NCBI GenBank assembly: GCA_016788635.1 | Contig: JAEUSU010000007.1 | Span: 159,870-223,869 of the forward strand | Reading direction: 5' to 3' | Length of the DNA: 64,000 nt | Source of the DNA: Flavobacteriales bacterium | GTDB lineage: Bacteria > Bacteroidota > Bacteroidia > Flavobacteriales_F > PHOS-HE28 | Part shown: positions 1-64,000 of the stretch, in pieces | Layout: every line of letters starts with the position of its first letter | Numbering within the stretch: the stretch's first letter is position 1 | Made by a program: the position numbers and the translations under genes | The notes under the pieces: model-generated | Told to the model about the DNA's origin: nothing | Database searches by the model: none | The model's input: the letters and a program-made list of their open reading frames with translations, nothing else

Positions 1-2
1 AA

Positions 3-281
3 CAGCAGTGGTTGGAGATCTTCGAAGGTGTTCCGCAAGCGGATGTGCCGCGCGGCGCCCTGGAGCAAGGTATCGGCATGGTGGACCTCCTCACTGATCA
101 CGGCGCTTTCCTGCCCAGCAAGGGCGAGGCCCGCCGCGCACTGAAGGAGAACAGCATCGCCGTGAACAAGGCGAAGGCGGGCGAAGACCGCGTGGTGAAC
201 ACGTCCGACCTGCTCGGTGGCAAGTTCATCCTGCTGCAAAGGGGCAGGAAGAACTACTACCTGGTGAAGGTGGTGGGCTAA
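3..281 (+). CDS. tyrS: tyrosine--tRNA ligase, C-terminal part (5' end outside window)
   Basis: The frame is open from the window edge (QQWLEIFEGV...). It ends in an S4-type RNA-binding tail (SKGEARRALKENSIAVNKAK...GKFILLQRGRKNYYLVKVV) typical of bacterial TyrRS C-termini. Confidence 0.7.
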   Translation, partial: QQWLEIFEGVPQADVPRGALEQGIGMVDLLTDHGAFLPSKGEARRALKENSIAVNKAKAGEDRVVNTSDLLGGKFILLQRGRKNYYLVKVVG

Positions 282-1318
282 GCCTCCACCATCAAGTTGC
301 ACCCCCGCAGGTCGCTATTGTCAAAGCGCCCGAGCACCTCGAAGCTGCCGTCCGCGTGCAGGCGGCCGAGGTCCTGGGTGCGGATGAAGGGGCAGCTTGC
401 GCTGTTGCAGAGGTCGATGACGTCGATACCGCCGGTGCGGCCGGTTGCGGGGCGCGCGAAGGGGTCGTTGGGTTCGCGCAACAGCACGCGCATCCAGGGC
501 GGGCAGGTGTAGCGGCCGCCTCCAGTTGAGTACGCCTGCGAGAGCAGTTCGGTCATGCCGTACTCGCTATGGATGGAGGGCAGGTGGAAGGCGTCCTGCA
601 GGATGCGGTGCAGCTCTTCGCGCACCAGTTCGGGCCTGCGGCCTTTCATGCCGCCGGTCTCCATCACCGTGGTGTGGCGCAGCGGTTTCGGGTGCTGGGC
701 GGCCAGGTCCAGCAGGGCGAAGGTGACGCCGAGCAGCAGGGTGCGTTTGCCTTCCTCCTCCGAGCGGCACAGCAGATCGGCCACTTCATCGTAGCGGTAC
801 AGGTAGGTGCCGCTATGCGGATCGCCGGTGGCGGAGATCAGGTGCTCGGCCATGTACACGAGCGAGCTGCCGGGGCGTTCCAGGTAGCCGGGCAGCAGCG
901 CGATGATGCGCCACTCCTTCGGGTCGCCGTAGGCAAGTCGGAAGCCTTCGCGGAACGAGCGCTCGTACAGTGCGGGCCAGGGCAGGTGGTGGCTGCTGGT
1001 GGCAGCGGGGGCGCCCCCGCCGAAGCCTTGGCGAAGGAGGGTGGTGCCGCTGCTGGTGAAGGTCAGCGCGGGTTCCAGGCCCTCCAGCAGCACACGGTGG
1101 CTGCGGAAGAGGCCGATGGGAAGGAAGGGGATGTCCTCCATGCGTACGACTTGTTCCGGCACCACGCCAAGGGCGTGCACATAATCCCGGTAAATGGGGT
1201 TGTGCCGGGCATGCAGCTGAAATAGTTCCAGGGCCAGTGCGTTGAAAGCCCCGGGGCCGTCCACCGCGAAGGGGCGCTGCTGCAATGCGGCGAATTGCTG
1301 GATAAGGGGGGCTTCCAT
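278..1318 (-). CDS. LuxE/PaaK-like acyl-protein synthetase (acyltransferase family common in Bacteroidota)
   Basis: This 346-aa ORF carries IPFLPIGLFRSH and TFTSSGTT adenylate-forming motifs and a C-terminal GRxDxxxLRGCN-like segment. It converges on tyrS with a 4-nt overlap. Confidence 0.55.
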   Translation of the reverse strand: MEAPLIQQFAALQQRPFAVDGPGAFNALALELFQLHARHNPIYRDYVHALGVVPEQVVRMEDIPFLPIGLFRSHRVLLEGLEPALTFTSSGTTLLRQGFGGGAPAATSSHHLPWPALYERSFREGFRLAYGDPKEWRIIALLPGYLERPGSSLVYMAEHLISATGDPHSGTYLYRYDEVADLLCRSEEEGKRTLLLGVTFALLDLAAQHPKPLRHTTVMETGGMKGRRPELVREELHRILQDAFHLPSIHSEYGMTELLSQAYSTGGGRYTCPPWMRVLLREPNDPFARPATGRTGGIDVIDLCNSASCPFIRTQDLGRLHADGSFEVLGRFDNSDLRGCNLMVEA

Positions 1319-1325
1319 CGTGACC

Positions 1326-1333
1326 TACCTTTG
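1326..1333 (+). promoter_or_regulatory. Bacteroidota -7 promoter box TAnnTTTG (TACCTTTG)
   Basis: This is an exact match, 5 nt upstream of the ATG at 1339. Confidence 0.45.
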
Positions 1334-1338
1334 CACCC

Positions 1339-1839
1339 ATGCGCATGCCGGTAGCCGTGCCGAAAATAGCCGCTCTGTCCGCGGCCCTCGTCCTGCTGCT
1401 TTCAGCCTGCCTGAAAACGGAGGAGTTCCCCATCGAACCACGCGTCTCGTTCAAGGAATTCAACGTGGTGGGTGACTCGGGCTCGGTGGTCATCACCTTC
1501 ACGGATGGCGACGGCGACATCGGGCTTGACCAGGGGGACACGCTGCCGCCCCACGCGCCCGGCCAGACCTATTACCACAATCTGTTCGTGCGGTATGACA
1601 AGTGGGTGGAGGGGGCCTGGCAGGAAGTGGTGTTCGCGCTGCCGCTTTACTACCGCGTGCCGGTGGTGACGCCCACCGGACAGAATAAGTCGCTGGATGG
1701 CGAGATCGCCGTGGCCCTCACGCCATGGCCCATTTCACCCAGTTTCGTGGGTGACACGATCCGTTTCCGCGTGAAGCTGGTGGACCGCGCGTTGCACGTG
1801 AGCAACGAGGCCATCTCGGACGCGATCAAGGTGCAGTAG
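1339..1839 (+). CDS. hypothetical lipoprotein
   Basis: It has a signal peptide with a lipobox (ALVLLLSAC). A TACCTTTG -7 box lies 5 nt upstream of the ATG. I recognise no family. Confidence 0.5.
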   Translation: MRMPVAVPKIAALSAALVLLLSACLKTEEFPIEPRVSFKEFNVVGDSGSVVITFTDGDGDIGLDQGDTLPPHAPGQTYYHNLFVRYDKWVEGAWQEVVFALPLYYRVPVVTPTGQNKSLDGEIAVALTPWPISPSFVGDTIRFRVKLVDRALHVSNEAISDAIKVQ

Positions 1840-1842
1840 CGC

Positions 1843-3531
1843 CTACACCTCACCGGCAAGGGCCTCGCTCACGTTGATCAGGTGGTCGCCCACCTTCTCA
1901 CAGCTGCTGAAGAGGTCGTTGTAGATGAGGCCGCTGCGGATGTTGTAGTCGCCGGCTTCAATGCTCTTCAGGTGCGTGCGGCGCAGCAGGTCGCGCTTCT
2001 GGTTGATGAGCTGTTCCACCTCCACGGCCTCGTCCAGCCGCACGGCCTCGGCCTCGGCCTCCAGGTTGCGCTCCATGATAGTGAAGGCGCGCTCCAGCAG
2101 GTCCAGCATCTCCATGAGGTTCATGCGCTGCTCGGGGGTGAACCAAAGTCGGTCGCCGCTTTTGCGTTCCAGTGCCTTGCTCATCTGGAAGAAGATGTCG
2201 GCCACGCGCTCCAAGTCGCCCACGATGGCCAGCAGCGCCTGGATGCGGGCACTGATCTCCTCACTGCGCACCTCGCTGCCCACCTTGGTGAGGTACTTGC
2301 CCACCTCCACCTCGATGCGGTCGGTGGTCTCCTCGCCACGCGCGATGCGGTCCAGCAGGGCTTCGCGTTCGCGGGCGTCCTTCTCCACCAGCAACACGCG
2401 CACGTGGCCAAGCATCGTGTGGGTGAGCTTGCCGAAGCGGACGATCTCCTTGCGGGCCTCCAGCAGGGAAAGCTCCGGTGAAAGGCCGGCCAGGGCGTCC
2501 TCGATGTGCTCCAGGCGGTAAACGGTGTCATCCGTGCTGCGCGTGGGCACCATCCAGGTCACCGCGCGCTCCAGGAAGGGAATGGCCTGGATGAAGAGCG
2601 CCGTGTTGAGGATGTTGAAGGAGATGTGCAAGTAGGAAAGTCCCCATTTCACGGCACCGGGGTCCGCATAGGGCGATACGCCATGCAGATAGGTGACCAG
2701 CTGGTCCAGCCCGTACAGATAGGGTGTGAAAAGCAGGAGCGCCCACGCCACGCCGAAGAGGTTGAAGAGGAAGTGTGCGCGTGCGGCGCGCTTGGCCCAG
2801 GCGTTGCCCACCAGTGCGGCCAGGTTGGCGGCCAGGGTGGTGCCGATGTTCTCGCCCAGCACGATGGCGGCGGCCATCTCGAAGCCGATGGTGCCGTTGT
2901 CGCACAGCACCATGGTAAGGGCCAGGGCCACACTGCTGCTCTGCACCAGGATGGCCATGGCGGCGCCCACGATGACGAAGAGCACCCAGGAGAGGGGCCC
3001 CATGTCGCCCACCCCGCGCAGGAAGGCGAGCGTTTCGGGCGCCAGCACGGGCACGTGTTCCTTCAGCAGGTCCAGCCCCATGAAGAGGAGCGCCGTGCCC
3101 ATGAGGAACTCCGTGATGCCGCGCACACTGGAACGCCGCATGAAGAGCAGCGGAAAGGAGAGGCCGATGAGCGGCAGCGCAACGCTGGTGAGCGGCAGCG
3201 CCGAGAGCCCCACCCAGCTGAAGACAAGCGCCTTCACCGTGGTGCCGATGTTGGCGCCCATGATCACGGGGATGCTCTGGCGCAAATTCAGCAGACCGGC
3301 GTTCACGAAGCTCACCACCATCACGGTGGTCACCGAGGAGTACTGTACGATGGCCGTGGTGGTGAAGCCGGTGAGCACGCCGCGGAAACGGTTGCCGGTC
3401 ATAGCCTTCACCACCAGGCGCAACCGGCGGCCGGCCACCTTTTGCAGGCCCTCGCTCAGCACCTTCATGCCATAGATGAACAGGCCGAGTGAACCGGCCA
3501 GCATCAGGAGCTCCAGGACGCCGAACTGCAT
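1843..3531 (-). CDS. Na/Pi cotransporter family protein with C-terminal PhoU-like domain
   Basis: It has a duplicated GANIGTT/GENIGTT motif, a multi-TM N-terminal half and a helical PhoU-like C-terminal half. The start was moved to the internal MQFGVLELL (cat at 3529-3531) because the 43-aa upstream extension is Pro/Arg-rich junk. Confidence 0.8.
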   Translation of the reverse strand: MQFGVLELLMLAGSLGLFIYGMKVLSEGLQKVAGRRLRLVVKAMTGNRFRGVLTGFTTTAIVQYSSVTTVMVVSFVNAGLLNLRQSIPVIMGANIGTTVKALVFSWVGLSALPLTSVALPLIGLSFPLLFMRRSSVRGITEFLMGTALLFMGLDLLKEHVPVLAPETLAFLRGVGDMGPLSWVLFVIVGAAMAILVQSSSVALALTMVLCDNGTIGFEMAAAIVLGENIGTTLAANLAALVGNAWAKRAARAHFLFNLFGVAWALLLFTPYLYGLDQLVTYLHGVSPYADPGAVKWGLSYLHISFNILNTALFIQAIPFLERAVTWMVPTRSTDDTVYRLEHIEDALAGLSPELSLLEARKEIVRFGKLTHTMLGHVRVLLVEKDAREREALLDRIARGEETTDRIEVEVGKYLTKVGSEVRSEEISARIQALLAIVGDLERVADIFFQMSKALERKSGDRLWFTPEQRMNLMEMLDLLERAFTIMERNLEAEAEAVRLDEAVEVEQLINQKRDLLRRTHLKSIEAGDYNIRSGLIYNDLFSSCEKVGDHLINVSEALAGEV

Positions 3532-3546
3532 GGGTTGAGGAAGGCG

Positions 3547-3554
3547 CAAAGGTA
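3547..3554 (-). promoter_or_regulatory. Bacteroidota -7 promoter box (TACCTTTG on - strand)
   Basis: This is an exact match, 15 nt upstream of the Na/Pi cotransporter ATG (3531). Confidence 0.45.
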
Positions 3555-3653
3555 TCCGGGCCGGGGCAGGGTGGATGAAGCCCGTGTGAGATCGGGGTGA
3601 AGGCCCCGCGCCCAGCGGCCCACTGGGGGCGGCTATCTTCGGCCGCGAACGCC

Positions 3654-4688
3654 ATGTCACAGATCAGTCCCCGGCAGGTAGCCCTGTACGCCGCCCTCGT
3701 GGTAGGCCTCGTACTGGCCCTGGTCCTGGTGGTGCTGCTGGTGGCCGGCACGGTGCAGGCCCCCGTGTGGGTGGCGGTGCTGCTGCCCCTGTTCGCGGCG
3801 GGCGCCACCTATGTGCTGGTGGCGGTGGGCGTGGAGCAGTTCGTGCACCGGCGCATCAAGCTCATCCACCGCATCATCCACGACCAGCGGGTGCGGCGCA
3901 CCGAGGATCATGACCAGCGTGGTGATGAGCTCAAGCGCATGGAGCAGGAGGTGCGCGACTGGGCCAGCGAGCGGCGCATGGAGATCAGCGAATTGAAGGA
4001 GCGGGAGGCCTTCCGCCGCGAGTTCATCGGCAACCTGGCGCACGAGTTGAAAACGCCCATTTTCAACATCCAGGGCTACATCCTCACCCTGCTGGAAGGG
4101 GGCCTGGAGGATGAAAAGGTGAACCGCGACTTCTTGAACCGTGCGAGCAACGGAGTGGACCGCCTGATCAAGATCGTGGACGACCTGGACATGATCACGC
4201 GGCTGGAGAGCGGGGTGCTCGCACTGGAGGTCCGCCGCATGGACCTGCGTGACCTGGTGGATGAGATGATCAAGGCCATGGAGATGCGCGCCGGCGAGCA
4301 GGGCATCACGCTGCGCAGCCTGGTACCTGATGAGACCTTCGTGCAGGGCGACCGCGACCGCCTGGCGCAGGTGTTCACCAACCTATTCGCCAATGCGATC
4401 AACTACGGCCGTCCGAATGGCTGGTGCGAGGTGCGCGTGTTCGACCTGGGCGAGCAGGTGTTGGTGGAGGTGGCGGACAACGGGATCGGCATTGCCGAGG
4501 AGCACCTGCCGCGGCTGTTCGAACGTTTCTATCGCGTGGGCAAGAGCCGCGCCCGCAATGAGGGAGGCTCCGGCCTTGGTCTGGCCATCTGCAAGCACAT
4601 CATCGATGCGCACGGCCAGAGCATCACCGCCAAGAGCACGGAGGGCGAAGGCACCACCTTCGGCTTCACCTTGCGGAAAGCCCGTTGA
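3654..4688 (+). CDS. sensor histidine kinase, PhoR-like
   Basis: It has two N-terminal TM helices, an H-box FIGNLAHELKTP, an N-box NLFANAINYG and G-boxes DNGIGI / GGSGLGLAICKHI. I chose the start at MSQISPRQV. Confidence 0.8.
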   Translation: MSQISPRQVALYAALVVGLVLALVLVVLLVAGTVQAPVWVAVLLPLFAAGATYVLVAVGVEQFVHRRIKLIHRIIHDQRVRRTEDHDQRGDELKRMEQEVRDWASERRMEISELKEREAFRREFIGNLAHELKTPIFNIQGYILTLLEGGLEDEKVNRDFLNRASNGVDRLIKIVDDLDMITRLESGVLALEVRRMDLRDLVDEMIKAMEMRAGEQGITLRSLVPDETFVQGDRDRLAQVFTNLFANAINYGRPNGWCEVRVFDLGEQVLVEVADNGIGIAEEHLPRLFERFYRVGKSRARNEGGSGLGLAICKHIIDAHGQSITAKSTEGEGTTFGFTLRKAR

Positions 4689-7600
4689 CCGGCGCGTTCG
4701 GCGCGAAGGCCTGCAGACGATCGCTGGTGTTGGCCACCACGAGGAGCGGTGTGCGTGCGGCCCCCTGCCGCAACAGCTTCACATCCTTCACCTCGCCCCA
4801 GGCGAAGAGGCCGCTGCGCGTGAGCGGCACGGGATCGAAACGGCCGCTGCCATCGCCCTTCAACAGCAGGCCGGTGCCCGCATCGTACCGCACAGTCTCC
4901 ACCTCAGCACCCCAGTTGTTGCCTGCGATGAAAAGGTCCGCATGGCCGTCGCCATCGAGGTCCTGCACCACGATGGCGTTCACCGGTGCGGTCTGCGCGA
5001 GCGCAGGAAGGACTGACGCGGTGTAGCGCCCATCGGCCCCCGAGAGGAACGCGGCCGAACGCATGAACTCGGCCTTGCGATGCAGCGCACGCTCCAGCTT
5101 CTCCGGCGTGTAGATCTGCTGCAGGTCCGCACGCGCGAATTCCGCATAGGTGGGGAAGCGCTCCAGGATAACGGGGCATTGCTGGCTGCTGCACTCGCGA
5201 CCGCGCACGGGCAGCAGGTGGCCGTCCTTTTCCTTGGCCAGCACGATGTCGCTGCGGCCGTTGTCGTCGAAGTCGGCCCAGTACACGTGCACGGGTTTCT
5301 CCGGTGTGCCCTGGAACTTGCTGTTCCAGCCGAGGTTGCCACCGATCAGGTCCGGGCGGCCATCGCCATTCACGTCCGCCACTTCCAAGGCCGTCCACCA
5401 GCCTGACGTGCCGGCCAGGCCACTGGCTTCGGTGATGTCGGTGAAGCGGCCACCATCATTGCGCATCACCATCAGCGGCATCCATTCGCCCGCGAGCGCC
5501 AGGTCGGGGTCGCCATCAGCATCCAGGTCCGCGAAGCGCACTGCGGTGACCAGGCCCGGGCCCATGACGGCGGGCGCAAGGGTTTTCGTGGCATCGATGA
5601 AGCGGCCCTTGCCATCATTGATCAGCAGGTAGCTTCTGGGCGGGAAGGGGTAATGTCCGGGTGTGATGCGCCCACCGATGAAGAGGTCCATGTCGCCATC
5701 GCCATCCACATCGGCCGCATCGGCGCGCATGGCGCTGGTCATCAGGTCGGCGGCGAAGGCGTTGGGCGATTCACGGAACACCGCGCGGCCATCGTTCAGG
5801 TACAGGCGCTGGCGGTAGATGCCCTCCTCGCGCAGGTCGTGCTGGTTGCCTCCCGCCAGCAGGAGCAGGTCCATGTCCCCATCACCGTCCGCATCGAAGA
5901 AGCAGCTGCCCAGGTGCTCCTGGTACTGGTGCGACTTCCACGGTTGCGAAGGCCCTTCGCGGAAGCTGCCGTCCGCTTTCTGCAGGAAGAGCATGCAGCT
6001 CTGTCCGTGCGCACCGCTCACGAAGAGGTCGTCGCGGCCGTCACCATCCGCGTCGGCGGTGGAGAGGTGCGGACCGAGCGCGCTGTAGGCATGGGGCAGC
6101 AGCACCTCGAGCGCGAAGTCGTTGTAGGGGTCTTCGCGGTGTGTCCAGTCCAGCCCGATGCGCGGTGCGATATCGGCAAATGCGGCGGGCTTGTCCTGTG
6201 GTGTGGGAAGAGGTCCCGCATCCTTGCGCTCGGGCCGCAGGAGCTGTCCGGCCTTCACATCGCGTAGCAGTGTGTAGGTGTCGCCGGGCCAGAAGATCTC
6301 CACGGAGTCCACCGTTCCGCGCGTGCCCAGCCCGAAGTGGAGCACGGGTTCCACGCAGCTCTGGTAGCCGCGCACCGGATAGAGCTCCTGTGCCTGCACC
6401 TTGCCGCCGTCGCGCAGCACCACGCGGGTGCCCAGCGCGGCCAGCTTCCCGTCGCGCGGTTCAACACGCAGGTGGTGATGCTGAGGACGCACCTGGTCCG
6501 CGCGGTTCTCGAAGAGCGAGGCGGCTTCATCCAGGTTGTTGATCACCAGGTCCAGGTCGCCATCGCCGTCCAGGTCGGCGTATGCCGCGCCGTTGCTGTT
6601 CACCGGCTCGGTGAAGCCCCATGCCTTGGTGCTGTCGCTGAAGGTGAGGCGTGCGTGCCCGCGGTCATCGGCGCCATCGTTGCGGAAGAGGTAGTTGTGC
6701 AGGCGCGTGCTGGGGATCAGGTCCAGGTTGCGGAAGAAATCGGCCCCGCTGCGGATGCTGTCATACACCGCGCGTTGGAAGTCGTTGTCGCGCACATCAT
6801 GCTTGAAGCCGTTGGTCACCAGCAGGTCCTTCCAGCCATCATTGTCCAGGTCGGCGAAGAGGGGCGCCCAGCTCCAATCCGTACGCGCGATGCCGGCCAG
6901 CTGCCCCACCTCGCTGAACGTGCCGTTGCCGTTGTTGCGCTGCAGGGTGTTCACCATGTACTGGAAGAAGTAGCCGCCCCGCACGTTGGCCCAGAAGCGC
7001 TCGGGGCTCATGCTGCCCATGTTGGTCTTGTTGCGCAGGTGGTCCGGCGCGGTCATGTCCAGCACCACCAGGTCAGGCAGGCCGTCATTGTCATAGTCGG
7101 CCGCATCGCTTCCCATGCCGAAGTTGCTCATGTGACGCAGGCGCCGCTGTGCTTCCTCCTTAAAGGTGCCCGTGCCGGTGTTCATGTACATGAGGTCGGG
7201 CGAGTCGAAGTCGCAGGCCGTGTAGATGTCCGGCCGGCCATCGAGGTCCAGATCGCCCACGCTCAGCCCCAGGCCGTAGGTGAAGTTCTGCACGTCGGCC
7301 GCGTAGGTGACGTCGGTGAAATGGCCGCCCTCGTTGCGGTACAGGCGGTCGGTGGGGGCGCGCTTTTCGCGCACGGCCTGGAACGCGGTGAAGTTGCTGA
7401 ACTTGTGCAGGCGGTCCGGCGGTGTGTTCATCACGTACAGGTCCAGATCGCCATCACCGTCGTGGTCCACAAAGGCGGCCTGCGTGCTGTGGGTGGTGTC
7501 CGCCACGCCCCAGGCATGGGCACGCTCGCTGAAGCTGCCGTCGCCGTTGTTGAGGTAAAGGAGGTTGCGCGTGAGCGCCGTGTCGCGCGATGGGCCGCTG

Positions 7601-8028
7601 CGACACACGTAGATATCCAGCCAGCCATCACCGTTCACATCGGCCATGGCCACGCCGTTCCGCCAGCCCGCGCCGGCGAGGGGGCCGATGGCTTTTGCGG
7701 TGATGTCCTCGAACTTCAAGCCGCCCAGGTTGCGGTAGAGCCGGTCGGGCACCACGTTGCCGGTGAAGTAGATGTCCGGCAATCCGTCATTGTCGATGTC
7801 GCCCACGGCCACACCGCCGCCATTGTAGGCGTACACGTAGGTGAAGTAGTTCAGCTCCGGGGTCTCGTTCAGCGTGTTCGCGAAGGTGATGCCGCTCTCA
7901 TCCGCAGGAACGGCGCGCAGGAGCGGGCCCGTGGCAGCAGGTACAGTGACACGCTGCGCATCCCTGTCACATGCGATGAGGGCAAGGGCGATGAGCGGTG
8001 CGAGCGCAGGAGTGGAAGGTCTCAACAT
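4666..8028 (-). CDS. VCBS/FG-GAP repeat + UnbV_ASPIC (CRTAC1-family) lipoprotein
   Basis: Lipobox LIAC. It contains many DxDGDGxxD / DxDNDGxxD FG-GAP-type repeats, a central UnbV_ASPIC-like segment (VRGYQSCVEPVLHFGLG) and an RGRECSSQQCP motif. Confidence 0.8.
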   Translation of the reverse strand: MLRPSTPALAPLIALALIACDRDAQRVTVPAATGPLLRAVPADESGITFANTLNETPELNYFTYVYAYNGGGVAVGDIDNDGLPDIYFTGNVVPDRLYRNLGGLKFEDITAKAIGPLAGAGWRNGVAMADVNGDGWLDIYVCRSGPSRDTALTRNLLYLNNGDGSFSERAHAWGVADTTHSTQAAFVDHDGDGDLDLYVMNTPPDRLHKFSNFTAFQAVREKRAPTDRLYRNEGGHFTDVTYAADVQNFTYGLGLSVGDLDLDGRPDIYTACDFDSPDLMYMNTGTGTFKEEAQRRLRHMSNFGMGSDAADYDNDGLPDLVVLDMTAPDHLRNKTNMGSMSPERFWANVRGGYFFQYMVNTLQRNNGNGTFSEVGQLAGIARTDWSWAPLFADLDNDGWKDLLVTNGFKHDVRDNDFQRAVYDSIRSGADFFRNLDLIPSTRLHNYLFRNDGADDRGHARLTFSDSTKAWGFTEPVNSNGAAYADLDGDGDLDLVINNLDEAASLFENRADQVRPQHHHLRVEPRDGKLAALGTRVVLRDGGKVQAQELYPVRGYQSCVEPVLHFGLGTRGTVDSVEIFWPGDTYTLLRDVKAGQLLRPERKDAGPLPTPQDKPAAFADIAPRIGLDWTHREDPYNDFALEVLLPHAYSALGPHLSTADADGDGRDDLFVSGAHGQSCMLFLQKADGSFREGPSQPWKSHQYQEHLGSCFFDADGDGDMDLLLLAGGNQHDLREEGIYRQRLYLNDGRAVFRESPNAFAADLMTSAMRADAADVDGDGDMDLFIGGRITPGHYPFPPRSYLLINDGKGRFIDATKTLAPAVMGPGLVTAVRFADLDADGDPDLALAGEWMPLMVMRNDGGRFTDITEASGLAGTSGWWTALEVADVNGDGRPDLIGGNLGWNSKFQGTPEKPVHVYWADFDDNGRSDIVLAKEKDGHLLPVRGRECSSQQCPVILERFPTYAEFARADLQQIYTPEKLERALHRKAEFMRSAAFLSGADGRYTASVLPALAQTAPVNAIVVQDLDGDGHADLFIAGNNWGAEVETVRYDAGTGLLLKGDGSGRFDPVPLTRSGLFAWGEVKDVKLLRQGAARTPLLVVANTSDRLQAFAPNAPVNGLSAR

Positions 8029-8034
8029 GGATGA

Positions 8035-11000
8035 TCAGGGCAGGGTGGCCATCCCTTGGGGCATGGCGTTCAGGGTGAAGACGGAGAGCGGCGCGTTGTT
8101 GCTGGCCACGAAGAAGACGGGAGAATGGCCGCTGCGTTGCACGAGCCTCACATCGCGCACATCGTCCCAGGCGAAGAAGCCGCTGCGTGCAATGCTCCAC
8201 GGGGTGAAGTTGCCTCGGCCATCGCCTTCCAGCACCAGACCGGTGCCAGCATCGTAGCGGATGGTCTCCACCTCGGCGCCCCAGTGGTTGCCGGCCACCA
8301 CCAGGTCGGGCTTGCCGTCACCGGTCACGTCATGCACGGCGATGCCCATGATCGGGGCGGCCTGCGCGAGCATGGGCAGGTCTCGGCGCACATAACGGCC
8401 ATTGCCCTGGTTCAGCAGCACACAGCTCATCATGTTGCGCACTTCCAGGTGCAGCGCATTGCCGAGCTTTTCGGGGGTGTAGATCGTTTCCAGGCTCGCG
8501 CGCGCGAAGGCGTCATACGTGGGGAATCGGTCCAGTATCATGGGGCATTGCTGCGAGGAGCATTCGCGTCCGCGCACGGGGTAGCGGATGCCGTCCTGGT
8601 CCTTCGCCAGCACGATGTCCCCGCGCCCGTTGCCATCAAAGTCGTTCCAGTAGAGGTGCAGGGGCTTTTCCGGTGTGCCATGGAACTTGTTGTTCCAGCC
8701 GATGTTGCCGGCTACGAGGTCCTCATCGCCGTCGCCATCCAGATCGGCGGCCACCAGGTTCCACCACCAGCCTTGTGTATCGGTGAGACCGGTGGTTGTG
8801 GTGGCATCGGTGAAGCGGCCGCCCTGGTTGGTGAAAAAGGTGAGGGGCATCCATTCACCGGCGAGCACGAGATCCGGGTCACCATCGCGGTCCATGTCGG
8901 TGAAGCAGACGGCGGTGACCAGTCCGGGTTGCATGAGGCCGGGCGCGTTTTCGGCGGTGGCGTCGGTGAAGCGGCCGGTGCCATCGTTCACCAGCAGGTA
9001 GCTGCGGGGCGCGCGCGGGTACTGCCCGGGGGTTATGCGGCCGCCGATGAAGAGGTCAAGGTCGCCATCGCCGTCAATGTCGGCAGTGGCCGCGCGCAAT
9101 GCGCTGGTCTGCAACGGTGGAAGTGCTTCTTGCGCATGGGTGAAGCGTCCGGCACCTTCATTCCGATAGAGCCGTGCATGGTATTGATCGAAGTAGAGGT
9201 CCACCTCGTTGCTTCCGCTCAGCACGAGCAGGTCCTGGTCACCATCGCCATCCACATCCAGGAAGAGCGAGCCCATGTCTTCGCGGTCCTTGTGCTGCTC
9301 CCAGGGTTGGGAGGGGGCGGGTGCGAAGCGGCCGTCCGCGGTCTGGAGCAACAGTGTTCCCCGCTGGCCACGGGCACCCCCCACGTACACGTCGTCGCGG
9401 CCGTCGCCGTTGGCATCGCCCACGCCGAGCAGTGGTCCGTTGCGCGACTGGCGGTGGGGCAGCAGCACCTCCACGGCGAAGTCATCGTAGGCGTTCTCCG
9501 AGTGCCGCACGTTCGCACCAAGCGCGTCGGCTGCCTGCACGAGCAGCGGCTTGAGCGCAGGCAATGGAGGTGCGGTCGTGGCGCCGTCGCGCTTCACATC
9601 GATCACTTGTCCGGCAGCCACATCACGCAGGGTGCTCACCATTCCACCGGGCCAATGCACCTGCACCTGGTCGGCGCGCGCGTGCGGTCCGAGCCCGAAA
9701 TGCAGGATGCTTTCCACGCGGCTCTGGAAACCGCGCGTGGGTTGCAGCTCCTGCACCTGTGTACCGGCAGGTGTGGTCACGTGCACGCGGGTGAGCATGG
9801 CTTGTGCGCCATCCGATCCCTGCAGCCTAACGCGCAGCCAGTTGCCGCGTCCCTGCTGCACCGCGCGGTTCTCATACACCAAACTGGGCTCGTCAATGTT
9901 GCTGATCACCAGGTCCAGGTCGCCATCGTTGTCCAGGTCGGCGTAGGCGGCGCCGTTGCTGTTCATGGGCTGCGTGAATCCCCATGCCGCGCTGGAATCG
10001 GCAAAGGTCAGCCGCGCGAGGCCGGCGCTGTCGGCGCCCGCATTGCAGAAGAGGTAGTTGCGCAATTTGGTGGCGGGGATAAGCGCGAGGAGCTGGTTGG
10101 CGTCCATCGGTCTGCGCTCGGCGTTCAACTTTTTCAAGGTGTTGCTGAAGTCGTTGTCGCGCATGTCGCGCTTGTAGCCGTTGGTCACCAGCAGGTCCTT
10201 CCAGCCGTCGTTGTCCAGATCGGCGAAGAGGGGCGCCCAGCTCCAATCGGTCTTGCTCACGCCGGCCATCTGGCCCACCTCGCTGAAGGTGCCGTTGCCG
10301 TTGTTGCGTTGCAGGGTGTTGAACATGTACTGGTGGTGGTAGCCGGCCTCCACGGTGGCGTTGAATCGTTTGGGGTCCATGCCGCTCATGTTCTTCTTGC
10401 TGCGCACGTGGTCCGCGCTCACCATATCCAGCACCATGATGTCCATGAGGCCGTCATTGTCGTAGTCTGCCACATCGCATCCCATGCCGAAATTGCTGAT
10501 GTGCCGGGTGCGTTGCAGGACCTCATCGCGGAACCGGCCGGGTGCGTACTGCATGTACATCTTGTCCGGCTCGATGTAGTCGTTGGCCACATAGAGGTCG
10601 GGGCGGCCATCCGCGTCCAGGTCGCTGGTGGCCACGCCCAGTCCGAAGCCCATGGACCACAGGCCGGCTTCTGCGGTGATGTCTGTGAAGCGCACGCCAT
10701 CGTTCCGGTAAAGGCGGCTGCTGGGTGAGCGGCGGCTGCGGATGAGCTCCTGTACCTCCGGTATGGAGAGCGTGGTGCGGCCTTGCAGCGGTGTGTTCAG
10801 CACGAAGAGGTCCAGGTCGTTGTCTCCATCCAGGTCGAAGAAGAGGGCCTGCGTGCTGCGCGTGGTATCGGCGATGCCCAGCGCGGCGGCCTTCTCCAAA
10901 TAGGTCGGCAGCCCGTCCGGCCCGATGCCGGCGCACTCGAAGTACAAGTTCGTGCGGCGCTGCGGTTCCGGCCATCTTCCGGCACGGCACACATAAATGT

Positions 11001-11433
11001 CCAGCAGGCCGTCGTTGTTCACGTCGGCCATGGTCACCCCGGTGTGCCAGCCGTGATCGCCGGTGTGGGGCAGTACACGTTCGGTGACATCCTCGAACTT
11101 CAAGCCGCCGCGGTTCAGGTAGAGCTTGTCGCCCACGGCGCAGCCGGTGAGATAGATGTCCTGCAGTCCGTCGTTGTTCAGATCGCCAATGGCCACGCCG
11201 CCGCCATTGTACATGTATTCGTAGTTGAAGTAGTTCACGTCCTCGTTCTCCACCAGGGCGTTCACGAAGGTGATGCCGCTCTCTTCGGCGGACAGGGCGC
11301 GAAAGAGCGGGCCGGTGGTGGGAGATCCCGCTTCAGTTGGTGGGCTGTCTGAACTACAGGCGGCCATTCCAAGTGCCAGCAGCACGGACGCGCAAAGCGC
11401 TGGTCGGAAAGGGTGCGAAGTGGCGTATTTCAT
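8035..11433 (-). CDS. VCBS/FG-GAP repeat + UnbV_ASPIC (CRTAC1-family) lipoprotein, tandem paralog
   Basis: Lipobox MAAC. It is collinear with the 4666-8028 product, sharing long strings such as LQRNNGNGTFSEVGQ.AG...TDWSWAPLFADLDNDGWKDLLVTNG and RGRECSSQQCP. Confidence 0.8.
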   Translation of the reverse strand: MKYATSHPFRPALCASVLLALGMAACSSDSPPTEAGSPTTGPLFRALSAEESGITFVNALVENEDVNYFNYEYMYNGGGVAIGDLNNDGLQDIYLTGCAVGDKLYLNRGGLKFEDVTERVLPHTGDHGWHTGVTMADVNNDGLLDIYVCRAGRWPEPQRRTNLYFECAGIGPDGLPTYLEKAAALGIADTTRSTQALFFDLDGDNDLDLFVLNTPLQGRTTLSIPEVQELIRSRRSPSSRLYRNDGVRFTDITAEAGLWSMGFGLGVATSDLDADGRPDLYVANDYIEPDKMYMQYAPGRFRDEVLQRTRHISNFGMGCDVADYDNDGLMDIMVLDMVSADHVRSKKNMSGMDPKRFNATVEAGYHHQYMFNTLQRNNGNGTFSEVGQMAGVSKTDWSWAPLFADLDNDGWKDLLVTNGYKRDMRDNDFSNTLKKLNAERRPMDANQLLALIPATKLRNYLFCNAGADSAGLARLTFADSSAAWGFTQPMNSNGAAYADLDNDGDLDLVISNIDEPSLVYENRAVQQGRGNWLRVRLQGSDGAQAMLTRVHVTTPAGTQVQELQPTRGFQSRVESILHFGLGPHARADQVQVHWPGGMVSTLRDVAAGQVIDVKRDGATTAPPLPALKPLLVQAADALGANVRHSENAYDDFAVEVLLPHRQSRNGPLLGVGDANGDGRDDVYVGGARGQRGTLLLQTADGRFAPAPSQPWEQHKDREDMGSLFLDVDGDGDQDLLVLSGSNEVDLYFDQYHARLYRNEGAGRFTHAQEALPPLQTSALRAATADIDGDGDLDLFIGGRITPGQYPRAPRSYLLVNDGTGRFTDATAENAPGLMQPGLVTAVCFTDMDRDGDPDLVLAGEWMPLTFFTNQGGRFTDATTTTGLTDTQGWWWNLVAADLDGDGDEDLVAGNIGWNNKFHGTPEKPLHLYWNDFDGNGRGDIVLAKDQDGIRYPVRGRECSSQQCPMILDRFPTYDAFARASLETIYTPEKLGNALHLEVRNMMSCVLLNQGNGRYVRRDLPMLAQAAPIMGIAVHDVTGDGKPDLVVAGNHWGAEVETIRYDAGTGLVLEGDGRGNFTPWSIARSGFFAWDDVRDVRLVQRSGHSPVFFVASNNAPLSVFTLNAMPQGMATLP

Positions 11434-11464
11434 CCACGCGCAAAGTAAACCGCCAGCGCATGCT

Positions 11465-12691
11465 TCAGCGCACCAGTTCGTCGAAGAAGGTGATGCCGTT
11501 CTCGTTGTTCACGCTGATGCGCGGGATGTCATCGTAGATGCTCACCTTGCCGGTGACGCACACGCGCTTGTCCACCAGGTAGGTCTCGGGGTCGTAGCTG
11601 AAGTTGGGGCCGTTGTACTCCCAGATGGTGGCATAGAAATCCTGATGCGGATGCTGGCGATCGAAGTTGAGGTAGATGGCTTTCGCCTTCGCGGTCTTGC
11701 GGGAGCTCACCACGGTGCCGCACACGGTGACGGTCTTGCCCACGTGGTACTTGGCCTGCACGGTGTTGAATAGACCTTTGGGCAGCGGGGCCTTCAGCGG
11801 CTCCACCTCCTTGAAGAAGGGGTCGCCGGGGCCGTACCAGCTCTTGGGGTCGCGCATGGACTCGATGCGGGCCTCGATCTCATCGTCCAGTGCGTGAAAG
11901 AAGTCGAGGCCGGTGAGCTTCTCCACACTGTCAATGGGCACCGCGTAGCTGATCGTGGGGTTCTCATTCGCGCCGTTGCGCATCACGAAGGCGATGCCCT
12001 TCTTCTCCGGACCGTCCAGGTCGGCGACCACCTTGTAGAAGAGGCGCGGGATGCTGACCTCGTTCACGTGACCGGGGTTGTTCAATTTGGGCAGATCGGT
12101 TTCCAGCACGGGCCCGGTGACCACGTAGAGCCGGCGTCCGGTGTAGGTCACCGATCGGCGCACCCAATCCTCCAGGTCGGCCCAGCTTTCGCGGTTGAGC
12201 TCAGGCAGCTGCGGGCTCACGTTGCTGTAGTAATAGGTGGGATAGAGGGCCTCGTAAGTCCAGCGCATGTCGGCGCTGGGCACCAGATGCCCGCGGTCGT
12301 ACCCGCTGTTCCAATAGTCGGCGGTCACGGCCGTGCCGGTGGGTACCAGGGGGTCCACTTTGAAACTGTCGATGCGGGCCAGCCCACCGGTGGCCACTTC
12401 GGGTGTTACGATGTGTGCCGTCCATAGGGCCTGCTCATGCGCTTCACTGTATACCAATGCGTGTGCGGCATGTTGGACCACCACTTCACCATCACGCAAG
12501 GCCGGCCATCCCCAGCGCTTCAGGTCATCACGTAGCACGTCCATCTTCAACCGGTCGATGCGCGTCTGCACCTCGCTGCGCTGCCTTTCCAACTCACGGG
12601 CCTGGTCGAGCAATTTTTGCAGCTCCTCATGTTGGCTGCGCGTGGAAAGGACAAGAAAGGAGGCGGCCAGCAGGTGCCAGGTGCGATGCAT
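11465..12691 (-). CDS. secreted DNA/RNA non-specific endonuclease (NUC/EndoG family) with C-terminal OB-like domain
   Basis: It has a signal peptide, a DRGHLVPSADM active-site motif followed by NVSPQ, and a beta-rich C-terminal extension. Confidence 0.75.
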   Translation of the reverse strand: MHRTWHLLAASFLVLSTRSQHEELQKLLDQARELERQRSEVQTRIDRLKMDVLRDDLKRWGWPALRDGEVVVQHAAHALVYSEAHEQALWTAHIVTPEVATGGLARIDSFKVDPLVPTGTAVTADYWNSGYDRGHLVPSADMRWTYEALYPTYYYSNVSPQLPELNRESWADLEDWVRRSVTYTGRRLYVVTGPVLETDLPKLNNPGHVNEVSIPRLFYKVVADLDGPEKKGIAFVMRNGANENPTISYAVPIDSVEKLTGLDFFHALDDEIEARIESMRDPKSWYGPGDPFFKEVEPLKAPLPKGLFNTVQAKYHVGKTVTVCGTVVSSRKTAKAKAIYLNFDRQHPHQDFYATIWEYNGPNFSYDPETYLVDKRVCVTGKVSIYDDIPRISVNNENGITFFDELVR

Positions 12692-12709
12692 GGGGCTAAA
12701 GTAGCCGCC

Positions 12710-13783
12710 TCAGCGTGGGAGGCGGGTGGCCAGCTCCTGCAAGGCCTGTTCCAACAGATCGTGGCCGGGTGTGGCTGGCTTGGGTGCAGCTGGGGGCGCG
12801 GCCAGCACGGCCGCCACATCCACGTGCCGCTGGTCCTGCACCACGAAGCGGCCTGAGCTTCGGTGCAGGCGGCCGAGGTATTCCTGTTCGGCCTGGCCGG
12901 GTGTGGGCACCACCAACGCACTGCGGCCCAGGATGGCCAGGTCCATGAGCGTGGTGTAGCCCGTGCGGCTCACGATCAGGCGTGCGCCGATCAGGGCATC
13001 ACGCAAGGCGTCGGCTTTCATGTGGCTCACGCGGCGCAGGTAACCCACCCAGCGGTCCTCCAACTTTTCGGGCTGGCCGAGCACCAGCAGGTGGCGGCCG
13101 CGCAGTTCGCTCAACTGGTCCATCAGGGCCTTCTCCAGCACGGTGCGTTGTGGTTCAGGACCGCTGATCACGGCCACCACATCATAACGATCCTCAGGTG
13201 CATGCACATCGTCCGGTGCAAAGCGGCTCATGGGCCCGATGTAGCGCGCATTGGCCGGCATGGGAGCCCCGTGGCTCAGTTCACCTGCAAGGCCCGGCGC
13301 TTCCGCCTCATCGGCCACCCAGCAGCGGTCGAAACGTTCGATCTGCTTGATGTTCAACCGGCGCAGCAGGCCTTGTGCGAATGGCGTGAAGGGGAATACC
13401 TGGTGGGTGATGATGACACTGGGCACCTCCGCTGTGCGTATGCCAAAGCGTTGATCGCTGATCACGGCATCGAAGCGCCGCACCTCGTGCAGCTTCAGGA
13501 ACAGTTCCTGCTCCTCCTTCACGGAGCGCACCATGGCCGGCATCTGGCTCAGCATGGACCAGAACTGCGAGCGGCCCCGGCTGTAGTGCACGTCCACACC
13601 CGGTATGCGCGCCCATTCCAGCTCGGGGAACTCGCCACGCAGCATGGCCAGCGGGCCGCGGTCGGCGCCCACCACGGGGCGGGCACCCAGGGCCAGCAGC
13701 CGACGGATGATGGGCACGCAGCGGGTGCCATGCCCCAGCCCCCAATCCAGCGGGGCCACCAGGATGCGTGCGCCGTTGAACAT
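12710..13783 (-). CDS. glycosyltransferase (GT28/MurG-like, UDP-glycosyltransferase fold)
   Basis: The N-terminus LVAPLDWGLGHGTRCVPIIRRL and the C-terminal VSRTGYTTLMD...PTPGQAEQEYL are typical of GT-B MGT/GT28-like enzymes. Confidence 0.6.
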   Translation of the reverse strand: MFNGARILVAPLDWGLGHGTRCVPIIRRLLALGARPVVGADRGPLAMLRGEFPELEWARIPGVDVHYSRGRSQFWSMLSQMPAMVRSVKEEQELFLKLHEVRRFDAVISDQRFGIRTAEVPSVIITHQVFPFTPFAQGLLRRLNIKQIERFDRCWVADEAEAPGLAGELSHGAPMPANARYIGPMSRFAPDDVHAPEDRYDVVAVISGPEPQRTVLEKALMDQLSELRGRHLLVLGQPEKLEDRWVGYLRRVSHMKADALRDALIGARLIVSRTGYTTLMDLAILGRSALVVPTPGQAEQEYLGRLHRSSGRFVVQDQRHVDVAAVLAAPPAAPKPATPGHDLLEQALQELATRLPR

Positions 13784-13901
13784 CGGGTCAAAAGTGCGCA
13801 GCGAAGTCTCACCCCTGCGTTAAGGGTATGCAAGATCACACGCCGTTCTCCACGATCGTCAACGGCTATTTTCGCCGGCCCGTTCAACGCCAGGGTCCAT
13901 C

Positions 13902-14579
13902 GTGGGAAAGAACAAGCTCGCCCGTTTTGCCGAGAACGCCACGTTCGCACACGTGGTGCAACCCACCTTCGAGGAACTGATGCAGGGCGGACTGCCTTTG
14001 CGGGGAAGATGGAAGAGCGCCTTCTTCCACCGGGAAGCGCCGCTCGTGCTGGAACTGGGTTGTGGGCGGGGGGAGTACACTGTGGGCCTCGCGCGCCTGC
14101 ATCCGCAGCGGAACTACATCGGCGTGGACATCAAGGGGGCGCGCTTGTGGCGCGGGGCGCGCATCGCCAGGGAGGAGGGGCTCACGAACGTGGGTTTTCT
14201 GCGCACGCACGTGGACCACATCACCCATTGCTTCGGGCCGGCAGAGGTGGACGAGATCTGGCTCACCTTCAGCGATCCGCAATTGGAGAAACCCCGCAAG
14301 CGCCTCACGAGCCCCCTGTTCCTGGCGCGCTACAGGGAGATCCTCAAGCCCGGCGGCCTCATCCACTTGAAGACCGACAGCCCTGTGCTGTTCGAATACA
14401 CCCTGGAGATGATCGCGGAGCACAAGCTGCCGGTGTTGGAGCAAAGTGCGAACGTGTACGCCGACCTGGTGAACAGGGTGTCCGCAGCGGAGCAGGCCGT
14501 GCTGAACATCCGCACGTACTACGAAAGCATGTGGTTGGAGGAGGGGAGGACGATCCATTACGTGCGCTTTGGGTTTTGA
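13902..14579 (+). CDS. trmB: tRNA (guanine46-N7)-methyltransferase
   Basis: GTG start. It has the LELGCGRGEYTVGLA SAM motif, NYIGVDIKGARLW and FSDPQLEKPRKRL. Confidence 0.85.
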   Translation: MGKNKLARFAENATFAHVVQPTFEELMQGGLPLRGRWKSAFFHREAPLVLELGCGRGEYTVGLARLHPQRNYIGVDIKGARLWRGARIAREEGLTNVGFLRTHVDHITHCFGPAEVDEIWLTFSDPQLEKPRKRLTSPLFLARYREILKPGGLIHLKTDSPVLFEYTLEMIAEHKLPVLEQSANVYADLVNRVSAAEQAVLNIRTYYESMWLEEGRTIHYVRFGF

Positions 14580-14673
14580 GGCCGGCAGTGCCGCAGTGGT
14601 CGCTCGCGGTCCGACTTGCATTCCTTTGTGGTCTCTGTGTCGCTGAGGTGTTCTTGCTTCCCCTCATTGCCTC

Positions 14674-15033
14674 ATGTCCAAACGCCAGGTCATCAACGGA
14701 GCCATCCAACAGCGGGACTTCTTCGCCGACGTGATGGACGTGGTGCGACAGATCCCCCAAGGCCGGGTGACGAGCTATGGTGCCATCGCGAAATACCTGG
14801 GCGCGGCGCGCAGCAGCCGCATCGTGGGCTATTGCATGAACAACAGCCACGTGGTGAAGCCCCCCGTTCCCGCTCACCGCGTGGTGAACCGCAATGGCCT
14901 GCTCACCGGCAAGCATCACTTCCCCGCCCCTGAACGCATGCAGGAACTGCTGGAGGCGGAAGGGGTGAAGGTGAAGAATGACCAGGTAATGGACTTCGCC
15001 CGCCGATTCTGGGACCCGGCGCTGGAGTTGTAG
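14674..15033 (+). CDS. alkyltransferase-like (ATL) protein, MGMT DNA-binding domain without the acceptor cysteine
   Basis: It has the MGMT helix-turn-helix (GRVTSYGAIAKYLG), but the active-site PCHRV is PAHRV here. Confidence 0.75.
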   Translation: MSKRQVINGAIQQRDFFADVMDVVRQIPQGRVTSYGAIAKYLGAARSSRIVGYCMNNSHVVKPPVPAHRVVNRNGLLTGKHHFPAPERMQELLEAEGVKVKNDQVMDFARRFWDPALEL

Positions 15034-15039
15034 GCCACC

Positions 15040-15068
15040 CGCTGCGCCATGTTCGCAGCGCTTTCGTT
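15040..15068 (+). terminator. possible terminator hairpin after the ATL gene
   Basis: A 7-bp stem (cgctgcg / cgcagcg) with a 7-nt loop is followed by CTTTCGTT. Confidence 0.35.
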
Positions 15069-15074
15069 ACCTTC

Positions 15075-15545
15075 ATGCCCGAAGCCTTCGCCATGACGAT
15101 CGAGATCATCCTGGACGATGCCGATGTGACCATCGATGTGCATCCCGGCCAGCGCTTGGTGCGCCTGGCATGGAAGCGCGCCGTGCCCGGTCCGGTGTAT
15201 CGGGAGGTGCTCCTCACCCTGCTTGAAGTGGTTCGGCAACGCAACCTGAAGCTCTGGTTGAGCGATGGCCGCAGGATGGGCCCCATTCTTTATGACGACC
15301 AGGTGTGGACCATGAAGGAGTACACCCCGCAGGTGCTTCAGGCGGGTTTGGAGCGCATCGCCATCGTGAACAGCGAGGACGTGATGAACCAGCTGGCCGT
15401 GGACCGCATGGTGAACGCCACCCCTGCGGACGCGCCCTATGAGATCGCCTTCTTCCAGGATCCCGCCATCGGGCAGTTGTGGTTGATGGATCCCCGGCGC
15501 TCCGGGCCCAAGGTGGAGACTCCCAAGGAGGAACAGCGCTCCTGA
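15075..15545 (+). CDS. hypothetical protein
   Basis: This 156-aa ORF has coding-like composition. I recognise no confident family. Confidence 0.45.
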   Translation: MPEAFAMTIEIILDDADVTIDVHPGQRLVRLAWKRAVPGPVYREVLLTLLEVVRQRNLKLWLSDGRRMGPILYDDQVWTMKEYTPQVLQAGLERIAIVNSEDVMNQLAVDRMVNATPADAPYEIAFFQDPAIGQLWLMDPRRSGPKVETPKEEQRS

Positions 15546-15567
15546 ACCCTTCGGTGCACGGCGGCGC

Positions 15568-15575
15568 TAGCTTTG
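15568..15575 (+). promoter_or_regulatory. Bacteroidota -7 promoter box (TAGCTTTG)
   Basis: This is an exact match, 8 nt upstream of the apbC/mrp ATG (15584). Confidence 0.45.
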
Positions 15576-15583
15576 CACCCCCC

Positions 15584-16666
15584 ATGAGCATCTCCAGGGA
15601 CGCCGTCCTCTCCGCCCTTTCCCGCATCATCGAGCCCGACCTCAAGAAGGATATCGTGACGCTCGACCTGGTGCGCGACATTTCCATTGAAGGCAGCACC
15701 GTGCGTGTGCATGTGGAAGTGAGCAACCCGGCCATGCACAGCCGCAAGCGCATGGAGGAGGCCGTTGCCTTCCACCTGAAACAGGTGCTTGGCCCTGAAG
15801 TGTCCGCGATCGCCAATGTGACCCCGTTGAGCGGCGAGCGTGGCAACCTGCGCAAGGTGCTGCCCGGTGTGAAGCACATTGTGGCCATCGCCAGCGGCAA
15901 GGGCGGCGTAGGCAAGAGCACCATCACCGCCAACCTCGCCGCCGGCCTGGCCGCGCGCGGCCTGAAGGTGGGCCTGGTGGACGCCGACATCTACGGACCC
16001 AGCATGCCGTTGATGTTCGATGTGGTGCACGAGAAGCCGGCCACGCGCGAGAAGGACGGCAAGCATTGGATCGTGCCGGTGGAGAGCTACGGCGTGAAGC
16101 TCCTCAGCATCGGCTTCTTCGCGCAGACCGACCAGGCCATCGCGTGGCGCGGACCCATGGCCACCAAGGCCCTGGAGCAGCTGATCAAGGATGCGGACTG
16201 GGGCGAGCTGGACGTATTGCTCGTGGACCTGCCGCCCGGCACTGGTGACATCCATCTCTCGCTCGTGCAGGCTGTTCCGCTTACCGGTGCCATCATTGTG
16301 AGCACGCCGCAGAACGTGGCGCTGATCGATGCCCGCAAGGGTGTGGGCCTCTTTCGCCTGCCCAGCGTGAACGTGCCCGTGCTCGGCATCGTGGAGAACA
16401 TGGCCTGGTTCACCCCGGCCGAGCTGCCGGAGAACAGGTACTACATCTTCGGTAAAAGCGGTGCGCGCGCTCTTGCCGGGGAATTGGACGTGCCCTTCCT
16501 GGCCGAAGTGCCGCTGGTGCAGAGCATCCGCGAGGCCGGTGATGTGGGCCGCCCGGCCGTGCTGCAGGGTGATACCCCTGCTGCCAGCGCTTTTGCCGAC
16601 CTTTGCGCCGCCTTCCAGCAGCGGCTGTCCGTACTGGAGAAGGCGTCAACGTCCGTTACCGCCTGA
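15584..16666 (+). CDS. apbC: Mrp/ApbC/NBP35-type Fe-S cluster carrier ATPase
   Basis: It has an N-terminal DUF59-like segment (IIEPDLKKDIVTLDLV), a deviant Walker A (IASGKGGVGKST) and the DLPPGTGD motif. The start was moved to MSISRD, which lies 8 nt after a TAGCTTTG box. Confidence 0.85.
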   Translation: MSISRDAVLSALSRIIEPDLKKDIVTLDLVRDISIEGSTVRVHVEVSNPAMHSRKRMEEAVAFHLKQVLGPEVSAIANVTPLSGERGNLRKVLPGVKHIVAIASGKGGVGKSTITANLAAGLAARGLKVGLVDADIYGPSMPLMFDVVHEKPATREKDGKHWIVPVESYGVKLLSIGFFAQTDQAIAWRGPMATKALEQLIKDADWGELDVLLVDLPPGTGDIHLSLVQAVPLTGAIIVSTPQNVALIDARKGVGLFRLPSVNVPVLGIVENMAWFTPAELPENRYYIFGKSGARALAGELDVPFLAEVPLVQSIREAGDVGRPAVLQGDTPAASAFADLCAAFQQRLSVLEKASTSVTA

Positions 16667-16668
16667 CC

Positions 16669-16923
16669 ATGGACCCGAAGGAAACGATCGAACGCATCGA
16701 GGCCGCCCTGGCCGACCTGCGGCCCTTCCTCGCAGCGGATGGCGGTGACATCACCCTGGAGGAGGTGACCACTGATGGCATCGCGCGCGTGCGCCTGCAT
16801 GGGGCCTGCACCAACTGCGCCATGAGCCCCATGACCATGAAGGCCGGAGTGGAGGATGCCATCAAGCGCGCCGTGCCCCAGATCAAGGCCGTTGAAGCGG
16901 TGAACATCGGTGTGGTGGCCTAG
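16669..16923 (+). CDS. NifU-like Fe-S scaffold domain protein
   Basis: LRPFLAADGGDITLEEV...LHGACTNCAMS matches the NifU C-terminal CxxC domain. The start was trimmed to MDPKETIERI. Confidence 0.8.
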   Translation: MDPKETIERIEAALADLRPFLAADGGDITLEEVTTDGIARVRLHGACTNCAMSPMTMKAGVEDAIKRAVPQIKAVEAVNIGVVA

Positions 16924-17000
16924 CCCCTGAACTTCCCGGTCCATCCGTTGTTCCTTCCGGAAGCCGTGACCCACGTCACACCCACCGTGCACCCCTCGGC

Positions 17001-17008
17001 TACCTTTG
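17001..17008 (+). promoter_or_regulatory. Bacteroidota -7 promoter box (TACCTTTG)
   Basis: This is an exact match, 15 nt upstream of the korA ATG (17024). Confidence 0.45.
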
Positions 17009-17023
17009 CCGCGTAATTCCAAC

Positions 17024-18892
17024 ATGGAGACCCCCACCCGGACCAAGGCCGTTCAGGAGCTCAGCAATGTGGTGATCCTCTTCGCTGGCGACAGCGGCGA
17101 CGGCATCCAGCTCACCGGCAGCCAGTTCACGGACACCAGCGCCCTCTTCGGCAACGACGTCAGCACCTTCCCCAATTTCCCCGCGGAGATCCGCGCACCG
17201 CAGGGTACCCTGGCCGGTGTGAGCGGGTTCCAGCTGCACTTCGGCAGTGTGGAGGTGTGGACTCCCGGCGACCAGTGCGACGTGCTGGTGGTGATGAACG
17301 CCGCCGCGCTCAAGGCGAACCTGGGTAAGCTCAGGAATGGAGGCACCATCATCGCCAACAGCGACGGCTTCGATGCGAAGAACCTGCGCCTGGCAGGCTA
17401 CATCGACAAGCAGGACCCGTTGACCGATGGCTCCCTGGCCAACTTCAGCGTGCATGCCGTGGATGTGACCAAGATGACCCGCAATGCCCTTGCGGACACC
17501 GCGCTGGGCATGAAGGAGAAGGACCGCTGCAAGAACATGTTCGTGCTTGGGCTCATCAGCTGGATGTACAGCCACGGCCTGGAAAGCGGTGAGGCCTTTC
17601 TAACCAAGAAGTTCGCCGGCAAGCCTGAGCTGATCGATGCCAACCGCAAGGCATTGCTCGCAGGCTTCCACTACGGCGACACCAGCGAGACCTTCACCAC
17701 CCGCTTCGAGGTGAAGGCCGCGCCCATGCCCAAGGGCAACTACCGCAGCATCACGGGCAACCAGGGTACTGCGCTGGGCCTTATCGCTGCTGCGCAGAAA
17801 GCCGGCCTCGAACTTTTCTACGGCAGCTATCCCATCACCCCTGCCAGCGACATCCTGCACGAACTGGCTCGCCACAAGAATTTCGGGGTGAAGACCTTTC
17901 AGGCGGAGGACGAGATCGCCGCGATCTGTTCGGCCATCGGTGCCAGCTATGGTGGTGCGCTCGGTGTCACCGCCAGCAGTGGTCCGGGCATCGCCTTGAA
18001 GACCGAGGCCATGGGCCTGGCTTTCATGCTGGAGATCCCACTGGTGATCGTGAACGTGCAACGCGGCGGCCCGAGCACCGGCCTGCCCACCAAGACCGAA
18101 CAGGCCGACCTCTTCCAGGCCGTGCATGGCCGCAATGGCGAAGCGCCGATCCCCGTGATCGCCGCCAGCACGCCCATCGATTGTTTCGACATGGCCTTTG
18201 AGGCGGTGCAGATCGCATTGGAGCACATGACGCCCGTGATCCTGCTCACCGATGGCTACATCGCCAACGGCGCCGAGCCCTGGCGCTTCCCGCAGGCGAA
18301 GGACCTGCCGGCGATCAAGCCTCCCTTCGCTGCACCGAAGCAGGATGGTGACGCGGAGAAATTCCTGCCTTACCTGCGCGATGAACGCGGTGTGCGCCCG
18401 TGGGCCGTGCCGGGTATGAAGCGCCTGCAGCACCGCATCGGTGGCATCGAGAAGCAGGACAGGACCGGTGACATCAGTTATGAGCCGCTGAACCATGAGC
18501 TGATGGTGCGGCTGCGCGCGGAGAAAGTGGCGCGCATAGCGGACCGCTTCAAACCCATCCGCCTGGACAGTGGCGCGCCGGAAGGTGAGCTGCTGATCGT
18601 AGGATGGGGTTCCACCTATGGTGCCATCCGCACCGCTGCACTGGAGCTGCAACGTGAGGGACGCAGCGTCTCGCACGTGCACCTGCGCCACCTGTTCCCC
18701 TTCAACAAAGGCCTGGGGCCGCTGCTGAAGAAGTTCAACAAGGTGCTGGTGCCGGAGATGAACACCGGGCAGCTGCGCCAGCTCATCCGCGCCGAGTTCC
18801 TCGTGGATGCCCGGGGCTTGAACAAGGTCCAGGGCCTGCCTTTCACTGCAGCGGAGATCAAAGCCGCCGCCATCGAACTCCTCAAGCCATGA
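17024..18892 (+). CDS. korA: 2-oxoglutarate/2-oxoacid:ferredoxin oxidoreductase subunit alpha
   Basis: The product is about 620 aa with the KorA-type architecture (gamma + alpha domains), including YPITPASDILHEL and GPGIALKTEA. Its stop overlaps korB (ATGA). Confidence 0.85.
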   Translation: METPTRTKAVQELSNVVILFAGDSGDGIQLTGSQFTDTSALFGNDVSTFPNFPAEIRAPQGTLAGVSGFQLHFGSVEVWTPGDQCDVLVVMNAAALKANLGKLRNGGTIIANSDGFDAKNLRLAGYIDKQDPLTDGSLANFSVHAVDVTKMTRNALADTALGMKEKDRCKNMFVLGLISWMYSHGLESGEAFLTKKFAGKPELIDANRKALLAGFHYGDTSETFTTRFEVKAAPMPKGNYRSITGNQGTALGLIAAAQKAGLELFYGSYPITPASDILHELARHKNFGVKTFQAEDEIAAICSAIGASYGGALGVTASSGPGIALKTEAMGLAFMLEIPLVIVNVQRGGPSTGLPTKTEQADLFQAVHGRNGEAPIPVIAASTPIDCFDMAFEAVQIALEHMTPVILLTDGYIANGAEPWRFPQAKDLPAIKPPFAAPKQDGDAEKFLPYLRDERGVRPWAVPGMKRLQHRIGGIEKQDRTGDISYEPLNHELMVRLRAEKVARIADRFKPIRLDSGAPEGELLIVGWGSTYGAIRTAALELQREGRSVSHVHLRHLFPFNKGLGPLLKKFNKVLVPEMNTGQLRQLIRAEFLVDARGLNKVQGLPFTAAEIKAAAIELLKP

Positions 18893-19932
18893 CCACCGCC
18901 AACGAAGTGATCAACGGCAGCAATGCTCCTGAAAAGCTGGATTATGCGTCCGACCAGGAGGTGCGCTGGTGCCCCGGGTGTGGCGATTACAGCATCCTGA
19001 AGCAGGTGGAGACCGTGCTGAAGGAGAAGGGCCGGCCCAAGGAGGAGATCGTCTTCATCAGCGGCATCGGCTGCAGCTCGCGCTTCCCGTATTACCTGGA
19101 CACCTATGGCATGCACAGCATCCACGGCCGTGCGCCGGCCATCGTCAGTGGTCTGCGTGCCGTGCGGCCCGAGCTGAGCGTGTGGATGATCACCGGCGAT
19201 GGGGATTCGCTCAGCATCGGTGGCAACCACCTGATCCACCTGCTGCGCCGCAACGTGGATGTGAACGTGCTGCTCTTCAATAACGAGATCTACGGATTGA
19301 CCAAGGGGCAGTACTCGCCCACCTCGCCGGAAGGTGCGGTGACCAAGAGCACGCCCATGGGCAGCGTGGACCATCCCTTCAATCCGCTCGCCTTGTGCAA
19401 GGGTGCCGATGCCACCTTCATTGCCCGCGCCATGGACCGCGACCCCAAACACCTGCGCGAGGTGCTGCTGGCCGCCGATGCGCACCGCGGCACCAGCCTC
19501 ATCGAGATCTATCAGAACTGCAACGTCTTCAACGACGGTGCCTTCGAGGTCTTCACCGAGAAGGCCAGCAAGCCCTTCCACACGCTCTTCGTGGAGCACG
19601 GCAAGCCGCTCGTTTTCGCCAATGGCACCAAGGGCGTGAAGCTGGATGGCATGAAGCCTGTTGTCGTTGACCTTTCTGACGGCACGACCGCGTTGGATGA
19701 TCTCTGGATCCACGATCAGCATGACGGCTTCAAGGCGCCGATCCTCATGCGCCTATTCGACGACCCGCGCCTGGAAGGCGCGCTGCCGCGTCCCTTCGGG
19801 GTGCTTTACATGCACGAGCGGCACACCGTGGAGAGCAAGATCAACGAACAGGTGGCGCAGGCGGTGGCGAGGAAAGGCAAGGGCGACCTGGACGCCTTGC
19901 TGAGGGGGGAAAGGACCTGGACGATCGGGTGA
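18889..19932 (+). CDS. korB: 2-oxoglutarate/2-oxoacid:ferredoxin oxidoreductase subunit beta
   Basis: It has WCPGCGDYSIL, GIGCSSRFPYY and the TPP-binding ITGDGDSLSIGGNH. Confidence 0.85.
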   Translation: MTTANEVINGSNAPEKLDYASDQEVRWCPGCGDYSILKQVETVLKEKGRPKEEIVFISGIGCSSRFPYYLDTYGMHSIHGRAPAIVSGLRAVRPELSVWMITGDGDSLSIGGNHLIHLLRRNVDVNVLLFNNEIYGLTKGQYSPTSPEGAVTKSTPMGSVDHPFNPLALCKGADATFIARAMDRDPKHLREVLLAADAHRGTSLIEIYQNCNVFNDGAFEVFTEKASKPFHTLFVEHGKPLVFANGTKGVKLDGMKPVVVDLSDGTTALDDLWIHDQHDGFKAPILMRLFDDPRLEGALPRPFGVLYMHERHTVESKINEQVAQAVARKGKGDLDALLRGERTWTIG

Positions 19933-19980
19933 GGGACCGGTCCGCCAGCTTCAAGCCGGTGGGACTTTCATCCGTTCGGT

Positions 19981-22428
19981 TCATTCCTCCCCTACGAAGC
20001 GCACATCAACGGACATTTTCGCGGCTCTTGGACGGCCGTTGGTGATCGCCGGTTCCCACCTGGGCATGTCCCGGACCAGTTGACGCGCGACTTTATCACA
20101 GCTCCAGTGCAGCGGTTTGGCCACCTGTATTTGGGAGATCGAGCCGTCCACGTTCACCCAGAAGTGGACCTCGACCGTTCCCAGAATGAAACGCTCGAAC
20201 GGATCGACCGGGCTGCGTTGTGAAACTGTGAGGTACTTGTCCATGGCCATCTTGCCACCGGGGAAGCGGGCTGGCCTGTCCGTTCTCACCTGCAGGCGCT
20301 CGCGTTCACGCAGCGTGTCGGGCAGGCTTGCACAAGGGAACACCACGGGGAGCAGTGCACGATGCAATGCGGCACGTGCGGCGTTCGACGTGCGGCGCCG
20401 GGCATCCTTAATGGACCACAACTGGTGGCTCGTGAGTTCCAGCATCCGGTCGGCAAGCGCGTTGTCGGCGGCGCTGAACAACCGCCGCAGTTGGTGTTCA
20501 TCGGTTTCATGCATTTCCAGCCTGATGTGGGTGCTGTCCCCGGTCTCACGGCGGTAGGCTGCGAACGGACGATCACCCTGCATGCCCATGCAGAAAAGGT
20601 CGTAACGAAGGGCGGAACTTCTGTTGGAGGTGAAGCGGCCATTGACCCCGTCCATTCGTTGGTAGCTGTTCAAGCCCTGCGGGATCAGGTAGGCCTGCAG
20701 CTCCTCAAAGACCTCCGCGTTCACGACGTTCACCACGACTTCCTTGTATGTGATCACGGCCTTGCGGCCGGTGTTCGGGTCCCGGTATTCCATGGATGAC
20801 CTGTCCGCAGTGGCCTGGAACACGGCCCGGTCCACATTCCACCAACCGGGGTTAGTCACCCGCACTACATAGGCCGTGATCGGGGGCTCACTGGAAGGGC
20901 CGGTCTTGTTGATGCCCAGTTGCCTGCACGCCTCAGCCAGGTTCGCAGCGAATTCCTTCTGGAAGAGTTCTGCCTGCTGGCGCTGTTCGGTCATGCTGTG
21001 CCGGGTGCGTCGCTGGTCGCTCTGCTGGTCGTGACGAACTTGTTCGTCCCAGAAGTGCTGGTGTGTCCTTCTCGCTGCTTCGGCACCGGCCCGGCTCCAT
21101 GCTTCGTAGACCTGTCGCAGACGAACCGCAGCATCCGGCGGCAGGGCCACCTGGCCGACGTTCTGCCTGGCAAAGCCAGAGAAGACAGCATGGCCCATCC
21201 GCGCCACCTGCATGTCCAGCACGCTCAAGTCCGTGTTCAGGTTCTGCACATACAGGTCCAGCACGGCGTTGTCACAGGTGCGGTGGATCTCGCGCATGCG
21301 CTCCTCGAACTCGCGTGTGGCGAGGTTGGTGCCATTGAAGCGTTCGTTCCAGATCGCCCTCACCCGGGCCGGTGAAACGCCACAAGGGATGAAGGGAGCA
21401 CTGCTGTCGGTTGGTGCCCCGGTCGCCAGTTCGCTCCATTGGGCATTGAATGCGTTCACGGACATCCCCACGCCTGCCATGGCCACCGGTGCTGATGATG
21501 GCAACACGCGTGTTCTGGCCCCAAGCGCAGCAGGTCCGCACTCGAACGCCGCATACAAACTATCGGTGTAAGCCTTGTCCGTCGCATCCTTACCCAGCAC
21601 CGCCACCTTCGCCAGGAATCCCGGTGGGTGGAAGTCCAACGTGGTGATGTCCACCGGCACCAAGGTGCGTGGCAGCGGTTTCGGATCGCGCCAATTCACC
21701 ACACCTTCCTCGGTCATCGCGCCTTCGTAGAGCATCATGCGCGGGTCTGCCTGGTCACTTGGCACCATCACCGTCAATGGCTTGAGGGGGTCGATGCCCA
21801 CGCGTTGGCCGTCCACCTGTGCATCGATGTAGAACATGCCGCCGGTCTCAAGGAGTGTATCGCCGCTCATGGTGCTGAGGCCTGCCTTCATGATGTCCAC
21901 GCCATCGATCGCTTCCAGCAGGGTGACACGCACCGGCCTGGCGATCACGCGACCCGCTTCGTCCACGAAAGCGCCTTGCGGGATGTCCAGCACCAGCCCG
22001 TTCGGGGTGAGCAATGTGGTGTCGGCCTTCGGGTCGATCATCATCACCAACGCAGGCAGACCGGTGCCAGTAGTGTCGTTCAAAGGGAGCCGTAGTTCAA
22101 CCTGCACGGAAGCATCACCGGCCCATTCCGCCGAATGGCCGCTTTCCCTGGTCAGCATCCAACCGCCCACGGCAAGGATGACGATCACCGCTGCACCACC
22201 TATGCCCGGTGCCCACTTCCCGAACCTGTAGCTCCGGTAGGCCTTTTCCACTGCGGGGCGTAGCGCAAGGCGTTGCATGCCGCCGAGCAGGGCGCGTTGG
22301 TCCTCCACACGTTCGCGCAGTTCGGTGTGGGTGCGCATGCGCTCCTCGAAGGCGGCGCGTTCAGTGGCGTTCATTTCGCCGCGCAGGTAGCGGTCGGCGA
22401 GTTCCATCAGGTCCAGTTCATCGCGCAT
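19981..22428 (-). CDS. membrane protein with an anti-sigma-like N-terminus and an energy-transducer TonB C-terminal domain
   Basis: The N-terminus (ADRYLRGEMNATERAAFEERM) is followed by one TM helix, a periplasmic region of about 600 aa, and a TonB_C-like end (FPGGKMAMDKYL...TVEVHFWVNVDGSISQIQV). It sits directly downstream of the ECF sigma gene. Confidence 0.65.
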   Translation of the reverse strand: MRDELDLMELADRYLRGEMNATERAAFEERMRTHTELRERVEDQRALLGGMQRLALRPAVEKAYRSYRFGKWAPGIGGAAVIVILAVGGWMLTRESGHSAEWAGDASVQVELRLPLNDTTGTGLPALVMMIDPKADTTLLTPNGLVLDIPQGAFVDEAGRVIARPVRVTLLEAIDGVDIMKAGLSTMSGDTLLETGGMFYIDAQVDGQRVGIDPLKPLTVMVPSDQADPRMMLYEGAMTEEGVVNWRDPKPLPRTLVPVDITTLDFHPPGFLAKVAVLGKDATDKAYTDSLYAAFECGPAALGARTRVLPSSAPVAMAGVGMSVNAFNAQWSELATGAPTDSSAPFIPCGVSPARVRAIWNERFNGTNLATREFEERMREIHRTCDNAVLDLYVQNLNTDLSVLDMQVARMGHAVFSGFARQNVGQVALPPDAAVRLRQVYEAWSRAGAEAARRTHQHFWDEQVRHDQQSDQRRTRHSMTEQRQQAELFQKEFAANLAEACRQLGINKTGPSSEPPITAYVVRVTNPGWWNVDRAVFQATADRSSMEYRDPNTGRKAVITYKEVVVNVVNAEVFEELQAYLIPQGLNSYQRMDGVNGRFTSNRSSALRYDLFCMGMQGDRPFAAYRRETGDSTHIRLEMHETDEHQLRRLFSAADNALADRMLELTSHQLWSIKDARRRTSNAARAALHRALLPVVFPCASLPDTLRERERLQVRTDRPARFPGGKMAMDKYLTVSQRSPVDPFERFILGTVEVHFWVNVDGSISQIQVAKPLHWSCDKVARQLVRDMPRWEPAITNGRPRAAKMSVDVRFVGEE

Positions 22429-22463
22429 TTCAAAGCGCCGAAGCCTCGGCGAAGGTGTTTGGC

Positions 22464-23030
22464 TCAGATGTGTTTGATGGTTGCGATGGATCCCTGCGCG
22501 AGCAAGGAGCGATAGCGCTTACGGGCCTCCTCCAGGCACTTGTACTTCCGTGTCTTGGCGGCGCCCTCGCCCGCCAACCCGATGGCCCTGGCGATGCTGA
22601 GCAGTGGTTCATTCAGCAGATTGAAGCGTTTGAGAAGTTCCAGGCACGTGTCGCCCAAGGCTTGCAACGCGCGCTCGGCCATGGCGAAGCGCTGCTCCTG
22701 CGCAAGCAACGCAGCCAGGTCTTGTGGCTCTTCGGGCAGCGCCTCCAGTTCCTGCGTGAAGCGGCCCCTTCTGCGCAGCTCCTCCTGCCAGCGGTTGCGG
22801 CAGATGGCGTACAGGTAGGTACCAATGGAGCAGGTGAGCGTGAAGGTCTCGTCCTTCACCTTGCCGAGCAGGATGATCAGCGCGTCCTGGAACAGGTCCT
22901 TGGCATCGGCGCGAGTGCCGCCGCGGCTGCATACCATGCGCTCCACCTTGGGCAGGTGGGCGTAGAGCTTCACCAGGGTCTTGTGCGTGTCGCCTGTTCG
23001 CAGTTGGCTGATGATCTCCTTTTCGTTCAT
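22464..23030 (-). CDS. RNA polymerase ECF-type sigma-70 family factor
   Basis: This 188-aa product has region 2 (DAKDLFQDALIILLGKV...YLYAICRNRW) and a region 4 HTH (LSIARAIGLAGEGAAKTRKYKCLEE). Confidence 0.8.
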   Translation of the reverse strand: MNEKEIISQLRTGDTHKTLVKLYAHLPKVERMVCSRGGTRADAKDLFQDALIILLGKVKDETFTLTCSIGTYLYAICRNRWQEELRRRGRFTQELEALPEEPQDLAALLAQEQRFAMAERALQALGDTCLELLKRFNLLNEPLLSIARAIGLAGEGAAKTRKYKCLEEARKRYRSLLAQGSIATIKHI

Positions 23031-23094
23031 TGGGGGGGCGGTACTACACTTGATGGGTGATCAACGGAAAGGTGACCTTACAATGTATCCGGGA

Positions 23095-23868
23095 TCACCT
23101 TGCGGGAACTGGAGCTCTGCGTTGGTCTGGCAAGGTCTTCTTCCATCGTGGCAGAAAGCTGTTGTTGAAGTTGAATTGCAGCCCCAGGCTCACATTGTTC
23201 TCCAGCATGTACAGCTCGCGACCCAGGTTGATGCTGTGCACATACTGGATCTGGAGTTTCACCGCCCGCCCACCTAAGCGCATCAAGAACCCGGGCTCCA
23301 CCATGCCGCGCGCCTTGCCGAAGTAGTGCACCAGGTCGGCGACGCTTTCAGTTATGCCAAGCGGTGAGTAGGTCGGGAACGATGGCAGATCATGGTCCAC
23401 CAGCACGAAGCGGGTGGTGAAGGCGATGTCGAAGTTGCGTGAGGCATACCCGATGGAGGGTTGAGCGAACAGTCGCCACAAATTCAAGGTCTGGGAATCG
23501 TAGTTGGATGCACCACGACCCACCCCGGCATACCACTCCAGGGTCCAGTGCGGGTCCAGCTTGCGGAAGCGCCCGGCGCCCAGCTCCGCGAAACGCCCCG
23601 TGCCGTCGCCATGCCGTGAGGCATAGGATGCCAGGTTCAGCATAAGCCCCCAGTGGTCCGTGATGGCCCCGCTGAATTGCAGCTCCATGCCGGTGACCTC
23701 GGAGTTACCCATGTCCTCCGAACTGTTGCATACCGCCACCCGCACCTCCCCTTTCTCTCGCAGCAGGGGAACCTGGTGCATGTTGGGCATGTAGGCGTAG
23801 TGGGAGCAGGAGCACAGCAGGAGCAGAAAGGGTAACGACCCGGAGGAGAAGGTGAGGTGCGGTTTCAT
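23095..23868 (-). CDS. hypothetical outer-membrane beta-barrel lipoprotein
   Basis: The lipoprotein signal is LLLLCSC. The sequence has an alternating beta-strand pattern and an aromatic-rich C-terminal strand. The start was trimmed to MKPHLTF. Confidence 0.5.
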   Translation of the reverse strand: MKPHLTFSSGSLPFLLLLCSCSHYAYMPNMHQVPLLREKGEVRVAVCNSSEDMGNSEVTGMELQFSGAITDHWGLMLNLASYASRHGDGTGRFAELGAGRFRKLDPHWTLEWYAGVGRGASNYDSQTLNLWRLFAQPSIGYASRNFDIAFTTRFVLVDHDLPSFPTYSPLGITESVADLVHYFGKARGMVEPGFLMRLGGRAVKLQIQYVHSINLGRELYMLENNVSLGLQFNFNNSFLPRWKKTLPDQRRAPVPAR

Positions 23869-24090
23869 GGGTCCAGGGTGTTGTTCACCCCAAAGCAGCC
23901 CTGTTCCAGACCGGGTGTGGTGGCAGTTCGCGACCCGGCCGCAACCGGAACCGCGCGCATTCGCCAATGGGGAATGAGTCCCCCCTGGAGGTGGTCAGTG
24001 ATCGCCGATCCAGTAGCGCCTGGTCCCGATGGCCGCATTTTTCGCCGATCTTTCTTGCTCAATGGATCGATCTTTACCGATCTTCACATC

Positions 24091-25089
24091 ATGGACGCCA
24101 AATCCCTTCAGTTGGCGCTCTTCAAACAGGTGAAGGACCGGCTGCCGGGCCACCTGTCTTTGGCAGAGGAACTGGGCAACATGCTCGGTGTAAGCACGGA
24201 CAGTGCATACCGGCGCATCAGGGGGGAGAAACTGCTCGACATCGGGGAGTTGGAGGTCGTGGCCATGCGCTTCGGGCTATCCGTGGACGCCATCATGGCC
24301 AACCGTGCCGGAGGCTATGTGTTCTCCGGCCGCTTCATCCACGAGGGTGAGTACTCCTTCGAGGAATGGCTGAGCTCCCTTGCCCAGCAGCTGGAGATGA
24401 CCCTGCAAGGGAAGGAGCCGGTCTTCATCTTTCAGGCGAAGGACATCCCGCTCTTCCACCACTTCCAGTTCCCGGAGCTGATGCACTTCAAGTTCAGCTT
24501 CTGGATGCGCACCGTGCTTCATCTCGCGGGCTCGAAGAACCCGAGCCATGAACGCTTCGACCTGGATGATCGGGATGAGCAGTTGATGGCGCTTGGGCGC
24601 AAGGTCTACCTCACGTATGAGCGATTGCCCAGTACGGAGATCTGGAACGCCGAATGCCTGGTGAGCACCCTGCGGCAGATCAACTACTACCGGGAGACCG
24701 GCGCCTTCGTGAAGGAGGATCAGGCCCAACGGCTGTTCGACATGGTGCTGGAGATGCTCGATCACCTGGAGCATCAGGCCGCTGCGGGCGTGAAGTTCTC
24801 CCTGGGCGAATCGCCCGGTTCCGGCAGTGCCTCCTACATGGTGCACGTGAACGAAGTGTTGCTGGGCGACAACGCCATTTACGCCGGCAACGAGCGGCTG
24901 CGCATCGTGTACCTGAACCACACGGGCATCAACTACATCGGCACCACCGATGAGGTGTTCTGCGAGGGCACCTTCAACGCGTTCCAGAACATCATCCAGC
25001 GCAGCACGCTCATCAGCGCCACCGGAGAGAAGGAGCGGAAGCGCTTCTTCAACTACCTGCGTGCCGAAGTGGAGCGCAGGCGGCACTGA
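24091..25089 (+). CDS. helix-turn-helix transcriptional regulator (BetR-like N-terminal HTH)
   Basis: The N-terminal HTH LSLAEELGNMLGVSTDSAYRRIRGEK is followed by about 270 aa of uncharacterised domain. The start was trimmed to MDAKSLQ. Confidence 0.55.
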   Translation: MDAKSLQLALFKQVKDRLPGHLSLAEELGNMLGVSTDSAYRRIRGEKLLDIGELEVVAMRFGLSVDAIMANRAGGYVFSGRFIHEGEYSFEEWLSSLAQQLEMTLQGKEPVFIFQAKDIPLFHHFQFPELMHFKFSFWMRTVLHLAGSKNPSHERFDLDDRDEQLMALGRKVYLTYERLPSTEIWNAECLVSTLRQINYYRETGAFVKEDQAQRLFDMVLEMLDHLEHQAAAGVKFSLGESPGSGSASYMVHVNEVLLGDNAIYAGNERLRIVYLNHTGINYIGTTDEVFCEGTFNAFQNIIQRSTLISATGEKERKRFFNYLRAEVERRRH

Positions 25090-25142
25090 GCATTCCCTTC
25101 GCGCATGCGGTGTATTCAGCGACCGCTGTGCAACTTGCGCCC

Positions 25143-25958
25143 ATGCCCAGCATCTTTCACCCCACCGACCTGACCGGCGACCGCGAGCAGGCCTTCCTGA
25201 TCGCCCTGCGCCTGGCCGTTTCCGCACATGCCGTGCTCACCGTGATGCACGTGGCGGACAATGAGGAGGACGCCGACATGGGCGAGCTCCCCGGCGTGCG
25301 CAGCACACTGGCCCGCTGGGGCCTCATCGCCCATGCCGAGGACATGGAAGGATTCGGCGCCCTGCGCATGGGGGTGCGGAAGGTGGTGCGTGAAGGGCGC
25401 CGCCCGGTCCAAGCCTGCCTCGATCACCTGGACCGTCATCCCGCGGACCTCATCGTGCTTTCCACGAACCAGGGCCAGGGGCTGCTGAAGCGCAAGGTGG
25501 CCGAGCCGCTGAGCCGCAGCGCGGGCGCGCCCACCCTCTTCGTGCCCAAGGACGCCAGCGGACTGGTGGACCCTCGCACCGGCGAGGTGCGCATGCGGAA
25601 GCTCCTTGTGCCGGTGGACCGCAAGCCCGATCCGCGCCGCGCGGTGGAGGCGGCCATGCGCCTGGCCGAGGTGCTGGGCCTGAGCGGCGCGCATTTCACT
25701 CTGCTGCATGTGGGGTCCGCATCCGACGCGCCACGCATCGATGTGAACATGCGCGACGGATGGACCTTTGACCGCATGGAGCGCGAAGGTGATGTGGTGG
25801 GCACCATCGTGCGGACCGCCCGCGAGATCGATGCCGATGCCGTGGTGATGACCACCGATGGCCGCGATGGCTTCCTGGACGCCTTGCGCGGCAGCACCAC
25901 CGAACGCGTGCTGCGCGAAGTGCACTGCCCGGTGCTTGCCGTGCCTGCGGAAGGGTGA
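25143..25958 (+). CDS. universal stress protein, tandem USP domains
   Basis: It contains two USP-like halves, each ending in a VL..A.CPVL-type motif (VLREVHCPVLAVP). Confidence 0.7.
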   Translation: MPSIFHPTDLTGDREQAFLIALRLAVSAHAVLTVMHVADNEEDADMGELPGVRSTLARWGLIAHAEDMEGFGALRMGVRKVVREGRRPVQACLDHLDRHPADLIVLSTNQGQGLLKRKVAEPLSRSAGAPTLFVPKDASGLVDPRTGEVRMRKLLVPVDRKPDPRRAVEAAMRLAEVLGLSGAHFTLLHVGSASDAPRIDVNMRDGWTFDRMEREGDVVGTIVRTAREIDADAVVMTTDGRDGFLDALRGSTTERVLREVHCPVLAVPAEG

Positions 25959-25966
25959 CCGCCCGC

Positions 25967-27784
25967 TTACTTCAGCAACACCATGCTGCCGCGCGCCACC
26001 GTGCGCCCATCGATCACCAGGCCGTAGGGATATACGCCGGCCATGCCGCGATGCTGGTAGCGGATGGTGTTGGTGCCGCGTTGCAGGTTCACCGGCATGC
26101 GGGCATGTTCACGGCCGCGTGCATCCCACACCACCACATGCGCGGTGCCCGCGGGCGGTGGCCCGTTCACCACGATATCGATGAAGGCGTGGTCCAACAG
26201 GGGATTGGGACGGCAGGGCAGGAGCTCCACCGTGGGAATGGCGGCGTCGGTCCGCGCCGCGATGCCCACGGCATTGCAATCGATCGTGAAGGGCAGCGGG
26301 TCCGGTGTGCCGGCCGGTGTGTCGGCATCGTTGCCCCGTGTGTACTCGCGTGAGAAAGGGCTGGTGATGCCGTTCGCGTCCACACCCGCCACGCTCACGG
26401 TGTAGCCCACACCCGCGATCAGGTCTGGGATCAGGAAGGAGGTGTCGCTGGTGAGGTACAGGGCGGTGAAGTCCAGGTTGGTGCCCCCACTGCGCACGCC
26501 AATGCGGTAGTGCGGCAGGTCATGTCCGGAGGTGATGGAAACGCGCAGGCCCGCGGGTTCGTCGTGCACGATGAAGGTCGGTGTCTCCGGCCCCAGTGCG
26601 AGCAGGGTGGCGGACATGCCGTTGATGAGCGCGTTGCGCTTCAGGTAGTTCAGGTCCACGTACAGGCTGTCGATCACGCTGTCGCCATTGGTGTCCACGC
26701 CGAGGATGTCGCCGCTGGTGTGCTGCCGGTCGGTGTAGCCGGGGTCGTCCACGCCGGCATCGCCATGTTCGTTGGCCGAGGTGAAGCGCAGGTTGCGGAA
26801 GCCATCGATGCGGAAGGGGATGTGATCGCCACCCCGGCCGGTGCGGTCCTCCTGGCCCATGATGCTGATGGTCATCGGCACGGCCACCTGGCTCTGCATC
26901 TTCTCCTGGTAGTACAGCTTCACCGTGCGGGCGAAGCCGCGGTTGGGCAGTGTGATGGCGCCGTTGGAGAAGAGCTTCACCTGCGTGCTGTCCACATGGC
27001 CGGGACCGGGGCAGCCCGGTGGCGAGGCGGTGTGGCCGCACACGATCCCACCCACGATGTCGTTGTTCTGCACCGCCTTGATGGTGATGCCCTCGTTCAC
27101 GCAGAAGGTGGCCATGGCCTCGGCCCCGACCAGTCCCTGCTCCTCACCGGTGGTGAGCATGAACACGAGCGTATGTGTGAAGGTGTAGCGGCTCATCACG
27201 CGGGCGAGCTCCAGCACGAGCGCGGAGCCGCTGCCGTTGTCATCCATGCCGGGCGCATAGCAGGTGGGGTCGCAATTGTCCGCGCAGCGGCTGTCCAGGT
27301 GGGCTTCGATCAGCACCACGCGGTGGTCGGTGGTGCTGGATCCGGGCAGCACGGCCAGCACGTTGCGCCAGCCCAGCGCATCGCCACACACGCCTTCGGT
27401 GTCCTGGTAATCGAACTGCAGATAGGCGGGGATCAGGCGGTCCTCGTTCGCGGCGCTGAACTGCTGGAACTTGGTGTAGGCCCAGCGGCGTGCGGCACCG
27501 ATGCCGGTGGTGGCGGACACGGTGTCCGAATAGGACTGGCGCGTGTGGAACTGGTCCAGGCGCTCCAGGTAGCTGCGCAACGAATCGGTGCGGAGGCGCT
27601 CGCGCAGTTCGCACAGGATCCGCGCGTGGTCGTCGATCACGGTGTCCGCTGCGTATGTCGCAGGGTCATGCAGGCCCTTCATCACGTGCAAGGCTTCCGT
27701 GGAAGTGCATTGGATGTTGTATACCACTTGCGCGTGCAGGTGGCTGCATGCGGAAAGGAGGAAGGGGATGAGCAGGGAGCGCAT
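25967..27784 (-). CDS. M28-family metallopeptidase with T9SS C-terminal sorting domain
   Basis: It has a signal peptide, the M28 motifs GMDDNGSGSALVLELARV and TTGEEQGLVGA, and a C-terminal tail of about 80 aa (LLPCRPNPLLDHAFIDIV...YPYGLVIDGR) typical of T9SS CTDs. Confidence 0.8.
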   Translation of the reverse strand: MRSLLIPFLLSACSHLHAQVVYNIQCTSTEALHVMKGLHDPATYAADTVIDDHARILCELRERLRTDSLRSYLERLDQFHTRQSYSDTVSATTGIGAARRWAYTKFQQFSAANEDRLIPAYLQFDYQDTEGVCGDALGWRNVLAVLPGSSTTDHRVVLIEAHLDSRCADNCDPTCYAPGMDDNGSGSALVLELARVMSRYTFTHTLVFMLTTGEEQGLVGAEAMATFCVNEGITIKAVQNNDIVGGIVCGHTASPPGCPGPGHVDSTQVKLFSNGAITLPNRGFARTVKLYYQEKMQSQVAVPMTISIMGQEDRTGRGGDHIPFRIDGFRNLRFTSANEHGDAGVDDPGYTDRQHTSGDILGVDTNGDSVIDSLYVDLNYLKRNALINGMSATLLALGPETPTFIVHDEPAGLRVSITSGHDLPHYRIGVRSGGTNLDFTALYLTSDTSFLIPDLIAGVGYTVSVAGVDANGITSPFSREYTRGNDADTPAGTPDPLPFTIDCNAVGIAARTDAAIPTVELLPCRPNPLLDHAFIDIVVNGPPPAGTAHVVVWDARGREHARMPVNLQRGTNTIRYQHRGMAGVYPYGLVIDGRTVARGSMVLLK

Positions 27785-27844
27785 GAGGGGACGTTGGGGA
27801 TGATGAAGGTAACGCTCGCCCTGCTGGGAGCATGTGAGCAAGCG

Positions 27845-28636
27845 TCAGCCGCGCAGGTGAGCGGGGATCACGCACACCGGAATGGGCTCCCACTTGTGCC
27901 GGTTCGCCGCGTGCATGCGGTCGTAAATGGCGAGCACCACGCGCTGGCGATCGGCGAGGTCACCGGGTGCCATGCCACGTGCGCGCAGGTCCATGGCCCA
28001 TTCCAGTTCGGGGTAGCTGGCGCCGATCTGGTCCTCGTCGCTGCGGTCATCGCCCCACAGTCCATCCGTGGGCTTGGCCTCCATGATGTTGGGAAGGATG
28101 CCAAGTTCACGACCCAGCGCGTACACCTCGGTCTTGGTGAGGTCCGCGATGGGGGAGAGGTCCACGCCGCCATCGCCGTATTTGGTGTAGAAGCCCACGC
28201 CGAAGTCCTCCACCTTGTTGCCGGTGCCGGCCACCAGGTAGCGCTGGAGCCCGGCGAAGTAGTACAGGGTGGTCATGCGCAGCCGTGCACGCGTGTTGGC
28301 CAGGGAGAGCTGCAGGGCGCCTTCGCCATCCGGCTTCGGCAGGGCGGCAAGGAGCGCATCGAACACGGGTGTGAGCTGCACGGCTTCCGCGCGCACGTTG
28401 GGGTGCTGTTCGCGCAGCCAGGCGATGTGCTCCTGTGCCCGCACCACCTGCGCGTGCGCCTGGTGGATGGGCATCTCCACGCACAGGGTGGGCAGGCCGG
28501 TGCGGGCGCACAACGCACTGGTCACGGCGCTGTCGATGCCGCCGCTCACGCCCACCACGAAGCCCTGCTGCTGGTTCGCCTGGCAATAGTCGCGCAGCCA
28601 GTCCGTGATGTGGTCGATCACCCCGTTCGCGTTCAT
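27845..28636 (-). CDS. nadE: NH3-dependent NAD+ synthetase
   Basis: It has the PP-loop VVGVSGGIDSAV, plus GTGNKVEDFGVGFYTKYGDG. Confidence 0.85.
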   Translation of the reverse strand: MNANGVIDHITDWLRDYCQANQQQGFVVGVSGGIDSAVTSALCARTGLPTLCVEMPIHQAHAQVVRAQEHIAWLREQHPNVRAEAVQLTPVFDALLAALPKPDGEGALQLSLANTRARLRMTTLYYFAGLQRYLVAGTGNKVEDFGVGFYTKYGDGGVDLSPIADLTKTEVYALGRELGILPNIMEAKPTDGLWGDDRSDEDQIGASYPELEWAMDLRARGMAPGDLADRQRVVLAIYDRMHAANRHKWEPIPVCVIPAHLRG

Positions 28637-28641
28637 GCCCC

Positions 28642-28679
28642 AAAAATGCGAAGCCCCGTCCGGTGTGGAACGGGGCTTC
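28642..28679 (-). terminator. terminator-like hairpin after the porin gene, abutting the nadE start
   Basis: A 10-bp stem (28650-28659 / 28670-28679) is followed on the - strand by GCATTTTTG. Only 5 nt separate the T-run from the nadE ATG. Confidence 0.5.
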
Positions 28680-28696
28680 GATGGAAAGTGCGGCGA

Positions 28697-29419
28697 TCAG
28701 AAGAAAATACCAAGCGTCAGCTCCAGGTATTCGGCGAAGAGGCGCTGGGTCTGGTCGTTGTAGCTCACGTTGTCCAGCAGGTTGGTGAAGGCGCTGTTGT
28801 AGGTGACGCCCGCGATGAGGGTGGTGTGGCCGCTGAAGGTGTATTCCAGGCCACCGCCGATCACCACACCCACCTTCAACAGGTTCACATCATCCATCAC
28901 ATCCTCGTTGTCCAACACCTGGAAGCCGGTGGTGTACAAGCCGCTCGCGTCCAATACCGGGATCTCCTTGTCGGCCCGTGCCCGTACATTGAAGGCGGTG
29001 CCAATGCCCATCTGCGCGTAGTAGCGCATGTAGCCGATCTCGTTGGTCAGCATCTTGATGGTAAGCGGCACTTCGATGAAGCGCAGGTTGAGGTCGTGGC
29101 TCAACGGCCGGGTCAAGGTGGGTCCCGTGGGGGTCTCCTTGTAGCTGTAGTTCACTGTGAAACTGCCGCCGATGTTGTTCATAAAGATGCCCGAGCCCAG
29201 CATGTAGCGTCCGGTGGGGCCGATGGGGAAGTCCATCATCAAACCGAAGGTGAAGCCGATCTTGTTGCCGTCGCTCTCCGTACCGCGGGTGTCCGCACGC
29301 GTCCAGGAAAGGTTCGGAGCCAGCTTCACGCCGAAGCGCGTGATAAAATCATCATCCTGTGCGTGCAGTTGCGGAATGAACGCTGTGAGGATGGCCAGGG
29401 TCGCGAGGTGCTTCTTCAT
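28697..29419 (-). CDS. outer-membrane beta-barrel (porin-family) protein
   Basis: The signal peptide is MKKHLATLAILTAFIPQLHAQ. The sequence alternates beta strands and ends in ...LTLGIFF. The start was trimmed from the 323-aa ORF. Confidence 0.65.
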   Translation of the reverse strand: MKKHLATLAILTAFIPQLHAQDDDFITRFGVKLAPNLSWTRADTRGTESDGNKIGFTFGLMMDFPIGPTGRYMLGSGIFMNNIGGSFTVNYSYKETPTGPTLTRPLSHDLNLRFIEVPLTIKMLTNEIGYMRYYAQMGIGTAFNVRARADKEIPVLDASGLYTTGFQVLDNEDVMDDVNLLKVGVVIGGGLEYTFSGHTTLIAGVTYNSAFTNLLDNVSYNDQTQRLFAEYLELTLGIFF

Positions 29420-29426
29420 AGTTTTG
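29419..29426 (+). promoter_or_regulatory. Bacteroidota -7 promoter box (TAGTTTTG) for gldB
   Basis: This is an exact match, 30 nt upstream of the gldB ATG (29457). It overlaps the first base of the divergent porin start codon. Confidence 0.4.
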
Positions 29427-29446
29427 GGCGCCCTTACCGGGCCGGT

Positions 29447-29454
29447 CAAAAGTA
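29447..29454 (-). promoter_or_regulatory. Bacteroidota -7 promoter box (TACTTTTG on - strand) for the porin gene
   Basis: This is an exact match, 27 nt upstream of the porin ATG (29419). Confidence 0.4.
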
Positions 29455-29456
29455 GA

Positions 29457-30485
29457 ATGGTTCCGCTTCGCCCGGCAAAGGGCATTCCGATTGTCTTCCT
29501 CAGCGTGATGTTCGCCGCCTGCACGGGTGATGGCCCCGCCGTGGAGTCCGATGCGACCGAGGTGGTGCAGGCCGTTGACATCGTACGGCTCGACCAGGCC
29601 CTCTTCCAAGCACCTGTGCCGGAGTTGCGCCGCGTGAGCGACAGCCTGCGCCGTACACACCCCGGCATCTACCGCACCTACATCGAGGACATCCTGCAGG
29701 GCGCACCGGTGGACGACCCCCGCCTGCCCGTGGTGCTCTCCCGCTTCGTGAGCGACCCCGACTGGCGCGCGGCCCAACAGGCGGCGGACAGTGCCCTGGG
29801 CGACCTGGCCCGCGAGAAGGCGCTCTTCCGCACGGCCTTTGCGCGGCTGAAGGCCCATTTCCCGGACAGCCTGGTGCCGCGGCTCGTGGCCTACAACGCG
29901 GGCTTCAACTACGGCATCTATCCTGCTGACAGCATGCTCGGCTTCGGGGTGGAATGGTTCATCGGTCCGCAGCACCCGGTGATCGGCTACCTGGCCCCGG
30001 AGGATTTCCCCGCCTACGTGAAGGCCCGCATGACCCCCGCCATGCTCGTGCCATCCGCCGTGAAGGGCTGGCTGCTCGTGCACTACATGGGCGACGTGTC
30101 CGGCGAGGACCTGCTCGGCCACTTGGTGGCCACCGGCCGCGTGATGGCGCTGCTGGAGGAGCTGCTTCCCGGCGTGGACCCCAGCTGGTGCTTCGCCTTC
30201 ACACCGGAACAACTCACGTGGTGCGAGGCCAACGAGTTCATGGTGTGGAAGGAGATGGTGGAGAAGGAGATGCTCTTCAGCCGCAAGGCGCAGGACATCG
30301 GGCGCATGCTCAACGACGGCCCCTTCACCAACGGCTTCCCGCGTGAAAGTCCCGGCCACATCGGCGAATGGATCGGCTACCGCATGGTGAAGGCCTACCA
30401 GAAGGCCCACCCCGGCCTCAGCTACGCGCAGCTCTTTGCCATCGACGACCCCCGCGAGGTCCTCAAATTCTACAAACCCCGCTGA
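29457..30485 (+). CDS. gldB: gliding motility lipoprotein GldB
   Basis: Lipobox MFAAC. It resembles GldB (RLDQALFQ..., GFGVEWFIG, FPRESPGHIGEWIGYRMV) and sits immediately upstream of gldC, as in Flavobacterium. Confidence 0.75.
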   Translation: MVPLRPAKGIPIVFLSVMFAACTGDGPAVESDATEVVQAVDIVRLDQALFQAPVPELRRVSDSLRRTHPGIYRTYIEDILQGAPVDDPRLPVVLSRFVSDPDWRAAQQAADSALGDLAREKALFRTAFARLKAHFPDSLVPRLVAYNAGFNYGIYPADSMLGFGVEWFIGPQHPVIGYLAPEDFPAYVKARMTPAMLVPSAVKGWLLVHYMGDVSGEDLLGHLVATGRVMALLEELLPGVDPSWCFAFTPEQLTWCEANEFMVWKEMVEKEMLFSRKAQDIGRMLNDGPFTNGFPRESPGHIGEWIGYRMVKAYQKAHPGLSYAQLFAIDDPREVLKFYKPR

Positions 30486-30542
30486 CCGCGCACTGCCGCC
30501 TGCCACCTGGATGCCTTGAGCCTTGTCCCTTGAATCTTGCCC

Positions 30543-30884
30543 ATGCCCACTTCCGACATCCGCCTCTCCGTGCAGCTTGATGAGAACCGCGTGCCCGAGC
30601 GCATCCACTGGGAGGCAGAGGACGGCGGCCACCGCCGCACGAGCAAGGCGGTGCTGCTGAGCCTGTGGGACGAGCAGGAGCAGAACACCCTGCGCATCGA
30701 CCTGTGGACGAAGGAGATGACCGTGGAAGAGATGAAGGCCTTCTTCCACCAGAACATCCTTACGCTGGCGGACACCTTCGAACGCGCCACCGGCGAGGGC
30801 CGCATGGCCGCACAGATGCGCGACTTCGCCGCCTACTTCGCCGAGCACATGCTGCCGGAATTGAAGCAGCCGCCGACAAGCTGA
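30543..30884 (+). CDS. gldC: gliding motility protein GldC
   Basis: SDIRLSVQLDENRVPERIHWEAEDGG...LSLWDEQEQNTLRIDLWTKEMTVEEMKAFFHQ matches my recollection of the GldC family closely. The last ~14 codons lie in direct repeat DR-L. Confidence 0.85.
   Translation: MPTSDIRLSVQLDENRVPERIHWEAEDGGHRRTSKAVLLSLWDEQEQNTLRIDLWTKEMTVEEMKAFFHQNILTLADTFERATGEGRMAAQMRDFAAYFAEHMLPELKQPPTS
30831..30871 (+). repeat. direct repeat DR-L (inside the 3' end of gldC)
   Basis: gcctacttcgccgagcacatgctgccggaattgaagcagcc matches 37757-37797 at 38/41 positions, and the first 29 nt are identical. Confidence 0.9.
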
Positions 30885-30965
30885 GCAACTGGGGTCGGTG
30901 ATCCTTATGGAGTAGTGCTTATTCCGAGGCACACTTCAACAGCCAGCCATCACCGTTCCAAGGCA

Positions 30966-32465
30966 TCATTCCTTGATGAATTTCCCCGCCCAGGGCGTGC
31001 CAGAGCGGTCCGTGTAGTGCAGGATGTAGAGCCCAGGCGGGTGCGGCCGCACGTCCAGCTCGATCTCAGTGCTTTGGCCGCCGGGTTGGAAGGTGCGCAC
31101 CTCGCGGCCGGTGGCATCCAGCAGGCGGAAGGTGCCGTTGGGCGGTTTGGCGGAGCGGAAGCTGATGAAGAGCCTGTCCGCGGCGGGGTTGGGATAGAGC
31201 AGGATGTTGAGCTTGGGCTCGCCCGGCAGGCGCGGCTGCTCGGCGATGTGGTCGTACAACTGGCAGCCGGGCACCAGGCAGCCGAAGCTGTCCACGCGGA
31301 TCACCCACAGATCTTGTTGGCCATCGTTGCATGAACCCGTGGCCACGATGCTGCCGTCGGGATCTTCAATGGAGTGCCGCAGCCAATGCACGCTGAAGCT
31401 GCCTTGGAGGGGTGGATGCTGGTAGGTGCGCATCCAGAGACTGTCGCCGTTGGACGCGAACTTCATCAGTACACCCATATAACGATAAGGAGGACCTTGC
31501 TCTTGGTAGATACCCGAAGCAACAAAAGCACCATCTGTCAACTCGACGACCGAGGAGAATGCGGCCTCCACTGCGGGTGCTCCGAACTGCTTCTCCCAAA
31601 GAAGGTTCCCCGATTGATCGATCCGAGCAGCATACAACTTCGTGGCGGTGGCGGAACCCGATTGATATGTAGCATAAGCGCCAACTACAAGAAGATCACC
31701 GCTCGTCGTTGATATCAAATTGGCCCAACCATCTCGATAAGGACCGCCAAGCAACAATTGCCATTGCTCCACGCCCAAGCTGTCAGTTTGGATCACAAGT
31801 CCATCGAAATCTTGGGTCGATACCCAGCGATGGCCTCCAAGAATGAAACCATGGTCGGGTGACCTGGCGATGGTATAGCCTTCCTCACGCAGAACATTCC
31901 CGAATTCATGAACCCACACGATGTTACCCATGGCGTCTTGTTTGGACAGAAAGAGCTGACCAGATTGGCTTCCATGCCACACGGAGCCACAGCCAAAGAA
32001 CGCACCATTGAATTCCCTTACAGAAGCGCCGATCGATTCATCGTTTGCGTTAGGGAAGATCTCGACACTCCATAGGCTATCAAGTCCAGGTCCGATCCTC
32101 CAGGAGCGAGATGATAACCTTGAACCATCGTCAGTAGGTCCCAAGAGGATAAGTCCGCTATCAGTGGTAAGGGCAGGGCCATTCGCCCAACCTGGGAGAC
32201 ATGTCAAACTGTCTCTTCCCCAAGAGCGCAATTCCTGCGCATCCCCGTTCGCAGAGATCTCCGTGAGGCATACACGAACGAATGGATTCAACGTGTCGAT
32301 GCCTGCCTGAACGATGAGGTACCCCGAATCCAGCTGACACACGAAGAAACCCATCTCATCATGCCCTTGCGCACCATGAAAGTCGTTGCGGGTGCTGAAC
32401 TGCTGCCCCTCGCAGACCAGCCAGGAGCAGGCAGCCAAGATCGCTATGCAGGAGCGGACCATCAT
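30966..32465 (-). CDS. secreted protein of unknown function with T9SS C-terminal sorting domain
   Basis: It has a signal peptide, a repetitive beta-rich body and a CTD (LNILLYPNPAADRLFISF...GLYILHYTD). The 5' two-thirds has markedly lower GC than its surroundings. Confidence 0.7.
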   Translation of the reverse strand: MMVRSCIAILAACSWLVCEGQQFSTRNDFHGAQGHDEMGFFVCQLDSGYLIVQAGIDTLNPFVRVCLTEISANGDAQELRSWGRDSLTCLPGWANGPALTTDSGLILLGPTDDGSRLSSRSWRIGPGLDSLWSVEIFPNANDESIGASVREFNGAFFGCGSVWHGSQSGQLFLSKQDAMGNIVWVHEFGNVLREEGYTIARSPDHGFILGGHRWVSTQDFDGLVIQTDSLGVEQWQLLLGGPYRDGWANLISTTSGDLLVVGAYATYQSGSATATKLYAARIDQSGNLLWEKQFGAPAVEAAFSSVVELTDGAFVASGIYQEQGPPYRYMGVLMKFASNGDSLWMRTYQHPPLQGSFSVHWLRHSIEDPDGSIVATGSCNDGQQDLWVIRVDSFGCLVPGCQLYDHIAEQPRLPGEPKLNILLYPNPAADRLFISFRSAKPPNGTFRLLDATGREVRTFQPGGQSTEIELDVRPHPPGLYILHYTDRSGTPWAGKFIKE

Positions 32466-32468
32466 CGC

Positions 32469-35400
32469 TCAGCGAACGACCGTTACGGAAACTCCATCCA
32501 GTGAACCACGCCTGCCGAACAGCACCAAACGATAGAGCCCCGGGGCGTAAGCCCCCATGTCCAACTCGGAAATGAACGGACCGGAATACACGGGCGATCG
32601 CTGCAACTCCACCCCGTGCATGTTGTAGACGCCGACATATCCTCTGAATTCGCCCATTGGCAGGAAGGTCACGATGTTCAACCGGCCGTTGGTGGGGTTG
32701 GGCTGGGCGCGGATCAACCCCTTCTTCGACTTGGGCGCAGAAGCGAGTGACTCGACCATGCTTCGCTCCTCGCCCGGCAGGATCACCGGCTCCTCGAAGC
32801 CCAGGCCCAGGTGGCGGGCCAGCAGGGCGCGGGCCGTAGCGTGGCCGGGCAGGCTGTCGTTCTCCGCGATGGCCAACAGGGTCTGGTGCGCCTGTTGCAC
32901 CAGCGTATCCGCGTTCTCCGGGTCCTGGGCGAGGGCCAGCACCACGCTCCATACGTCCGCCTCCTCATCGGCCAGGCCGTGTTCGTCCGGTGTTGCCACC
33001 CATGCTTCCGCCTCGGTCCATTCCCCGCGCGCGATCAGCAGGGCCAGCCGTTCCACCGGTGCGGCCGGCAGGTCCTCGTATTCCATCATGTACACCAGAC
33101 TGTCCAGCGGAACGCTCGCCGTGTCCTGCAGCATCAGGCGCAGATAGTCGTGCCGGGCGCGCTCGGCGTCCAGCCGTAGGCTGCCCAGTTCCGCCTCGAT
33201 CCAGCGCCGCCAGGGAATGTTGCCGGTCTGCCCGTCCTGCACCAGCTCGATGAAGGACTCGTCCAGCTGGCTGCGCTCCACGGCCAGCAGCACGTCCGGG
33301 CTCAGGGGGCTGTTGGCCAGCAGGGCCTCGGTGAGGTGCCAGGGATCCATGGCCGCGTCGCGCTGCACGCAGCGGATCAGTATGCCGTCCGTCACCTTGG
33401 GCGCGGCGGCCAGCAGGGCGTTGCGCAGGGTGAAGGAACTGATGCCGGGGTCCAAAACAAGCCCCAACAGGTAGTCTGTGTCGCCGCCGTCCACCTCGCC
33501 GTTGTACACCGCCTTCAATTGGGTCAAGGGGCCTATGGCGCCTGAGAAGGTCAGGAACACACCGGCTGGTGCCATTTCGTTGCTCGTATGCTTCGGACAG
33601 GAAGAACCCGTTCCGTCACCAGCTTGGTATGAGAACGTTGTAGATTGAAGCACTACATGTGGAGGCAGTGTGGAACAGTATGGAGTGGTAAATTGATCGG
33701 TGTGGTGGAAATATGTAATGCCACTTGAAGAAGCATTGTTATGGTAAATGTCCGATTGATCCGCTCCTGGAGGACATTCGGGATAGAATCGATTACCAGC
33801 TGGTATGGATGTTGACCCTTGGTTCGCCGCAACGGCCGCTGTGCTCTTGGTCACAGCGGCGTCATAGAAGCAATCATCGGAGCCATCGGCATTCCCATAC
33901 TGGTTGCAACGGAATTGCAGGCCGAAACCCTGGGGACTTCCGATAACACGGTTATTGCCCTGCATGATGCTGCCCGCATACAGCTTGTTGAACTTGTTGC
34001 GGTAGAATTCATTGGGAGTGAGGGTGCTGCCTTTCACGAGCAGGCCCACGTTGCCCACGGTGTTCACACCCGTGAACACATTGTCCTCCACTTCGTAGCC
34101 CTCGCAGCCGTTCAGGTACACGCCGTAGGGCATGGGCCAGGGCAGTATGCTGGCGTCCAGCGGCCAGGAGCCGTCGCCGGTGGGGATGGTGAAGGTGTTT
34201 CCGGTGATCTCGGCATTGAACACGCCGGTGAGTACCACGCCGCGGTCGTTGTTGGAGAAGGTGTTGTTGCGGATCCAACAGGGCTTCAGGCCGGTGGCAT
34301 CACTGGCGCGAATACCGATGGTGAGCTGGTGGAAGGTGCTGCCCTTGGCGGTGAAGCGGGAATCGAGGGAGATGATGCCCGCCGGACGTTGTTTGGCATA
34401 ACCAGCGTTCAGCGTTTCATCCAGGGATAGGGTGCAGTTCACGAAGTTCACACCGCTCACGCCATCCAGTCGTGCCATTTCGGAATAGGCCATGGCACCT
34501 TCATGTGCGGTGGCGGTCTTGGTGAATACCGTGTTGTTGAACTGGCACCGGTTGGCCTGTTCGCTTCCGTTGTGGATGTTCTGGTAGGGCTTCAGCCATA
34601 CCGCTCGGCCGCAGTTGCGGAAGGTGCCGCCCGTGGTGGACGTGATGATGCCGCCGGAGGTCCCGGGCACGAAATGGCCTTGGGCATCGGTACCAAAGGC
34701 GCGAGCACCCACCAGCGCGTGCTCGATGGTGCCCCCGTTCATCAGCCGCAACACGCCCTGGTTGGTGGCGGGTATCTGGGATTGGCCGGCCACGCCCCAC
34801 ACGTCCACCCCCCACCATGCCTGTTCGCACCGGTTGGTAAGCGTGCCGCCATCCATCACCACGGCCGCTCCGGGGTCCACCACCAGCCGGCCACCTTTCG
34901 GGAAGTAGGCGGTGCCGGTAATGGTGAGCGTGGCGCCGCCGAGCACACGCAGGTTGCCATGCACGAACTCATCCCCGCTCCAGGTGGTGTTCACAGCGAT
35001 CTGTTGGGTGTGGGCATAGGTTTCTGTCATAGGTAACAGATCGGCCTGCCATACACCCCGTCCGAAGGTGGCTGCCATCAGTTTGCCTGTGCAGTTGTTG
35101 ATCCGCAGTTCAACTACGCGGATATTGGGTACGTCGCCGTATCGCGCCCAACACGACATGGCGTTGTCCTTGAAGTACACACCTGCATCCGTTGCGATGT
35201 ACAGCCGGTCAGCGGTGCCGGATTGGTACACGATGTTGTTCACCGGAAGATCGGCAAGGGTGCCCAGAGGATCGTCGTTCGACCAGGTGCTTCCGCCATC
35301 CTCCGAGCGGTAGACCTTCACCAACGGATCATACCCTGTAAATGACAGCCAGACCCGATCCGCGTTCCGTGGGTCTACAGCTATGCCAGTGATGATGGGC

Positions 35401-37610
35401 TTCGCAATGGTGCCCACACTCATGTCCGGTAATCCCGAGGTGATGTCGAAGAACCGATCCACGTTATAGTCTCCGTCGTTCCCGCCGGTAATGGACTTCA
35501 TGAGCTTGGGCTCCAGATTCCAGGTCTCAAGACCGGCATTGTCCACGCCACCCTGGGTCACATAGATCACTTGGGGGTCGCTCTCGGCGATCGCTACCTC
35601 CTTGAGTTGTCTCTTCCACATAGGGGTGAGCGAGGGATCCTTGCTCACATCGGATTGCAACTTCCAAATATCCGTTGGTTGATCACCTGTGCTGGGTACG
35701 TCCTTGATCCGCTCATAGAGTTCGGTGAAGCACATCCAGGGACCATTCAAAGCGGGATGCTCCACAACTTGGAATGTCCTGGAAAGCATCACGACTTCTG
35801 GTGGCGCTTCGACCTCATCCACTGGTCTGTAAGGGTTCTCCTCGTGGTTGGCGTTCGCTGGGTAGTCATGGCGCTTCAGAGACCCCTGATTCACAATGAA
35901 CGCGCAGTTCCTGGAGCGTTGATCGAGAACTTGTGCACCGTAGCCATCGCCACCCCCCACGTTAGTCCATACGCGTTGTCCTCCTACCCGTCTGTGTACA
36001 TCAGTCCCCGTATCCTGGCTACCAATGATGACGACGTCTTTTTCAATCCCTGAAGTACGAAAACGCCAGATCGTCTTCACTGCCAGTCCATTGTTGCGGA
36101 ACTGCCAATCGGTGGTCTGTGCCACGCTGCCGGAGATCGTCTTTGCGCTGATCCCTCCATCATGCCCGGCGAACAATCTGGGGTTGGCCACATTGGGCTG
36201 GAACGTGAGCGCGTGAATGTCCGCATGGCAGTTATAGCCAGCGGAGACGCCATACGCTGATTCATCGGTGAACCCGGGTCCCACAGTGATATCCCTGTCA
36301 CCTTTCACTTTGGTGTACCCGAAGAAGACCATTTTGGCATCCACGGGAGACACGGCGATAGGCATCCATGTCGGGGAGATCTGATTGAGAGCATCAGGGC
36401 TGTACTCCTGTGTGTTCGAATTGAAATTGAGGGGTGTGCTTTGAGAGTGAAGCAAGGACCATGATGCCCCGTCGAAGCGATAGATTTGGCAAACCACATT
36501 ACCAGGATAATTCACATTCGATTGATCGGCACATACGAGGTAGGCATACACGTAAGCTGGCTCGGCAGGAGTAACGGCCAGATTGATGCGATCCACTTCA
36601 AAGCCGGTCAATGCGTCCAGGTCCAAACCCGTACCCGGTCCCGTCATACTCTGCCACGTCACCCCTTCATCATCCGACATGTAGATGTCCGTGCCACCGG
36701 CGTAGAGGGTGGATGCGTCGCCAGGTTTGAACTCCAGGCCGCGTATATCCAGCGAGGTCATGGCAATGCCACTGCTTGTGTTCTGCCATGTTGGATCGGG
36801 GGCCAGAGCATTCGAACATTTGTATACACCCAGTGAGGTGGCCACGTAGACCTTGTTCCCATCTGTGGGATCGGATAAGATCCTTCTGGTCGTTCCTCCA
36901 TCGTTGAAATCGCTCAGAAAGCCATCATTGATCGGATGCCATGTAGCTCCCCGGTCCAAGGACCGGTAGATCCCGATCGTATAGATCGGATTGATGAGCG
37001 CCGTATTCGACTCCCATTGAGGGAATAGTCCACCATCTGCATGGCCGGTGGAAATGAACAGATGGTCGGAGTTGAGATGGTCCACTGCTACATCCGCCAC
37101 GCAGGTCAAGGGTAAATGATCGGTGTTCACCACTGCCCAATTCGTGCCGTCGTCATCACTACGCCATAAACCGCCGAATGAGGAAGTCGCATAGACGGTG
37201 GTATTCGTGGTGCCATTGTACTGGGGGTCGAAGGTTATGCGGTGGATCTGGCCTACACCCCTTGCCCCGGTTGCCAAAGACCCCTCCGGCTGGCCCACAG
37301 GTCCGATCATCTCCCATTCAACATTTGCGTCTGGACAAGAGCCGGAAGCAGAGTGGTGAGAAATGGCGTAGGCGGTAATCGCCTGTGCCGCAACGCGAAA
37401 ATCACCATGAGGCCACAACCGGCTACCCCATTCAAATGCGGCTCTGTCGTACATTTTGGCATGACCGCTGCGCGGAACGGGATCCACGATCGGATGCAAC
37501 GCATAGTACGCACCCAAGCGGTCGTGAAATGGCATTGCGGGTGGAGTTTGGGCCTCTGCGATCAGGTTTCCGAAGCCAAACGCCAGCATGAGGATGCAGA
37601 GCTTGAGCAT
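32469..37610 (-). CDS. giant secreted protein (~1,713 aa): BNR/Asp-box beta-propeller region, parallel beta-helix region, helical region, T9SS C-terminal sorting domain
   Basis: The signal peptide is MLKLCILMLAFGFGNLIAEAQ. Repeated SxDxGxTW-type boxes are present (SDDDGTNW, SLDRGATW, SDDEGVTW, SEDGGSTW). An NNTFSNNDRGVVL...ITGNTF beta-helix signature follows. The CTD is IRAQPNPTNGRLNIV...GLYRLVLF. Confidence 0.75.
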   Translation of the reverse strand: MLKLCILMLAFGFGNLIAEAQTPPAMPFHDRLGAYYALHPIVDPVPRSGHAKMYDRAAFEWGSRLWPHGDFRVAAQAITAYAISHHSASGSCPDANVEWEMIGPVGQPEGSLATGARGVGQIHRITFDPQYNGTTNTTVYATSSFGGLWRSDDDGTNWAVVNTDHLPLTCVADVAVDHLNSDHLFISTGHADGGLFPQWESNTALINPIYTIGIYRSLDRGATWHPINDGFLSDFNDGGTTRRILSDPTDGNKVYVATSLGVYKCSNALAPDPTWQNTSSGIAMTSLDIRGLEFKPGDASTLYAGGTDIYMSDDEGVTWQSMTGPGTGLDLDALTGFEVDRINLAVTPAEPAYVYAYLVCADQSNVNYPGNVVCQIYRFDGASWSLLHSQSTPLNFNSNTQEYSPDALNQISPTWMPIAVSPVDAKMVFFGYTKVKGDRDITVGPGFTDESAYGVSAGYNCHADIHALTFQPNVANPRLFAGHDGGISAKTISGSVAQTTDWQFRNNGLAVKTIWRFRTSGIEKDVVIIGSQDTGTDVHRRVGGQRVWTNVGGGDGYGAQVLDQRSRNCAFIVNQGSLKRHDYPANANHEENPYRPVDEVEAPPEVVMLSRTFQVVEHPALNGPWMCFTELYERIKDVPSTGDQPTDIWKLQSDVSKDPSLTPMWKRQLKEVAIAESDPQVIYVTQGGVDNAGLETWNLEPKLMKSITGGNDGDYNVDRFFDITSGLPDMSVGTIAKPIITGIAVDPRNADRVWLSFTGYDPLVKVYRSEDGGSTWSNDDPLGTLADLPVNNIVYQSGTADRLYIATDAGVYFKDNAMSCWARYGDVPNIRVVELRINNCTGKLMAATFGRGVWQADLLPMTETYAHTQQIAVNTTWSGDEFVHGNLRVLGGATLTITGTAYFPKGGRLVVDPGAAVVMDGGTLTNRCEQAWWGVDVWGVAGQSQIPATNQGVLRLMNGGTIEHALVGARAFGTDAQGHFVPGTSGGIITSTTGGTFRNCGRAVWLKPYQNIHNGSEQANRCQFNNTVFTKTATAHEGAMAYSEMARLDGVSGVNFVNCTLSLDETLNAGYAKQRPAGIISLDSRFTAKGSTFHQLTIGIRASDATGLKPCWIRNNTFSNNDRGVVLTGVFNAEITGNTFTIPTGDGSWPLDASILPWPMPYGVYLNGCEGYEVEDNVFTGVNTVGNVGLLVKGSTLTPNEFYRNKFNKLYAGSIMQGNNRVIGSPQGFGLQFRCNQYGNADGSDDCFYDAAVTKSTAAVAANQGSTSIPAGNRFYPECPPGADQSDIYHNNASSSGITYFHHTDQFTTPYCSTLPPHVVLQSTTFSYQAGDGTGSSCPKHTSNEMAPAGVFLTFSGAIGPLTQLKAVYNGEVDGGDTDYLLGLVLDPGISSFTLRNALLAAAPKVTDGILIRCVQRDAAMDPWHLTEALLANSPLSPDVLLAVERSQLDESFIELVQDGQTGNIPWRRWIEAELGSLRLDAERARHDYLRLMLQDTASVPLDSLVYMMEYEDLPAAPVERLALLIARGEWTEAEAWVATPDEHGLADEEADVWSVVLALAQDPENADTLVQQAHQTLLAIAENDSLPGHATARALLARHLGLGFEEPVILPGEERSMVESLASAPKSKKGLIRAQPNPTNGRLNIVTFLPMGEFRGYVGVYNMHGVELQRSPVYSGPFISELDMGAYAPGLYRLVLFGRRGSLDGVSVTVVR

Positions 37611-37756
37611 GCTGATGGGGGGTATCAATTGAACCGACAGCCTCCACCAACCCACGCCACAGATGCCAATATAGCACTGCTCTTGGTGAATGGTAACGCT
37701 CAACCCCGCGATGCCGCCCGCTCAGCGTGGTTCAGTGACGAGTAGTGCACAAAGGC

Positions 37757-37801
37757 GCCTACTTCGCCGAGCACATGCTGCCGGAGCTGAAGAAGCCTTA
37801 G
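37757..37801 (+). repeat. direct repeat DR-R = orphan copy of the gldC 3' end (AYFAEHMLPELKKP-stop)
   Basis: gcctacttcgccgagcacatgctgccggagctgaagaagcc is followed by ttag. In the gldC frame it encodes an alternative C-terminus and a TAG stop at 37799-37801, 10 nt from the convergent engB stop. Confidence 0.85.
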
Positions 37802-37811
37802 GTCGGGCGCG

Positions 37812-38435
37812 CTACGCGGAACCCCATCCGGCATTCACCTCGGCGATGAAGGCCAGCAGTTCCTCCCGCCCTTTGCCCGTCTCCACGCTGCTCAGGAACA
37901 TCATCGGCACTTCCTTCCAGGTCTTCTTCAGCGTGCGGCGGAAAAGCGCCACGTGACTTTCCACCTTGGGCATGGAGAGCTTGTCCGTTTTGGTGAACAC
38001 GATCACGAAGGGGATGCCCTCGGTGCCGAGCCAGTGGATCATGTCCAGGTCGTTCTGCTGCGGCTCCAGCCGGCTGTCCACCAGCAGGAACACGCATTGC
38101 AGGTTCTCCCTCCCGCGCAGGTAGGCGCGGATCATGCGTTCCCACGCGGCGCGTTCGTCCTTGCTGATCTTGGCGAAGCCGTAGCCGGGCAGGTCGGCCA
38201 GCAGCCAGGGTCGCGCATCGGTGAGCGTGCCTTCCACGCGGAAGTGCTCCACGTTGCGCGTGCGGCCCGGCGTGTTGCTCACGCGCGCCAGCTTGTTCAC
38301 CCCGCAGAGCATGTTGATCAACGAGCTCTTGCCCACGTTGCTGCGGCCGATGAAGGCGTACTCGGGAAGCGTGGGCTTGGGCCAGTGCTTCGCCTCGCGT
38401 CCGCTGCCGAGGTGTTGGGCTTTGAGGGTTTTCAT
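37812..38435 (-). CDS. engB: ribosome biogenesis GTP-binding protein YihA/YsxC (EngB)
   Basis: It has G1 GRSNVGKSSLIN, G3 DLPGYG and G4 TKTDK. I chose the start at MKTLKAQ (cat 38433-38435). The longer ORF in the track only reads through the heptamer array. Confidence 0.85.
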   Translation of the reverse strand: MKTLKAQHLGSGREAKHWPKPTLPEYAFIGRSNVGKSSLINMLCGVNKLARVSNTPGRTRNVEHFRVEGTLTDARPWLLADLPGYGFAKISKDERAAWERMIRAYLRGRENLQCVFLLVDSRLEPQQNDLDMIHWLGTEGIPFVIVFTKTDKLSMPKVESHVALFRRTLKKTWKEVPMMFLSSVETGKGREELLAFIAEVNAGWGSA

Positions 38436-38438
38436 GGG

Positions 38439-38669
38439 GAGTGACGAGTGGCGAGTACAGAGTGACGAGTACAGAGTGGCGAGTACAGAGTGGCGAGTAC
38501 AGAGTGACGAGTACAGAGTGGCGAGTACAGAGTGGCGAGTGGCGAGTACAGAGTGGCGAGTACAGAGTGACGAGTACAGAGTGGGGAGTGACGAGTACAG
38601 AGTGGCGAGTACAGAGTGGCGAGTGGCGAGTACAGAGTGGCGAGTGATGAGTTGCGAGTGGCGAGTGGG
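38439..38669. repeat. array of 33 head-to-tail heptanucleotide repeats (consensus GAGTNNN on + strand)
   Basis: The split was done by hand and gives GAGTACA x12, GAGTGGC x12, GAGTGAC x5, GAGTGGG x2, GAGTGAT x1 and GAGTTGC x1. There are no register breaks. The array ends 3 nt from the engB start codon. Confidence 0.95.
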
Positions 38670-38712
38670 CCTGCACACAGGACCTACTCACCACTCGGGT
38701 CTCGCCATTCAT

Positions 38713-39480
38713 CTACTCCCCGCTCAAGGTCTTCTTCAACCACGGATCCACGATGGCGATGAACTGCTCGGGCTGTTCCATCATGGCCGCATGGCCGCAG
38801 GCCTCGATCCAGTGCAGTTCGCTGTGGGGGATGAGCTGGTGGAACTCCTCGGCCACGTGCGGCGGGGTGATGGTGTCCTGCCGGCCCCAGATGAGCAGGG
38901 TGGGCAGCTTCAATTTGGGCAGGTCCCGGGCCATGTTGTGGCGGATGGCGCTCTTGGCCAGGCTGAGGATGCGGATGAGCTTGCCCTTGTCGTTCACCGT
39001 GGCGTGGCATTCATCCACCAGTTCGTCGGTCACGTGCCGGGGGTCGTGGAAGGTGAGGGCGATGCGCTCTCGCAGGAAGGCCTTGTCCTCGCGCCGGGGG
39101 AAGCCGCCGCCGAAGGCGTTCTCGTACAGGCCGCTGCTGCCCGTGAGGATCAGCGACCGCACGCGATCGGGGTGTTTGCGGCAATAGATCAGGCTCACGT
39201 GCCCGCCCAGTGAATTGCCCAGCAGGTTCACCTGGCCGTAGCCCTTGTGCACGATGAAGCGCTTGAGGAAATCCGCCAGCGCCCCCACGTTGGTGTTGAG
39301 CAGCGGCAGGGTGTAGAGCGGTAGCATGGGCACCACCACCCGGTACTGGCGGGCGAAGTGCGCGAAGGTGACCTCGAAGTTGCTCAGCGCGCCGAACAGG
39401 CCGTGCAGGAAGATCAGCACCGGGCCGTCCCCTTCTTCCGCATAGCGGAACTCCCCTTCCTCTTTCAGTTGTGCACGCAT
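38713..39480 (-). CDS. alpha/beta-fold hydrolase
   Basis: It has the HGLFG oxyanion motif, the nucleophile elbow GNSLGGHV and a C-terminal catalytic His (CGHAAMMEQPE). The ATG at 39480 lies 13 nt downstream of a TACATTTG box. Confidence 0.75.
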   Translation of the reverse strand: MRAQLKEEGEFRYAEEGDGPVLIFLHGLFGALSNFEVTFAHFARQYRVVVPMLPLYTLPLLNTNVGALADFLKRFIVHKGYGQVNLLGNSLGGHVSLIYCRKHPDRVRSLILTGSSGLYENAFGGGFPRREDKAFLRERIALTFHDPRHVTDELVDECHATVNDKGKLIRILSLAKSAIRHNMARDLPKLKLPTLLIWGRQDTITPPHVAEEFHQLIPHSELHWIEACGHAAMMEQPEQFIAIVDPWLKKTLSGE

Positions 39481-39493
39481 GCCCCGGTGCGAC

Positions 39494-39501
39494 CAAATGT
39501 A
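39494..39501 (-). promoter_or_regulatory. Bacteroidota -7 promoter box (TACATTTG on - strand)
   Basis: This is an exact match, 13 nt upstream of the hydrolase ATG (39480). Confidence 0.45.
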
Positions 39502-39753
39502 GGGAGGTGCATCCACTGCCTTCAGCGGTGAGGGCCGCCTTTTCCGTAGCGCCGTGTTGATGGGCCTGCGGCTGCCGACCGGTCAGGCGGCTTTCAGGTC
39601 AGGGTAGGCCTCGTGGCATTGGGCGACCATGTGTTGTTCATTTCCCCCACTTCTTACCACCACCTGTTTCCCTGGTTTATTCAGTGTTTATGGACTGATC
39701 CAAGAGGATCTCGCATCTTCGCGGAGCTCGAATTATGAACAGCGAGCAAAAAA

Positions 39754-39778
39754 GTGGGAGTTCGTGGTAAAAAGTGGC
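39754..39778 (+). promoter_or_regulatory. putative MraZ operator: three direct GTGG(G/T/C) boxes with exact 10-nt phasing
   Basis: In aaaGTGGGagttcGTGGTaaaaaGTGGCc the boxes start at 39754, 39764 and 39774, which is 44-68 nt upstream of the mraZ ATG. This resembles the (G)TGGG-N5 direct repeats bound by MraZ in E. coli. Confidence 0.55.
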
Positions 39779-39821
39779 CTTTTGCGGCTACTTTCGTCCC
39801 CGTCTCGCACGCACATGCGCA

Positions 39822-40286
39822 ATGCTGAACCTGCTCGGGGAATACGACTGCCGGCTGGACGCCAAGGGGAGGGTGATGCTCCCTGCGGCGCTCAAGAAGC
39901 AGTTGGGTGGCGAGGTGCCCAAGGGCTTCGTCATGAACCGCGACGTGTTCAGGCCCTGCCTGGTGCTCTACCCCATGATCGAATGGGAGCGCACCAACCA
40001 GATGCTGCGCCGGCTGAACCGCTTCATGGAGAAGAACATGGAGTTCATCCGGCGCTTCACCTCGGGGGCCACACCCCTGGAGCTCGATGGCAACGGACGC
40101 CTGCTGCTGCCCTACGCCCTGATGGCCGACGCCCGCATGGGCAAGGACATCAAGATGGTGGGGCTGGGCGACCGCATCGAGGTCTGGAGCAAGGAGGGGT
40201 ACGACCGCATGCGCCGCGAGAAAGTGGACCTCACCGCCCTGGCCGAAGAGGTCATGGGCAGCCTGGGAAATGAGGATGGGCAGTGA
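39822..40286 (+). CDS. mraZ: transcriptional regulator MraZ
   Basis: It has duplicated DxxxR-type motifs (LDAKGRVMLP and LDGNGRLLLP) and is the first gene of the dcw cluster. Confidence 0.9.
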   Translation: MLNLLGEYDCRLDAKGRVMLPAALKKQLGGEVPKGFVMNRDVFRPCLVLYPMIEWERTNQMLRRLNRFMEKNMEFIRRFTSGATPLELDGNGRLLLPYALMADARMGKDIKMVGLGDRIEVWSKEGYDRMRREKVDLTALAEEVMGSLGNEDGQ

Positions 40287-41181
40287 GTACCACGCTCCCG
40301 TTCTTTTACATGACTGTGTCGAAGGCCTGAACATCCGCCCCGACGGCGTCTACGTGGACGTCACCTTCGGCGGCGGCGGCCACAGCCGGGCGATCCTGGA
40401 GAAGCTGGGCCCGCAAGGCGCCCTCATCGCGTTCGATCGCGATGCGGACGCCGCGGCCAATGCGCCGCAGGACCCGCGCTTCACGCTGGTGCGCTCCGAC
40501 TTCCGCTGGCTGAAGAACCAGCTGCGCTACCTGGAGCGCCTGCCCATCGACGGCCTGCTGGCCGACCTGGGCGTGAGCAGCCACCAGTTCGATACCGGTG
40601 AGCGCGGCTTCAGCTTCCGCTTCGCGGGTCCGCTGGACATGCGCATGGACCGCAGGGCACCGCGCACCGCCGCCGACCTGGTGAACACGCTGGACGAAGC
40701 GGAGCTCACGCGGCTGCTGCGCACCTACGGCGAAGTGGAGGCCCCGCACCGCGTGGCCCGCCGCCTGGTCGAAGCGCGCACCGCACGCCGCATCGCCACC
40801 ACGCAGGATCTGGTGGCCGCGCTGGAGCCCGTGACGCCGCGCCGCGACGCCAACGCCTTCCTGGCCCGCGTGTTCCAGGCGCTGCGCATCGCGGTGAACG
40901 ATGAGCTCGGCTCGCTGGAGACCCTGCTGCGCATGAGCGCACAGGTGATCCGCCCGGGAGGCCGCCTGGTGGTGATCGCCTACCACAGCCTGGAGGACCG
41001 CCTGGTGAAGAACTGGATGCGCGCGGGAAGCCTGGACGGGGTGGAGCACAAGGACCCCTTCGGCCGCAGCGACCGCCCCTTCAAGCCGCTGCACGGCAAG
41101 GCCATCATGCCCTCGACACAGGAGATCGAACAGAACCCCAGGGCACGCAGTGCCCGCTTACGCATCGCCGAACGCCTGTGA
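40270..41181 (+). CDS. rsmH: 16S rRNA (cytosine1402-N4)-methyltransferase
   Basis: It has YHAPVLL, DVTFGGGGHS and AYHSLEDRLVK. The start could equally be the ATG at 40276. Confidence 0.9.
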   Translation: MRMGSEYHAPVLLHDCVEGLNIRPDGVYVDVTFGGGGHSRAILEKLGPQGALIAFDRDADAAANAPQDPRFTLVRSDFRWLKNQLRYLERLPIDGLLADLGVSSHQFDTGERGFSFRFAGPLDMRMDRRAPRTAADLVNTLDEAELTRLLRTYGEVEAPHRVARRLVEARTARRIATTQDLVAALEPVTPRRDANAFLARVFQALRIAVNDELGSLETLLRMSAQVIRPGGRLVVIAYHSLEDRLVKNWMRAGSLDGVEHKDPFGRSDRPFKPLHGKAIMPSTQEIEQNPRARSARLRIAERL

Positions 41182-41585
41182 ACAAGTTGAGAGAGAAACC
41201 CGCCGAAGAGCAGCCGAGGAAGAAGAAGTCCTCCGGTGCCGGCCAGGTGCCCCGCGCGCTCATCGGCATCCTCAACGGCTCCTTCCTCACGCGCGAGCAC
41301 GTGCTCCGCAACATGCCCTTCATCCTGTACGTGGCGGTCCTCATGCTCTGTTACATCGCCTACGGCTACTACACCGAGCGCACCGTGCGCGAGCTGGACC
41401 GCACCAGCACCGAGCTGAAGGAGATGCGCAGCGAGTACATCACCGTGCGCAGTCACCTGGAGAAGGCCGAGCAGCAGAGCCAGGTGGCCAGCGACATCGC
41501 CGCGCTGGGCCTGCGCGAGAGCCGCGTGCCGCCGCTGCGCATCCGCGTGGACGAGGACGAACTGTCAACCCTGACCGAACGGTGA
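41178..41585 (+). CDS. ftsL: FtsL-like cell division protein
   Basis: This small bitopic protein has one TM helix (FILYVAVLMLCYIAYGYY) and a coiled-coil tail. It sits in the canonical position between rsmH and ftsI. The GTG start overlaps the rsmH stop. Confidence 0.65.
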   Translation: MNKLREKPAEEQPRKKKSSGAGQVPRALIGILNGSFLTREHVLRNMPFILYVAVLMLCYIAYGYYTERTVRELDRTSTELKEMRSEYITVRSHLEKAEQQSQVASDIAALGLRESRVPPLRIRVDEDELSTLTER

Positions 41586-43699
41586 AGGATCCCCAGCGCA
41601 TCCTCCGCATCCGCCTGCTGCTCGTGGCCTCCGCCATGGTCCTCTTCGCCGCCGCCATCGTGGTGAAGCTCTTCGTGGTGCAGATGGCCGATGGCGGACG
41701 GTGGGCCGCGCGCGCCGAGCAGGTGGCCACCGCCTACCGCAGCGTGCAGCCGGACCGCGGCCACATCTACAGCGATGACGGCCGCCTGCTGGCCACCAGC
41801 GTGCCCGAGTACGAGGTGCGCATGGACATGCGGGCCGACGGCCTCACCGATGCGCTCTTCCATTCGCGCCTGGATTCGTTGAGCGCCGCGCTCAGCCAGC
41901 TTTTCCGCGACCGCGAGGCCTCCGCCTACCGCCGCGACCTGTTGGACGCCCGCGCACGCGGTGAACGCTACCACCTGGTGAAGCGCCGCTGCGACCATGA
42001 GCAGCTGCAGACGCTGAAGACCTTCCCGCTCTTCAAGCTCGGCCGTTTCAACAGCGGCCTCATCGTGGAGAAGCGCACCGTGCGCGTGCGCCCCTTCGGC
42101 CGGCTGGCCGCGCGCACCGTGGGCTTCGTACTGAAGGACAGCACCGTGGTGGGCCTGGAGGCCGGCTATGCCAAATGGTTGCAGGGCGTCACCGGCCGCC
42201 GCCTCGAGCGCCGCCTTGCCGGTGGTGTGTGGATGCCGATCGATGAAGGAACCGGACAGGACCCCGTGCCCGGCAGCGACATCCACACCAGCATCGACAT
42301 CAACCTGCAGGACGTGGCCGATGCCGCGTTGGAAGCGCAACTGCGCAAGCATGGCGCACACCACGGCTGTGTGGTGGTGATGGAGACCGCCACCGGCTAC
42401 ATCAAGGCCATCAGCAACCTCACACGCAAGGGCGACAGCACCTACGTGGAGGACCTCAACTACGCCATCGGTACCGCCACCGAGCCGGGCAGCACCTTCA
42501 AGACCGCCGCGCTGATGGTGGCGCTGGAGGACGGCCTGGTGCGCCCCACGGACACCGTGGACACCCGCGGCGGCACCGCGCGCTTCCACGACCGCATCAT
42601 GCGCGACTCGCACGAGGGAGGCTACGGCCGCATCACCGTGCAACGCGCATTGGAGCTGAGCAGCAACACCGGCATCTCCAAGGCCATCCACCGCGCCTAC
42701 GCCACCGACCCCGGCCGCTTCGTGGCGGGCCTGCGCCGCATGGGGCTGGACCAGCCCACCGGCGTGCGCGTGCCCGGCGAGCCGCTGCCCACCCTGCGCA
42801 GCCCCGGCGACAAGGGCTGGAGCGGCGTGAGCCTCCCGTGGATGAGCATCGGCTACGAAGTGGGCATGACCCCGCTGCAGGTGCTCGCCTTCTACAACGC
42901 CATCGCGAACGAGGGCCGCCTGATGCAGCCGCAGCTCGTGCGCTCCATCACCCGCACGGGCAACACGGTGCAGCAATTCCCACCGGTGACGATGAACCCC
43001 GCGATCTGCTCGCCCGCCACGCTGGCCACCATGCGCCGCATGCTGGAGGGCGTGGTGGACAGCGGCACCGCCACCAACCTGCGCGACGCGCACTTCCGCA
43101 TCGCGGGCAAGACCGGCACCGCGCAGATCGCGCGCGAGAACCTCGGCTACCGCGTGGATGGTGCGGTGGGCTACCAGGCCAGCTTCGTGGGCTACTTCCC
43201 TGCGGAAGCGCCACGCTACACGGCCATCGTGGTGGTGAGCTCGCCCAGCATGAGCGGCTACTACGGCAACGTGGTGGCGGGTCCCATCTTCCGCGAGATC
43301 GCCGACAAGATCCACGCGAACCGGCTGGAGCTGCAGACCGGTCTCGCCGTGGTGGAGCCCGATCCGCGCATGCCCGTGACCTATGGTGGCCACACGCGCG
43401 ATCTGCAGGCCGTGTTCCAGGCACTGAACGTGCCCGCCAGCTGGGTGGGCGAGGGCGAATGGTGTAGTACCACCGCCACCGACAGCCTGGTGCTGGTGCG
43501 ACCGCGCGAGCTGCCCGATGCCGGAACGCACCGTGTGCCCAACGTGCTCGGCATGGGCCTGCGCGATGCGCTGTACCTGCTGGAGAACCAGGGCCTGCGC
43601 GTGCAGGTGCGCGGCCACGGCATGGTGCGCCGCCAGTCCATCCAACCCGGCACCGTGGCTGGCCAGGGTTCCACCATCATCCTCGAGCTCGCCGCATGA
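41582..43699 (+). CDS. ftsI: penicillin-binding protein 3 / FtsI transpeptidase with C-terminal PASTA domain
   Basis: It has SxxK (GSTFKTA), SxN (LSSNTG) and KTG (GKTGTAQ) motifs, plus a PASTA-like end (VPNVLGMGLRDALYLLENQGLRV). The GTG start at 41582 overlaps the ftsL stop. The 849-aa ORF in the track is an out-of-context upstream extension. Confidence 0.85.
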   Translation: MKDPQRILRIRLLLVASAMVLFAAAIVVKLFVVQMADGGRWAARAEQVATAYRSVQPDRGHIYSDDGRLLATSVPEYEVRMDMRADGLTDALFHSRLDSLSAALSQLFRDREASAYRRDLLDARARGERYHLVKRRCDHEQLQTLKTFPLFKLGRFNSGLIVEKRTVRVRPFGRLAARTVGFVLKDSTVVGLEAGYAKWLQGVTGRRLERRLAGGVWMPIDEGTGQDPVPGSDIHTSIDINLQDVADAALEAQLRKHGAHHGCVVVMETATGYIKAISNLTRKGDSTYVEDLNYAIGTATEPGSTFKTAALMVALEDGLVRPTDTVDTRGGTARFHDRIMRDSHEGGYGRITVQRALELSSNTGISKAIHRAYATDPGRFVAGLRRMGLDQPTGVRVPGEPLPTLRSPGDKGWSGVSLPWMSIGYEVGMTPLQVLAFYNAIANEGRLMQPQLVRSITRTGNTVQQFPPVTMNPAICSPATLATMRRMLEGVVDSGTATNLRDAHFRIAGKTGTAQIARENLGYRVDGAVGYQASFVGYFPAEAPRYTAIVVVSSPSMSGYYGNVVAGPIFREIADKIHANRLELQTGLAVVEPDPRMPVTYGGHTRDLQAVFQALNVPASWVGEGEWCSTTATDSLVLVRPRELPDAGTHRVPNVLGMGLRDALYLLENQGLRVQVRGHGMVRRQSIQPGTVAGQGSTIILELAA

Positions 43700-45159
43700 A
43701 GCTGCTGAAGGACATCCTCTACAAGGTGCGCCTGGAACAGGTGGAGGGCAGCACGCAGACCGCCATCGAGGGCCTCGCCTTCGACAGCCGGCAGGTGCGC
43801 CCCTTCACCGCCTTCTTCGCCATGCCCGGCACCCAGGCCGATGGGCATGACCACATCCCGCAGGCACAGGAGAAGGGCGCAGCCGCCATCATCTGCCAGC
43901 GGCTGCCGGAGGAACTGAAAGAGGGTGTGACCTACGTGCGCGTGCACGACGTGCCGCTCGCGCTGGCCACCATGGCCGCCAATTACCACGATCATCCCTC
44001 GCGGCAACTCAAGCTCGTGGGTGTCACCGGCACCAACGGCAAGACCAGTGTCACCACACTGCTTTATGGATTGTTCCGCTCGCTCAACCGCAAGTGCGGC
44101 CTCATCGGCACGGTGGAGACGCGCATCGGGCGCGAGCGCATCGCGAGCACGCACACCACGCCCGACGTGCTGAGGCTGAACGAACTGCTCGTACGCATGG
44201 TGAAGGAGGGCTGCACGCACTGCTTCCTGGAAGTGAGCTCGCACAGCGTGGTGCAGGAGCGCATCGCCGGGCTCGAATTCACCGGCGGCGTCTTCACCAA
44301 CCTCACGCACGACCACCTGGACTACCACGGCACCTTCGCCAACTACCTGGCCGCGAAGAAGCGCTTCTTCGACCAGCTGCCGGAGGAAGCCTTCGCACTG
44401 GCGAACGCGGATGATGCGAACGGCACGGTGATGCTGCAGAACACCCGCGCCGCGCGCCGCACCTATGCGCTGCGCGGTCCGGCCGACCACCGCGCACGCA
44501 TCATCGAGAACCAGCTGAGCGGCCTGCACCTGGAGATCGACGGGCACGACCTGTACACCCGCATGGTGGGCGCCTTCAACGCGAGCAACCTGCTGGCCGT
44601 GTACGCCACCGCCATGCAACTGGGCGAGCGCCCGCTGGACGTGCTCACCGCGCTGAGCGACCTGCACCCGCCCGCCGGCCGTTTCCAGCATGTGCGCGGC
44701 GCCAGCGGCATCACCGGCATCGTGGACTATGCGCACACGCCCGATGCGCTGAAGAACGTGCTTTCCACCATCCGCGAGGTGTGCACCGGTGGCGAACGCG
44801 TGATCACGGTGGTGGGCTGCGGCGGCGACCGCGATCGCAGCAAGCGTCCGTTGATGGCCCGCATCGCGGCGGAGTTGAGCGACGTGGTGGTGCTCACCAG
44901 CGACAACCCGCGCAGCGAGGATCCCCATGCCATCATCCAGGAGATGAAGGTGGGGCTCACCGGCAGCGCCTCGCATGTGTTCGTGAACGCGGACAGGCGC
45001 GAGGCCATCCGCCAGGCCGCCGGCATGGCGCGCACGGGCGATGTGCTGCTGGTGGCCGGCAAGGGCCACGAGACCTATCAGGAGATCGCCGGGGTGAAGC
45101 ACCCCTTCGATGATGTCGCCGTGCTGCAGGAAACGCTGGCCACAACACCCACCAACTGA
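43696..45159 (+). CDS. murE: UDP-N-acetylmuramoyl-L-alanyl-D-glutamate--2,6-diaminopimelate ligase
   Basis: It has [10 protein letters not shown] and the DNPRSEDP motif, and occupies the dcw position. Confidence 0.9.
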
Positions 45160-46406
45160 TGCTCTACCACTTCTTCCAGACCATTGGTGAGGGCGTCCCG
45201 GGAAGCGGGGCCTTCGGCTACATCAGCTTCCGCGCCGCCATGGCCGTGATGACGTCGTTGATCATCACGCTCTGGTTCGGCAAGGGCATCATCCGCCTGC
45301 TGCGCCGGTTGCAGGTGGGCGAGACCGTGCGCGACCTCGGCCTTGAAGGGCAGCTGCAGAAACAGGGCACTCCCACCATGGGCGGCCTCATGATCCTCGC
45401 GGGCACCATCATTCCCACGCTGCTCTTCGCGCGGCTGGACAACATCTACATCCTGCTCATGCTCGCCAGCACCGTGTGGCTGGGCGCCATCGGCTTCATT
45501 GATGACTACATCAAGGTCTTCAAGAAGGACAAGCGCGGGCTGGCCGGCAAGTTCAAGGTGATCGGGCAGATCGGCATCGGCCTCATCGTGGGCCTCACGG
45601 TCTATTTCCATCCCAGCATCCGCACCAAGGTGGAGATCCCCCAGGTGCTGGCCATGCAGTTCCCCGATGAGGAGATCACCTCGTTCGTGGAGGACGACGG
45701 GCAGGTGCACTACCTGCTGGACCGCCGCCAGCCCAACACCACGATCCCCTTCGTGAAGGGCAACGAGTTCAACTACTCGTCCATCCCCGGCCTCTTCGGG
45801 CGTGAAGCGCGGAAGTACACCTGGCTCGTGTATGTACTGGTGGTCATCTTCATCATCACCGCGGTGAGCAACGGCGCCAACATCACCGACGGCATCGACG
45901 GGCTCGCCGCCGGCACCAGCGCCATCATCATGCTCACGCTCGGTGTGCTCACGTACATCGGCGGCAACATCATCTTCAGCCAGTACCTGGATGTGATGTA
46001 CATCCCCGGCGCGGGTGAGCTGGTGGTCTTCATCGGCGCCATGCTCGGGGGCTGCATCGGCTTCCTCTGGTACAACGCGTACCCGGCGCAGGTCTTCATG
46101 GGCGATACGGGTTCGCTCGCCTTGGGCGGCATCATCGCCACGCTGGCCATCCTGGTGCGCAAGGAGCTGCTGATCCCCGTGCTCTGCGGCATCTTCCTCG
46201 TGGAGAACCTGAGCGTGATGCTGCAGGTCTCCTGGTTCAAGTACACGAAGAAGAAGTACGGTGAGGGGCGTCGCATCTTCAAGATGTCGCCCCTGCACCA
46301 CCACTACCAGAAGCTCGGCTACCACGAAAGCAAGATCGTGTCGCGCTTCTGGATCGTGGGCGTGATGCTGGCCGTGATCACCCTCGTCACCCTCAAGCTC
46401 AGATGA
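45159..46406 (+). CDS. mraY: phospho-N-acetylmuramoyl-pentapeptide transferase
   Basis: This polytopic protein has [13 protein letters not shown] and [12 protein letters not shown], and occupies the dcw position. Confidence 0.9.
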
Positions 46407-47737
46407 GAAGGATCGCCGTGCTGGGCGCACAGGAGAGCGGTGTGGGCGCGGCGGTGCTGGCGCAGCGCCTGGGCCTGCCCGTGTTCGTGAGCGATGCGGG
46501 TAACATCAAACCGAAGTACCGCGCGGTGCTCGTGGCGCAGGGCATCGCCTTCGAGGAGGGCGGCCACAGTGCCGCACGCGTGCTGGACGCCGACGAGGTG
46601 GTGAAGAGCCCGGGCATACCGGACACCGCGCCGCTGGTGCGCGAGGCGGTGGCGAAGGGCATCCCCGTGATCAGCGAGATCGAGTTCGCCGCGCGGCACA
46701 CCACCGCGCCCATCGTGGCCATCACCGGCAGCAACGGCAAGACCACCACCACGCTGCTCACCCACCACATCCTGACCAGGGCGGGCTTGGACGCGGGGCT
46801 GGCCGGCAACGTGGGTGACAGCTTCGCCGGGCAGCTGGCCCAGGGCGACCGCGCCATCTGGGTCCTCGAGGTGAGCAGCTTCCAGCTCGATGGCACGCGT
46901 GACTTCCGTCCGCACATCGCCATCCTCACCAACATCACCCCCGACCACCTGGACCGCTATGCCTACCGCATGGAGGCTTATGTGGACAGCAAGTTCCGCG
47001 TGGCCATGAACCAGTCCGCCACGGACCACTTCATCCACTGCGCCGACGATCCCGAGACCAATGCCGGCCTCGCCCGACATACCGTGCGCGCGCGTCGCTG
47101 GCCCTTCTCCATCACCCAAGAGGTGCCCCAGGGCGCCTTCCTGAAAGACGATCACATCCACATCCTCACCGACCAAACCCCGTTCCGCATGAGCCTCTTT
47201 GAACTCGCACTCCAAGGCAAACACAATGTGTACAACTCCATGGCCGCCGGCATCGCCGGACGCATCCTCGAGATCCGCAACGAGAGCGTGCGCGAGAGCC
47301 TGAGCGACTTCCAGAACATCGAGCACCGCCTGGAGCGTGTGGCCACGGTGAACGGCGTCGAGTTCATCAACGACAGCAAGGCCACCAATGTGAACAGTGC
47401 CTGGTTCGCGATGGAATGCATGGAGAAGCCCGTGATCTGGGTGGCCGGAGGTGTGGACAAGGGCAACGACTACAGCAGTTTGATGCCGCTTGTGCAGAAG
47501 AAGGTGAAGGCCATTGTGTGCCTGGGCACCGACAACGCGAAGCTGCACGCCGCTTTCGGTGCGCTGGGCCTGCCCATGGTGGATGTGCAAAGTGCGGAGG
47601 CCGCCGTACAGGCATCCTATGAGCTGGCCGACCCTGGTGATGTGGTGTTGCTGAGCCCGGCCTGCGCCAGCTTCGACCTCTTCGAGAATTACGAGGAGCG
47701 CGGACGTCGCTTCAAGTCCGCCGTACGCGCGCTCTGA
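46403..47737 (+). CDS. murD: UDP-N-acetylmuramoylalanine--D-glutamate ligase
   Basis: It has [17 protein letters not shown] and the C-terminal [17 protein letters not shown]. Confidence 0.9.
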
Positions 47738-47765
47738 TCAATTGAACCTCCAACGCTCCACGACC

Positions 47766-48281
47766 ATGGACCAGCACAAGCCGAACCCGGTCACGCGCGG
47801 CGCACTCTCCGCCGAGCAGCTCATTCAGGCCCGCCAGCACTCCACACCGCTGCCCGTGCAGACGGCGCACAGCATGGAGCTGGTGGCCACCGTCAACGGG
47901 GTGGACTACGTGAACGATTCGCGCGCCACCTTCCTGGACGCCACCCTGCGCACCATGTCCGACCTGGACCGACCCGTGGTGTGGATAGCCGGGGCGGTGG
48001 GTGCCGAGGCCGGCAGCGCGCACATCAGCGAGTTCCTGCGCGAACGTGTGGTGGCCTTGGTGCTCTTCGGAAAGGCGGGCAGCGGTAGCATTGACGCATT
48101 GCGCCCCTTCACCGAGCATGTGTACAGCGCCGAGGAATTGCGCACCGCCGTATTCCTGGCGCGCGAGCTGGCACGCGAGGGCGAGGTGGTGCTCTTCAGT
48201 CCGGCCTGCCCCAGCAGCGACGGCTTCGCGAACTACGAGGAACGCGGCACCGAGTTCCGCCGTGCGGTGAAGGACCTCTGA
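47766..48281 (+). CDS. stand-alone Mur ligase C-terminal (domain 3) protein, MurD-derived paralog
   Basis: Its last 137 aa align without gaps to the last 137 aa of the adjacent MurD, with 52/137 identical by hand count (VATVNGV, NDS(K/R)AT, WIAG/WVAG, SPAC, NYEERG). It has no ATP-binding or UDP-binding domains. Confidence 0.7.
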   Translation: MDQHKPNPVTRGALSAEQLIQARQHSTPLPVQTAHSMELVATVNGVDYVNDSRATFLDATLRTMSDLDRPVVWIAGAVGAEAGSAHISEFLRERVVALVLFGKAGSGSIDALRPFTEHVYSAEELRTAVFLARELAREGEVVLFSPACPSSDGFANYEERGTEFRRAVKDL

Positions 48282-48297
48282 GCAACGGTACACGGCC

Positions 48298-49473
48298 ATG
48301 GAAGCCCTCTTCGAGCGACACCTGCGCGGCGACCGCACCATCTGGATGGTGGTGCTCTTCCTCGGGCTCATCAGCCTGCTGGCCGTGTACAGCTCGATCG
48401 CGTCCCTCGCCTACAAGAGCGGTGGTGGCACCCTGCGTTTCCTCTTCAAGCACGGGCTCATGCTCGCATCCGGCGGCGCCATCATGTACATGGCCAGCCG
48501 GCTCCGCTACACCGTGTATTCGCGCCTGTCGAGCCTCGCCATCTACGCGGTGGTGGGGTTGTTGGCCCTTACGCTGGTGATGGGCGCCAACCTCAATTCC
48601 GCTTCGCGCTGGATGGAGGTGCCCGTGCTGGGCGTCACCTTCCAGAGCAGCGATCTGGCCAAGGTGGTGCTCATCGTGTACCTGGCGCGCGTGCTGGGCC
48701 GCCACCGTGAAGAGCCTTGGACACTGCGTGAAGTGGTGGTGCGCCTGATGGTTCCCGTGGGACTGGTGTGTGGATTGATATTGCCCGCCAACTTCAGTAC
48801 GGCGGCCCTGCTTTTCGCCGTTTGTCTGATGATGATGTTCATCGCACAGGTGCCGCTCAAGCATCTCTTCATGGTCCTCTTCGCCGCGACGGCCGTGTTC
48901 GCCGTGTTGTTGCTCGTGGCCAAGCTCGTACCCGGCGTGTTGCCCCGGTTGGACACCTGGCTGGCGCGCATCGAGAACTTCGGCGGTGGCAGTGCGGAGG
49001 CCAACTACCAGGTGGAGCACGCCAAGATCGCCATTGCGCACGGCGGCATCCTGCCCAACGGACCCGGCAGCGGCACCTCGCGCAACTATCTGCCGCACCC
49101 GTATTCGGACATGATCTACGCCTTCATCATCGAGGAGTACGGATCGCTGATCGGCGGCATGGGCCTCCTGCTCCTCTACCTCATCCTGCTCTTCCGCGGG
49201 GTGCGTATCGCCACGCGCAGTGAGAAGCGTTTCGGCAGCCTGGTGGCCATCGGGCTCTGCGCGAGCCTGGTGCTGCAGGCGCTGGTGAACATGGCCGTGG
49301 CCGTGAACCTGGTACCCGTCACCGGTCAACCGCTTCCACTGGTCAGCATGGGCGGCACCTCCATCCTCATTACCTGCCTGGCCATAGGCATCGTGCTCAG
49401 TGTGAGCCGGGGCCTGGGCGAGGGCACCCTGCATGATGCAGCCGCGACCAAACCGCGCACCGCAACCGCTTAG
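48298..49473 (+). CDS. ftsW: SEDS-family peptidoglycan glycosyltransferase FtsW
   Basis: It is a 10-TM SEDS protein with SDMIYAFIIEEYG and TGQPLPLVSMGGTS. Confidence 0.9.
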   Translation: MEALFERHLRGDRTIWMVVLFLGLISLLAVYSSIASLAYKSGGGTLRFLFKHGLMLASGGAIMYMASRLRYTVYSRLSSLAIYAVVGLLALTLVMGANLNSASRWMEVPVLGVTFQSSDLAKVVLIVYLARVLGRHREEPWTLREVVVRLMVPVGLVCGLILPANFSTAALLFAVCLMMMFIAQVPLKHLFMVLFAATAVFAVLLLVAKLVPGVLPRLDTWLARIENFGGGSAEANYQVEHAKIAIAHGGILPNGPGSGTSRNYLPHPYSDMIYAFIIEEYGSLIGGMGLLLLYLILLFRGVRIATRSEKRFGSLVAIGLCASLVLQALVNMAVAVNLVPVTGQPLPLVSMGGTSILITCLAIGIVLSVSRGLGEGTLHDAAATKPRTATA

Positions 49474-50563
49474 GGTGATGATCGCCGGCGGAGGCACGGG
49501 GGGGCACATCTTCCCGGCCATCGCCATTGCCCATGCCGTGCGTGAGCAACGATCCGATGCGGAGTTCCTCTTCGTGGGCGCAGAGGGAAAAATGGAAATG
49601 GAGAAGGTGCCTGCTGCGGGGTTCCGCATCGAAGCCCTGCCGATCCGCGGCTTTCAACGCGGTGCGATGCTGAAGAACCTGGGCCTGCCCTGGCGTCTGG
49701 TGCGCAGCCTGCTGCGGGCGCGGCAGTTGCTGCGCGTATTCAAGCCCGATGTGGTGGTGGGCGTGGGTGGCTACGCCAGCGGACCGTTGCTGGCGGCCGC
49801 GCAGCGCGCGGGTGTGCCCACGTTGATCCAGGAGCAGAACAGCCACGCCGGCATGACGAACCGCCACCTGGGCAAACGGGCGAGCGTGATCTGCGTGGCG
49901 TATGCGGGCATGGAGCGCTACTTCCCGAAGGAACGACTGCTGCTCACCGGCAATCCCGTGCGGCAGGAGGTGGTGCGGCTTGCGGGCAAGCAACCGCGTG
50001 GCATGGAGCACTTCGGCTTGCGGGAAGGTGCGCCTATCGTCTTCGTGACCGGTGGAAGTCTCGGCGCGCGAGGCATCAACCTCGGCATCGAAGCGGCGCT
50101 GCCACAACTGAAGAAGCGCGGTGTGCAGGTGATCTGGCAGACCGGACTACCCTTTGAGCAGCGTGCGCGTGAAGCCGTGCAGCGCCTGGCTTACGCGGAC
50201 TGCCACGTGCATCCCTTCGTGGCGCGCATGGACCTGGCCTATGCCGTGGCGGACCTGGTGGTGGCGCGTGCAGGCGCCATCAGCGTGAGTGAATTGGCGC
50301 TGGTGAAACTGCCGTCCATCCTGGTGCCCCTGCCCACCGCAGCAGAGGACCATCAGACCCGCAATGCGCGCGCGCTCACCGATCGCGGCGCGGCGGTGCT
50401 GGTGCCCGATGCCACCACCACCACGGATCTCGGCCCGGCCATTCTCCACCTGCTGGATGATGCCGATCAACGCGAGCGGCTTCGTTCAGCCATCGGTGCC
50501 ATGGGCGCGGAGAATGCCGCCGCCGCCATCGCTTCGGAAGTGATCCGCCTCGCCCGGTCATGA
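49433..50563 (+). CDS. murG: UDP-N-acetylglucosamine--N-acetylmuramyl-(pentapeptide) pyrophosphoryl-undecaprenol GlcNAc transferase
   Basis: It has GGGTGGHIFPAIAIA and AGAISVSELA...LVP.P....DHQ..NA. The start is uncertain (49433/49436, overlapping the ftsW end). Confidence 0.9.
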   Translation: MMQPRPNRAPQPLRVMIAGGGTGGHIFPAIAIAHAVREQRSDAEFLFVGAEGKMEMEKVPAAGFRIEALPIRGFQRGAMLKNLGLPWRLVRSLLRARQLLRVFKPDVVVGVGGYASGPLLAAAQRAGVPTLIQEQNSHAGMTNRHLGKRASVICVAYAGMERYFPKERLLLTGNPVRQEVVRLAGKQPRGMEHFGLREGAPIVFVTGGSLGARGINLGIEAALPQLKKRGVQVIWQTGLPFEQRAREAVQRLAYADCHVHPFVARMDLAYAVADLVVARAGAISVSELALVKLPSILVPLPTAAEDHQTRNARALTDRGAAVLVPDATTTTDLGPAILHLLDDADQRERLRSAIGAMGAENAAAAIASEVIRLARS

Positions 50564-51939
50564 GCACACCCTCGCCTGCATACCTCTATTTCATCGGCAT
50601 CGGTGGCATCGGCATGAGCGGCCTGGCGCGGTATTTCCGCCGGCGCGGCGCCACCGTGGCCGGCTATGACCGCACGCCCAGCGAGCTCATCGGCCAGCTG
50701 CGCATGGAGGGCATCGAGACGCAGTTCGATGAGAACCCCGCGCTGATACCGGATGCGTTCCGCACCGCGCAGCCAGACCATGTGCTCGTGGTGCGCACAC
50801 CTGCGGTGCCGGTGACCAGTCCGTTGCTGAAGTACTGGCAGGAGCGTGGGGCACGCATCGTGAAACGCAGCGAACTGCTCGGCCTGGTGACACGCGACCG
50901 CCCCACGCTCGCCGTGGCCGGCACGCATGGCAAGACCACCGTGAGCACCCTGCTCGCGCACCTGCTCACCGCCGGTGGCATCCCCTGCAATGCCTTCCTC
51001 GGGGGCATCAGCGCCAACTACGGCACCAATGTGCTGCTCAACGATGCCGCACGCTTCAACGTGGTGGAGGCCGATGAGTACGACCGCAGCTTCCTGCAGC
51101 TCCATCCGCACCAGGCCATCATCACCGCGATGGACCCGGACCACCTCGACATCTACGGCACGCCCGAGGCCATGGTGGAGGCCTACCGCCAGTTCGCGAA
51201 GGCCTGCAGCGGAGGGCTGCTCGTGCATGAACGGGCGGCTGACCACGTGAAGGACCTGCCGGGCGTGGAAGAGTATGCCATCAGCCCGACCGCTGTGCAC
51301 CGCGCTGAACACGTGCAGGTGAAGGACGGTGCGTACCACTTCGACCTGGTCTCGGGGCCTGTGCAACTGCGTGGCCTCACCCTGGGCATGCCCGGCCGGC
51401 ACAACGTGGAGAACGCCGTGGCCGCGAGCGCGCTGGCGTTGCGTGCGGGTCTTTCGCCCGAAGCCCTGCGGCAGGGCCTCGCCTCGTTCCGGGGTGTGCA
51501 ACGCCGCTTCGAGGTGCGCGCACGCACCTCCCGTTCGGTGCTGATCGATGACTATGCGCACCATCCAGCCGAGCTGGAGGCCTGCATCCTGTCGGCCCGT
51601 GAGCTCTTCCCCGGCCGCCGCATCACCGGCATCTTCCAGCCCCACCTCTTCAGCCGCACGCGCGACCTGGCCGAAGGTTTCGCGCGCAGCCTGGCCCTGC
51701 TCGATGACCTGCTGCTGCTGGAGATCTACCCCGCCCGCGAGGAGCCCATCCCCGGCATCACCTCGGCCTGGCTGTTGGAGCAGGTGCCCTTAAGGAACAA
51801 GTACCTGTGTACAAAACAGGAGCTGCAGGCCGGCGGGCACTTGCGCGAAGTGGACATCTTGCTCGCGCTTGGCGCGGGCGACATTGACCGGCTCGTTCCG
51901 CACCTGGCAGCCCGCATCGAGAACGGCCCCAACCCATGA
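50560..51939 (+). CDS. murC: UDP-N-acetylmuramate--L-alanine ligase
   Basis: It has FIGIGGIGMSGLA, AGTHGKTT and DDYAHHP. Confidence 0.9.
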   Translation: MSTPSPAYLYFIGIGGIGMSGLARYFRRRGATVAGYDRTPSELIGQLRMEGIETQFDENPALIPDAFRTAQPDHVLVVRTPAVPVTSPLLKYWQERGARIVKRSELLGLVTRDRPTLAVAGTHGKTTVSTLLAHLLTAGGIPCNAFLGGISANYGTNVLLNDAARFNVVEADEYDRSFLQLHPHQAIITAMDPDHLDIYGTPEAMVEAYRQFAKACSGGLLVHERAADHVKDLPGVEEYAISPTAVHRAEHVQVKDGAYHFDLVSGPVQLRGLTLGMPGRHNVENAVAASALALRAGLSPEALRQGLASFRGVQRRFEVRARTSRSVLIDDYAHHPAELEACILSARELFPGRRITGIFQPHLFSRTRDLAEGFARSLALLDDLLLLEIYPAREEPIPGITSAWLLEQVPLRNKYLCTKQELQAGGHLREVDILLALGAGDIDRLVPHLAARIENGPNP

Positions 51940-52742
51940 TGAACCCGAAGCTCAAACGGCTCCTGCGCCTGTCCGCTTTCGCGGTCACCGGCATTGGTAT
52001 CGTGGCGGGCCTGGCCTTCGTGGAGCGCAGCAGCGACACGCGGCCGGTGACCGAATTGCGCGTGCATGTGCAGGGCCCTGCCGGTGTGCATTTCCTGGAT
52101 GCGGACGCGGTACGGCGTGAAGTGCTCTTCTCCAGCGAGGGCCTGCTGGGCACGCCCCTGGGCCGCGTGGACGCACCGGCGATCGAAGCCCACCTGCGCG
52201 GCCTGCCCACCGTGCGTAAGGCCGAGGTGTACGGCACGCTCGACGGCGTGATGCACGTGAAGGTGGACCAACGCCGCCCGATCATCCGCGTGGTGAACAG
52301 CGATGGCAGCGGCTTCTACATCGACGACCTGGGCTTCACCATGCCCTTGAGCTCGACTTTCACCGCCCGTGTGCCGGTGGCGGTGGGCGAGTTGCGCGAG
52401 CCATACGCCCATTCCGTGGCGCAGGTGTACGCCAGCGACAGTCTAGCCGCCGTGAGCTGGAGCGATGACCTCTACGCACTGGCCCGCTTCATGGCCCATG
52501 ATGAACTGTGGAGCGCATTGGTGGACCAGGTGGTGGTGAGTGACCGCGAAGGCTTGGTGTTGATCCCGCGAGCCGGCCAGCAGCGCATCCTCATCGGCGG
52601 TGCGGACCACCTTGAAGAGAAGTTCGCCTGCCTGAAGCAGTACTACCAGAAAGGCCTTCCCCAGGTGGGATGGCGCCGCCATGCCACCGTGGACCTGCGT
52701 TTCGCCGGACAGGTCGTGTGCACCCGCCGTCCCAATTCCTGA
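51936..52742 (+). CDS. ftsQ: cell division protein FtsQ
   Basis: This bitopic protein has one TM helix and a POTRA-like domain, and occupies the dcw position. The ATGA overlaps murC. Confidence 0.75.
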   Translation: MMNPKLKRLLRLSAFAVTGIGIVAGLAFVERSSDTRPVTELRVHVQGPAGVHFLDADAVRREVLFSSEGLLGTPLGRVDAPAIEAHLRGLPTVRKAEVYGTLDGVMHVKVDQRRPIIRVVNSDGSGFYIDDLGFTMPLSSTFTARVPVAVGELREPYAHSVAQVYASDSLAAVSWSDDLYALARFMAHDELWSALVDQVVVSDREGLVLIPRAGQQRILIGGADHLEEKFACLKQYYQKGLPQVGWRRHATVDLRFAGQVVCTRRPNS

Positions 52743-52777
52743 CCCTTCCCCCCAAGCACCCCATCCCCAATCCCCCC

Positions 52778-54067
52778 ATGGACACCAATGAGATCGTAGC
52801 CGGACTCGACATCGGCACCACCAAGATCGCCTGCATCGTGGGCCGCAGGAACGAACAGGGCAAGCTGGAGATCCTCGGCATGGGCAAGAGCCGCAGCGAG
52901 GGCGTGAGCCGTGGCGTGGTGGCCAACATCCAGAAGACCGTGGACAGCATCCAGGCCGCCATCCGTGAAGCCGAGGACAATGCCGGTGTGGACATCGAGA
53001 CCGTGACCGTGGGCATCGCCGGCCAGCATATCCGCAGCATGCACCATCGCGGGCAGATCACCCGCCGCAGCAACGAGGACGAGATCCATCAGAAGGACAT
53101 CGATCAGCTGATCGAGGACATGTTCAAGCTGGTGATGCCGGCGGGCGAAGAGATCATCCACGTGCTGCCACAGGAGTACATGGTGGACGGTGAGCAGGGC
53201 ATCCGCGACCCCATCGGCATGAGCGGTGTGCGGCTGGAGGCCAACTTCCACATCATCAGCGGGCAGATCACCGCCGCGCGCAACATCAACAAGTGCGTGC
53301 ACCGCGCCAACCTGAACGTGATGGACCTGGTGCTGGAGCCGCTGGCCAGTGCGGACTCCGTCCTCAGCGCCGAGGAGAAGGAGGCCGGCGTGGTGCTCGT
53401 GGACATCGGCGGCGGCACCACCGACATCGCCATCTTCCAGGACCACATCATCCGCCACACCGCCGTCATCCCCTTCGGTGGCAATGTGATCACCGAGGAC
53501 ATCCGGCACGGCTGCGGCATCATGCGCGACCAGGCCGAGCTGCTGAAGGTGCGCTTCGGCAGTGCGCTGGCGGCCGAGAACAAGGAGAACGAGGTGGTCT
53601 GCATCCCGGGTCTGCGCGGTCGTGATCCCAAGGAGATCAGCTTCAAGACGCTGGCCGAGGTGATCCAGCCCCGCATGGAGGAGATCCTCGAGCACGTCTA
53701 CTTCGAGATCAAGAACAGCGGCATGGAGAAGCAGCTGATCGGTGGCATCGTGCTCACCGGCGGTGGTGCCCAGTTGAAGCACCTGCGCCAGCTCTGTGAG
53801 TACATCACCGGCATGGGCGCACGCATCGGCTACCCCAACGAACACCTGGCCAAGAGCCACGTGGAGCACATCACCAGCCCGATGTACGCCACCAGCGTGG
53901 GCCTGGTGATGAAGGGCTTTGAAGCGCTCGACCGTCGACGCCCCCTGGTGCAGGCACAACAGGACCAGCAGCGCGTGAAGGGCCATTCCCAGCCCAGCCG
54001 CGTGGGCTCCTTCTTCGACAAGGTCACCAAGAGCTTCAGCGACCTGATGAGCGACGACGAGAACTGA
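52778..54067 (+). CDS. ftsA: cell division protein FtsA
   Basis: It has the actin-fold motifs GLDIGTTKIACIVG, VDIGGGTTDIAIF and LTGGGAQL. The start was trimmed to MDTNEIV. Confidence 0.9.
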   Translation: MDTNEIVAGLDIGTTKIACIVGRRNEQGKLEILGMGKSRSEGVSRGVVANIQKTVDSIQAAIREAEDNAGVDIETVTVGIAGQHIRSMHHRGQITRRSNEDEIHQKDIDQLIEDMFKLVMPAGEEIIHVLPQEYMVDGEQGIRDPIGMSGVRLEANFHIISGQITAARNINKCVHRANLNVMDLVLEPLASADSVLSAEEKEAGVVLVDIGGGTTDIAIFQDHIIRHTAVIPFGGNVITEDIRHGCGIMRDQAELLKVRFGSALAAENKENEVVCIPGLRGRDPKEISFKTLAEVIQPRMEEILEHVYFEIKNSGMEKQLIGGIVLTGGGAQLKHLRQLCEYITGMGARIGYPNEHLAKSHVEHITSPMYATSVGLVMKGFEALDRRRPLVQAQQDQQRVKGHSQPSRVGSFFDKVTKSFSDLMSDDEN

Positions 54068-54096
54068 ACCCATCCCCACCAGTCATCCCCAAGACC

Positions 54097-55725
54097 ATGA
54101 AATTCGATCTTCCCCAAGAGCTCACCTCGATCATCAAGGTGATCGGTGTGGGCGGTGGCGGCGGCAACGCCGTGAACCACATGTACGCCCAGGGCATCCG
54201 CGGCGTGGACTTCCTCATCTGCAACACCGACAGGCAGGCGCTGGAGATCAGCCCCATCCCCAACAAGGTGCAGCTGGGTGAGAAGCTCACCGAAGGCCTT
54301 GGTGCCGGCAGCGTTCCCGACCGTGGTCGCGAAGCGGTGCAGGAGAACCTTGAGGAACTGCGCGCCGTGCTGCAGGGCCGCACCAAGATGGTGTTCATCA
54401 CCGCCGGCATGGGTGGCGGCACCGGCACCGGCGCCGCTCCCGTGATCGCACGCGCCGCCAAGGAGATGGGCCTGCTCACCGTGGGCATCGTCACTCTGCC
54501 CTTCCAGTGGGAGGGCCGCAAGCGGCTGCTGCAGGCGAAGTCGGGCATTGAGGAGATGCGCAACAGCGTGGACACGCTGCTCATCATCAACAACGACCGC
54601 CTGCGCGACCTGTACGGCAACCTTTCCATGGATGCGGCCTTCGCCCATGCGGATGATGTGCTCACCACCGCCGCGCGCGGCATTGCCGAGATCATCACGA
54701 AGACGGGCAAGGTGAACGTGGACTTCGAGGACGTGAAGACCGTGATGACCAACAGCGGCGTGGCCATCATGGGCATGTCCGAGGCGGGTGGCGAAGACCG
54801 TGCGCTGCGCTCGGCACAGGAGGCGCTCGCGTCACCGTTGCTCAACGACAACGATATCAAGGGCGCCAAGTTCGTGCTGCTGAACATCGCCCACGGCGAG
54901 CGTGAGGTGCTCATGGACGAGATCGCGGAGATCACCGACCACATCCAGGAGGCCGCCGGCTCCACCGCCGATGTGATCTGGGGCTATTGCAAGGATGAGA
55001 CCCTTGGCGACAAGTTGCGCATCACGCTCATCGCCACGGGCTTCAACCAGAACCCCGAGATCGGTGGGCTGTCGGTGGCCGCGCCGGAACGCGTGGTCAT
55101 CCCTATTGATGCGCCATTGCCGACGGATGTGAAACAACCGCTGAGCAACCCGCTGGGCGCAAAGGCACCTGCCGCCCCCGCACCGCCACCTGCCGCACCG
55201 GAGCCGGTGGTGCCCACACTGCGGCCCGAACTGGAGCCCTTTGTCAAGGAGGTACGCGCGGAGGAGGCACCCAAGGTCGCCGTCGAGCCTGAAGCCAAGC
55301 CTTTGCAACGCGAGCTGGAATTCGTGATCAACAGCTCGCCCAGGGTGCCCGAGGCCGAGCCTCAGGGGGATGAGCGCGTCACCCATTCACTATATGGTCC
55401 CGAGGAGCACGCAGCCGTGCCCGAGAATGGCGCCACCATGAAGGACCCCACGTCACGGGAGCATGAAGCCGTGCAGGGGAACCGCGTGGAGGAACGGCTG
55501 GCCAAGGTGCGTGAGATCACCATCCGGCTGCGCACTCCCAGTGGCTTGAGCGAGATGGAGCGCGAGCCCGCTTACCTGCGCCGCAATGCCAAGCTGAGCG
55601 ATGCGCCCCACAGTTCGGACAACGGATTGAGCCGGTACACGCTCACCGAGGAGACGGACGAGACCGGTCAGAAGCGGGTGGAGTTGCGCCGCAACAATCC
55701 GTTCCTGCACGACAACGTCGATTGA
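54097..55725 (+). CDS. ftsZ: cell division protein FtsZ (long linker form)
   Basis: It has GVGGGGGNAVN and the GGGTGTGAAPV tubulin signature, a long Pro/Ala/Glu-rich linker and a conserved C-terminal peptide (NNPFLHDNVD). Confidence 0.95.
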   Translation: MKFDLPQELTSIIKVIGVGGGGGNAVNHMYAQGIRGVDFLICNTDRQALEISPIPNKVQLGEKLTEGLGAGSVPDRGREAVQENLEELRAVLQGRTKMVFITAGMGGGTGTGAAPVIARAAKEMGLLTVGIVTLPFQWEGRKRLLQAKSGIEEMRNSVDTLLIINNDRLRDLYGNLSMDAAFAHADDVLTTAARGIAEIITKTGKVNVDFEDVKTVMTNSGVAIMGMSEAGGEDRALRSAQEALASPLLNDNDIKGAKFVLLNIAHGEREVLMDEIAEITDHIQEAAGSTADVIWGYCKDETLGDKLRITLIATGFNQNPEIGGLSVAAPERVVIPIDAPLPTDVKQPLSNPLGAKAPAAPAPPPAAPEPVVPTLRPELEPFVKEVRAEEAPKVAVEPEAKPLQRELEFVINSSPRVPEAEPQGDERVTHSLYGPEEHAAVPENGATMKDPTSREHEAVQGNRVEERLAKVREITIRLRTPSGLSEMEREPAYLRRNAKLSDAPHSSDNGLSRYTLTEETDETGQKRVELRRNNPFLHDNVD

Positions 55726-55737
55726 CCGGCACGCCCC

Positions 55738-56196
55738 ATGACGCTGCAGGAACGCATCGAGAACGACATCAAGGACGCCATGAAGGCGCGCGACAAGGAC
55801 CGCTTGAACGCCTTGCGCGCCATCAAGAGCGCCATCCTGCTGGAGCTTACCAAGGAGGGTGGGGCCTCCTTCAGCGAGGAGGCCGGCCTGCGGATGCTTC
55901 AGAAACTGCACAAGCAGCGTTCGGAAGCGGCGGCCATCTTCCATCAACAGGGCCGGGCGGACCTGGCCAATGAAGAGGAGGCGCAGGCGAAGGTGATCGG
56001 CGCCTACCTGCCCGCCCGCATGGACGAAGGCCAGTTGCAGGAGAGCGTGCTGGCGTTGATCGGTGAGCTGGGAGCGGCGGGCATGGGCGACATGGGCCGC
56101 GTGATCAAGACGGCGAATGAACGGCTGGCCGGCCGGGCCGATGGGGGTGCGATCGCCTCCATGGTCAAGCGCCTGTTGGCCGCAAGAGGTCAGTAG
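55738..56196 (+). CDS. GatB/YqeY domain-containing protein
   Basis: MTLQERIENDIKDAMKARDK..LNALRAIKSAI is a typical YqeY start. An intrinsic terminator follows. Confidence 0.8.
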   Translation: MTLQERIENDIKDAMKARDKDRLNALRAIKSAILLELTKEGGASFSEEAGLRMLQKLHKQRSEAAAIFHQQGRADLANEEEAQAKVIGAYLPARMDEGQLQESVLALIGELGAAGMGDMGRVIKTANERLAGRADGGAIASMVKRLLAARGQ

Positions 56197-56202
56197 GGGG
56201 AA

Positions 56203-56223
56203 CGTCCCGATGGGATCGGGACG
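56203..56223. other. perfect 9-bp palindromic hairpin (cgtcccgat-ggg-atcgggacg) between convergent genes
   Basis: Pairing was checked by hand. There is no U-tract on either side, so the function is unclear. Confidence 0.4.
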
Positions 56224-56233
56224 GGATAGGGGA

Positions 56234-56268
56234 GCTGCGGGGTGCCATCAGGCGCCCCGCGGCTTTTT
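56234..56268 (+). terminator. intrinsic terminator after yqeY (end of the dcw-ftsZ-yqeY transcription unit)
   Basis: The 13-bp stem pairs 56234-56246 with 56251-56263 (two G-U pairs, so it folds only on the + strand RNA). The loop is atca and TTTTT follows. Confidence 0.7.
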
Positions 56269-56278
56269 GGGGTGGTGT

Positions 56279-56980
56279 CTACTCGTCCACCTGCAGCTTG
56301 AAGCCCACGCCGTGCACGTTCACGATGCGCACGCGCGGATCCGCCTTCAGGTACTTGCGCAGCCGGCTGATGAACACGTCCAGGCTGCGCCCGAGGAAGT
56401 AGGTGTCATCACCCCACACCATGTTCAGCACCAGTTCACGCGGCAGCACATTGTCCATGTGCTGGCAAAGCAGGCGCAGCACGTCGGCCTCCTTGCGCGT
56501 GAGCTTCCGGTCACCATCGGCATGTTTGAGGAGCAGGTTGCGTTGGTCGAAGGTGAAGCTGCCCAAGGGGTGCTCGTCGCGGTTGCGGGTGTCCGCATTG
56601 CGGCCCTGGGTGCGGCGCAGGATGGCTTCGATGCGCAGCTGTAGTTCCTCCTGACTGAAGGGTTTGGTGAGGTAGTCATCGCCACCGGCGCGGAAGCCCG
56701 CGATGCGGTCATCTGTCTGGCTTTTCGCGGTGAGGAAGACGATGGGAGTGTGCTGATCGGTGACACGGATGTCCGTGGCCAGGCTGAAGCCGTCCTTCTG
56801 CGGCAGCATCACATCCAGGATGCACAAGTCGTAAGGGTTGCTGTTGAAGTAGCGCAGCCCTTCCTTGCCATCGCGGCACAGGTGCACGGCGTAGCCCTTG
56901 CGTTGCAGGTTGTCCTGGATGACGAAGCCCAGGTTGGGGTCGTCCTCCACGAGCAGGATGCTGGCTTTGCGTTCGCTCAT
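56279..56980 (-). CDS. OmpR/PhoB-family response regulator
   Basis: The receiver domain has ILLVEDD...DLCILDVMLP...LTAK. A winged-helix output follows (LTRKEADVLRLL...VWG...SLDVFISRLRKYL). Confidence 0.85.
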   Translation of the reverse strand: MSERKASILLVEDDPNLGFVIQDNLQRKGYAVHLCRDGKEGLRYFNSNPYDLCILDVMLPQKDGFSLATDIRVTDQHTPIVFLTAKSQTDDRIAGFRAGGDDYLTKPFSQEELQLRIEAILRRTQGRNADTRNRDEHPLGSFTFDQRNLLLKHADGDRKLTRKEADVLRLLCQHMDNVLPRELVLNMVWGDDTYFLGRSLDVFISRLRKYLKADPRVRIVNVHGVGFKLQVDE

Positions 56981-58314
56981 GCGCGGTTGGTGCGGTCGGT
57001 GGGAATGGAGACGGTGAAGGTGCTGCCTTGGCCGTGGGTGCTTCGAACGGTGATCTCGCCGCCATGGGCACGGACGATCTGGCGCACATAGTGAAGGCCC
57101 AGGCCGAAACCCTTCACATTGTGCACGTTGCCGGTGTGCACCCGGTAGAACCGTTCAAAGATGTGGCGAAGGTCCCCGGGCTTGATGCCGATGCCCTTGT
57201 CGCTCACCTCGATGACCAGGTCATGCGTGGTGTTGCGGGTGGCCAGCCGCACCTGGGGCGCGTCCTCGCTGTACTTGATGGCGTTGTCCACCAGATTGAA
57301 AAGCACGTTGGTGAGGTGCACCGGATCACCCGTTACCACCGGCATGGAAGCCTGCAGGTCAAGTGTGAGTTGTCCGCCGCGTTCCTGCAGAGTGAGCGTG
57401 AAGGAGTCTGACACGTCACGCGCACGGGCATGCAGGTCCACGGGCTCGCGTTTCAGCTCCAGGTGGTCCTTCTCCAGCGTGGCCAGTTGCAGCACGCGTT
57501 CCACCTGCGTGCGCAGGCGTTCGGTCTCGGTGCGTATGATGCGCGCGTAGTTCGCCAGACGCTGGGGTTCGTTCACGATGGCGGGATCGCCCAGCACTTC
57601 GCTGCTCAGGGCAATGGTGCTGATCGGAGTCTTCAACTCGTGCGTCATGTTGCCGATGAAATCGTTCTTCATCGCGCTCAGGCGTTTCTGCCGCACAATG
57701 ACCCATACACTGTAGGCAAAGAAGAGGAAGACGATGAGCACCACCACCGCCGGGTACAGCCAGGTGACCGTGCTCGCGGGCTCGGGCACCCAGAGCGTGC
57801 TCTCCCGGTTGGGGAAGTACACGCCGAAGTAGTGCCCGTCCTTGTCCAGCTTCAGCAGGCGGCTGTGCGGGATGGAGTCGCCGTCCAGGCTGTCCAGCGA
57901 TACGTAATTGCCGTACACGATGCTGTCCGTGAAGCAGTCGTAGACCCCATACTCAAAGTCGTCCTGGATGCTGTGACGTAGGAACTCCTTGCGCAGCAGG
58001 GCCTCCAGCAGGTAGGGGTGCACCGTGTCGTTGATGGCCACGGCGAAATAGTTGGGGCGCTCCTGCTTGACGGCATCGAAAAGGTCCGAGGGGTCCTTGT
58101 TGATGGACAGGAGTTGCTCGGTGACGTCCGTGAGCGCGATGGTCACCCGGTCGTTGAACTGCTTGTCCAGCTGCTTCTGCTGTTGCAGCTGCAGGTTCAC
58201 GTGCGCTTCCTGCAGGCTGAAGGCCCGGTCCAGCCAGAGGATCTGCGTGAGCACCACGCCCACCACGCTCAACGTGGCAAGCAGGAGCAGCGTTCCCAGT
58301 GAGCGGCGACCCAT
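56977..58314 (-). CDS. sensor histidine kinase
   Basis: It has two TM helices, an H-box FIGNMTHELKTP, an N-box LFNLVDNAIKYS, and G-boxes DKGIGI / GFGLGLHYVRQIV. It overlaps the response regulator gene by 4 nt. Confidence 0.85.
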   Translation of the reverse strand: MGRRSLGTLLLLATLSVVGVVLTQILWLDRAFSLQEAHVNLQLQQQKQLDKQFNDRVTIALTDVTEQLLSINKDPSDLFDAVKQERPNYFAVAINDTVHPYLLEALLRKEFLRHSIQDDFEYGVYDCFTDSIVYGNYVSLDSLDGDSIPHSRLLKLDKDGHYFGVYFPNRESTLWVPEPASTVTWLYPAVVVLIVFLFFAYSVWVIVRQKRLSAMKNDFIGNMTHELKTPISTIALSSEVLGDPAIVNEPQRLANYARIIRTETERLRTQVERVLQLATLEKDHLELKREPVDLHARARDVSDSFTLTLQERGGQLTLDLQASMPVVTGDPVHLTNVLFNLVDNAIKYSEDAPQVRLATRNTTHDLVIEVSDKGIGIKPGDLRHIFERFYRVHTGNVHNVKGFGLGLHYVRQIVRAHGGEITVRSTHGQGSTFTVSIPTDRTNRA

Positions 58315-58577
58315 GCGGCCAAGTTAGCCGATGGCAGGGTGCACCTCGGAAGGTCGAACCGGAAGGCATGCCTGGCAGTGAACAGTTCGCCGGCCCAGGT
58401 GTTACATGCTTGGGATACAGGACGCTGGTCCGGCTGCTTCTGCCCCGGGGTCATATCAGAATGTCCTTTTGGTCCGGTGAAGCGGGGCCTGGGCCGCCTT
58501 CGGGTGGTTCGGGCCCCGTGACTTTTGGGCCGTTGATGATTCAGCCCAAGCGTCCCAACCGGCATCAACCTGTAACA

Positions 58578-61085
58578 CTAGAATTCCATCCCATCCCCCT
58601 CACCACCGCCTTCACGGCGTTGTTGCCGGCGGCGGAGCAACGAGGTGTTCTGTTCGCCAAAGCGCCAGGTGACGGTGAGGCGGGCGAAGCGCTGTTCGCG
58701 ACGGCGGTAATTCTCCTGTATGAAGGTGTCTGTCTCCAGCGTATTGCCCCAGCGTCGGGTGTAGAACACATCGTTCACGCTCAACACGGCCTGCAGGCGT
58801 TTATTGAACTCCTTGGACACGGAGAGGTCCAGACCGTATTGCGGCAGGGTGGTACCCTGTGGGATGATGCGCGGCCCCTCGTACTCGCCATTGGCCTGCA
58901 TGCTCCAGCCATCCGGCATGCGGTAGCTCACCACGAGCTTGCTGTTCCAGATGAAGCCCTCGTTGCGCGTGCCGGCCTGCGCCCCGCCAAGGGCCACGCT
59001 GGTATACTGCACCGTGCCGCTCAGGGTGGCCTGCAGCCCCTTGATCGGCTCCACGCGCAGGGTGTTCTCCCATCCTGTGCTCCAGCTCGCATCGCCGTTC
59101 ACGAACGTGCTCACCAGGATGTTGCTGTCCGCCGGCAGCGGGAAGGCGTATTGCGTGATCACCCCGTCCGTATAGCGCCCGAATGCCGAGGTGAGCCAGG
59201 AGCTCTTGCCGTTCATGAAGGGCAGCAGGTAGTTCACCTCGGCCATGTTGCTCAACTCAGGCGCCAGCACCGGGTTGCCAATGCGGATGTTACGGCTGTC
59301 GCTGATCTGGATGAAGGGCATGATCTGCCAGAAATTGGGACGGCTGATCTTCCGCGAGAAGTTGAATTGCACCTCGCGCTGGTCATCCCACCTGCGCACC
59401 AGGTACAAGGCCGGGAAGAGCGCACGCTCCAGATCCTCCAGGCCGTTGGGGTACTTGTAGCTGAACTGAAGGTCCTTGTCCAGCACATCCGTCACGAACC
59501 AGGTCTGCTCGAAGCGCAGGCCGGCTTGCAGTGACCAGTGGTCGTTCAGCTTGTGTATCCAGTTGCCGTACACCGCGTTGATGATGTCCGTGATGCGGAA
59601 GTCATTGCTGAGCGTGCTGTCCTTCACGCGGTCGCCCACCTGCGGACTGGTCACGAACACGTTCAGGTAGGTGTTGTCCAGCTTCCAGTTCGCCTTGGCG
59701 CCCCATTCGATCTTGGTGCGCTCATTCAGCGGCTCGGCCACGTCCAGTTGGAAGCTGAGCTGGTCGTAGGTACTTCCGCCCAGGTTCTCCTGCGCGCGCG
59801 GACTGTTCTCGGGCACGGTCCCATCGGCGTTCAAGCCTGAGGTGGTGAAGGTGCTTTTGCTGCTGCGGCTCCAGCTGTTGTACGTCAGGTCCGCGCTCCA
59901 TTCCTTGTCCGGTTTGGGCGAGCGGCGGCGGAATCCGATCATGGCGTTGTAGCTCTCCGTGCTGGTGTACTGGGTGTTCAGCTGCTCGCCGGTGGAGATC
60001 GGTTCGCCTCCGGGCCCGGTGCTGCTGTAGTATTGTTCGTCCTCGCCCTCATTGGTGTGGCTGCGGAAGCCCGCCGAGGCCACCCAGGTGTTGCGGTTGC
60101 TCACCTGCCATTCGGTGCCCAGGCGGCCACCAGCCATGGTGCGGGTGGCGTTGCTCTCATTGTTCTGGTTGAAATAGCCCGTGGACTGGCCGTTGCTCAG
60201 GTCCGTGCGTTTCGTGTTGCCGTCCGTGAGGTTCGATGAGGTGTTGAAGTTGGCCGACGCATTGAAGGACCAAGGGCCCTCCTTCATGTTGATGTTGCCC
60301 GAGGACTGATAGCGGTTGTTGGTTCCCAGGCCACCCTGCAAGGTGCCTGAGTAGCCGGGCTTGTTGCTGCGCTTGAGCACCACATTGATGATGCCGCCGG
60401 TGGTGTTGGCATCGAATGCGACCGACGGATTGGTGATGATCTCCACGCGCTCAATGTCCTCTGCGGGGATCTGCTCCAGCGTGAAGGAGCTGGGCCTGCC
60501 ATCCACCAGTATCTGCGGGCTGGCGCCGCGCATCTGCACATTGCCATCCAGGTCCACGCTCAGGCCGGGCACGTTCTTCATCACGTCCACGGCACTGCCG
60601 CCCTGGGTGCTCAGGTCCTTCTCCACATTGTACACGCGGCGGTCCACCTTCATCACCACCTGGCTGCGCTCGCCGGTCACCTCCACAGCCTTCAGCGTTT
60701 CCACATCGGGCTCCAGCATCAGGTTGCCGAGGTCCAGTTCCAGCTTCTCACGGGAAAGGGTGAAGGTGCGTTCGAGGGTTTTATATCCGATGAAGCTCAC
60801 GCGCAGGCGCAATTCTCCCACAGGCACCTGGTCCAGGGTGAAGTCGCCGTTGCTGCGGGTGATGGTTCCGGTGAGCAGCGAATCCTGGCGGGCGGTGTAG
60901 GCGGCCACCGTGGCGAACTCGGCCGGTTTGCGGGTGGAGGCATCGAACACCTTGCCGTACACGCGCCCGGTCATGCGCTGGCCGCCAGTGCCCCCCGGGC
61001 GTTGAGCCAGCAGGGGGGCGCTCAGGAGCATCCCCAGAAGGAGGCCGGCAAAAGCGCTGAGCAGCTTGGAAAGGCCGAACGGCAT
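58578..61085 (-). CDS. TonB-dependent receptor / outer-membrane beta-barrel family protein with N-terminal carboxypeptidase-regulatory-like domain
   Basis: It has a signal peptide, a CarbopepD_reg-like GRVYGKVFDASTRKPAEFATV, a plug-like region (VMKNVPGLSVD..GNVQMRG) and a long barrel with a terminal aromatic residue. The start was trimmed to MPFGLSKLL. Confidence 0.75.
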   Translation of the reverse strand: MPFGLSKLLSAFAGLLLGMLLSAPLLAQRPGGTGGQRMTGRVYGKVFDASTRKPAEFATVAAYTARQDSLLTGTITRSNGDFTLDQVPVGELRLRVSFIGYKTLERTFTLSREKLELDLGNLMLEPDVETLKAVEVTGERSQVVMKVDRRVYNVEKDLSTQGGSAVDVMKNVPGLSVDLDGNVQMRGASPQILVDGRPSSFTLEQIPAEDIERVEIITNPSVAFDANTTGGIINVVLKRSNKPGYSGTLQGGLGTNNRYQSSGNINMKEGPWSFNASANFNTSSNLTDGNTKRTDLSNGQSTGYFNQNNESNATRTMAGGRLGTEWQVSNRNTWVASAGFRSHTNEGEDEQYYSSTGPGGEPISTGEQLNTQYTSTESYNAMIGFRRRSPKPDKEWSADLTYNSWSRSSKSTFTTSGLNADGTVPENSPRAQENLGGSTYDQLSFQLDVAEPLNERTKIEWGAKANWKLDNTYLNVFVTSPQVGDRVKDSTLSNDFRITDIINAVYGNWIHKLNDHWSLQAGLRFEQTWFVTDVLDKDLQFSYKYPNGLEDLERALFPALYLVRRWDDQREVQFNFSRKISRPNFWQIMPFIQISDSRNIRIGNPVLAPELSNMAEVNYLLPFMNGKSSWLTSAFGRYTDGVITQYAFPLPADSNILVSTFVNGDASWSTGWENTLRVEPIKGLQATLSGTVQYTSVALGGAQAGTRNEGFIWNSKLVVSYRMPDGWSMQANGEYEGPRIIPQGTTLPQYGLDLSVSKEFNKRLQAVLSVNDVFYTRRWGNTLETDTFIQENYRRREQRFARLTVTWRFGEQNTSLLRRRQQRREGGGEGDGMEF

Positions 61086-61186
61086 GCGGGTGCGAAGGTA
61101 CCCCCGGGTGATGGGCGGGGCTTGCGGTAAGAGGTTGAAGTGTCCCCGGGGTTCGATCCCTTTACAACTTTTCACAGGTGACCAGG

Positions 61187-61222
61187 GGGGGAAAAGAAGA
61201 ACCCCCGGCCTGGGCCGGGGGT
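61187..61222 (-). terminator. intrinsic terminator after the RRM protein gene
   Basis: A GC-rich 9-10 bp stem (61201-61222) is followed on the - strand by TCTTCTTTTC. It lies between the RRM gene stop and the receptor gene promoter box. Confidence 0.5.
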
Positions 61223-61247
61223 CCGCTCAATTCGTGTGGAATGGCGC

Positions 61248-61622
61248 TCAGTAGTTGTCGTCGCGGTAGCCGCCGCGATCGCTACGTTCGCTACGCTCGC
61301 TGCGGAAGCCGCCACGGTCGTTGCCGCCGCGGTAGCCACCACGGTCGTTGCCGCCGCGGAAACCGCCGCGGTCGCCTTCCGGACGGGGGCGGGCCTCGTT
61401 CACCACGAGGTCACGGCCGTGGAAGTTCTTGCCGTTCGTTCCCTCAATGGCGGAACGGCCGGAGTTGTCATCGGACATTTCAACGAAGCCGAATCCACGG
61501 CTGCGGTTGGTGGCTTTGTCCATGATGATCTTGGCGGAGGTCACTTCACCGAACTGTTCGAAGAGTTCGCGGAGTTCCTGGTCCCGCACTGAGTAAGCCA
61601 CGTTGGCGACGTAAATGTTCAT
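61248..61622 (-). CDS. RNA-binding protein with RRM domain and C-terminal RGG-repeat tail
   Basis: It has RNP2 (MNIYVANV) and RNP1 (RGFGFVEM). The tail is DRGGFRGGNDRGGYRGGNDRGGFR. The start was trimmed to MNIYV. Confidence 0.85.
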   Translation of the reverse strand: MNIYVANVAYSVRDQELRELFEQFGEVTSAKIIMDKATNRSRGFGFVEMSDDNSGRSAIEGTNGKNFHGRDLVVNEARPRPEGDRGGFRGGNDRGGYRGGNDRGGFRSERSERSDRGGYRDDNY

Positions 61623-61834
61623 GAGTTCTACTGACTGGTTTTGGTTGATCTGGCCTGTGCCCGGTGGTCTCGCCAAAGCACACCTGGGCCGTTGGGCGGC
61701 ACGAAAGTAGGCGGAATTCCGATCCCGGCAAGAAGGGACGGGGGGAGGGGGGGGTGGTACCGGTCATCATCCGTCCACCCGTCCATCACTTCCGTGTAGC
61801 GGGGCAGGCCTGGGAACCATCAGTTTCGTGTCCC

Positions 61835-63082
61835 ATGGACCGCTCGCTCGATCCCCGCCCGGCGCGTCGCAGGCGTGCCATGGTCTGGTCCGGCGCCGCC
61901 TTGCTGATGGTGTGCGCCCTGGTGCTCCTGGCCAATGGCATCGGCCGGTCGCGCGTGCGGGTGGAGGCAGGCAGGATCACCGTTGGCGAGGTATCGCGTG
62001 GTCTGTTCAAGGAGTTCATCCCCATCACCGGCACCGTGCTGCCCATCAAGTCCGTGTTCCTCGACGCCGTGCAGGGGGGTAGGGTGGAAGAGGTGCTTCT
62101 GGAAGATGGCCAGACGGTGGCGGCCGGCACCCCCATCCTGCGTTTGGGCAACCAACAGTTCCAGATGGATGCCATCAACCGCGAGGCCCAGTTGCTGGAC
62201 CAGCAGAACAACCTGCGGAACACGCGGCTGAACATGGACCAGCAGACCAATACCTGGCGGCAGCAGCTGGCCCAGCTGAACTATGACCTCAAGCAGATCG
62301 AACGCACCTGGCGCTTCAATGAAGGCATGCAGGGCAGGGGGCTGGTGGCTGAACAGGAGATCGCACGCAGCCGTGAAGAGTATGAATTGGTCCTCGAGCG
62401 CCGCCGTCTGCTCGTGGCGAACATCCGTAACGACTCGCTCTTTCGCCGCACGCAAGAGGGCCAGATCGTCGCTTCCCTCGAGCTTATTCAGGATAACCTG
62501 GCCTTTTTGCGCCGCACCCTGGCGAGCATGACCGTGGTGGCGCCCATCGCTGGAACAGTGAGCGGGCTGCGGGCCGAGATCGGGCAGACCATTGCGCAAG
62601 GCAGCCGCATCGCTCAGGTGGATGTGCTGGACGCGCTGAAGGTGCGCGCCCGTGTGCCGGAGCATTATGTGAGCCGCGTGTACCCGGGGCTGGCCGCCAC
62701 TTTCATCACCGCAGGGCGCGAGTACCAGCTGAAGGTGTCCAAGGTCTTTCCCGACGTGAGCAACGGTGAGTTCGACGTGGACCTCTTCTTTGAAGGGGAG
62801 GCACCCGAAGCCGTGAAACGTGGCCAGAGCCTGCAACTGCGCCTGCAGCTCAGCGAAGCGGAAGAGGCGGTCATGATGCCGCGAGGCCCCTTTTTCCAGG
62901 ATACCGGCGGGCAATGGGTTTACGTGCTCGATGCCGGGGGAAAGGCCGCCAAGCGTTCCGTGAAACTGGGCCGCCAGAACCCCGACAAGTATGAGGTGTT
63001 GGAGGGCCTTCAACCAGGCGACCGGGTGGTGACGAGCCGCTACGCCGCTTTCAATGACGCCGAGGAACTCATCATTCAATAA
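61835..63082 (+). CDS. HlyD/MacA-family efflux periplasmic adaptor
   Basis: It has one N-terminal TM helix, a biotinyl-lipoyl-like segment (VLPIKSVFLDAVQGGRVEEV), a coiled coil and a beta-barrel end. The start was trimmed to MDRSLDP. Confidence 0.75.
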   Translation: MDRSLDPRPARRRRAMVWSGAALLMVCALVLLANGIGRSRVRVEAGRITVGEVSRGLFKEFIPITGTVLPIKSVFLDAVQGGRVEEVLLEDGQTVAAGTPILRLGNQQFQMDAINREAQLLDQQNNLRNTRLNMDQQTNTWRQQLAQLNYDLKQIERTWRFNEGMQGRGLVAEQEIARSREEYELVLERRRLLVANIRNDSLFRRTQEGQIVASLELIQDNLAFLRRTLASMTVVAPIAGTVSGLRAEIGQTIAQGSRIAQVDVLDALKVRARVPEHYVSRVYPGLAATFITAGREYQLKVSKVFPDVSNGEFDVDLFFEGEAPEAVKRGQSLQLRLQLSEAEEAVMMPRGPFFQDTGGQWVYVLDAGGKAAKRSVKLGRQNPDKYEVLEGLQPGDRVVTSRYAAFNDAEELIIQ

Positions 63083-63122
63083 CGCACGAGCGCATCATGA
63101 TGCGCCCCAACCGTCCACCACC

Positions 63123-63818
63123 ATGAGCCTACTGAAGACCACCTCCCTCTCGAAGATCTACCGCACCGATACCGTGGAGACCACCGCGCTCAACGATGTG
63201 AGCATCGACATCGCCCAGGGCGAGTTCGTCGCCATCATGGGCCCGAGCGGCTGCGGAAAGTCCACTCTGCTCAACATCATCGGTCTGCTTGATGCGCCCA
63301 GCAGTGGGAAGTACTTCGTGAACGGCGAGGATGTGAGCGGTTACAACGAGCGTAAACGTGCCGAGCTGCGCAAGAGCACCATCGGCTTCGTCTTCCAGAG
63401 CTTCAACCTGATCGATGAACTGACGGTGGCGGAGAACATTGAGCTGCCCTTGATCTACACGCGAATGGGCAAGGCCGAGCGCGCCGGCCGTGTGAACGCC
63501 GCTTTGGAGCGCATGAGCATCACGCACCGTGCGAAGCATTTCCCACAGCAATTGAGCGGCGGTCAGCAGCAGCGCGTGGCCATCGCGCGTGCCGTGGTGA
63601 ACAGCCCCAAGCTGATCCTGGCCGACGAGCCGACCGGGAATCTGGACAGCGCCATGGGTGAAGAGGTGATGGGGCTGCTCACCGAGCTGAACCAGGCGGG
63701 CACCACGGTCATCATCGTCACGCACAGCCTGCGCGATGCCGGGTATGCGCAGCGCACCATCACGCTCCTGGATGGGAAGGTGGTGGAGGGGAATGTGCCC
63801 GTCCGGTCGTTGCTCTGA
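63123..63818 (+). CDS. ABC transporter ATP-binding protein (MacB/LolD family)
   Basis: It has Walker A GPSGCGKSTLLN, the signature LSGGQQQRVAIARA and Walker B ILADEPTGNLD. Confidence 0.9.
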   Translation: MSLLKTTSLSKIYRTDTVETTALNDVSIDIAQGEFVAIMGPSGCGKSTLLNIIGLLDAPSSGKYFVNGEDVSGYNERKRAELRKSTIGFVFQSFNLIDELTVAENIELPLIYTRMGKAERAGRVNAALERMSITHRAKHFPQQLSGGQQQRVAIARAVVNSPKLILADEPTGNLDSAMGEEVMGLLTELNQAGTTVIIVTHSLRDAGYAQRTITLLDGKVVEGNVPVRSLL

Positions 63819-63830
63819 GCCCACGGCAAT

Positions 63831-64000
63831 ATGTGGAAGAACTATCTCCTGATGGCGTGGCGCACCCTCAAGCGCGACAAACGCTTCGCCGCGCTGAACA
63901 TCATCGGACTGGCCATCGGCATCGTGGCCTGCCTGCTCATCTTCATCTACGTGCAGGATGAGCTCAGCTTCGATGCGCATCATGCCAAAGCAGACCGCAT
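63831..64000 (+). CDS. ABC transporter permease (FtsX/MacB-like), N-terminal fragment running off the window
   Basis: The ATG at 63831 opens MWKNYLLMAWRTLKRDKRFAALNIIGLAIGIVACLLI..., a typical MacB_PCD/FtsX permease N-terminus. It is absent from the ORF track only because no stop is reached. Confidence 0.7.
   Translation, partial: MWKNYLLMAWRTLKRDKRFAALNIIGLAIGIVACLLIFIYVQDELSFDAHHAKADR

Follow-up and report, generated by a model that had tools for sequence, protein, structure and literature searches.

Duplicated ends of gldC flank a two-gene insert without a recombinase in a Flavobacteriales genome, and similar inserts recur at gene ends in related bacteria

The entry of accessory genes into chromosomes without recognisable mobile elements is poorly understood, toxin-antitoxin and secreted-protein genes being prime examples. 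This question is raised by the gldC locus of the 64,000-nt stretch of DNA analysed here (hereafter the window), in which gldC is separated from engB by 6.9 kb of DNA lying between two copies of the gldC end. By which route could such a segment have entered, when no recombinase is recognised in it? The footprint is clean and datable, as the duplicated gene end stops at the stop codon, relatives have empty sites, and both cargo and targets vary. The features of the locus are the following.

30543..30884, plus strand: gldC, the working gene (113 aa), whose last 18 codons are made up of the left repeat and an insert-derived tail (PF19937 GldC-like, E 3.4e-36)
30830..30871, plus strand: left direct repeat, attL-like, from the repeat comparison; its last 12 nt (the GAATTGAAGCAGCC region) are non-native and encode ELKQ
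30872..30884, plus strand: gldC end supplied by the insert in place of the native one, coding for P-T-S with a TGA stop (relatives stop after ELKK or ELKKP)
30885..30965, no strand: left inner spacer, with the 9-mer GAGTAGTGC at 30910-30918
30966..32465, minus strand: cargo gene 1, whose secreted product of 499 aa starts like a signal peptide and has a beta-propeller and a T9SS sorting domain (PF18962; GC3 0.65)
32469..37610, minus strand: cargo gene 2, whose secreted product of 1713 aa resembles sortilin/BNR proteins in its N-terminal part and has a NosD/right-handed beta-helix (PF05048, PF13229) and a weak T9SS domain
37611..37755, no strand: right inner spacer, preceding the start of cargo gene 2, with the same 9-mer at 37740-37748
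37756..37801, plus strand: right direct repeat, attR-like, with the native stop; the former 3' end of gldC, cut off from its gene and coding for AYFAEHMLPELKKP and a stop
37812..38435, minus strand: engB (207 aa), which faces gldC and adjoined it in the ancestral order (PF01926; 70-79% identical to the EngB proteins adjoining gldC in relatives)

The gldC gene is identified by its PF19937 match and by gldB (PF25594) immediately upstream, and its product has 88-89% identity with the closest GldC proteins, whose length is 109-110 aa against 113 aa in the window. The first-pass annotation had described a repeat of 41 nt with 38 identities and the first 29 nt the same. The repeat itself was recovered but its length had to be corrected, to 42 nt (30830-30871 and 37756-37797), with an identity of 39/42 and the first 30 nt all the same. 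A 29-mer taken from it has two exact copies in the window, where 0.00 are expected (100 shuffles). The similarity does begin abruptly at the same base, as had been stated, with C at 30829 facing G at 37755 and unrelated DNA upstream. Read in the gldC frame, the distal repeat gives AYFAEHMLPELKKP followed by TAG at 37799-37801, which is the complete alternative GldC C-terminus that had been proposed, while the working gldC product ends in AYFAEHMLPELKQPPTS. The tail of the distal copy, ELKKP, is the native one and that of the working gene, ELKQPPTS, is foreign. The usual C-terminal ending in the GldC family is ELKK, ELKKP is found in L029, P0030 and P0103, and the right-copy DNA GAGCTGAAGAAGCC agrees with the DNA of relatives. 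Since the family-consensus C-terminus is encoded there, the distal copy is a remnant of gldC and not an engB terminator, the alternative that had been named beforehand; no terminator-like hairpin was found at the distal repeat. The left copy has three changes within its last 12 nt (two synonymous and one K->Q), to which all repeat mismatches are confined (p ~0.02 by our estimate), and then continues into insert DNA. Because this different tail of the proximal copy runs on into the insert, the replacement end was brought in. It was also correct that, without the insert, gldC would stop 10 nt from the convergent engB stop codon (37812-37814, minus strand).

An in-frame gldC end is stranded next to engB, and therefore gldC and engB were once adjacent. 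The comparison with related genomes that the first-pass annotation had proposed gives the empty site directly: among 80 genomes encoding GldC relatives, 57 have gldC converging on engB across a gap of 11-255 nt without an insert, the adjacency of EngB being checked by tblastn with an EngB query. It is thus not the case that all relatives carry both genes at this site, and the two-gene pair was seen there in none of the loci fetched outside this strain. Five independent SRA assemblies have the same structure, base for base. The 6.9-kb segment is an insertion into the gldC/engB junction, and the earlier view of an element at the 3' end of a gene, bringing a replacement end with it, agrees with both the empty sites and the foreign tail. 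An empty-site allele of the same species was not found: the predicted GldC ending ELKKP gave nothing in an exact look-up among ~15 billion proteins, and in the metagenome scan there were 0 matches to the predicted empty-site DNA (...GACTTCGC joined to CGCCTACTTC...GAGCTGAAGAAGCCTTAGGTCGGG) and 0 to a circular or attP/attR junction (predicted for the circle as ...GTGCACAAAGG joined to CGCCTACTTC...GGAATTGAAGCAGCCGCCGACAAGC).

The insert contains two genes only, both on the minus strand (30966-32465 and 32469-37610), with spacers of 81 nt (30885-30965, from the gldC stop to the stop of the 499-aa gene), 3 nt and 145 nt. Its GC content is 0.58 against 0.66 in the flanks, and its GC3 is 0.65-0.71 against 0.81-0.92 in the flanking genes. 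Both genes had been taken to encode T9SS-secreted proteins. This is upheld for the 499-aa protein, which has a significant T9SS C-terminal sorting domain (PF18962, E 1.6e-8) together with a signal-peptide-like N-terminus, and which resembles the beta-propeller of CylK over residues 171-393 (E 4e-12). For the 1713-aa protein, in contrast, the match to the T9SS C-terminal domain is sub-threshold (E 0.025, 15 bits); most of its homologues carry the domain, and it is called as 1713 aa in the independent assemblies too. The N-termini of both proteins are hydrophobic, as read from the sequence. A sigma-70-like promoter match lies in the right inner spacer on the minus strand, from 37696 to 37668. 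The homology search suggested for tracing a donor lineage did not find one, the nearest homologues among 5.8 billion proteins being 55% (499-aa) and 37% (1713-aa) identical.

The reported lack of mobility functions was confirmed throughout the insert: the Pfam scan found no recombinase, integrase or transposase in either gene, ARAGORN no tRNA, and the search for Rfam RNAs none, while the repeat comparison gave no terminal inverted repeats, the longest inverted word between the inner ends being 7 nt (p = 0.47). Recombinase families were likewise absent among the scanned ORFs of the window. The 9-mer GAGTAGTGC, one copy of which lies at each inner end, had been judged too short to be significant, and this is in agreement with its shuffle p of ~0.05; it was rejected as an arm site or terminal repeat, having no counterpart in the eight other inserts described below.

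New in this analysis is the recurrence of recombinase-less, gene-end-flanked inserts in related bacteria. Eight further inserts are flanked by 28-107-nt duplications of the end of a conserved gene, four of them carrying toxin-antitoxin pairs and four carrying homologous or related T9SS modules. In a distant lineage (L064), a perfect 39-nt repeat of the gldC end surrounds an insert of ~970 nt with a weak PIN-domain ORF, at a site that is empty in four relatives. This repeat starts at the codon homologous to Y98 of the window, and the near-coincidence of the left boundary in the two gldC events (n = 2) has a chance probability of ~3-10% by our estimate. A ParE pair lies between repeats of the korB end in L014 (empty site in L009), a second ParE pair is found in L024, and a HepT/MNT pair occupies the end of an MGMT-like gene in L036 (empty sites in L040, L063 and L020), where the edges of the cassette are very tight (4 nt and 23 nt). 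Homologues of the window cargo module lie between metF-end repeats in L093 (28/28) and between 107-nt repeats of the 5' end of an inositol-phosphatase gene in L086, and L096 has a related module with a TonB-dependent receptor between 49-nt repeats of the end of a Mg-chelatase-family gene. Counting the window, an integrase is absent from all nine inserts, which occupy eight different sites in seven different genes and measure 0.6-9 kb. In each of the six clear 3'-end cases, the distance from the end of the repeat to the stop codon is between -4 and +3 nt. Perfect repeats are seen in L064 and L093, which are probably recent, and a near-perfect one in L036. In L010, L016 and L024 the korB cassette follows korB directly and without a remnant, which is a donor-type arrangement, and L094 has a diverged module at the site of L086, also without a repeat. 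When 1.6 Mb of loci were compared with themselves, hardly any further repeats of this type came up beyond matches between coding sequences that are paralogous or repetitive internally. The pairs set aside in this way include Mur-ligase P-loop and sorting-domain paralogue motifs, and also short repeat pairs inside L027, L029, L037 and L058, which were treated as matches of this kind without individual inspection.

The explanation that we prefer, and to which we would give slightly less than an even chance, is a Campbell-type single-crossover insertion of a cassette carrying its own copy of the gldC end. The 6.9 kb would then be a horizontally acquired two-gene operon for T9SS-type secreted proteins, with a promoter-like site, which entered the ancestral junction between the convergent gldC and engB through one reciprocal crossover, in which the final ~45 nt of gldC recombined with a sequence resembling a gldC end, carried by incoming DNA that was presumably circular. 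The exchange would be placed inside the 30 identical bases, and its outcome would be that the working gldC takes the incoming end, ELKQPPTS, and the native ELKKP is left beside engB. As the cassette has no recombinase of its own, the enzyme would be supplied in trans, and could be either a site-specific recombinase encoded elsewhere or a host recombination system acting on short homology. Some of the results sit uneasily with this explanation. The searches described here found neither a circular junction, nor an empty site in the same species, nor a cognate integrase. Nine inserts out of nine without an integrase, at eight sites in seven genes, are awkward for dedicated site-specific recombinases acting in trans, and 28-50 nt is little homology for RecA. 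The nine inserts have no conserved subterminal motif or arm-type repeat in common, and the separate origins of the two repeat copies depend on three mismatches only.

Tyrosine-recombinase elements classically integrate at the 3' end of a protein-coding gene and supply a replacement for that end, and gene ends are occupied by ICESt1 and ICESt3 (3' end of fda), SXT (5' end of prfC) and tRNA-targeting islands. The inserts resemble these in lying at the final (or initial) codons of a conserved gene, in the replacement end, and in a repeat that corresponds to the identity segment of attP and attB, but differ from them in that no integrase, excisionase or other mobility gene lies between the window repeats. 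An integrase-encoding element (ICE, IME, prophage or island) has its own recombinase beside the att site, and none is present here. Neither the 80 genomes nor IMG/VR yielded an integrase-bearing element at gldC, and in IMG/VR a DNA pattern scan and a protein-guided scan gave 0 phages or proviruses with a gldC end; in more distant genomes no integrase appeared downstream of gldC among the 25 Pfam families with most matches listed for 55 ORFs, which is a weak negative. Integron cassettes are similar in being small and sometimes promoterless, in commonly carrying toxin-antitoxin pairs and in relying on a recombinase in trans. Unlike a cassette with an attC end, inserted at an attI beside intI, the window insert shows no attC-like imperfect palindrome, intI/attI platform or array, its repeats are host gene ends, and no integrase is encoded among the scanned window ORFs. 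An insertion sequence or transposon does not fit either, there being no transposase and no inverted ends, and the direct repeat being imperfect and 42 nt long (28-107 nt in comparable inserts). In the minimal mobile elements of Neisseria, cassettes are swapped between conserved flanking genes by homologous recombination. Like the inserts described here, these are recombinase-less and have fixed sites with different cargo per strain, as at gldC/engB and downstream of korB, but their exchange depends on homology on both sides, and no direct repeat results from it.

A serious rival to the Campbell-type insertion, although we consider it unlikely, is homology-facilitated illegitimate recombination. 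Linear DNA would have come from a related donor that already had the cargo just downstream of gldC. The donor gldC would have served as the anchor, and the far end would have been joined to the recipient gldC some dozens of bases before its stop, duplicating the gene end; this is the only viable place for an illegitimate join because engB is 10 nt away. The process is known from natural transformation in Acinetobacter baylyi and Streptococcus pneumoniae, and the inserts share with it one-sided homology, a conserved gene as anchor and the lack of a dedicated recombinase, so that all nine are accommodated. With its two synonymous changes and K->Q, the left tail looks like that of a GldC orthologue, L017 and L035 also end in ELKQ, and the 30-nt identical stretch is found verbatim in several relatives. 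The donor-type korB cassettes and the repeat-free module of L094 are also in line with this explanation, and an end of the repeat at the stop codon is expected since the homology between donor and recipient ends there. Against it, the low identities of the nearest cargo homologues leave no candidate donor, random junctions do not predict the near-identical left boundary of the two gldC events, and neither are the very tight edges of L036 predicted. The products described for this process are, to our knowledge, deletions in the recipient and not short duplications of the anchor end, whereas the window insert duplicates the end of its anchor. If it is nevertheless responsible, the inserts would show in nature what has mostly been studied by transformation in the laboratory.

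It is doubtful that the insert is a true cis-mobilizable element (CIME). CIMEs are decay products of ICEs or IMEs found at the sites used by cognate integrase-bearing elements, for example at the 3' end of fda in Streptococcus thermophilus (PMC5704250, PMC6323972). The architecture fits this published definition, in that the insert has no integration or transfer genes, would depend on outside functions for any mobility, and is flanked by a 42-nt repeat whose right copy is the native gldC end; the use of a 3' end with a supplied replacement would also suit a descendant of a tyrosine-recombinase element. However, no recombinase remnant is present and the two genes fill the insert, no intact element and no cognate integrase were found at gldC in the genomes or viral sequences mentioned above, and the architecture recurs at eight sites in seven genes, with cassettes of 0.6-9 kb and sometimes perfect repeats. 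Independent decay to the cargo alone in all nine is unlikely, above all in the two perfect-repeat cases.

A long target-site duplication, arising by ligation into a staggered double-strand break or by template switching, with a 42-nt overhang filled in and the mismatches acquired later, is improbable. Such an origin would agree with the perfect or near-perfect repeats of L064, L093 and L036, with the variation of repeat length (28-107 nt) and with the lack of element-specific end motifs. Against it stands the distribution of the mismatches, which are clustered and all three of which are in the working copy, the unconstrained remnant being consensus-like, and with breaks at random one would not expect a repeat end at the stop codon in all six of the 3'-end cases. 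Finally, the idea that there was no insertion, the arrangement being either ancestral and lost from every relative or an assembly chimera, has the missing same-species empty-site allele in its favour but is effectively refuted by the stranded gldC end, which proves earlier adjacency, by the gldC/engB pair kept over wide divergence in 57/80 genomes, by the agreement of the five assemblies and by the atypical composition of the insert.

With a good deal of doubt, the recurrence might be read as an undescribed general route in Flavobacteriales, and in Bacteroidota more widely, which moves small cassettes (toxin-antitoxin pairs and T9SS cargo operons, for instance) that have no recombinase of their own and which uses a copy of the last 30-100 nt of a conserved host gene as att site, inserting exactly at the stop codon by means of a trans-acting enzyme or a short-homology pathway. 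If so, the window insert would be one of nine cases in a sample of ~1.6 Mb, a frequency equivalent to several in each genome. A recombinase in trans or a short-homology pathway would, if responsible, explain part of the genome plasticity of an abundant wastewater and freshwater clade, and the footprint would provide a simple signature for such events in any genome.

Several other candidates were considered and set aside. In L017 engB does not follow gldC; the genes that do (TonB, GroEL, a sigma-54 activator and MiaB) are housekeeping ones, and the locus is a rearrangement and not an element. Unusual lengths of GldC proteins are mostly N-terminal start-codon artefacts, and the tail after FAEHML(P) varies naturally. 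The module of L090 lies between two signal-peptidase genes that are old paralogues (35% aa) and not a duplication. L089 is a circular-looking contig of 6,996 nt with identical 30-nt ends, which starts at repeat position 70 and ends at 99; it is not evidence of a circle, because these ends are exact de Bruijn branch points of the linear structure. The inner flanks of the insert share only chance-level words with the gldC-engB spacers of relatives. In the right inner spacer, the 11-mer at 37734-37744 is also present in a tandem array near engB, and in the left one, positions 30940-30958 are a 19-nt match to an FG-GAP repeat gene at 7618-7636.

The 3' end of gldC is present twice in the window, at 30830-30871 and 37756-37797, with 39 of 42 bases the same and the first 30 identical, so that the 41-nt duplication described in the first-pass annotation is real and its span is now 42 nt. 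The 29-mer core of the repeat occurs exactly twice in the window, where no occurrence is expected. The left edge of the similarity is abrupt, and the right edge lies four bases before the native stop codon. The genes concerned are the following (window positions):

30543-30884: gldC, containing the left repeat copy (PF19937, E 3.4e-36), downstream of gldB
30966-32465, minus strand: first cargo gene, 499 aa, with a T9SS sorting domain (PF18962, E 1.6e-8) and a region resembling the CylK beta-propeller
32469-37610, minus strand: second cargo gene, 1713 aa, with sortilin/BNR-like and NosD/beta-helix regions
37812-38435, minus strand: engB, convergent with gldC

Read in the gldC frame, the right copy gives AYFAEHMLPELKKP followed by TAG at 37799-37801, which is the complete alternative GldC C-terminus proposed earlier; the working gene ends with AYFAEHMLPELKQPPTS and its stop codon. 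GldC of relatives terminates in ELKK (ELKKP in locus L029 and in the GldC relatives P0030 and P0103), and the right-copy DNA (GAGCTGAAGAAGCC) agrees with the relatives having those ends, which indicates that the right copy is the stranded native end. Its TAG lies 10 nt from the engB stop, the distance at which gldC had been said to end in the absence of the insert. The first-pass annotation had also considered that this copy might belong to an engB terminator; no hairpin of the terminator type overlaps it, and it is the native gldC end. The three differences between the copies (two synonymous, one K to Q) are all in the working copy, grouped within its final 12 nt. It is the unconstrained remnant that looks like the consensus, and the working copy runs on into insert DNA; judging from their sequences, the two appear to be of separate origin.

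The segment between the repeats is an insertion of 6.9 kb, as first claimed. Eighty genome loci coding for GldC relatives were fetched and searched with a correctly framed EngB query, and in 57 of them gldC converges directly on engB, the two genes lying 11-255 nt apart. This junction is empty in all close relatives with enough downstream sequence, except for L017, where a rearrangement is seen. The insert has a GC content of 0.58 vs 0.66 in the flanks and a GC3 of 0.65-0.71 vs 0.81-0.92, and a homologue search with its two proteins gave nearest matches of 55% and 37% identity. An assembly chimera is ruled out, since the structure is the same in five independent SRA assemblies. Searches for a same-species empty-site allele, a free-circle junction or a viral contig with a gldC end found none.

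The whole segment is taken up by the two minus-strand genes, with spacers of 81, 3 and 145 nt, the first of which (30885-30965) runs from the gldC stop to that of the 499-aa gene. A sigma-70-like promoter match lies within the insert, upstream of the 1713-aa gene. The description of both cargo proteins as T9SS-secreted holds for the 499-aa one; in the 1713-aa one the sorting domain is below threshold (E 0.025), although most of its homologues have this domain. In agreement with the first-pass annotation, domain, tRNA, Rfam and repeat searches of the insert gave no recombinase domain (integrase or transposase), tRNA, Rfam family or terminal inverted repeat. Recombinase families were also absent among the larger ORFs scanned across the rest of the window, which are housekeeping genes (dcw cluster, korAB, FG-GAP proteins and others). 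The 9-mer at the insert ends (p about 0.05) is indeed too short to be significant.

The 499-aa gene is called full length in one assembly only (L003), vs a 170-201-aa C-terminal fragment in L001, L002 and L004, although the DNA is identical; its low-GC 5' part (52-57% GC, ~31200-32700) probably misleads gene callers. In the spacer 3' of its stop, 19 nt (30940-30958) match exactly an FG-GAP repeat gene at 7618-7636. Read on the minus strand as NGDGW..., this match may be a remnant of FG-GAP/VCBS coding sequence brought with the insert.

Homologues of both cargo genes were found paired in other genomes, in differing contexts, and a duplicated host gene end lies on both sides of two such modules. 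When all fetched loci (1.6 Mb) were compared with themselves, few further repeat pairs remained apart from those between paralogous or repetitive coding sequences, and each brackets a toxin-antitoxin-like pair. The inserts are (locus positions):

L064 10292-11340 (distant low-GC Bacteroidetes MAG): ~970 nt between two identical 39-nt copies of the gldC 3' end
L014 2830-3821: ParE pair, flanked by the korB 3' end
L036 958-1760: HepT/MNT pair, between MGMT-like gene 3' ends that differ at one position in 71 nt
L024 1446-2198: second ParE pair, flanked by the 3' end of a cytochrome-c protein gene
L093 4241-12461: cargo-pair homologue, perfect 28-nt repeat (28/28) of the metF 3' end
L086-L089 (L086 2520-9592): cargo-pair homologue, 107-nt repeat, 92.5% identical, of an inositol-phosphatase gene 5' end
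L096 9839-19255: related module with a TonB-dependent receptor, 49-nt repeat, 84% identical, of a Mg-chelatase-family gene 3' end

Two ORFs lie in the L064 insert, one of 154 aa and one of 99 aa, the latter with a weak PIN-domain match; the corresponding gldC site is empty in L058, L060, L062 and L068. In L014, L036 and L024, 51-73 nt of the neighbouring gene's 3' end are duplicated. The L036-type site is empty in L020, L040, L048 and L063, and also in the window at 15030-15443. The korB-end site is empty in L009, while L010, L016 and L024 carry the ParE cassette of L014 directly 3' of korB with no remnant, and the cassettes downstream of korB differ between relatives. At the L086 site, the module of L094 is strongly diverged (37-40% aa identity), between flanking genes that are 70-95% identical. 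The gldC-engB junction is occupied by a ~600-aa gene in several more distant lineages (L051, L053, L060, L062, L064 and L075; a PKD/CHU_C T9SS protein in L064) and by a 387-aa membrane protein gene (1514-2677) in L047, with no surviving repeat in any of these. Insertion has thus occurred repeatedly at this junction, which holds other genes in other lineages.

Counting the window, none of the nine inserts contains a recombinase, all nine have a lower GC content than their flanks, and they have no subterminal motif, direct or inverted, in common. The repeat ends close to the stop codon (-4 to +3 nt) in all six clear 3'-end cases, and that of L064 begins at the codon homologous to Y98 of the window, whose own repeat begins 4 nt before. 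The window case alone is a tidy footprint of moderate interest; the main advance on the first-pass annotation, and the part that deserves follow-up, is that cassettes without a recombinase, anchored at stop codons, recur across the clade.

The differences between the repeat copies and the stop-codon boundary fit an origin in which incoming DNA brought along a copy of the gene end that recombined with the one in the chromosome; one crossover between a circular molecule and the chromosome would give exactly what is observed. The enzyme may have been either a site-specific recombinase supplied in trans or the host's own recombination machinery using the short homology. The coinciding boundary of the two gldC events and the tight edges of the L036 cassette speak for site specificity, while the lack of an integrase in 9/9 inserts, the eight different target sites and the absence of an intact element at gldC among 80 genomes speak against it. 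A serious alternative is homology-facilitated illegitimate recombination of linear DNA from a related donor, supported by the donor-type arrangement at korB and by the resemblance of the foreign gldC tail to an orthologue. However, this process typically deletes DNA, which is here duplicated, and no donor was found. A classical CIME, i.e. a decayed ICE, matches the architecture according to the published definition (PMC5704250, PMC6323972), but all mobility genes would have to have been lost completely, more than once and in some cases very recently. A simple staggered-cut target duplication is argued against by the consensus-like state of the unconstrained remnant, the confinement of all three differences to the last 12 nt of the working copy and the stop-codon boundary in 6/6 cases.

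Tested against known classes, the window insert fails as an integrase-encoding element, a transposon or an integron cassette, and resembles a CIME-type att-flanked islet at a protein-gene 3' end. It looks functionally like such an islet; membership would also call for derivation from an ICE or IME and recognition by a cognate integrase, and no such element was found.

Some further repeats were observed in the window. The 11-mer AGTGACGAGTA at 37734-37744, just inside the right insert end, also occurs in a tandem array at 38439-38668 (period 7/14/21 nt, consensus GAGTGGCGAGTACA, about 14 copies). The array fills the gap from the engB start to the stop of an abhydrolase gene; in most relatives this gap is ~60-100 nt, and similar heptad-like runs (GAGTNNN) are found just after gldC in several of them (L015, L023, L026, L040, L045). 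A 93-nt 'tRNA-Phe' called by ARAGORN at 61326-61418 overlaps a 27-nt tandem repeat (61298-61374) and is probably a false positive. Finally, 4669-8034 and 8038-11508 are tandem paralogues coding for FG-GAP/ASPIC(UnbV) proteins of ~1,100 aa, with DNA blocks 74-91% identical at a spacing of ~3,369 nt.

Follow-up and report, generated by a model that had tools for sequence, protein, structure and literature searches.

The classical STRR1-3 elements of cyanobacteria have the 7-base units CCCCAGT, TTGGTCA and CAACAGT. The REP/BIME palindromes of enterobacteria form intercistronic operon hairpins that can stabilise the mRNA on their upstream side; a single conserved palindrome recurs in dispersed copies, tied to RAYT transposases and not tandem. 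TAACTGA and other heptamer direct repeats were described from Beggiatoaceae, Cyanobacteria and five Bacteroidetes, the arrays of the last reaching 43 copies and mostly lying immediately before a start codon, those of essential genes included (MacGregor 2015, PMC4679880). Long arrays occur in Bacteroidetes such as Gramella forsetii and Aequorivita sublithincola; between the same gene neighbours, close relatives have shorter spacers free of repeats, and the contigs of some other assemblies end within the repeats (PMC4679880). For the cyanobacterial STRR hairpins between hupS and hupL, an influence on transcript stability or on translational coupling has been suggested (PMC2670836). The G-rich heptamers GGGAATC of Xanthomonas and GGGGAYT of Nostoc, among which is a 26-mer between pecE and pecF, lie on the coding strand where they follow a stop and on the non-coding strand where they precede a start (Rehm 2015, PMC4692102). 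In hmw1A of Haemophilus influenzae, the (ATCTTTC)n repeat pairs with a G-rich partner to make a long hairpin in the 5'-UTR; expression is raised when RNase III processes the RNA and lowered when the repeat is longer (PMC12721329). Heptamers are the most abundant class of long simple sequence repeats (SSRs), and polymerase slippage has been proposed for them (Mrazek 2007, as cited in PMC4679880 and PMC4692102).

Here we analysed a 64-kb stretch of Flavobacteriales DNA (the window) that holds one long array of this kind between an alpha/beta-fold hydrolase gene and engB, both on the minus strand. The array (38439–38669) comprises 33 uninterrupted GAGTNNN units in perfect register: GAGTGGC and GAGTACA (12 each), GAGTGAC (5), GAGTGGG (2), and GAGTGAT and GAGTTGC (1 each). 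On the gene-sense (minus) strand it therefore reads (NNNACTC)33, chiefly as GCCACTC, TGTACTC and GTCACTC. Repetition was evident at 7-nt and 14-nt steps and at a higher order, with units 10–17 identical to units 22–29, an 8-unit (56-nt) block that recurs 84 nt (12 units) further on; TRF called the same interval with periods of 14, 21 and 35. The array fills the 277 nt that separate the hydrolase stop (38713) from the engB ATG (38435) and ends 3 nt from that ATG. All four open reading frames that the earlier note had traced through the repeat exist, and a GTG at 38678 is in frame with engB; its whole account of the anatomy, from unit counts and internal duplication to the spacer and the distance to the ATG, was reproduced exactly. 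The window also contains a 4-unit heptamer run (30515–30542) that abuts the start of gldC, so that its complement is one long array and one short run.

The composition of the array was as unusual as its periodicity. Over its 231 nt, the sense strand has a C content of 44.6% and a G content of 13%, and its G/C skew of 0.32 was the highest among the 231-nt stretches of the 64 kb, which elsewhere reached at most 0.22. A chance origin is excluded by this skew together with 33 consecutive tetramer matches at 7-nt spacing. The sense strand contains no ATG, GTG or TTG and no stop triplet in any frame, and the antisense strand has 22 start and 7 stop triplets. Mean predicted unpaired probability was 0.67 in the array versus 0.42–0.48 in the coding flanks. 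A degenerate two-unit string that the earlier note had pointed out on the far side of engB (37733–37746) proved to be at chance level, with 43 one-mismatch matches in total against 34 ± 6 expected, most of them inside the array.

The array was recovered from reads independent of the assembly. Logan contigs from SRR10547829, SRR10547830 and SRR34411019 carried identical engB sequence and the proximal 40 nt of the array, and those from SRR10547830, SRR10547831 and SRR12425358 carried identical hydrolase sequence and the distal ~50 nt. The edges were thus identical across five independent read sets, with no polymorphism seen in them, and because both recur in this way the array is real and no artefact of a single assembly. 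The k=31 contigs of all five sets end inside the repeat, at ambiguous 31-mers. Since the longest exact repeat within the array is 60 nt, assemblers with k>61 can resolve it; the copy number of 33 is the count from one assembly, the k=31 contigs covering the edges and not the interior. JGI metagenome contigs searched with an internal 21-mer and the engB junction did not yield the species.

Compared with the described systems, the array shares with the TAACTGA repeats its head-to-tail 7-nt units, its intergenic position and its orientation towards a start codon that lies a few nucleotides away (PMC4679880). It differs in its unit, NNNACTC, the window having no tandem TAACTGA pair, in the alternation of two units into a 14-nt higher-order repeat, and in the presence of a short inverted arm. 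The likeness to cyanobacterial STRR elements put forward in the earlier note holds for the 7-bp unit, the position between genes and often within an operon, and the hairpins formed through inverted arrays (PMC2670836), although the host belongs to Flavobacteriales and tandem CCCCAGT, TTGGTCA or CAACAGT is absent from the window. With the Xanthomonas and Nostoc heptamers it has in common that they are intergenic SSRs with inverted pairs, intercistronic cases and the same strand rule (PMC4692102). Those heptamers form G-quadruplexes; the units GAGTGGC and GAGTACA have no G3 runs at regular spacing, and quadruplex formation by the array was rejected on inspection. The hmw1A and hmw2A repeats resemble it as pyrimidine-rich heptamers upstream of a start codon that pair with a G-rich segment and change in 7-nt steps, as this array probably does (PMC12721329, PMC8262952), and theirs is the one mechanism among such systems that has been demonstrated. 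They belong, however, to a phase-variable adhesin of a host-adapted pathogen, whose promoter has been mapped, whose hairpin spans about 10 repeats and whose dependence on RNase III is proven, whereas engB is a housekeeping gene. Nor does the locus look like a phase-variable contingency locus, its downstream gene being engB and not a surface or restriction-modification gene, and its 277-nt spacer having no promoter box. As with REP/BIME, a predicted intercistronic hairpin lies in a probable operon, here with a tandem array. The earlier note knew of no described equivalent in Bacteroidota; the published Bacteroidetes repeats (PMC4679880) and some 25 Bacteroidota genomes among the matches listed in our scan contradict this. 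Because bacterial 7-base tandem repeats, including those of Bacteroidetes, have already been described, the array adds a large example to a known class and does not define a kind of its own.

A scan of genome contigs returned at least 120 heptamer-array loci of the GAGT type. Among the matches listed, about 25 genomes were Bacteroidota and roughly one third of the loci were cyanobacterial; in the 25 Bacteroidota loci listed, all arrays were intergenic, mostly between co-directional genes. In the 41 co-directional contexts among the matches listed, the median distance was 7 nt from the upstream stop to a following GAGT-sense array and 21 nt from an ACTC-sense array to the downstream start, an orientation contrast of 22:4 versus 3:12 (Fisher p = 1.2e-4) in gene contexts taken from crude ORF calls. 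Inverted heptamer pairs ran in the order GAGT then ACTC in 35:0 cases across phyla, again among the matches listed. The window obeys both rules: its GAGT arm follows a stop, its ACTC array precedes a start, and its hairpin has the order GAGT...ACTC. With head-to-tail 7-nt units beyond chance, an intergenic position near a stop and a start, the strand rule and a lineage-specific presence, the array belongs to the bacterial heptanucleotide long-SSR class and is STRR-like.

The genes on either side are well defined. The 207-aa engB (yihA/ysxC; 37812–38435, minus strand) is solidly identified by TIGR03598 (199 bits, profile position 4 at residue 9), and the EngB N-termini of relatives align from ATG 38435 (M[KER][TS]L..[EQ]HLGSGRE), which is the true start. 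The hydrolase gene (38713–39480, minus strand) begins at ATG 39480 and encodes 255 aa, a form that is on record; it was the upstream partner of engB in every relative examined. A candidate promoter box, TACATTTG (39494–39501, minus strand), lies 14 nt upstream of the hydrolase ATG and is the sole match near the gene pair to the Bacteroidota -7 box (TAnnTTTG), by consensus match only, of which the window has 8 against 4.7 expected. The 277-nt spacer had no such box, and a scan of it for sigma-70 promoters and terminators returned nothing. From the synteny and this one consensus match, the pair is probably transcribed from a promoter upstream of the hydrolase gene, and for that reason the array would be intercistronic RNA.

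Between the hydrolase stop and the array lies a short inverted arm, GAGTGGT GAGTAGG (38683–38696, minus strand), made of two GAGT-type units 16 nt past the stop; further degenerate GAGT-like units (GAGCGGG GAGTAGA) extend back to about 38725, within the last hydrolase codons. The arm, a 13-nt loop (38670–38682) and the first two array units (CCCACTC GCCACTC) make up a predicted hairpin (38656–38696, minus strand) with a folding energy of -30.5 kcal/mol (z = -4.2), equalled by none of 200 shuffles. It is followed by GCAACUCAUCACUC, with no U-tract, and the terminator scan was empty at this site, unlike an intrinsic terminator. The listing of inverted repeats over the whole window was uninformative. 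Directly 3' of the hydrolase TAG, ATGAATGGCGAGACCC (38697–38712, minus strand) resembles the engB 5' end, which reads ATGAAAACCC in the window and ATGGAGACCC in the relative L009, where the ATG overlaps the hydrolase stop. ATGAATGGCGAGACCC may be a relic duplicate of an ancestral stop/start junction, a statistically weak resemblance. An insertion of MITE type with target-site duplication, which a likeness of ATGAA..ACCC at both ends of the element had brought up, was rejected on the inverted-array loci L076, L099, L012 and L058, all without flanking direct repeats.

In relatives, the hydrolase and engB genes were separated by -1, 7, 29, 51 and 70 nt, with no period-7 array in any of these spacers. 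Across the sequences compared, the array is specific to one lineage, an uncultured Flavobacteriales species. The special tie to engB seen by the earlier note is not supported, for the closest relatives have no array in the spacer, the second run of the window abuts gldC, and in the 41 co-directional contexts ACTC-sense arrays generally adjoin any downstream start; judged by these neighbourhoods, the array is not engB-specific. The closest relative has a 3+3-unit heptamer hairpin directly after engB (-30.1 kcal/mol, z = -4.0), whose unit AACTGAC is identical in 6 of 7 bases to the TAACTGA family.

We consider it about an even bet that the array is the lineage-specific, slippage-expanded arm of a stop-proximal heptamer hairpin, and that it now acts as a start- and stop-free leader uncoupling engB from the hydrolase gene. 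The ancestral junction would have been tight, with stop and start overlapping or a few nucleotides apart. A small hairpin, 5'-(GAGTNNN)n, loop, (NNNACTC)m-3', would then have arisen right after the hydrolase stop, and replication slippage together with unequal recombination would have lengthened its C-rich 3' arm to 33 units, reaching the engB ATG; this history of an expanded hairpin arm is drawn from one relative, whose hairpin is different and shorter. The array would remove translational coupling because it is pyrimidine-rich, G-poor, free of starts and stops and predicted to be largely single-stranded, and it may shield the engB start from G-rich upstream sequence, leaving an open site for Shine-Dalgarno-independent initiation. 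In a local-folding model, which is thermodynamic and uses arbitrary window settings, an array of 20 or more units left engB positions -18 to +7 unpaired with a probability of 0.033, against 1.6e-7 for 0 units and 3e-6 for a direct junction. The GAGU arm and the first ACUC units would form a stable predicted hairpin where the hydrolase cistron ends, and the mRNA would likely be stabilised or processed there. The number of units probably drifts in steps of 7 nt, with at most a modest quantitative effect on engB. The slippage-prone spacer affecting engB coupling or translation, one of the roles offered in the earlier note, stands as the best functional guess. A bolder version, which we hold to be a long shot, is that heptamer arrays are more than slippage debris and form a class of cross-phylum RNA-level elements of fixed polarity, GAGU closing one cistron and ACUC opening the next, with a long ACUC array as a tunable ribosome landing pad that replaces coupling. 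Such a pad, free of start and stop codons and serving an essential gene, would concern Bacteroidota without Shine-Dalgarno sequences, and OB-fold single-strand binders such as Csp or S1 would have a footprint that matches its 7-nt register.

Several other explanations bear on the same evidence. The array could be a neutral by-product of slippage, tolerated because its orientation adds no start or stop codons and no structure, with engB relying on its own promoter or initiation route. This is unlikely on balance yet deserves real weight: the array is absent from all relatives examined and so is not needed for engB function, the class adjoins unrelated genes across many phyla, the orientation rule could follow from nothing more than purifying selection against orientations that do harm, and PMC4679880 and PMC4692102 give no established function for the class. 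On the other hand, the replacement of a tight, probably coupled junction makes some change in engB initiation seem unavoidable, and deletion of heptamer arrays by the Nostoc recO and recF starts shifts a reporter about 1.5- to 2.9-fold (bioRxiv 10.1101/2022.06.06.494920). A regulatory role in the manner of hmw1A, with RNase III cutting the hairpin to separate the transcripts and engB output graded by unit number, would agree with the stable predicted pairing between the G-rich arm and the pyrimidine-rich heptamers, with the several GCCACTC GCCACTC sites that the array offers to the short arm for pairing, and with the precedent of a repeat-arm hairpin processed by RNase III (PMC12721329). We regard it as improbable, given a duplex of ~14 bp here against 10 repeats in hmw, the reversed order of the arms, the lack of observed copy-number variation in the read sets, and a downstream gene that is housekeeping and not a contingency gene.

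The skewed composition that suits an open leader might also attract a termination factor. Rho requires C-rich, G-poor, ribosome-free RNA. By composition and prediction, the array offers what is typical of Rho utilisation, C-rich, G-poor, unstructured and untranslated RNA about 70 nt long or longer; its sense RNA is the most skewed in the window and is untranslated unless ATG 38712 is used, and array length would then set the polarity of read-through into engB. This rut-like attenuator nevertheless seems very improbable to us, as engB is essential and strong polarity would be costly, and as ACTC-sense arrays directly before the start codons of many genes are hard to square with termination. Loading of Rho on a 231-nt C-rich untranslated stretch would lower engB expression and not help it, in opposition to the uncoupling leader that we prefer. 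Use of ATG 38712, adjacent to the hydrolase TAG, would open a further route, re-initiation and translation through the array as a frame-switching or contingency device. Since 277 nt is 1 modulo 3, a change of one unit shifts the frame, and 32 or 35 units would give an N-terminally extended EngB, while with 33 units the frame crosses all of engB out of frame. The sense frames of the array are all stop-free, a 304-aa ORF (37798–38712) spans it, and the +2 frame of engB is open over all 206 codons (background 2.3% per frame), which in a 64% GC genome is only mildly unusual. With an essential gene, however, an OFF state would kill the cell, the repeat peptide has no homologues save two other translated arrays, and EngB N-termini are conserved from ATG 38435, with no extension in any relative; we find this device hardly credible. 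A variable N-terminal extension of EngB, which the earlier note had entertained, is accordingly not supported, both the relatives and the family profile beginning at that ATG. Least credible of all is that the array is an assembly artefact or a plus-strand platform for periodic protein binding of the HutP/TRAP type. Repeats are known to cause misassembly, and in other assemblies the contigs break at this place, but both unique junctions came from five read sets, the hydrolase–engB adjacency is syntenic in relatives and the internal repeats do not exceed 60 nt. The 7-nt period does equal the spacing of HutP sites; the GAG triplets are nonetheless antisense to both flanking genes, no plus-strand gene is there to transcribe them, and the Rfam scan matched nothing relevant, so that HutP-type binding, also raised by the earlier note, is not supported.

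The locus shows that the spacer before the gene of an essential ribosome-assembly GTPase can be lengthened by repeats from about 0 to 277 nt with the gene kept, and under the uncoupling reading it offers a natural experiment on translation initiation in Bacteroidota without Shine-Dalgarno sequences or coupling. Taken alone, it is one further heptanucleotide array, though a large one; the orientation rule and the 35:0 polarity are the more general by-products and, if they hold genome-wide, would argue for mRNA-level selection shaping this repeat class. Such arrays also matter for annotation, as they break short-read assemblies and generate spurious long ORFs. A protein search with the translated repeat peptides of the array found two array-derived ORFs and nothing else, and a dispersed family with identical units is therefore unsupported. 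One of the two ORFs lies on a low-GC contig (L138) that carries (GAGTACA/GAGTGGA)x18 and, judged by its promoter box, probably comes from Bacteroidota.

Re-splitting window positions 38439-38669 gave 33 heptamers without interruption, each starting with GAGT on the + strand, in exact agreement with the unit counts of the earlier note. Units 22-29 were a copy of units 10-17, so that an 8-unit (56-nt) block recurred 84 nt (12 units) along the array. A tandem-repeat call (TRF) returned the same interval with its best score at period 14 (consensus GAGTGGCGAGTACA), indicating that the underlying repeat is an alternating heptamer pair with 7-nt insertions and deletions. Look-ups by exact protein sequence placed the same EngB on Logan contigs of three sequencing runs and the same 255-aa hydrolase on those of three runs, with five different runs in total. 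Every contig ended within the array, those with engB 40 nt in from the proximal edge and those with the hydrolase ~50 nt in from the distal edge, as expected of a k=31 assembler where repeat 31-mers recur, and both array edges matched the window base for base. The longest exact repeat inside the array was 60 nt, which a larger-k assembler can therefore thread through. Because the edges were reproduced in the runs and the hydrolase-engB adjacency is syntenic with relatives, the array is real; its unit number of 33 is this assembly's count alone.

The array lies in the 277-nt spacer between an alpha/beta-fold hydrolase gene (- strand, end at 38713), the upstream neighbour, and engB/yihA (37812-38435, - strand; TIGR03598, 199 bits, profile start at residue 9), 3 nt from the engB ATG. 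The best EngB homologues, with 76-81% identity, came from uncultured Flavobacteriales, and the layout of a divergent mraZ, then the hydrolase, then engB was kept in six different relatives. Hydrolase-engB spacers among the retrieved related loci measured -1 nt (overlapping TGATG) in L009, 7 nt in L010, 29 nt in L137, 51 nt in L131-L136 and 70 nt in L007/L008, and no period-7 array was found in those of L007-L010 and L131-L137. The array is a lineage-specific insertion; otherwise the junction is tight, with probable translational coupling. In L007, the closest relative, the hydrolase stop is followed by a modest hairpin and then a C-rich tract. The relatives' EngB N-termini aligned from ATG 38435 with the pattern M[KER][TS]L..[EQ]HLGSGRE, which ruled out GTG 38678 and ATG 38712 as engB starts.

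The locus adjoining the array also appears rearranged relative to relatives. Downstream of engB, L009, L010, L131 and L137 carry convergent gldC-gldB; the window carries a co-directional 1744-aa beta-helix/Sortilin-like protein (32469-37703, - strand) and then a Por_Secre_tail protein, with gldB-gldC ~7 kb away on the other strand. The two-unit string noted earlier at 37733 was no more than chance level.

Read along the - strand, the hydrolase TAG is followed by ATGAATGGCGAGACCC, the units GAGTGGT GAGTAGG, a 13-nt loop, the array (33 units overall, starting CCCACTC GCCACTC), CCC and the engB ATG. The two GAGT units folded with the first two array units into a hairpin of -30.5 kcal/mol (z = -4.2); no U-tract followed it, a terminator scan of the site gave no match, and weaker GAGT-like units ran back into the final hydrolase codons. 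No TAnnTTTG box was found in the hydrolase-engB spacer, and one, TACATTTG (consensus match only), lay 14 nt upstream of the hydrolase ATG, a placement that fits putative hydrolase-engB co-transcription. At 38697-38712 (-), the hydrolase TAG is immediately followed by an ATG and GAGACCC. This stretch looks like the start of engB, both that of the window (ATGAAAACCC) and that of L009 (ATGGAGACCC, which overlaps the hydrolase stop), and could be a leftover copy of the ancestral stop/start junction; no flanking duplications were seen at other inverted-array loci.

Scanning species-representative genomes for five GAGTNNN units returned at least 120 loci against ~1 expected by chance. Among the matches listed, roughly one third were cyanobacterial and ~25 Bacteroidota (including Marinirhabdus, Chryseobacterium, Tenacibaculum, Aequorivita, Saprospiraceae, Hymenobacter, Ohtaekwangia, Prevotella and Flavobacteriales MAGs), and others included Planctomycetota, Chloroflexota, Acidobacteriota, Gemmatimonadota and Proteobacteria; in the 25 Bacteroidota loci listed, all arrays were intergenic, most between co-directional genes. 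The longest array among the matches listed had 25 units, compared with 33 in the window. An inverted partner (at least two exact units within 150 nt) accompanied 35 of the 132 arrays among the matches listed, and the order was 5'-(GAGTNNN)n, loop, (NNNACTC)m-3' in 35/35 of these and the reverse in 0, the window pair having the same GAGT-then-ACTC order. Across 41 co-directional contexts among the matches listed (loci with GC ≤0.56, genes being crude longest-ORF calls), arrays reading GAGT along the strand of the flanking genes followed the upstream stop at a median distance of 7 nt, and those reading ACTC preceded the downstream start at a median distance of 21 nt, a split of 22:4 versus 3:12 (Fisher p = 1.2e-4). 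Both window arms obey this rule, and the heptamers of Rehm 2015 follow the same strand rule (PMC4692102), with inverted pairs and an intercistronic 26-mer between pecE and pecF.

Comparable arrays have been published. TAACTGA direct repeats of up to 43 copies occur in Beggiatoaceae, Cyanobacteria and five Bacteroidetes, the majority only a few nucleotides from a start codon and some in front of essential genes, those for ribosomal proteins among them; in close relatives of Gramella and Aequorivita the same neighbour genes flank shorter, repeat-free spacers, and contigs of other strains end within the repeats (MacGregor 2015, PMC4679880). The array is a new, unusually long member of a known, functionally puzzling repeat class, and the earlier note is supported in part: its observation is confirmed, but the array is neither a new kind of element nor specifically linked to engB. 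A pyrimidine-rich, heptamer-periodic run (CCTTGAG CCTTGTC CCTTGAA TCTTGCC) at 30515-30542 (+) ends 1 nt before ATG 30543 of a gldC-like ORF, which a spacer of 57 nt separates from a preceding gldB-like ORF. Apart from the array, it was the sole period-7 run of four units in the 64 kb (chance ~0.004), and relatives' gldB-gldC spacers (5-45 nt) lacked it. The phenomenon is thus not tied to engB. Heptamer hairpins are also a feature of the window's lineage, since L007 (Logan SRR25375756, 3638-3694) carries a 3+3-unit inverted hairpin directly after the engB stop (TTGTCAG TTGTCGG TCGTGAG, loop, CTGACAA CTGACAA CCGACAA; -30.1 kcal/mol, z = -4.0), whose unit AACTGAC shares 6/7 bases with the TAACTGA family.

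We favor reading the array as an expanded heptamer SSR, which would act as a silent, open leader for engB, because a local-folding model supports insulation. In that model, the unpaired probability of engB positions -18 to +7 was 0.033 for ≥20 units and 0.006-0.009 for 5-10; it dropped to 1.6e-7 when all units were removed, and a direct junction gave 3e-6. Most of the array itself was predicted to stay single-stranded. In all three sense frames the array was free of ATG, GTG, TTG and stop triplets; its complement held 22 start-type and 7 stop triplets. The array may be the C-rich arm of a stop-proximal heptamer hairpin, enlarged by slippage and unequal exchange, with the GAGT/ACTC hairpin presumably marking the 3' end of the hydrolase cistron and translational coupling from hydrolase to engB having been lost. 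Of all long SSRs, those with heptamer units are the most over-represented, and polymerase slippage is their proposed cause, in Mrazek 2007 as cited by PMC4679880 and PMC4692102. Effects on expression are expected to be quantitative and modest; deleting start-adjacent heptamer arrays of Nostoc recO and recF changed reporter output ~1.5- to 2.9-fold (bioRxiv 10.1101/2022.06.06.494920), a result that speaks against the rival of pure neutrality.

H. influenzae hmw1A is the sole mechanistically solved case of heptamer repeats: (ATCTTTC)n transcribed in the 5'-UTR base-pairs with a G-rich segment, the duplex is cleaved by RNase III, and longer repeats lower expression (PMC12721329). A rival of this type, an hmw-like RNase III hairpin, could draw on the pairing of GAGT units with the array start. 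For the STRR hairpins that separate hupS from hupL, a role in transcript stability or in the coupling of translation has been suggested (PMC2670836). A Rho-loading attenuator is another rival for an array whose sense strand, at 44.6% C, 13% G and 72% pyrimidine, has the strongest G/C skew of any 231-nt stretch in the window. As for bound factors, S1, Csp and CsrA are candidates for TAACTGA repeats, with CspB taking one heptamer per monomer (PMC4679880); HutP-type binding, raised in the earlier note from the 7-nt period, is an unlikely rival here, as is artefact, against which the reproduced edges speak. A frame-switching upstream ORF from ATG 38712 completes the rivals. All four long ORFs reported through the array are present, and that at 37798-38712 (-) crosses it and continues through the whole of engB in the +2 frame, which is open for 206 codons (in the background, ~2.3% of such windows are open in any one frame); losing one unit or gaining two would bring it into the engB frame.

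The published families CCCCAGT, CAACAGT and TAACTGA have an AGT/ACT core in common with the GAGTNNN units. A low-GC contig (L138, ENA ERZ27280606, 1-508), whose TAtcTTTG promoter box suggests a probable Bacteroidota origin, carries that box, then (GAGTACA/GAGTGGA)x18 and (ATAAACC)x4 upstream of an ATG; its alternating ACA/GGN units are almost those of the window, in an unrelated genome. One intergenic region of a Flavobacteriales MAG (L044, JBKCDO010000305.1, 5960-6170) combines GGACTGA/GGACTGG, (GAGTACT)x7 and an inverted (CCAGTCC)n run, which we take to be, in a Bacteroidota genome, CCCCAGT, the classical cyanobacterial STRR1 unit.

Follow-up and report, generated by a model that had tools for sequence, protein, structure and literature searches.

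What does a free-standing copy of the last domain of MurD do inside the division and cell-wall (dcw) gene cluster of a Flavobacteriales bacterium? The 64,000-nucleotide stretch of DNA that was analysed (the window) carries a complete dcw cluster of the Bacteroidota type, in which the order murD-ftsW is interrupted by a reading frame of 171 amino acids, here called gene X; the initial annotation had noticed it there, and it was found between a full-length murD and ftsW (Table 1). The answer that we judge moderately probable is that gene X, a dead duplicate of the 3' part of murD kept by selection, works as a non-enzymatic accessory subunit, an adaptor or regulator, of the peptidoglycan-precursor and division machinery. 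Gene X opens with an ATG 28 nt past the murD stop codon and closes with a TGA 16 nt before the start of ftsW; the ATG at 47766 was preferred over a TTG at 47742 since MDQ/MEK N-termini are conserved among family members. Among the loci fetched from other genomes the median intergenic gaps are 20 nt from murD to gene X and 23 nt from gene X to ftsW. No terminator-like site flanks gene X, and a promoter scan with a sigma-70 model, which is not informative for Bacteroidota, returned no match. With its short gaps and no flanking terminator-like site, gene X is a member of the dcw gene string.

Table 1. Features of the dcw cluster and of gene X in the window.
Feature	Position	Strand	Evidence
dcw cluster mraZ-rsmH-ftsL-ftsI-murE-mraY-murD-X-ftsW-murG-murC-ftsQ-ftsA-ftsZ	39774..55725	all +	ORFs, Pfam
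murD, full-length parent gene, 444 aa, three domains, intact GG.DKGNDY loop	46403..47737	+	Pfam MurD_N, Mur_ligase_M, Mur_ligase_C; TIGR01087 398 bits
Gene X, 171-aa stand-alone MurD C-terminal-domain paralog	47766..48281 (incl. stop)	+	ORF, BLASTP, Pfam, orthologs
N-terminal 34 aa of gene X, predicted helix 16-25 and linker	47766..47867	+	alignment with MurD and E. coli MurD, AF2
Core of gene X, aa 35-171, predicted alpha/beta fold like MurD domain 3	47868..48278	+	AF2, Foldseek, TIGR01087
Motif NDSRAT (aa 50-55), equivalent to E. coli MurD D317, K319, T321	47913..47930	+	conservation table, alignment
Degenerate loop GAVGAEAGS (aa 76-84), in place of the invariant GG.DKGNDY of MurD	47991..48017	+	alignment, residue counts
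Motif SPACPSSDGFANYEERG (aa 145-161), nearly invariant in the family	48198..48248	+	alignments
ftsW, 391 aa, downstream of gene X	48298..49473	+	PF01098 227 bits

The relationship of gene X to MurD was established by several independent comparisons. BLASTP aligned residues 35-171 with residues 308-444 of the adjacent MurD without a gap, 52 of 137 positions being identical (38%, E=7e-29), the same figure that had been counted by hand from the sequence. PF02875 (Mur_ligase_C) is the sole Pfam match of gene X and covers aa 37-148 with profile positions 3-127 of 127 at 30.7 bits, above the gathering cut-off of 28.4 bits. The NCBIfam murD model TIGR01087 aligns with its positions 304-440 of 441 (121.5 bits, E=4.7e-35); this score stays below the equivalog cut-off of 211.95 bits, whereas the adjacent MurD reaches 398.1 bits. 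A profile built from the gene X family and searched against the PDB sequences retrieved 11 sequences, every one a MurD (best E=1e-21), and no MurC, MurE or MurF. The AF2 model has a mean pLDDT of 82, with most of the core above 85, and a Foldseek search of the PDB ranks 33 MurD matches first (E down to 5e-11), with MurE, MurF and Mpl coming after them; the predicted fold is that of Mur ligase domain 3. The profile search and the structure prediction, both of which had been suggested as checks, thus agree with the initial assignment, as does the coding-like composition attributed to the frame: the GC content at the three codon positions of gene X (0.68/0.47/0.88) is the same as in the neighbouring genes of this 64% GC genome.

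In order to compare residues, gene X, the adjacent MurD and E. coli MurD were aligned, the last of these in the numbering of the structural literature (gene numbering minus one), and residues were counted over 77 loci. In MurD, residues D317, K319, T321, S415 and F422 contact ADP and D-Glu; the residues of the E. coli enzyme that bind D-Glu are T321, K348, S415, L416 and F422, with K348 serving as the charge partner of the alpha-carboxylate of D-Glu (PMC9780078). Gene X retains the equivalents of H301 (H35), D317 (D51), K319 (R or K at position 53), T321 (T55), S415 (S150) and F422 (Y157), the last two lying within the motif SPACPSSDGFANYEERG. The NDSKATN string of MurD reads NDSRATF in gene X, a substitution already pointed out in the initial annotation and visible in both the sequence and the conservation table, where N, D, S and T of the NDSRAT motif are invariant. 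The loop that carries K348 is degenerate: the equivalent position (aa 80) is A in the window and A, D, S, E or N in the 77 loci, never K or R, and the next residue (aa 81) is E or D in 72 of the 77. The equivalent of L416 is mostly G and that of R302 is S in the window. With K348 and L416 not kept, gene X does not hold the full set of D-Glu-binding residues. The core is also more acidic, with a net charge of -8 vs -2.6 for the MurD C-domain, and eleven positions that are invariant in the gene X family (F56, L57, D58, L61, R126, F130, E134, F144, P149, G153 and D170) are absent from MurD.

Neither model of the UDP-MurNAc-L-Ala-binding domain (PF21799 and PF21377) matches gene X at E<=1, and both match the adjacent MurD. 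Likewise, the central ATP-binding domain PF08245 gives no match and no GxxGK[ST] occurs in the 171 residues. Because it has neither a substrate-binding nor an ATP-binding domain, gene X cannot ligate. The absence of the N-terminal and ATP-binding domains, together with a D-Glu-binding lysine position that is never K or R and has an acidic neighbour, shows gene X to be a catalytically dead MurD derivative, in line with the initial statement that the paralog cannot be a ligase.

The residues that are retained could nevertheless serve another purpose, and gene X might be a ligand sensor or carrier that hands product to MurE or reports precursor levels to the division machinery, which we consider unlikely. 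The equivalents of D317, T321, S415 and F422 are kept in 75-77 of the 77 loci and that of K319 is R or K in 72, and as these positions are ligand contacts in MurD (PMC9780078), some small-molecule binding by gene X may exist. However, the binding sites of MurD lie at domain interfaces and gene X is devoid of domains 1 and 2, the equivalent of R302 is R in only 47 of 77 loci, and the conserved residues were possibly retained for folding alone. The loss of K348 and the acidic character of a loop that is degenerate over its whole length make a D-Glu sensor in particular less likely. The accessory subunit that we favour would not act through D-glutamate binding.

The part of gene X that precedes the core had been described as an unrelated N-terminus of 34 residues, and this description did not hold. 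In the alignment, residues ~13-34 fall on the final helix of the MurD central domain and its linker; within them the segment L19..A22-R23...L27 is conserved, R23 being invariant in all 77 loci and standing opposite the invariant R297 of MurD. In many loci with gene X orthologs the tblastn alignments of MurD extend back to MurD ~270-300, and in low-GC relatives the N-terminal homology to MurD is obvious, for example in LVQARRKSLEEFGNIEHRLE, which aligns with its MurD counterpart. The N-terminus of gene X is thus, by alignment, evidently what is left of the final helix of the MurD central domain. Mean pairwise identity within the N-terminal segment is only 0.37, and aa 1-12 are variable. In the AF2 model the helix at 16-25 has a pLDDT of ~60 and no confident packing on the domain, and aa 1-12 and 27-34 appear disordered.

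A domain 3 that has kept the helix joining domains 2 and 3 of MurD, plus ATP-facing residues, could be one half of a split enzyme, supplied in trans to a protein with Mur N-terminal and central domains and forming with it a second ligase of other specificity; moreover, other Bacteroidota have C-domain-only genes at the position of murD, with full murD absent from the cluster. We regard this as quite improbable, given that neither the window nor any fetched locus contains a truncated gene for the N-terminal and central domains, that gene X lies beside a complete MurD which is the better conserved of the two, and that the lysine loop for binding the amino acid, which a ligase needs, has been lost.

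Whether gene X is maintained as a protein was addressed by comparison with its relatives. A protein search returned 307 homologs, and the best 120 of the 307 are 132-195 aa long, mostly 160-177, and 49-89% identical to gene X. When one genome per GTDB species was scanned, a relative turned up in about 100 species-level genomes, each an uncultured MAG that carries the label Flavobacteriales or Bacteroidota and originates from activated sludge, a lake or soil; the orthologs belong to high-GC Flavobacteriales and occupy the murD-X-ftsW slot. Gene X is intact in 80 of 80 fetched loci and, in each locus with sequence on its upstream side, comes after a full-length murD. It is succeeded by ftsW, with murG and murC next, in every fetched locus whose contig extends that far, except in one (L061), where a 2.9-kb MlaE/F/D-like ABC operon separates gene X from ftsW; adjacency of the two is therefore not obligatory. 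For the core of gene X, dN/dS is 0.019-0.18 in close pairs (dS 0.16-0.5), in the same range as for the MurD C-domain; close pairs only were kept, since in distant pairs dS is saturated or compressed at a GC3 of ~0.88. An alignment of 21 gene X sequences has 26 invariant columns. Gene X sequences share a mean pairwise identity of 0.60, compared with 0.74 in the MurD C-domain and 0.72 in MurD domains 1-2, and gene X evolves faster than its parent domain. These comparisons show gene X, at the level of sequence evolution, as a real protein-coding gene under purifying selection throughout a large Flavobacteriales clade. In its origin it is a duplicate of the 3' third of murD, comprising the last central-domain helix and the whole of domain 3, which was then kept by purifying selection in the dcw operon, after murD and before ftsW. 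The earlier view of an old, maintained partial duplication is borne out by about 100 genomes, the common synteny, the low dN/dS and the invariant residues of its own, and the taxonomic survey, the dN/dS measurement and the search for disrupted frames that it had called for all speak for a maintained gene.

Selection could in principle act on the frame for cis reasons only, the DNA carrying expression signals of ftsW (an internal promoter or translational coupling) while the protein is idle. Gene X does lie directly before ftsW in nearly all genomes, with gaps that are short or overlapping, and truncated murD remnants of other Bacteroidota, which look independent, also lie directly before ftsW. 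This is highly improbable, however, as it is the amino-acid sequence that is selected (dN/dS 0.02-0.18 over the same dS range), fold-defining and family-specific residues are invariant at 50-60% overall identity, the same protein motifs recur across relatives of 35% to 64% GC, and L061 retains gene X with ftsW 2.9 kb away. A decaying pseudogene or fresh duplication scar, which a faster-evolving truncated copy beside its parent gene might resemble, is refuted by the comparative data, namely zero frameshifts or stops in the 80 loci and the window, a dN/dS well under 1, a codon-position GC typical for the genome and a length that stays within 160-177 aa in hundreds of clusters from the databases.

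We also sought gene X outside the high-GC clade. An exhaustive profile search resolved ~13 cluster representatives of the family proper and a second tier of short low-GC proteins, which have in common the N-terminal L..AR..L helix, VLFSPA (VLLSPA in MurD) and a missing GG.DKG loop; the alignment of this second tier, used as query, brought in hundreds of further relatives, and many relatives have a precomputed PF02875 match. Distant relatives occupy the murD-X-ftsW slot in a Salibacteraceae MAG, in a 5.9-Mb metagenome contig and in the cultured Parvicella tangerina (Parvicellaceae, Flavobacteriales; genome OU015584.1). In a neighbour-joining tree of the 137-column core, the high-GC family together with P0121 and P0126 is recovered in 88/100 bootstrap replicates; all short proteins fall into one group, but with a support of 1/100, and they may have arisen once or repeatedly.

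Other Bacteroidota encode MurD C-domain-only proteins of 175-191 aa whose start, counted along MurD, lies ~10-25 residues further upstream. They have a degenerate HN..N ATP motif, and K348 too is missing from most of them. Such a gene lies directly between mraY and ftsW for P0146 (loci L086-L088), P0411 (L090, on a 206-kb JGI contig), P0403 (L091 and L092, from "Bacteroidetes bacterium 4572_112", protein OYT10636.1) and P0191 (L095), and no full-length murD was present within 10-20 kb around the mraY-X-ftsW genes of these lineages. The contig of P0172 (L097) is 2.6 kb long, so that the mraY-X adjacency alone is visible, and P0141 (L096) has the order murD-X-ftsW. The 182-aa forms are 50-51% identical to residues 263-444 of the window MurD vs 35-38% to gene X, and from these sequences they look like the dcw murD itself minus its first 262 residues.

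One further short protein, P0230 (184 aa), is encoded on a 102-kb contig with dense, small, same-strand ORFs without family matches, which may be a phage or other mobile element; IMG/VR holds no relative of P0230, and the ORFs of locus L093 have no PHROGs match. A phage or defence link for gene X was considered and rejected, as there was no PHROGs and no PADLOC match. In a phage collection tblastn gave matches of ~30%, the only annotated ones falling under murD genes in records of doubtful phage status, and BFVD yielded one match, of 276 aa and without a name.

We return to the accessory subunit of the precursor or division machinery, which we propose acts as a pseudoenzyme through protein-protein contact. 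This role is inferred since the conserved surface elements of gene X differ from those that catalysis needs, since a conserved, loosely attached helix is present, and since published work describes contacts of Mur ligases: they bind MurG, MreB and MraY scaffolds (PMC4929429), their C-terminal domains mediate inter-enzyme contacts such as those between MurE and MurF, and natural MurD-FtsW fusions exist (PMC10214165). The regulator, scaffold or channelling adaptor suggested in the initial annotation is plausible as a candidate role. Gene X would be co-expressed with MurD, MraY and FtsW, and three candidate contact elements can be named. The first is the side that faces the active site in MurD (the equivalents of H301, D317, K319 and T321 and the SPAC..S..F.NYEERG segment), the second is formed by family-specific invariants on two helices (F56, L57, D58 and L61; R126, F130 and E134), and the third is the conserved N-terminal helix with its loose attachment. 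Candidate partners are MurD or another Mur ligase, MurG, MraY and FtsW. A mirror-tree analysis over 57 loci of gene X against MraY, the N-terminal and central domains of MurD, the MurD C-domain, FtsW and MurG gave partial correlations of 0.11-0.21, weak and equal, so that no partner stands out. A plain trans-inhibitor of MurD is not favoured, because a free domain 3 is probably a poor competitor of the tethered domain 3 of MurD and its docking in trans on the MurD central domain would therefore be physically unfavourable.

Taken further, gene X and its short relatives may together represent a widespread and hitherto unrecognised MurD-derived pseudoenzyme of the Bacteroidota that physically couples precursor synthesis in the cytoplasm (Mur ligases, MraY, MurG) to the septal polymerase FtsW, or gates FtsW or MurD. 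In the mraY-X-ftsW lineages the step that adds D-Glu would then have been relocated or taken over by another enzyme, and the module would have stayed. We offer this as a tentative and rather unlikely idea; if it is true, it is the module, not the enzyme, that must adjoin ftsW.

Several known systems share features with gene X. With MurD it has in common, besides its sequence identity to the adjacent protein, the predicted fold, the dcw location and the signatures H..E.V, NDS(K/R)(A/S)T, W..G and SPAC.S..F.NYE.RG..F, and it differs in having no UDP-MurNAc- or ATP-binding domain, no K348 loop and no ligation, in its own invariants, in its higher acidity and in its faster evolution. The MurD-FtsW chimeras of Proteobacteria and Actinobacteria (PMC10214165) likewise place a MurD C-terminal domain beside FtsW, at the level of gene or protein, and this analogy suggests that such proximity may be useful. 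In the chimeras, however, it is a full-length and presumably active MurD that is fused to FtsW, whereas gene X is a separate polypeptide with two domains fewer that occurs alongside a complete MurD. MurT, of the MurT/GatD lipid II amidotransferase, is also derived from a Mur ligase and has also lost part of the three-domain layout, and its C-terminal domain is a docking surface for the partner protein. Unlike gene X, MurT is catalytic, retains the central ATPase domain and has a DUF1727 C-terminal domain; none of the MurT, Mur_ligase_M and DUF1727 models matches gene X, and its neighbours are murD and ftsW, with no GatD-like gene. Reuse of the Mur ligase fold as a structural subunit is known from PAP11, the non-catalytic MurE-like subunit of the plastid-encoded RNA polymerase, and the Foldseek search with the gene X model also matched this subunit (8qma_O and 8r6s_Q); PAP11 differs in being eukaryotic, MurE-derived, full-length and part of an unrelated complex. 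Finally, domain 3 of Mpl (PDB 3mvn; Foldseek TM 0.71 normalised to the target) demonstrates that the C-terminal domain of a Mur ligase can fold alone, but this domain was cut out of a full-length enzyme in the laboratory and gene X is naturally stand-alone.

In gene X a Mur ligase domain 3 occurs naturally on its own within a dcw operon, conserved but catalytically dead. That no example had been described is correct in so far as we found no paper in the full-text literature that describes gene X or such a protein; the family itself is already in the databases under generic or wrong names, the relative in Parvicella tangerina (WP_258543043.1) appearing in RefSeq as "glutamate ligase domain-containing protein" and other members as "hypothetical protein", "cyanophycin synthetase" or "MurD". 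The last two labels are wrong for these 160-190-aa proteins and could mislead metabolic reconstructions.

The Flavobacteriales branch that has gene X is an abundant inhabitant of activated sludge, lakes and sea water, and since the cultured Parvicella tangerina has the gene, experiments on it are within reach. Gene X offers a natural handle on the old question whether, and via which domains, Mur enzymes join the membrane steps in complexes. The dcw cluster is among the most conserved and most studied bacterial gene clusters and the Mur ligases are antibiotic targets; a selected but dead MurD-domain gene within it suggests a level of organisation or control, so far unstudied, in the synthesis of peptidoglycan precursors or of the septum in the Bacteroidota.

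In several other lineages of Bacteroidota the dcw cluster is ordered murE-mraY-[175-191-aa MurD C-domain-only gene]-ftsW-murG-murC, and no full-length murD was found within 10-20 kb of the C-domain-only gene in these loci, the 2.6-kb contig of locus L097 displaying just the mraY adjacency. The 182-aa C-domain-only forms share ~50% identity with residues 263-444 of MurD, their HN..N motif is degenerate and the D-Glu-binding lysine K348 (E. coli MurD numbering) is absent from most of them.

For X, the 171-aa stand-alone MurD C-domain gene located between murD and ftsW, evolutionary rates were compared across 57 syntenic loci after removal of the shared phylogenetic signal. Covariation is strong between MraY and FtsW (partial r 0.75) and is also seen between the MurD N+M part and MurG (0.52); the rates of X covary with none of these four. 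X and ftsW are adjacent in every fetched locus that carries both except L061, from a MAG bearing an X ortholog, in which a transporter operon separates them. The MraY of Parvicella tangerina is unusually long, 478 aa against the usual ~415, and a 38-aa ORF was called between its mraY and murD.

A further MurD C-domain alone, P0230, lies on a 102-kb contig amongst dozens of short ORFs, all on the same strand, which have almost no Pfam matches and no PHROGs matches; relatives of P0230 were not found in IMG/VR. The contig looks like a candidate phage or other mobile element.

X-family proteins of 160-190 aa are named "UDP-N-acetylmuramoylalanine--D-glutamate ligase" in JGI and UniProt and "cyanophycin synthetase" in NCBI MAGs, and both names are wrong since these proteins are devoid of catalytic domains. 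Several of the high-GC MAGs with X bear the title "uncultured Chryseobacterium sp." or "Chryseobacterium gleum", apparently a case of mistaken taxonomic labelling.

Positions of short MurD C-domain genes and of other features in the fetched loci (L) and the window
Feature	Locus	Coordinates	Remarks
C-domain-only gene	L086-L088	5001-5549	
C-domain-only gene	L090	10001-10546	
C-domain-only gene	L091/L092	10001-10549	
C-domain-only gene	L095	6001-6528	
C-domain-only gene	L097	1612-2187	
P0230, 184 aa, MurD C-domain alone	L093	10001-10555	SDBT01000113.1, GCA_004196315.1; also L094
MlaE/MlaF/MlaD-like ABC transporter operon, three genes	L061	4466-7395	inserted between X and ftsW
Long mraY and 38-aa ORF region	L089	6994-8560	Parvicella tangerina
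Two tandem paralogous genes, ~1,120-1,130 aa each	window	4666-8028, 8035-11433	
gldB	window	29214-30485	near 30966-37703 genes
1,744-aa beta-helix/Sortilin-like protein, then 499-aa protein with T9SS C-terminal sorting domain	window	30966-37703	
Gene in ftsQ position, 268 aa	window	51936-52742	+ strand

Elsewhere in the window, the gene in the ftsQ position has no Pfam match at E<=1e-5, and its counterparts in relatives are likewise without Pfam matches. The tandem paralogues, both on the - strand, code for proteins that combine FG-GAP/VCBS repeats and an ASPIC/UnbV domain. The Sortilin-like and T9SS-sorted proteins, both encoded on the - strand, together with gldB, fit a gliding, T9SS-bearing Flavobacteriales genome.
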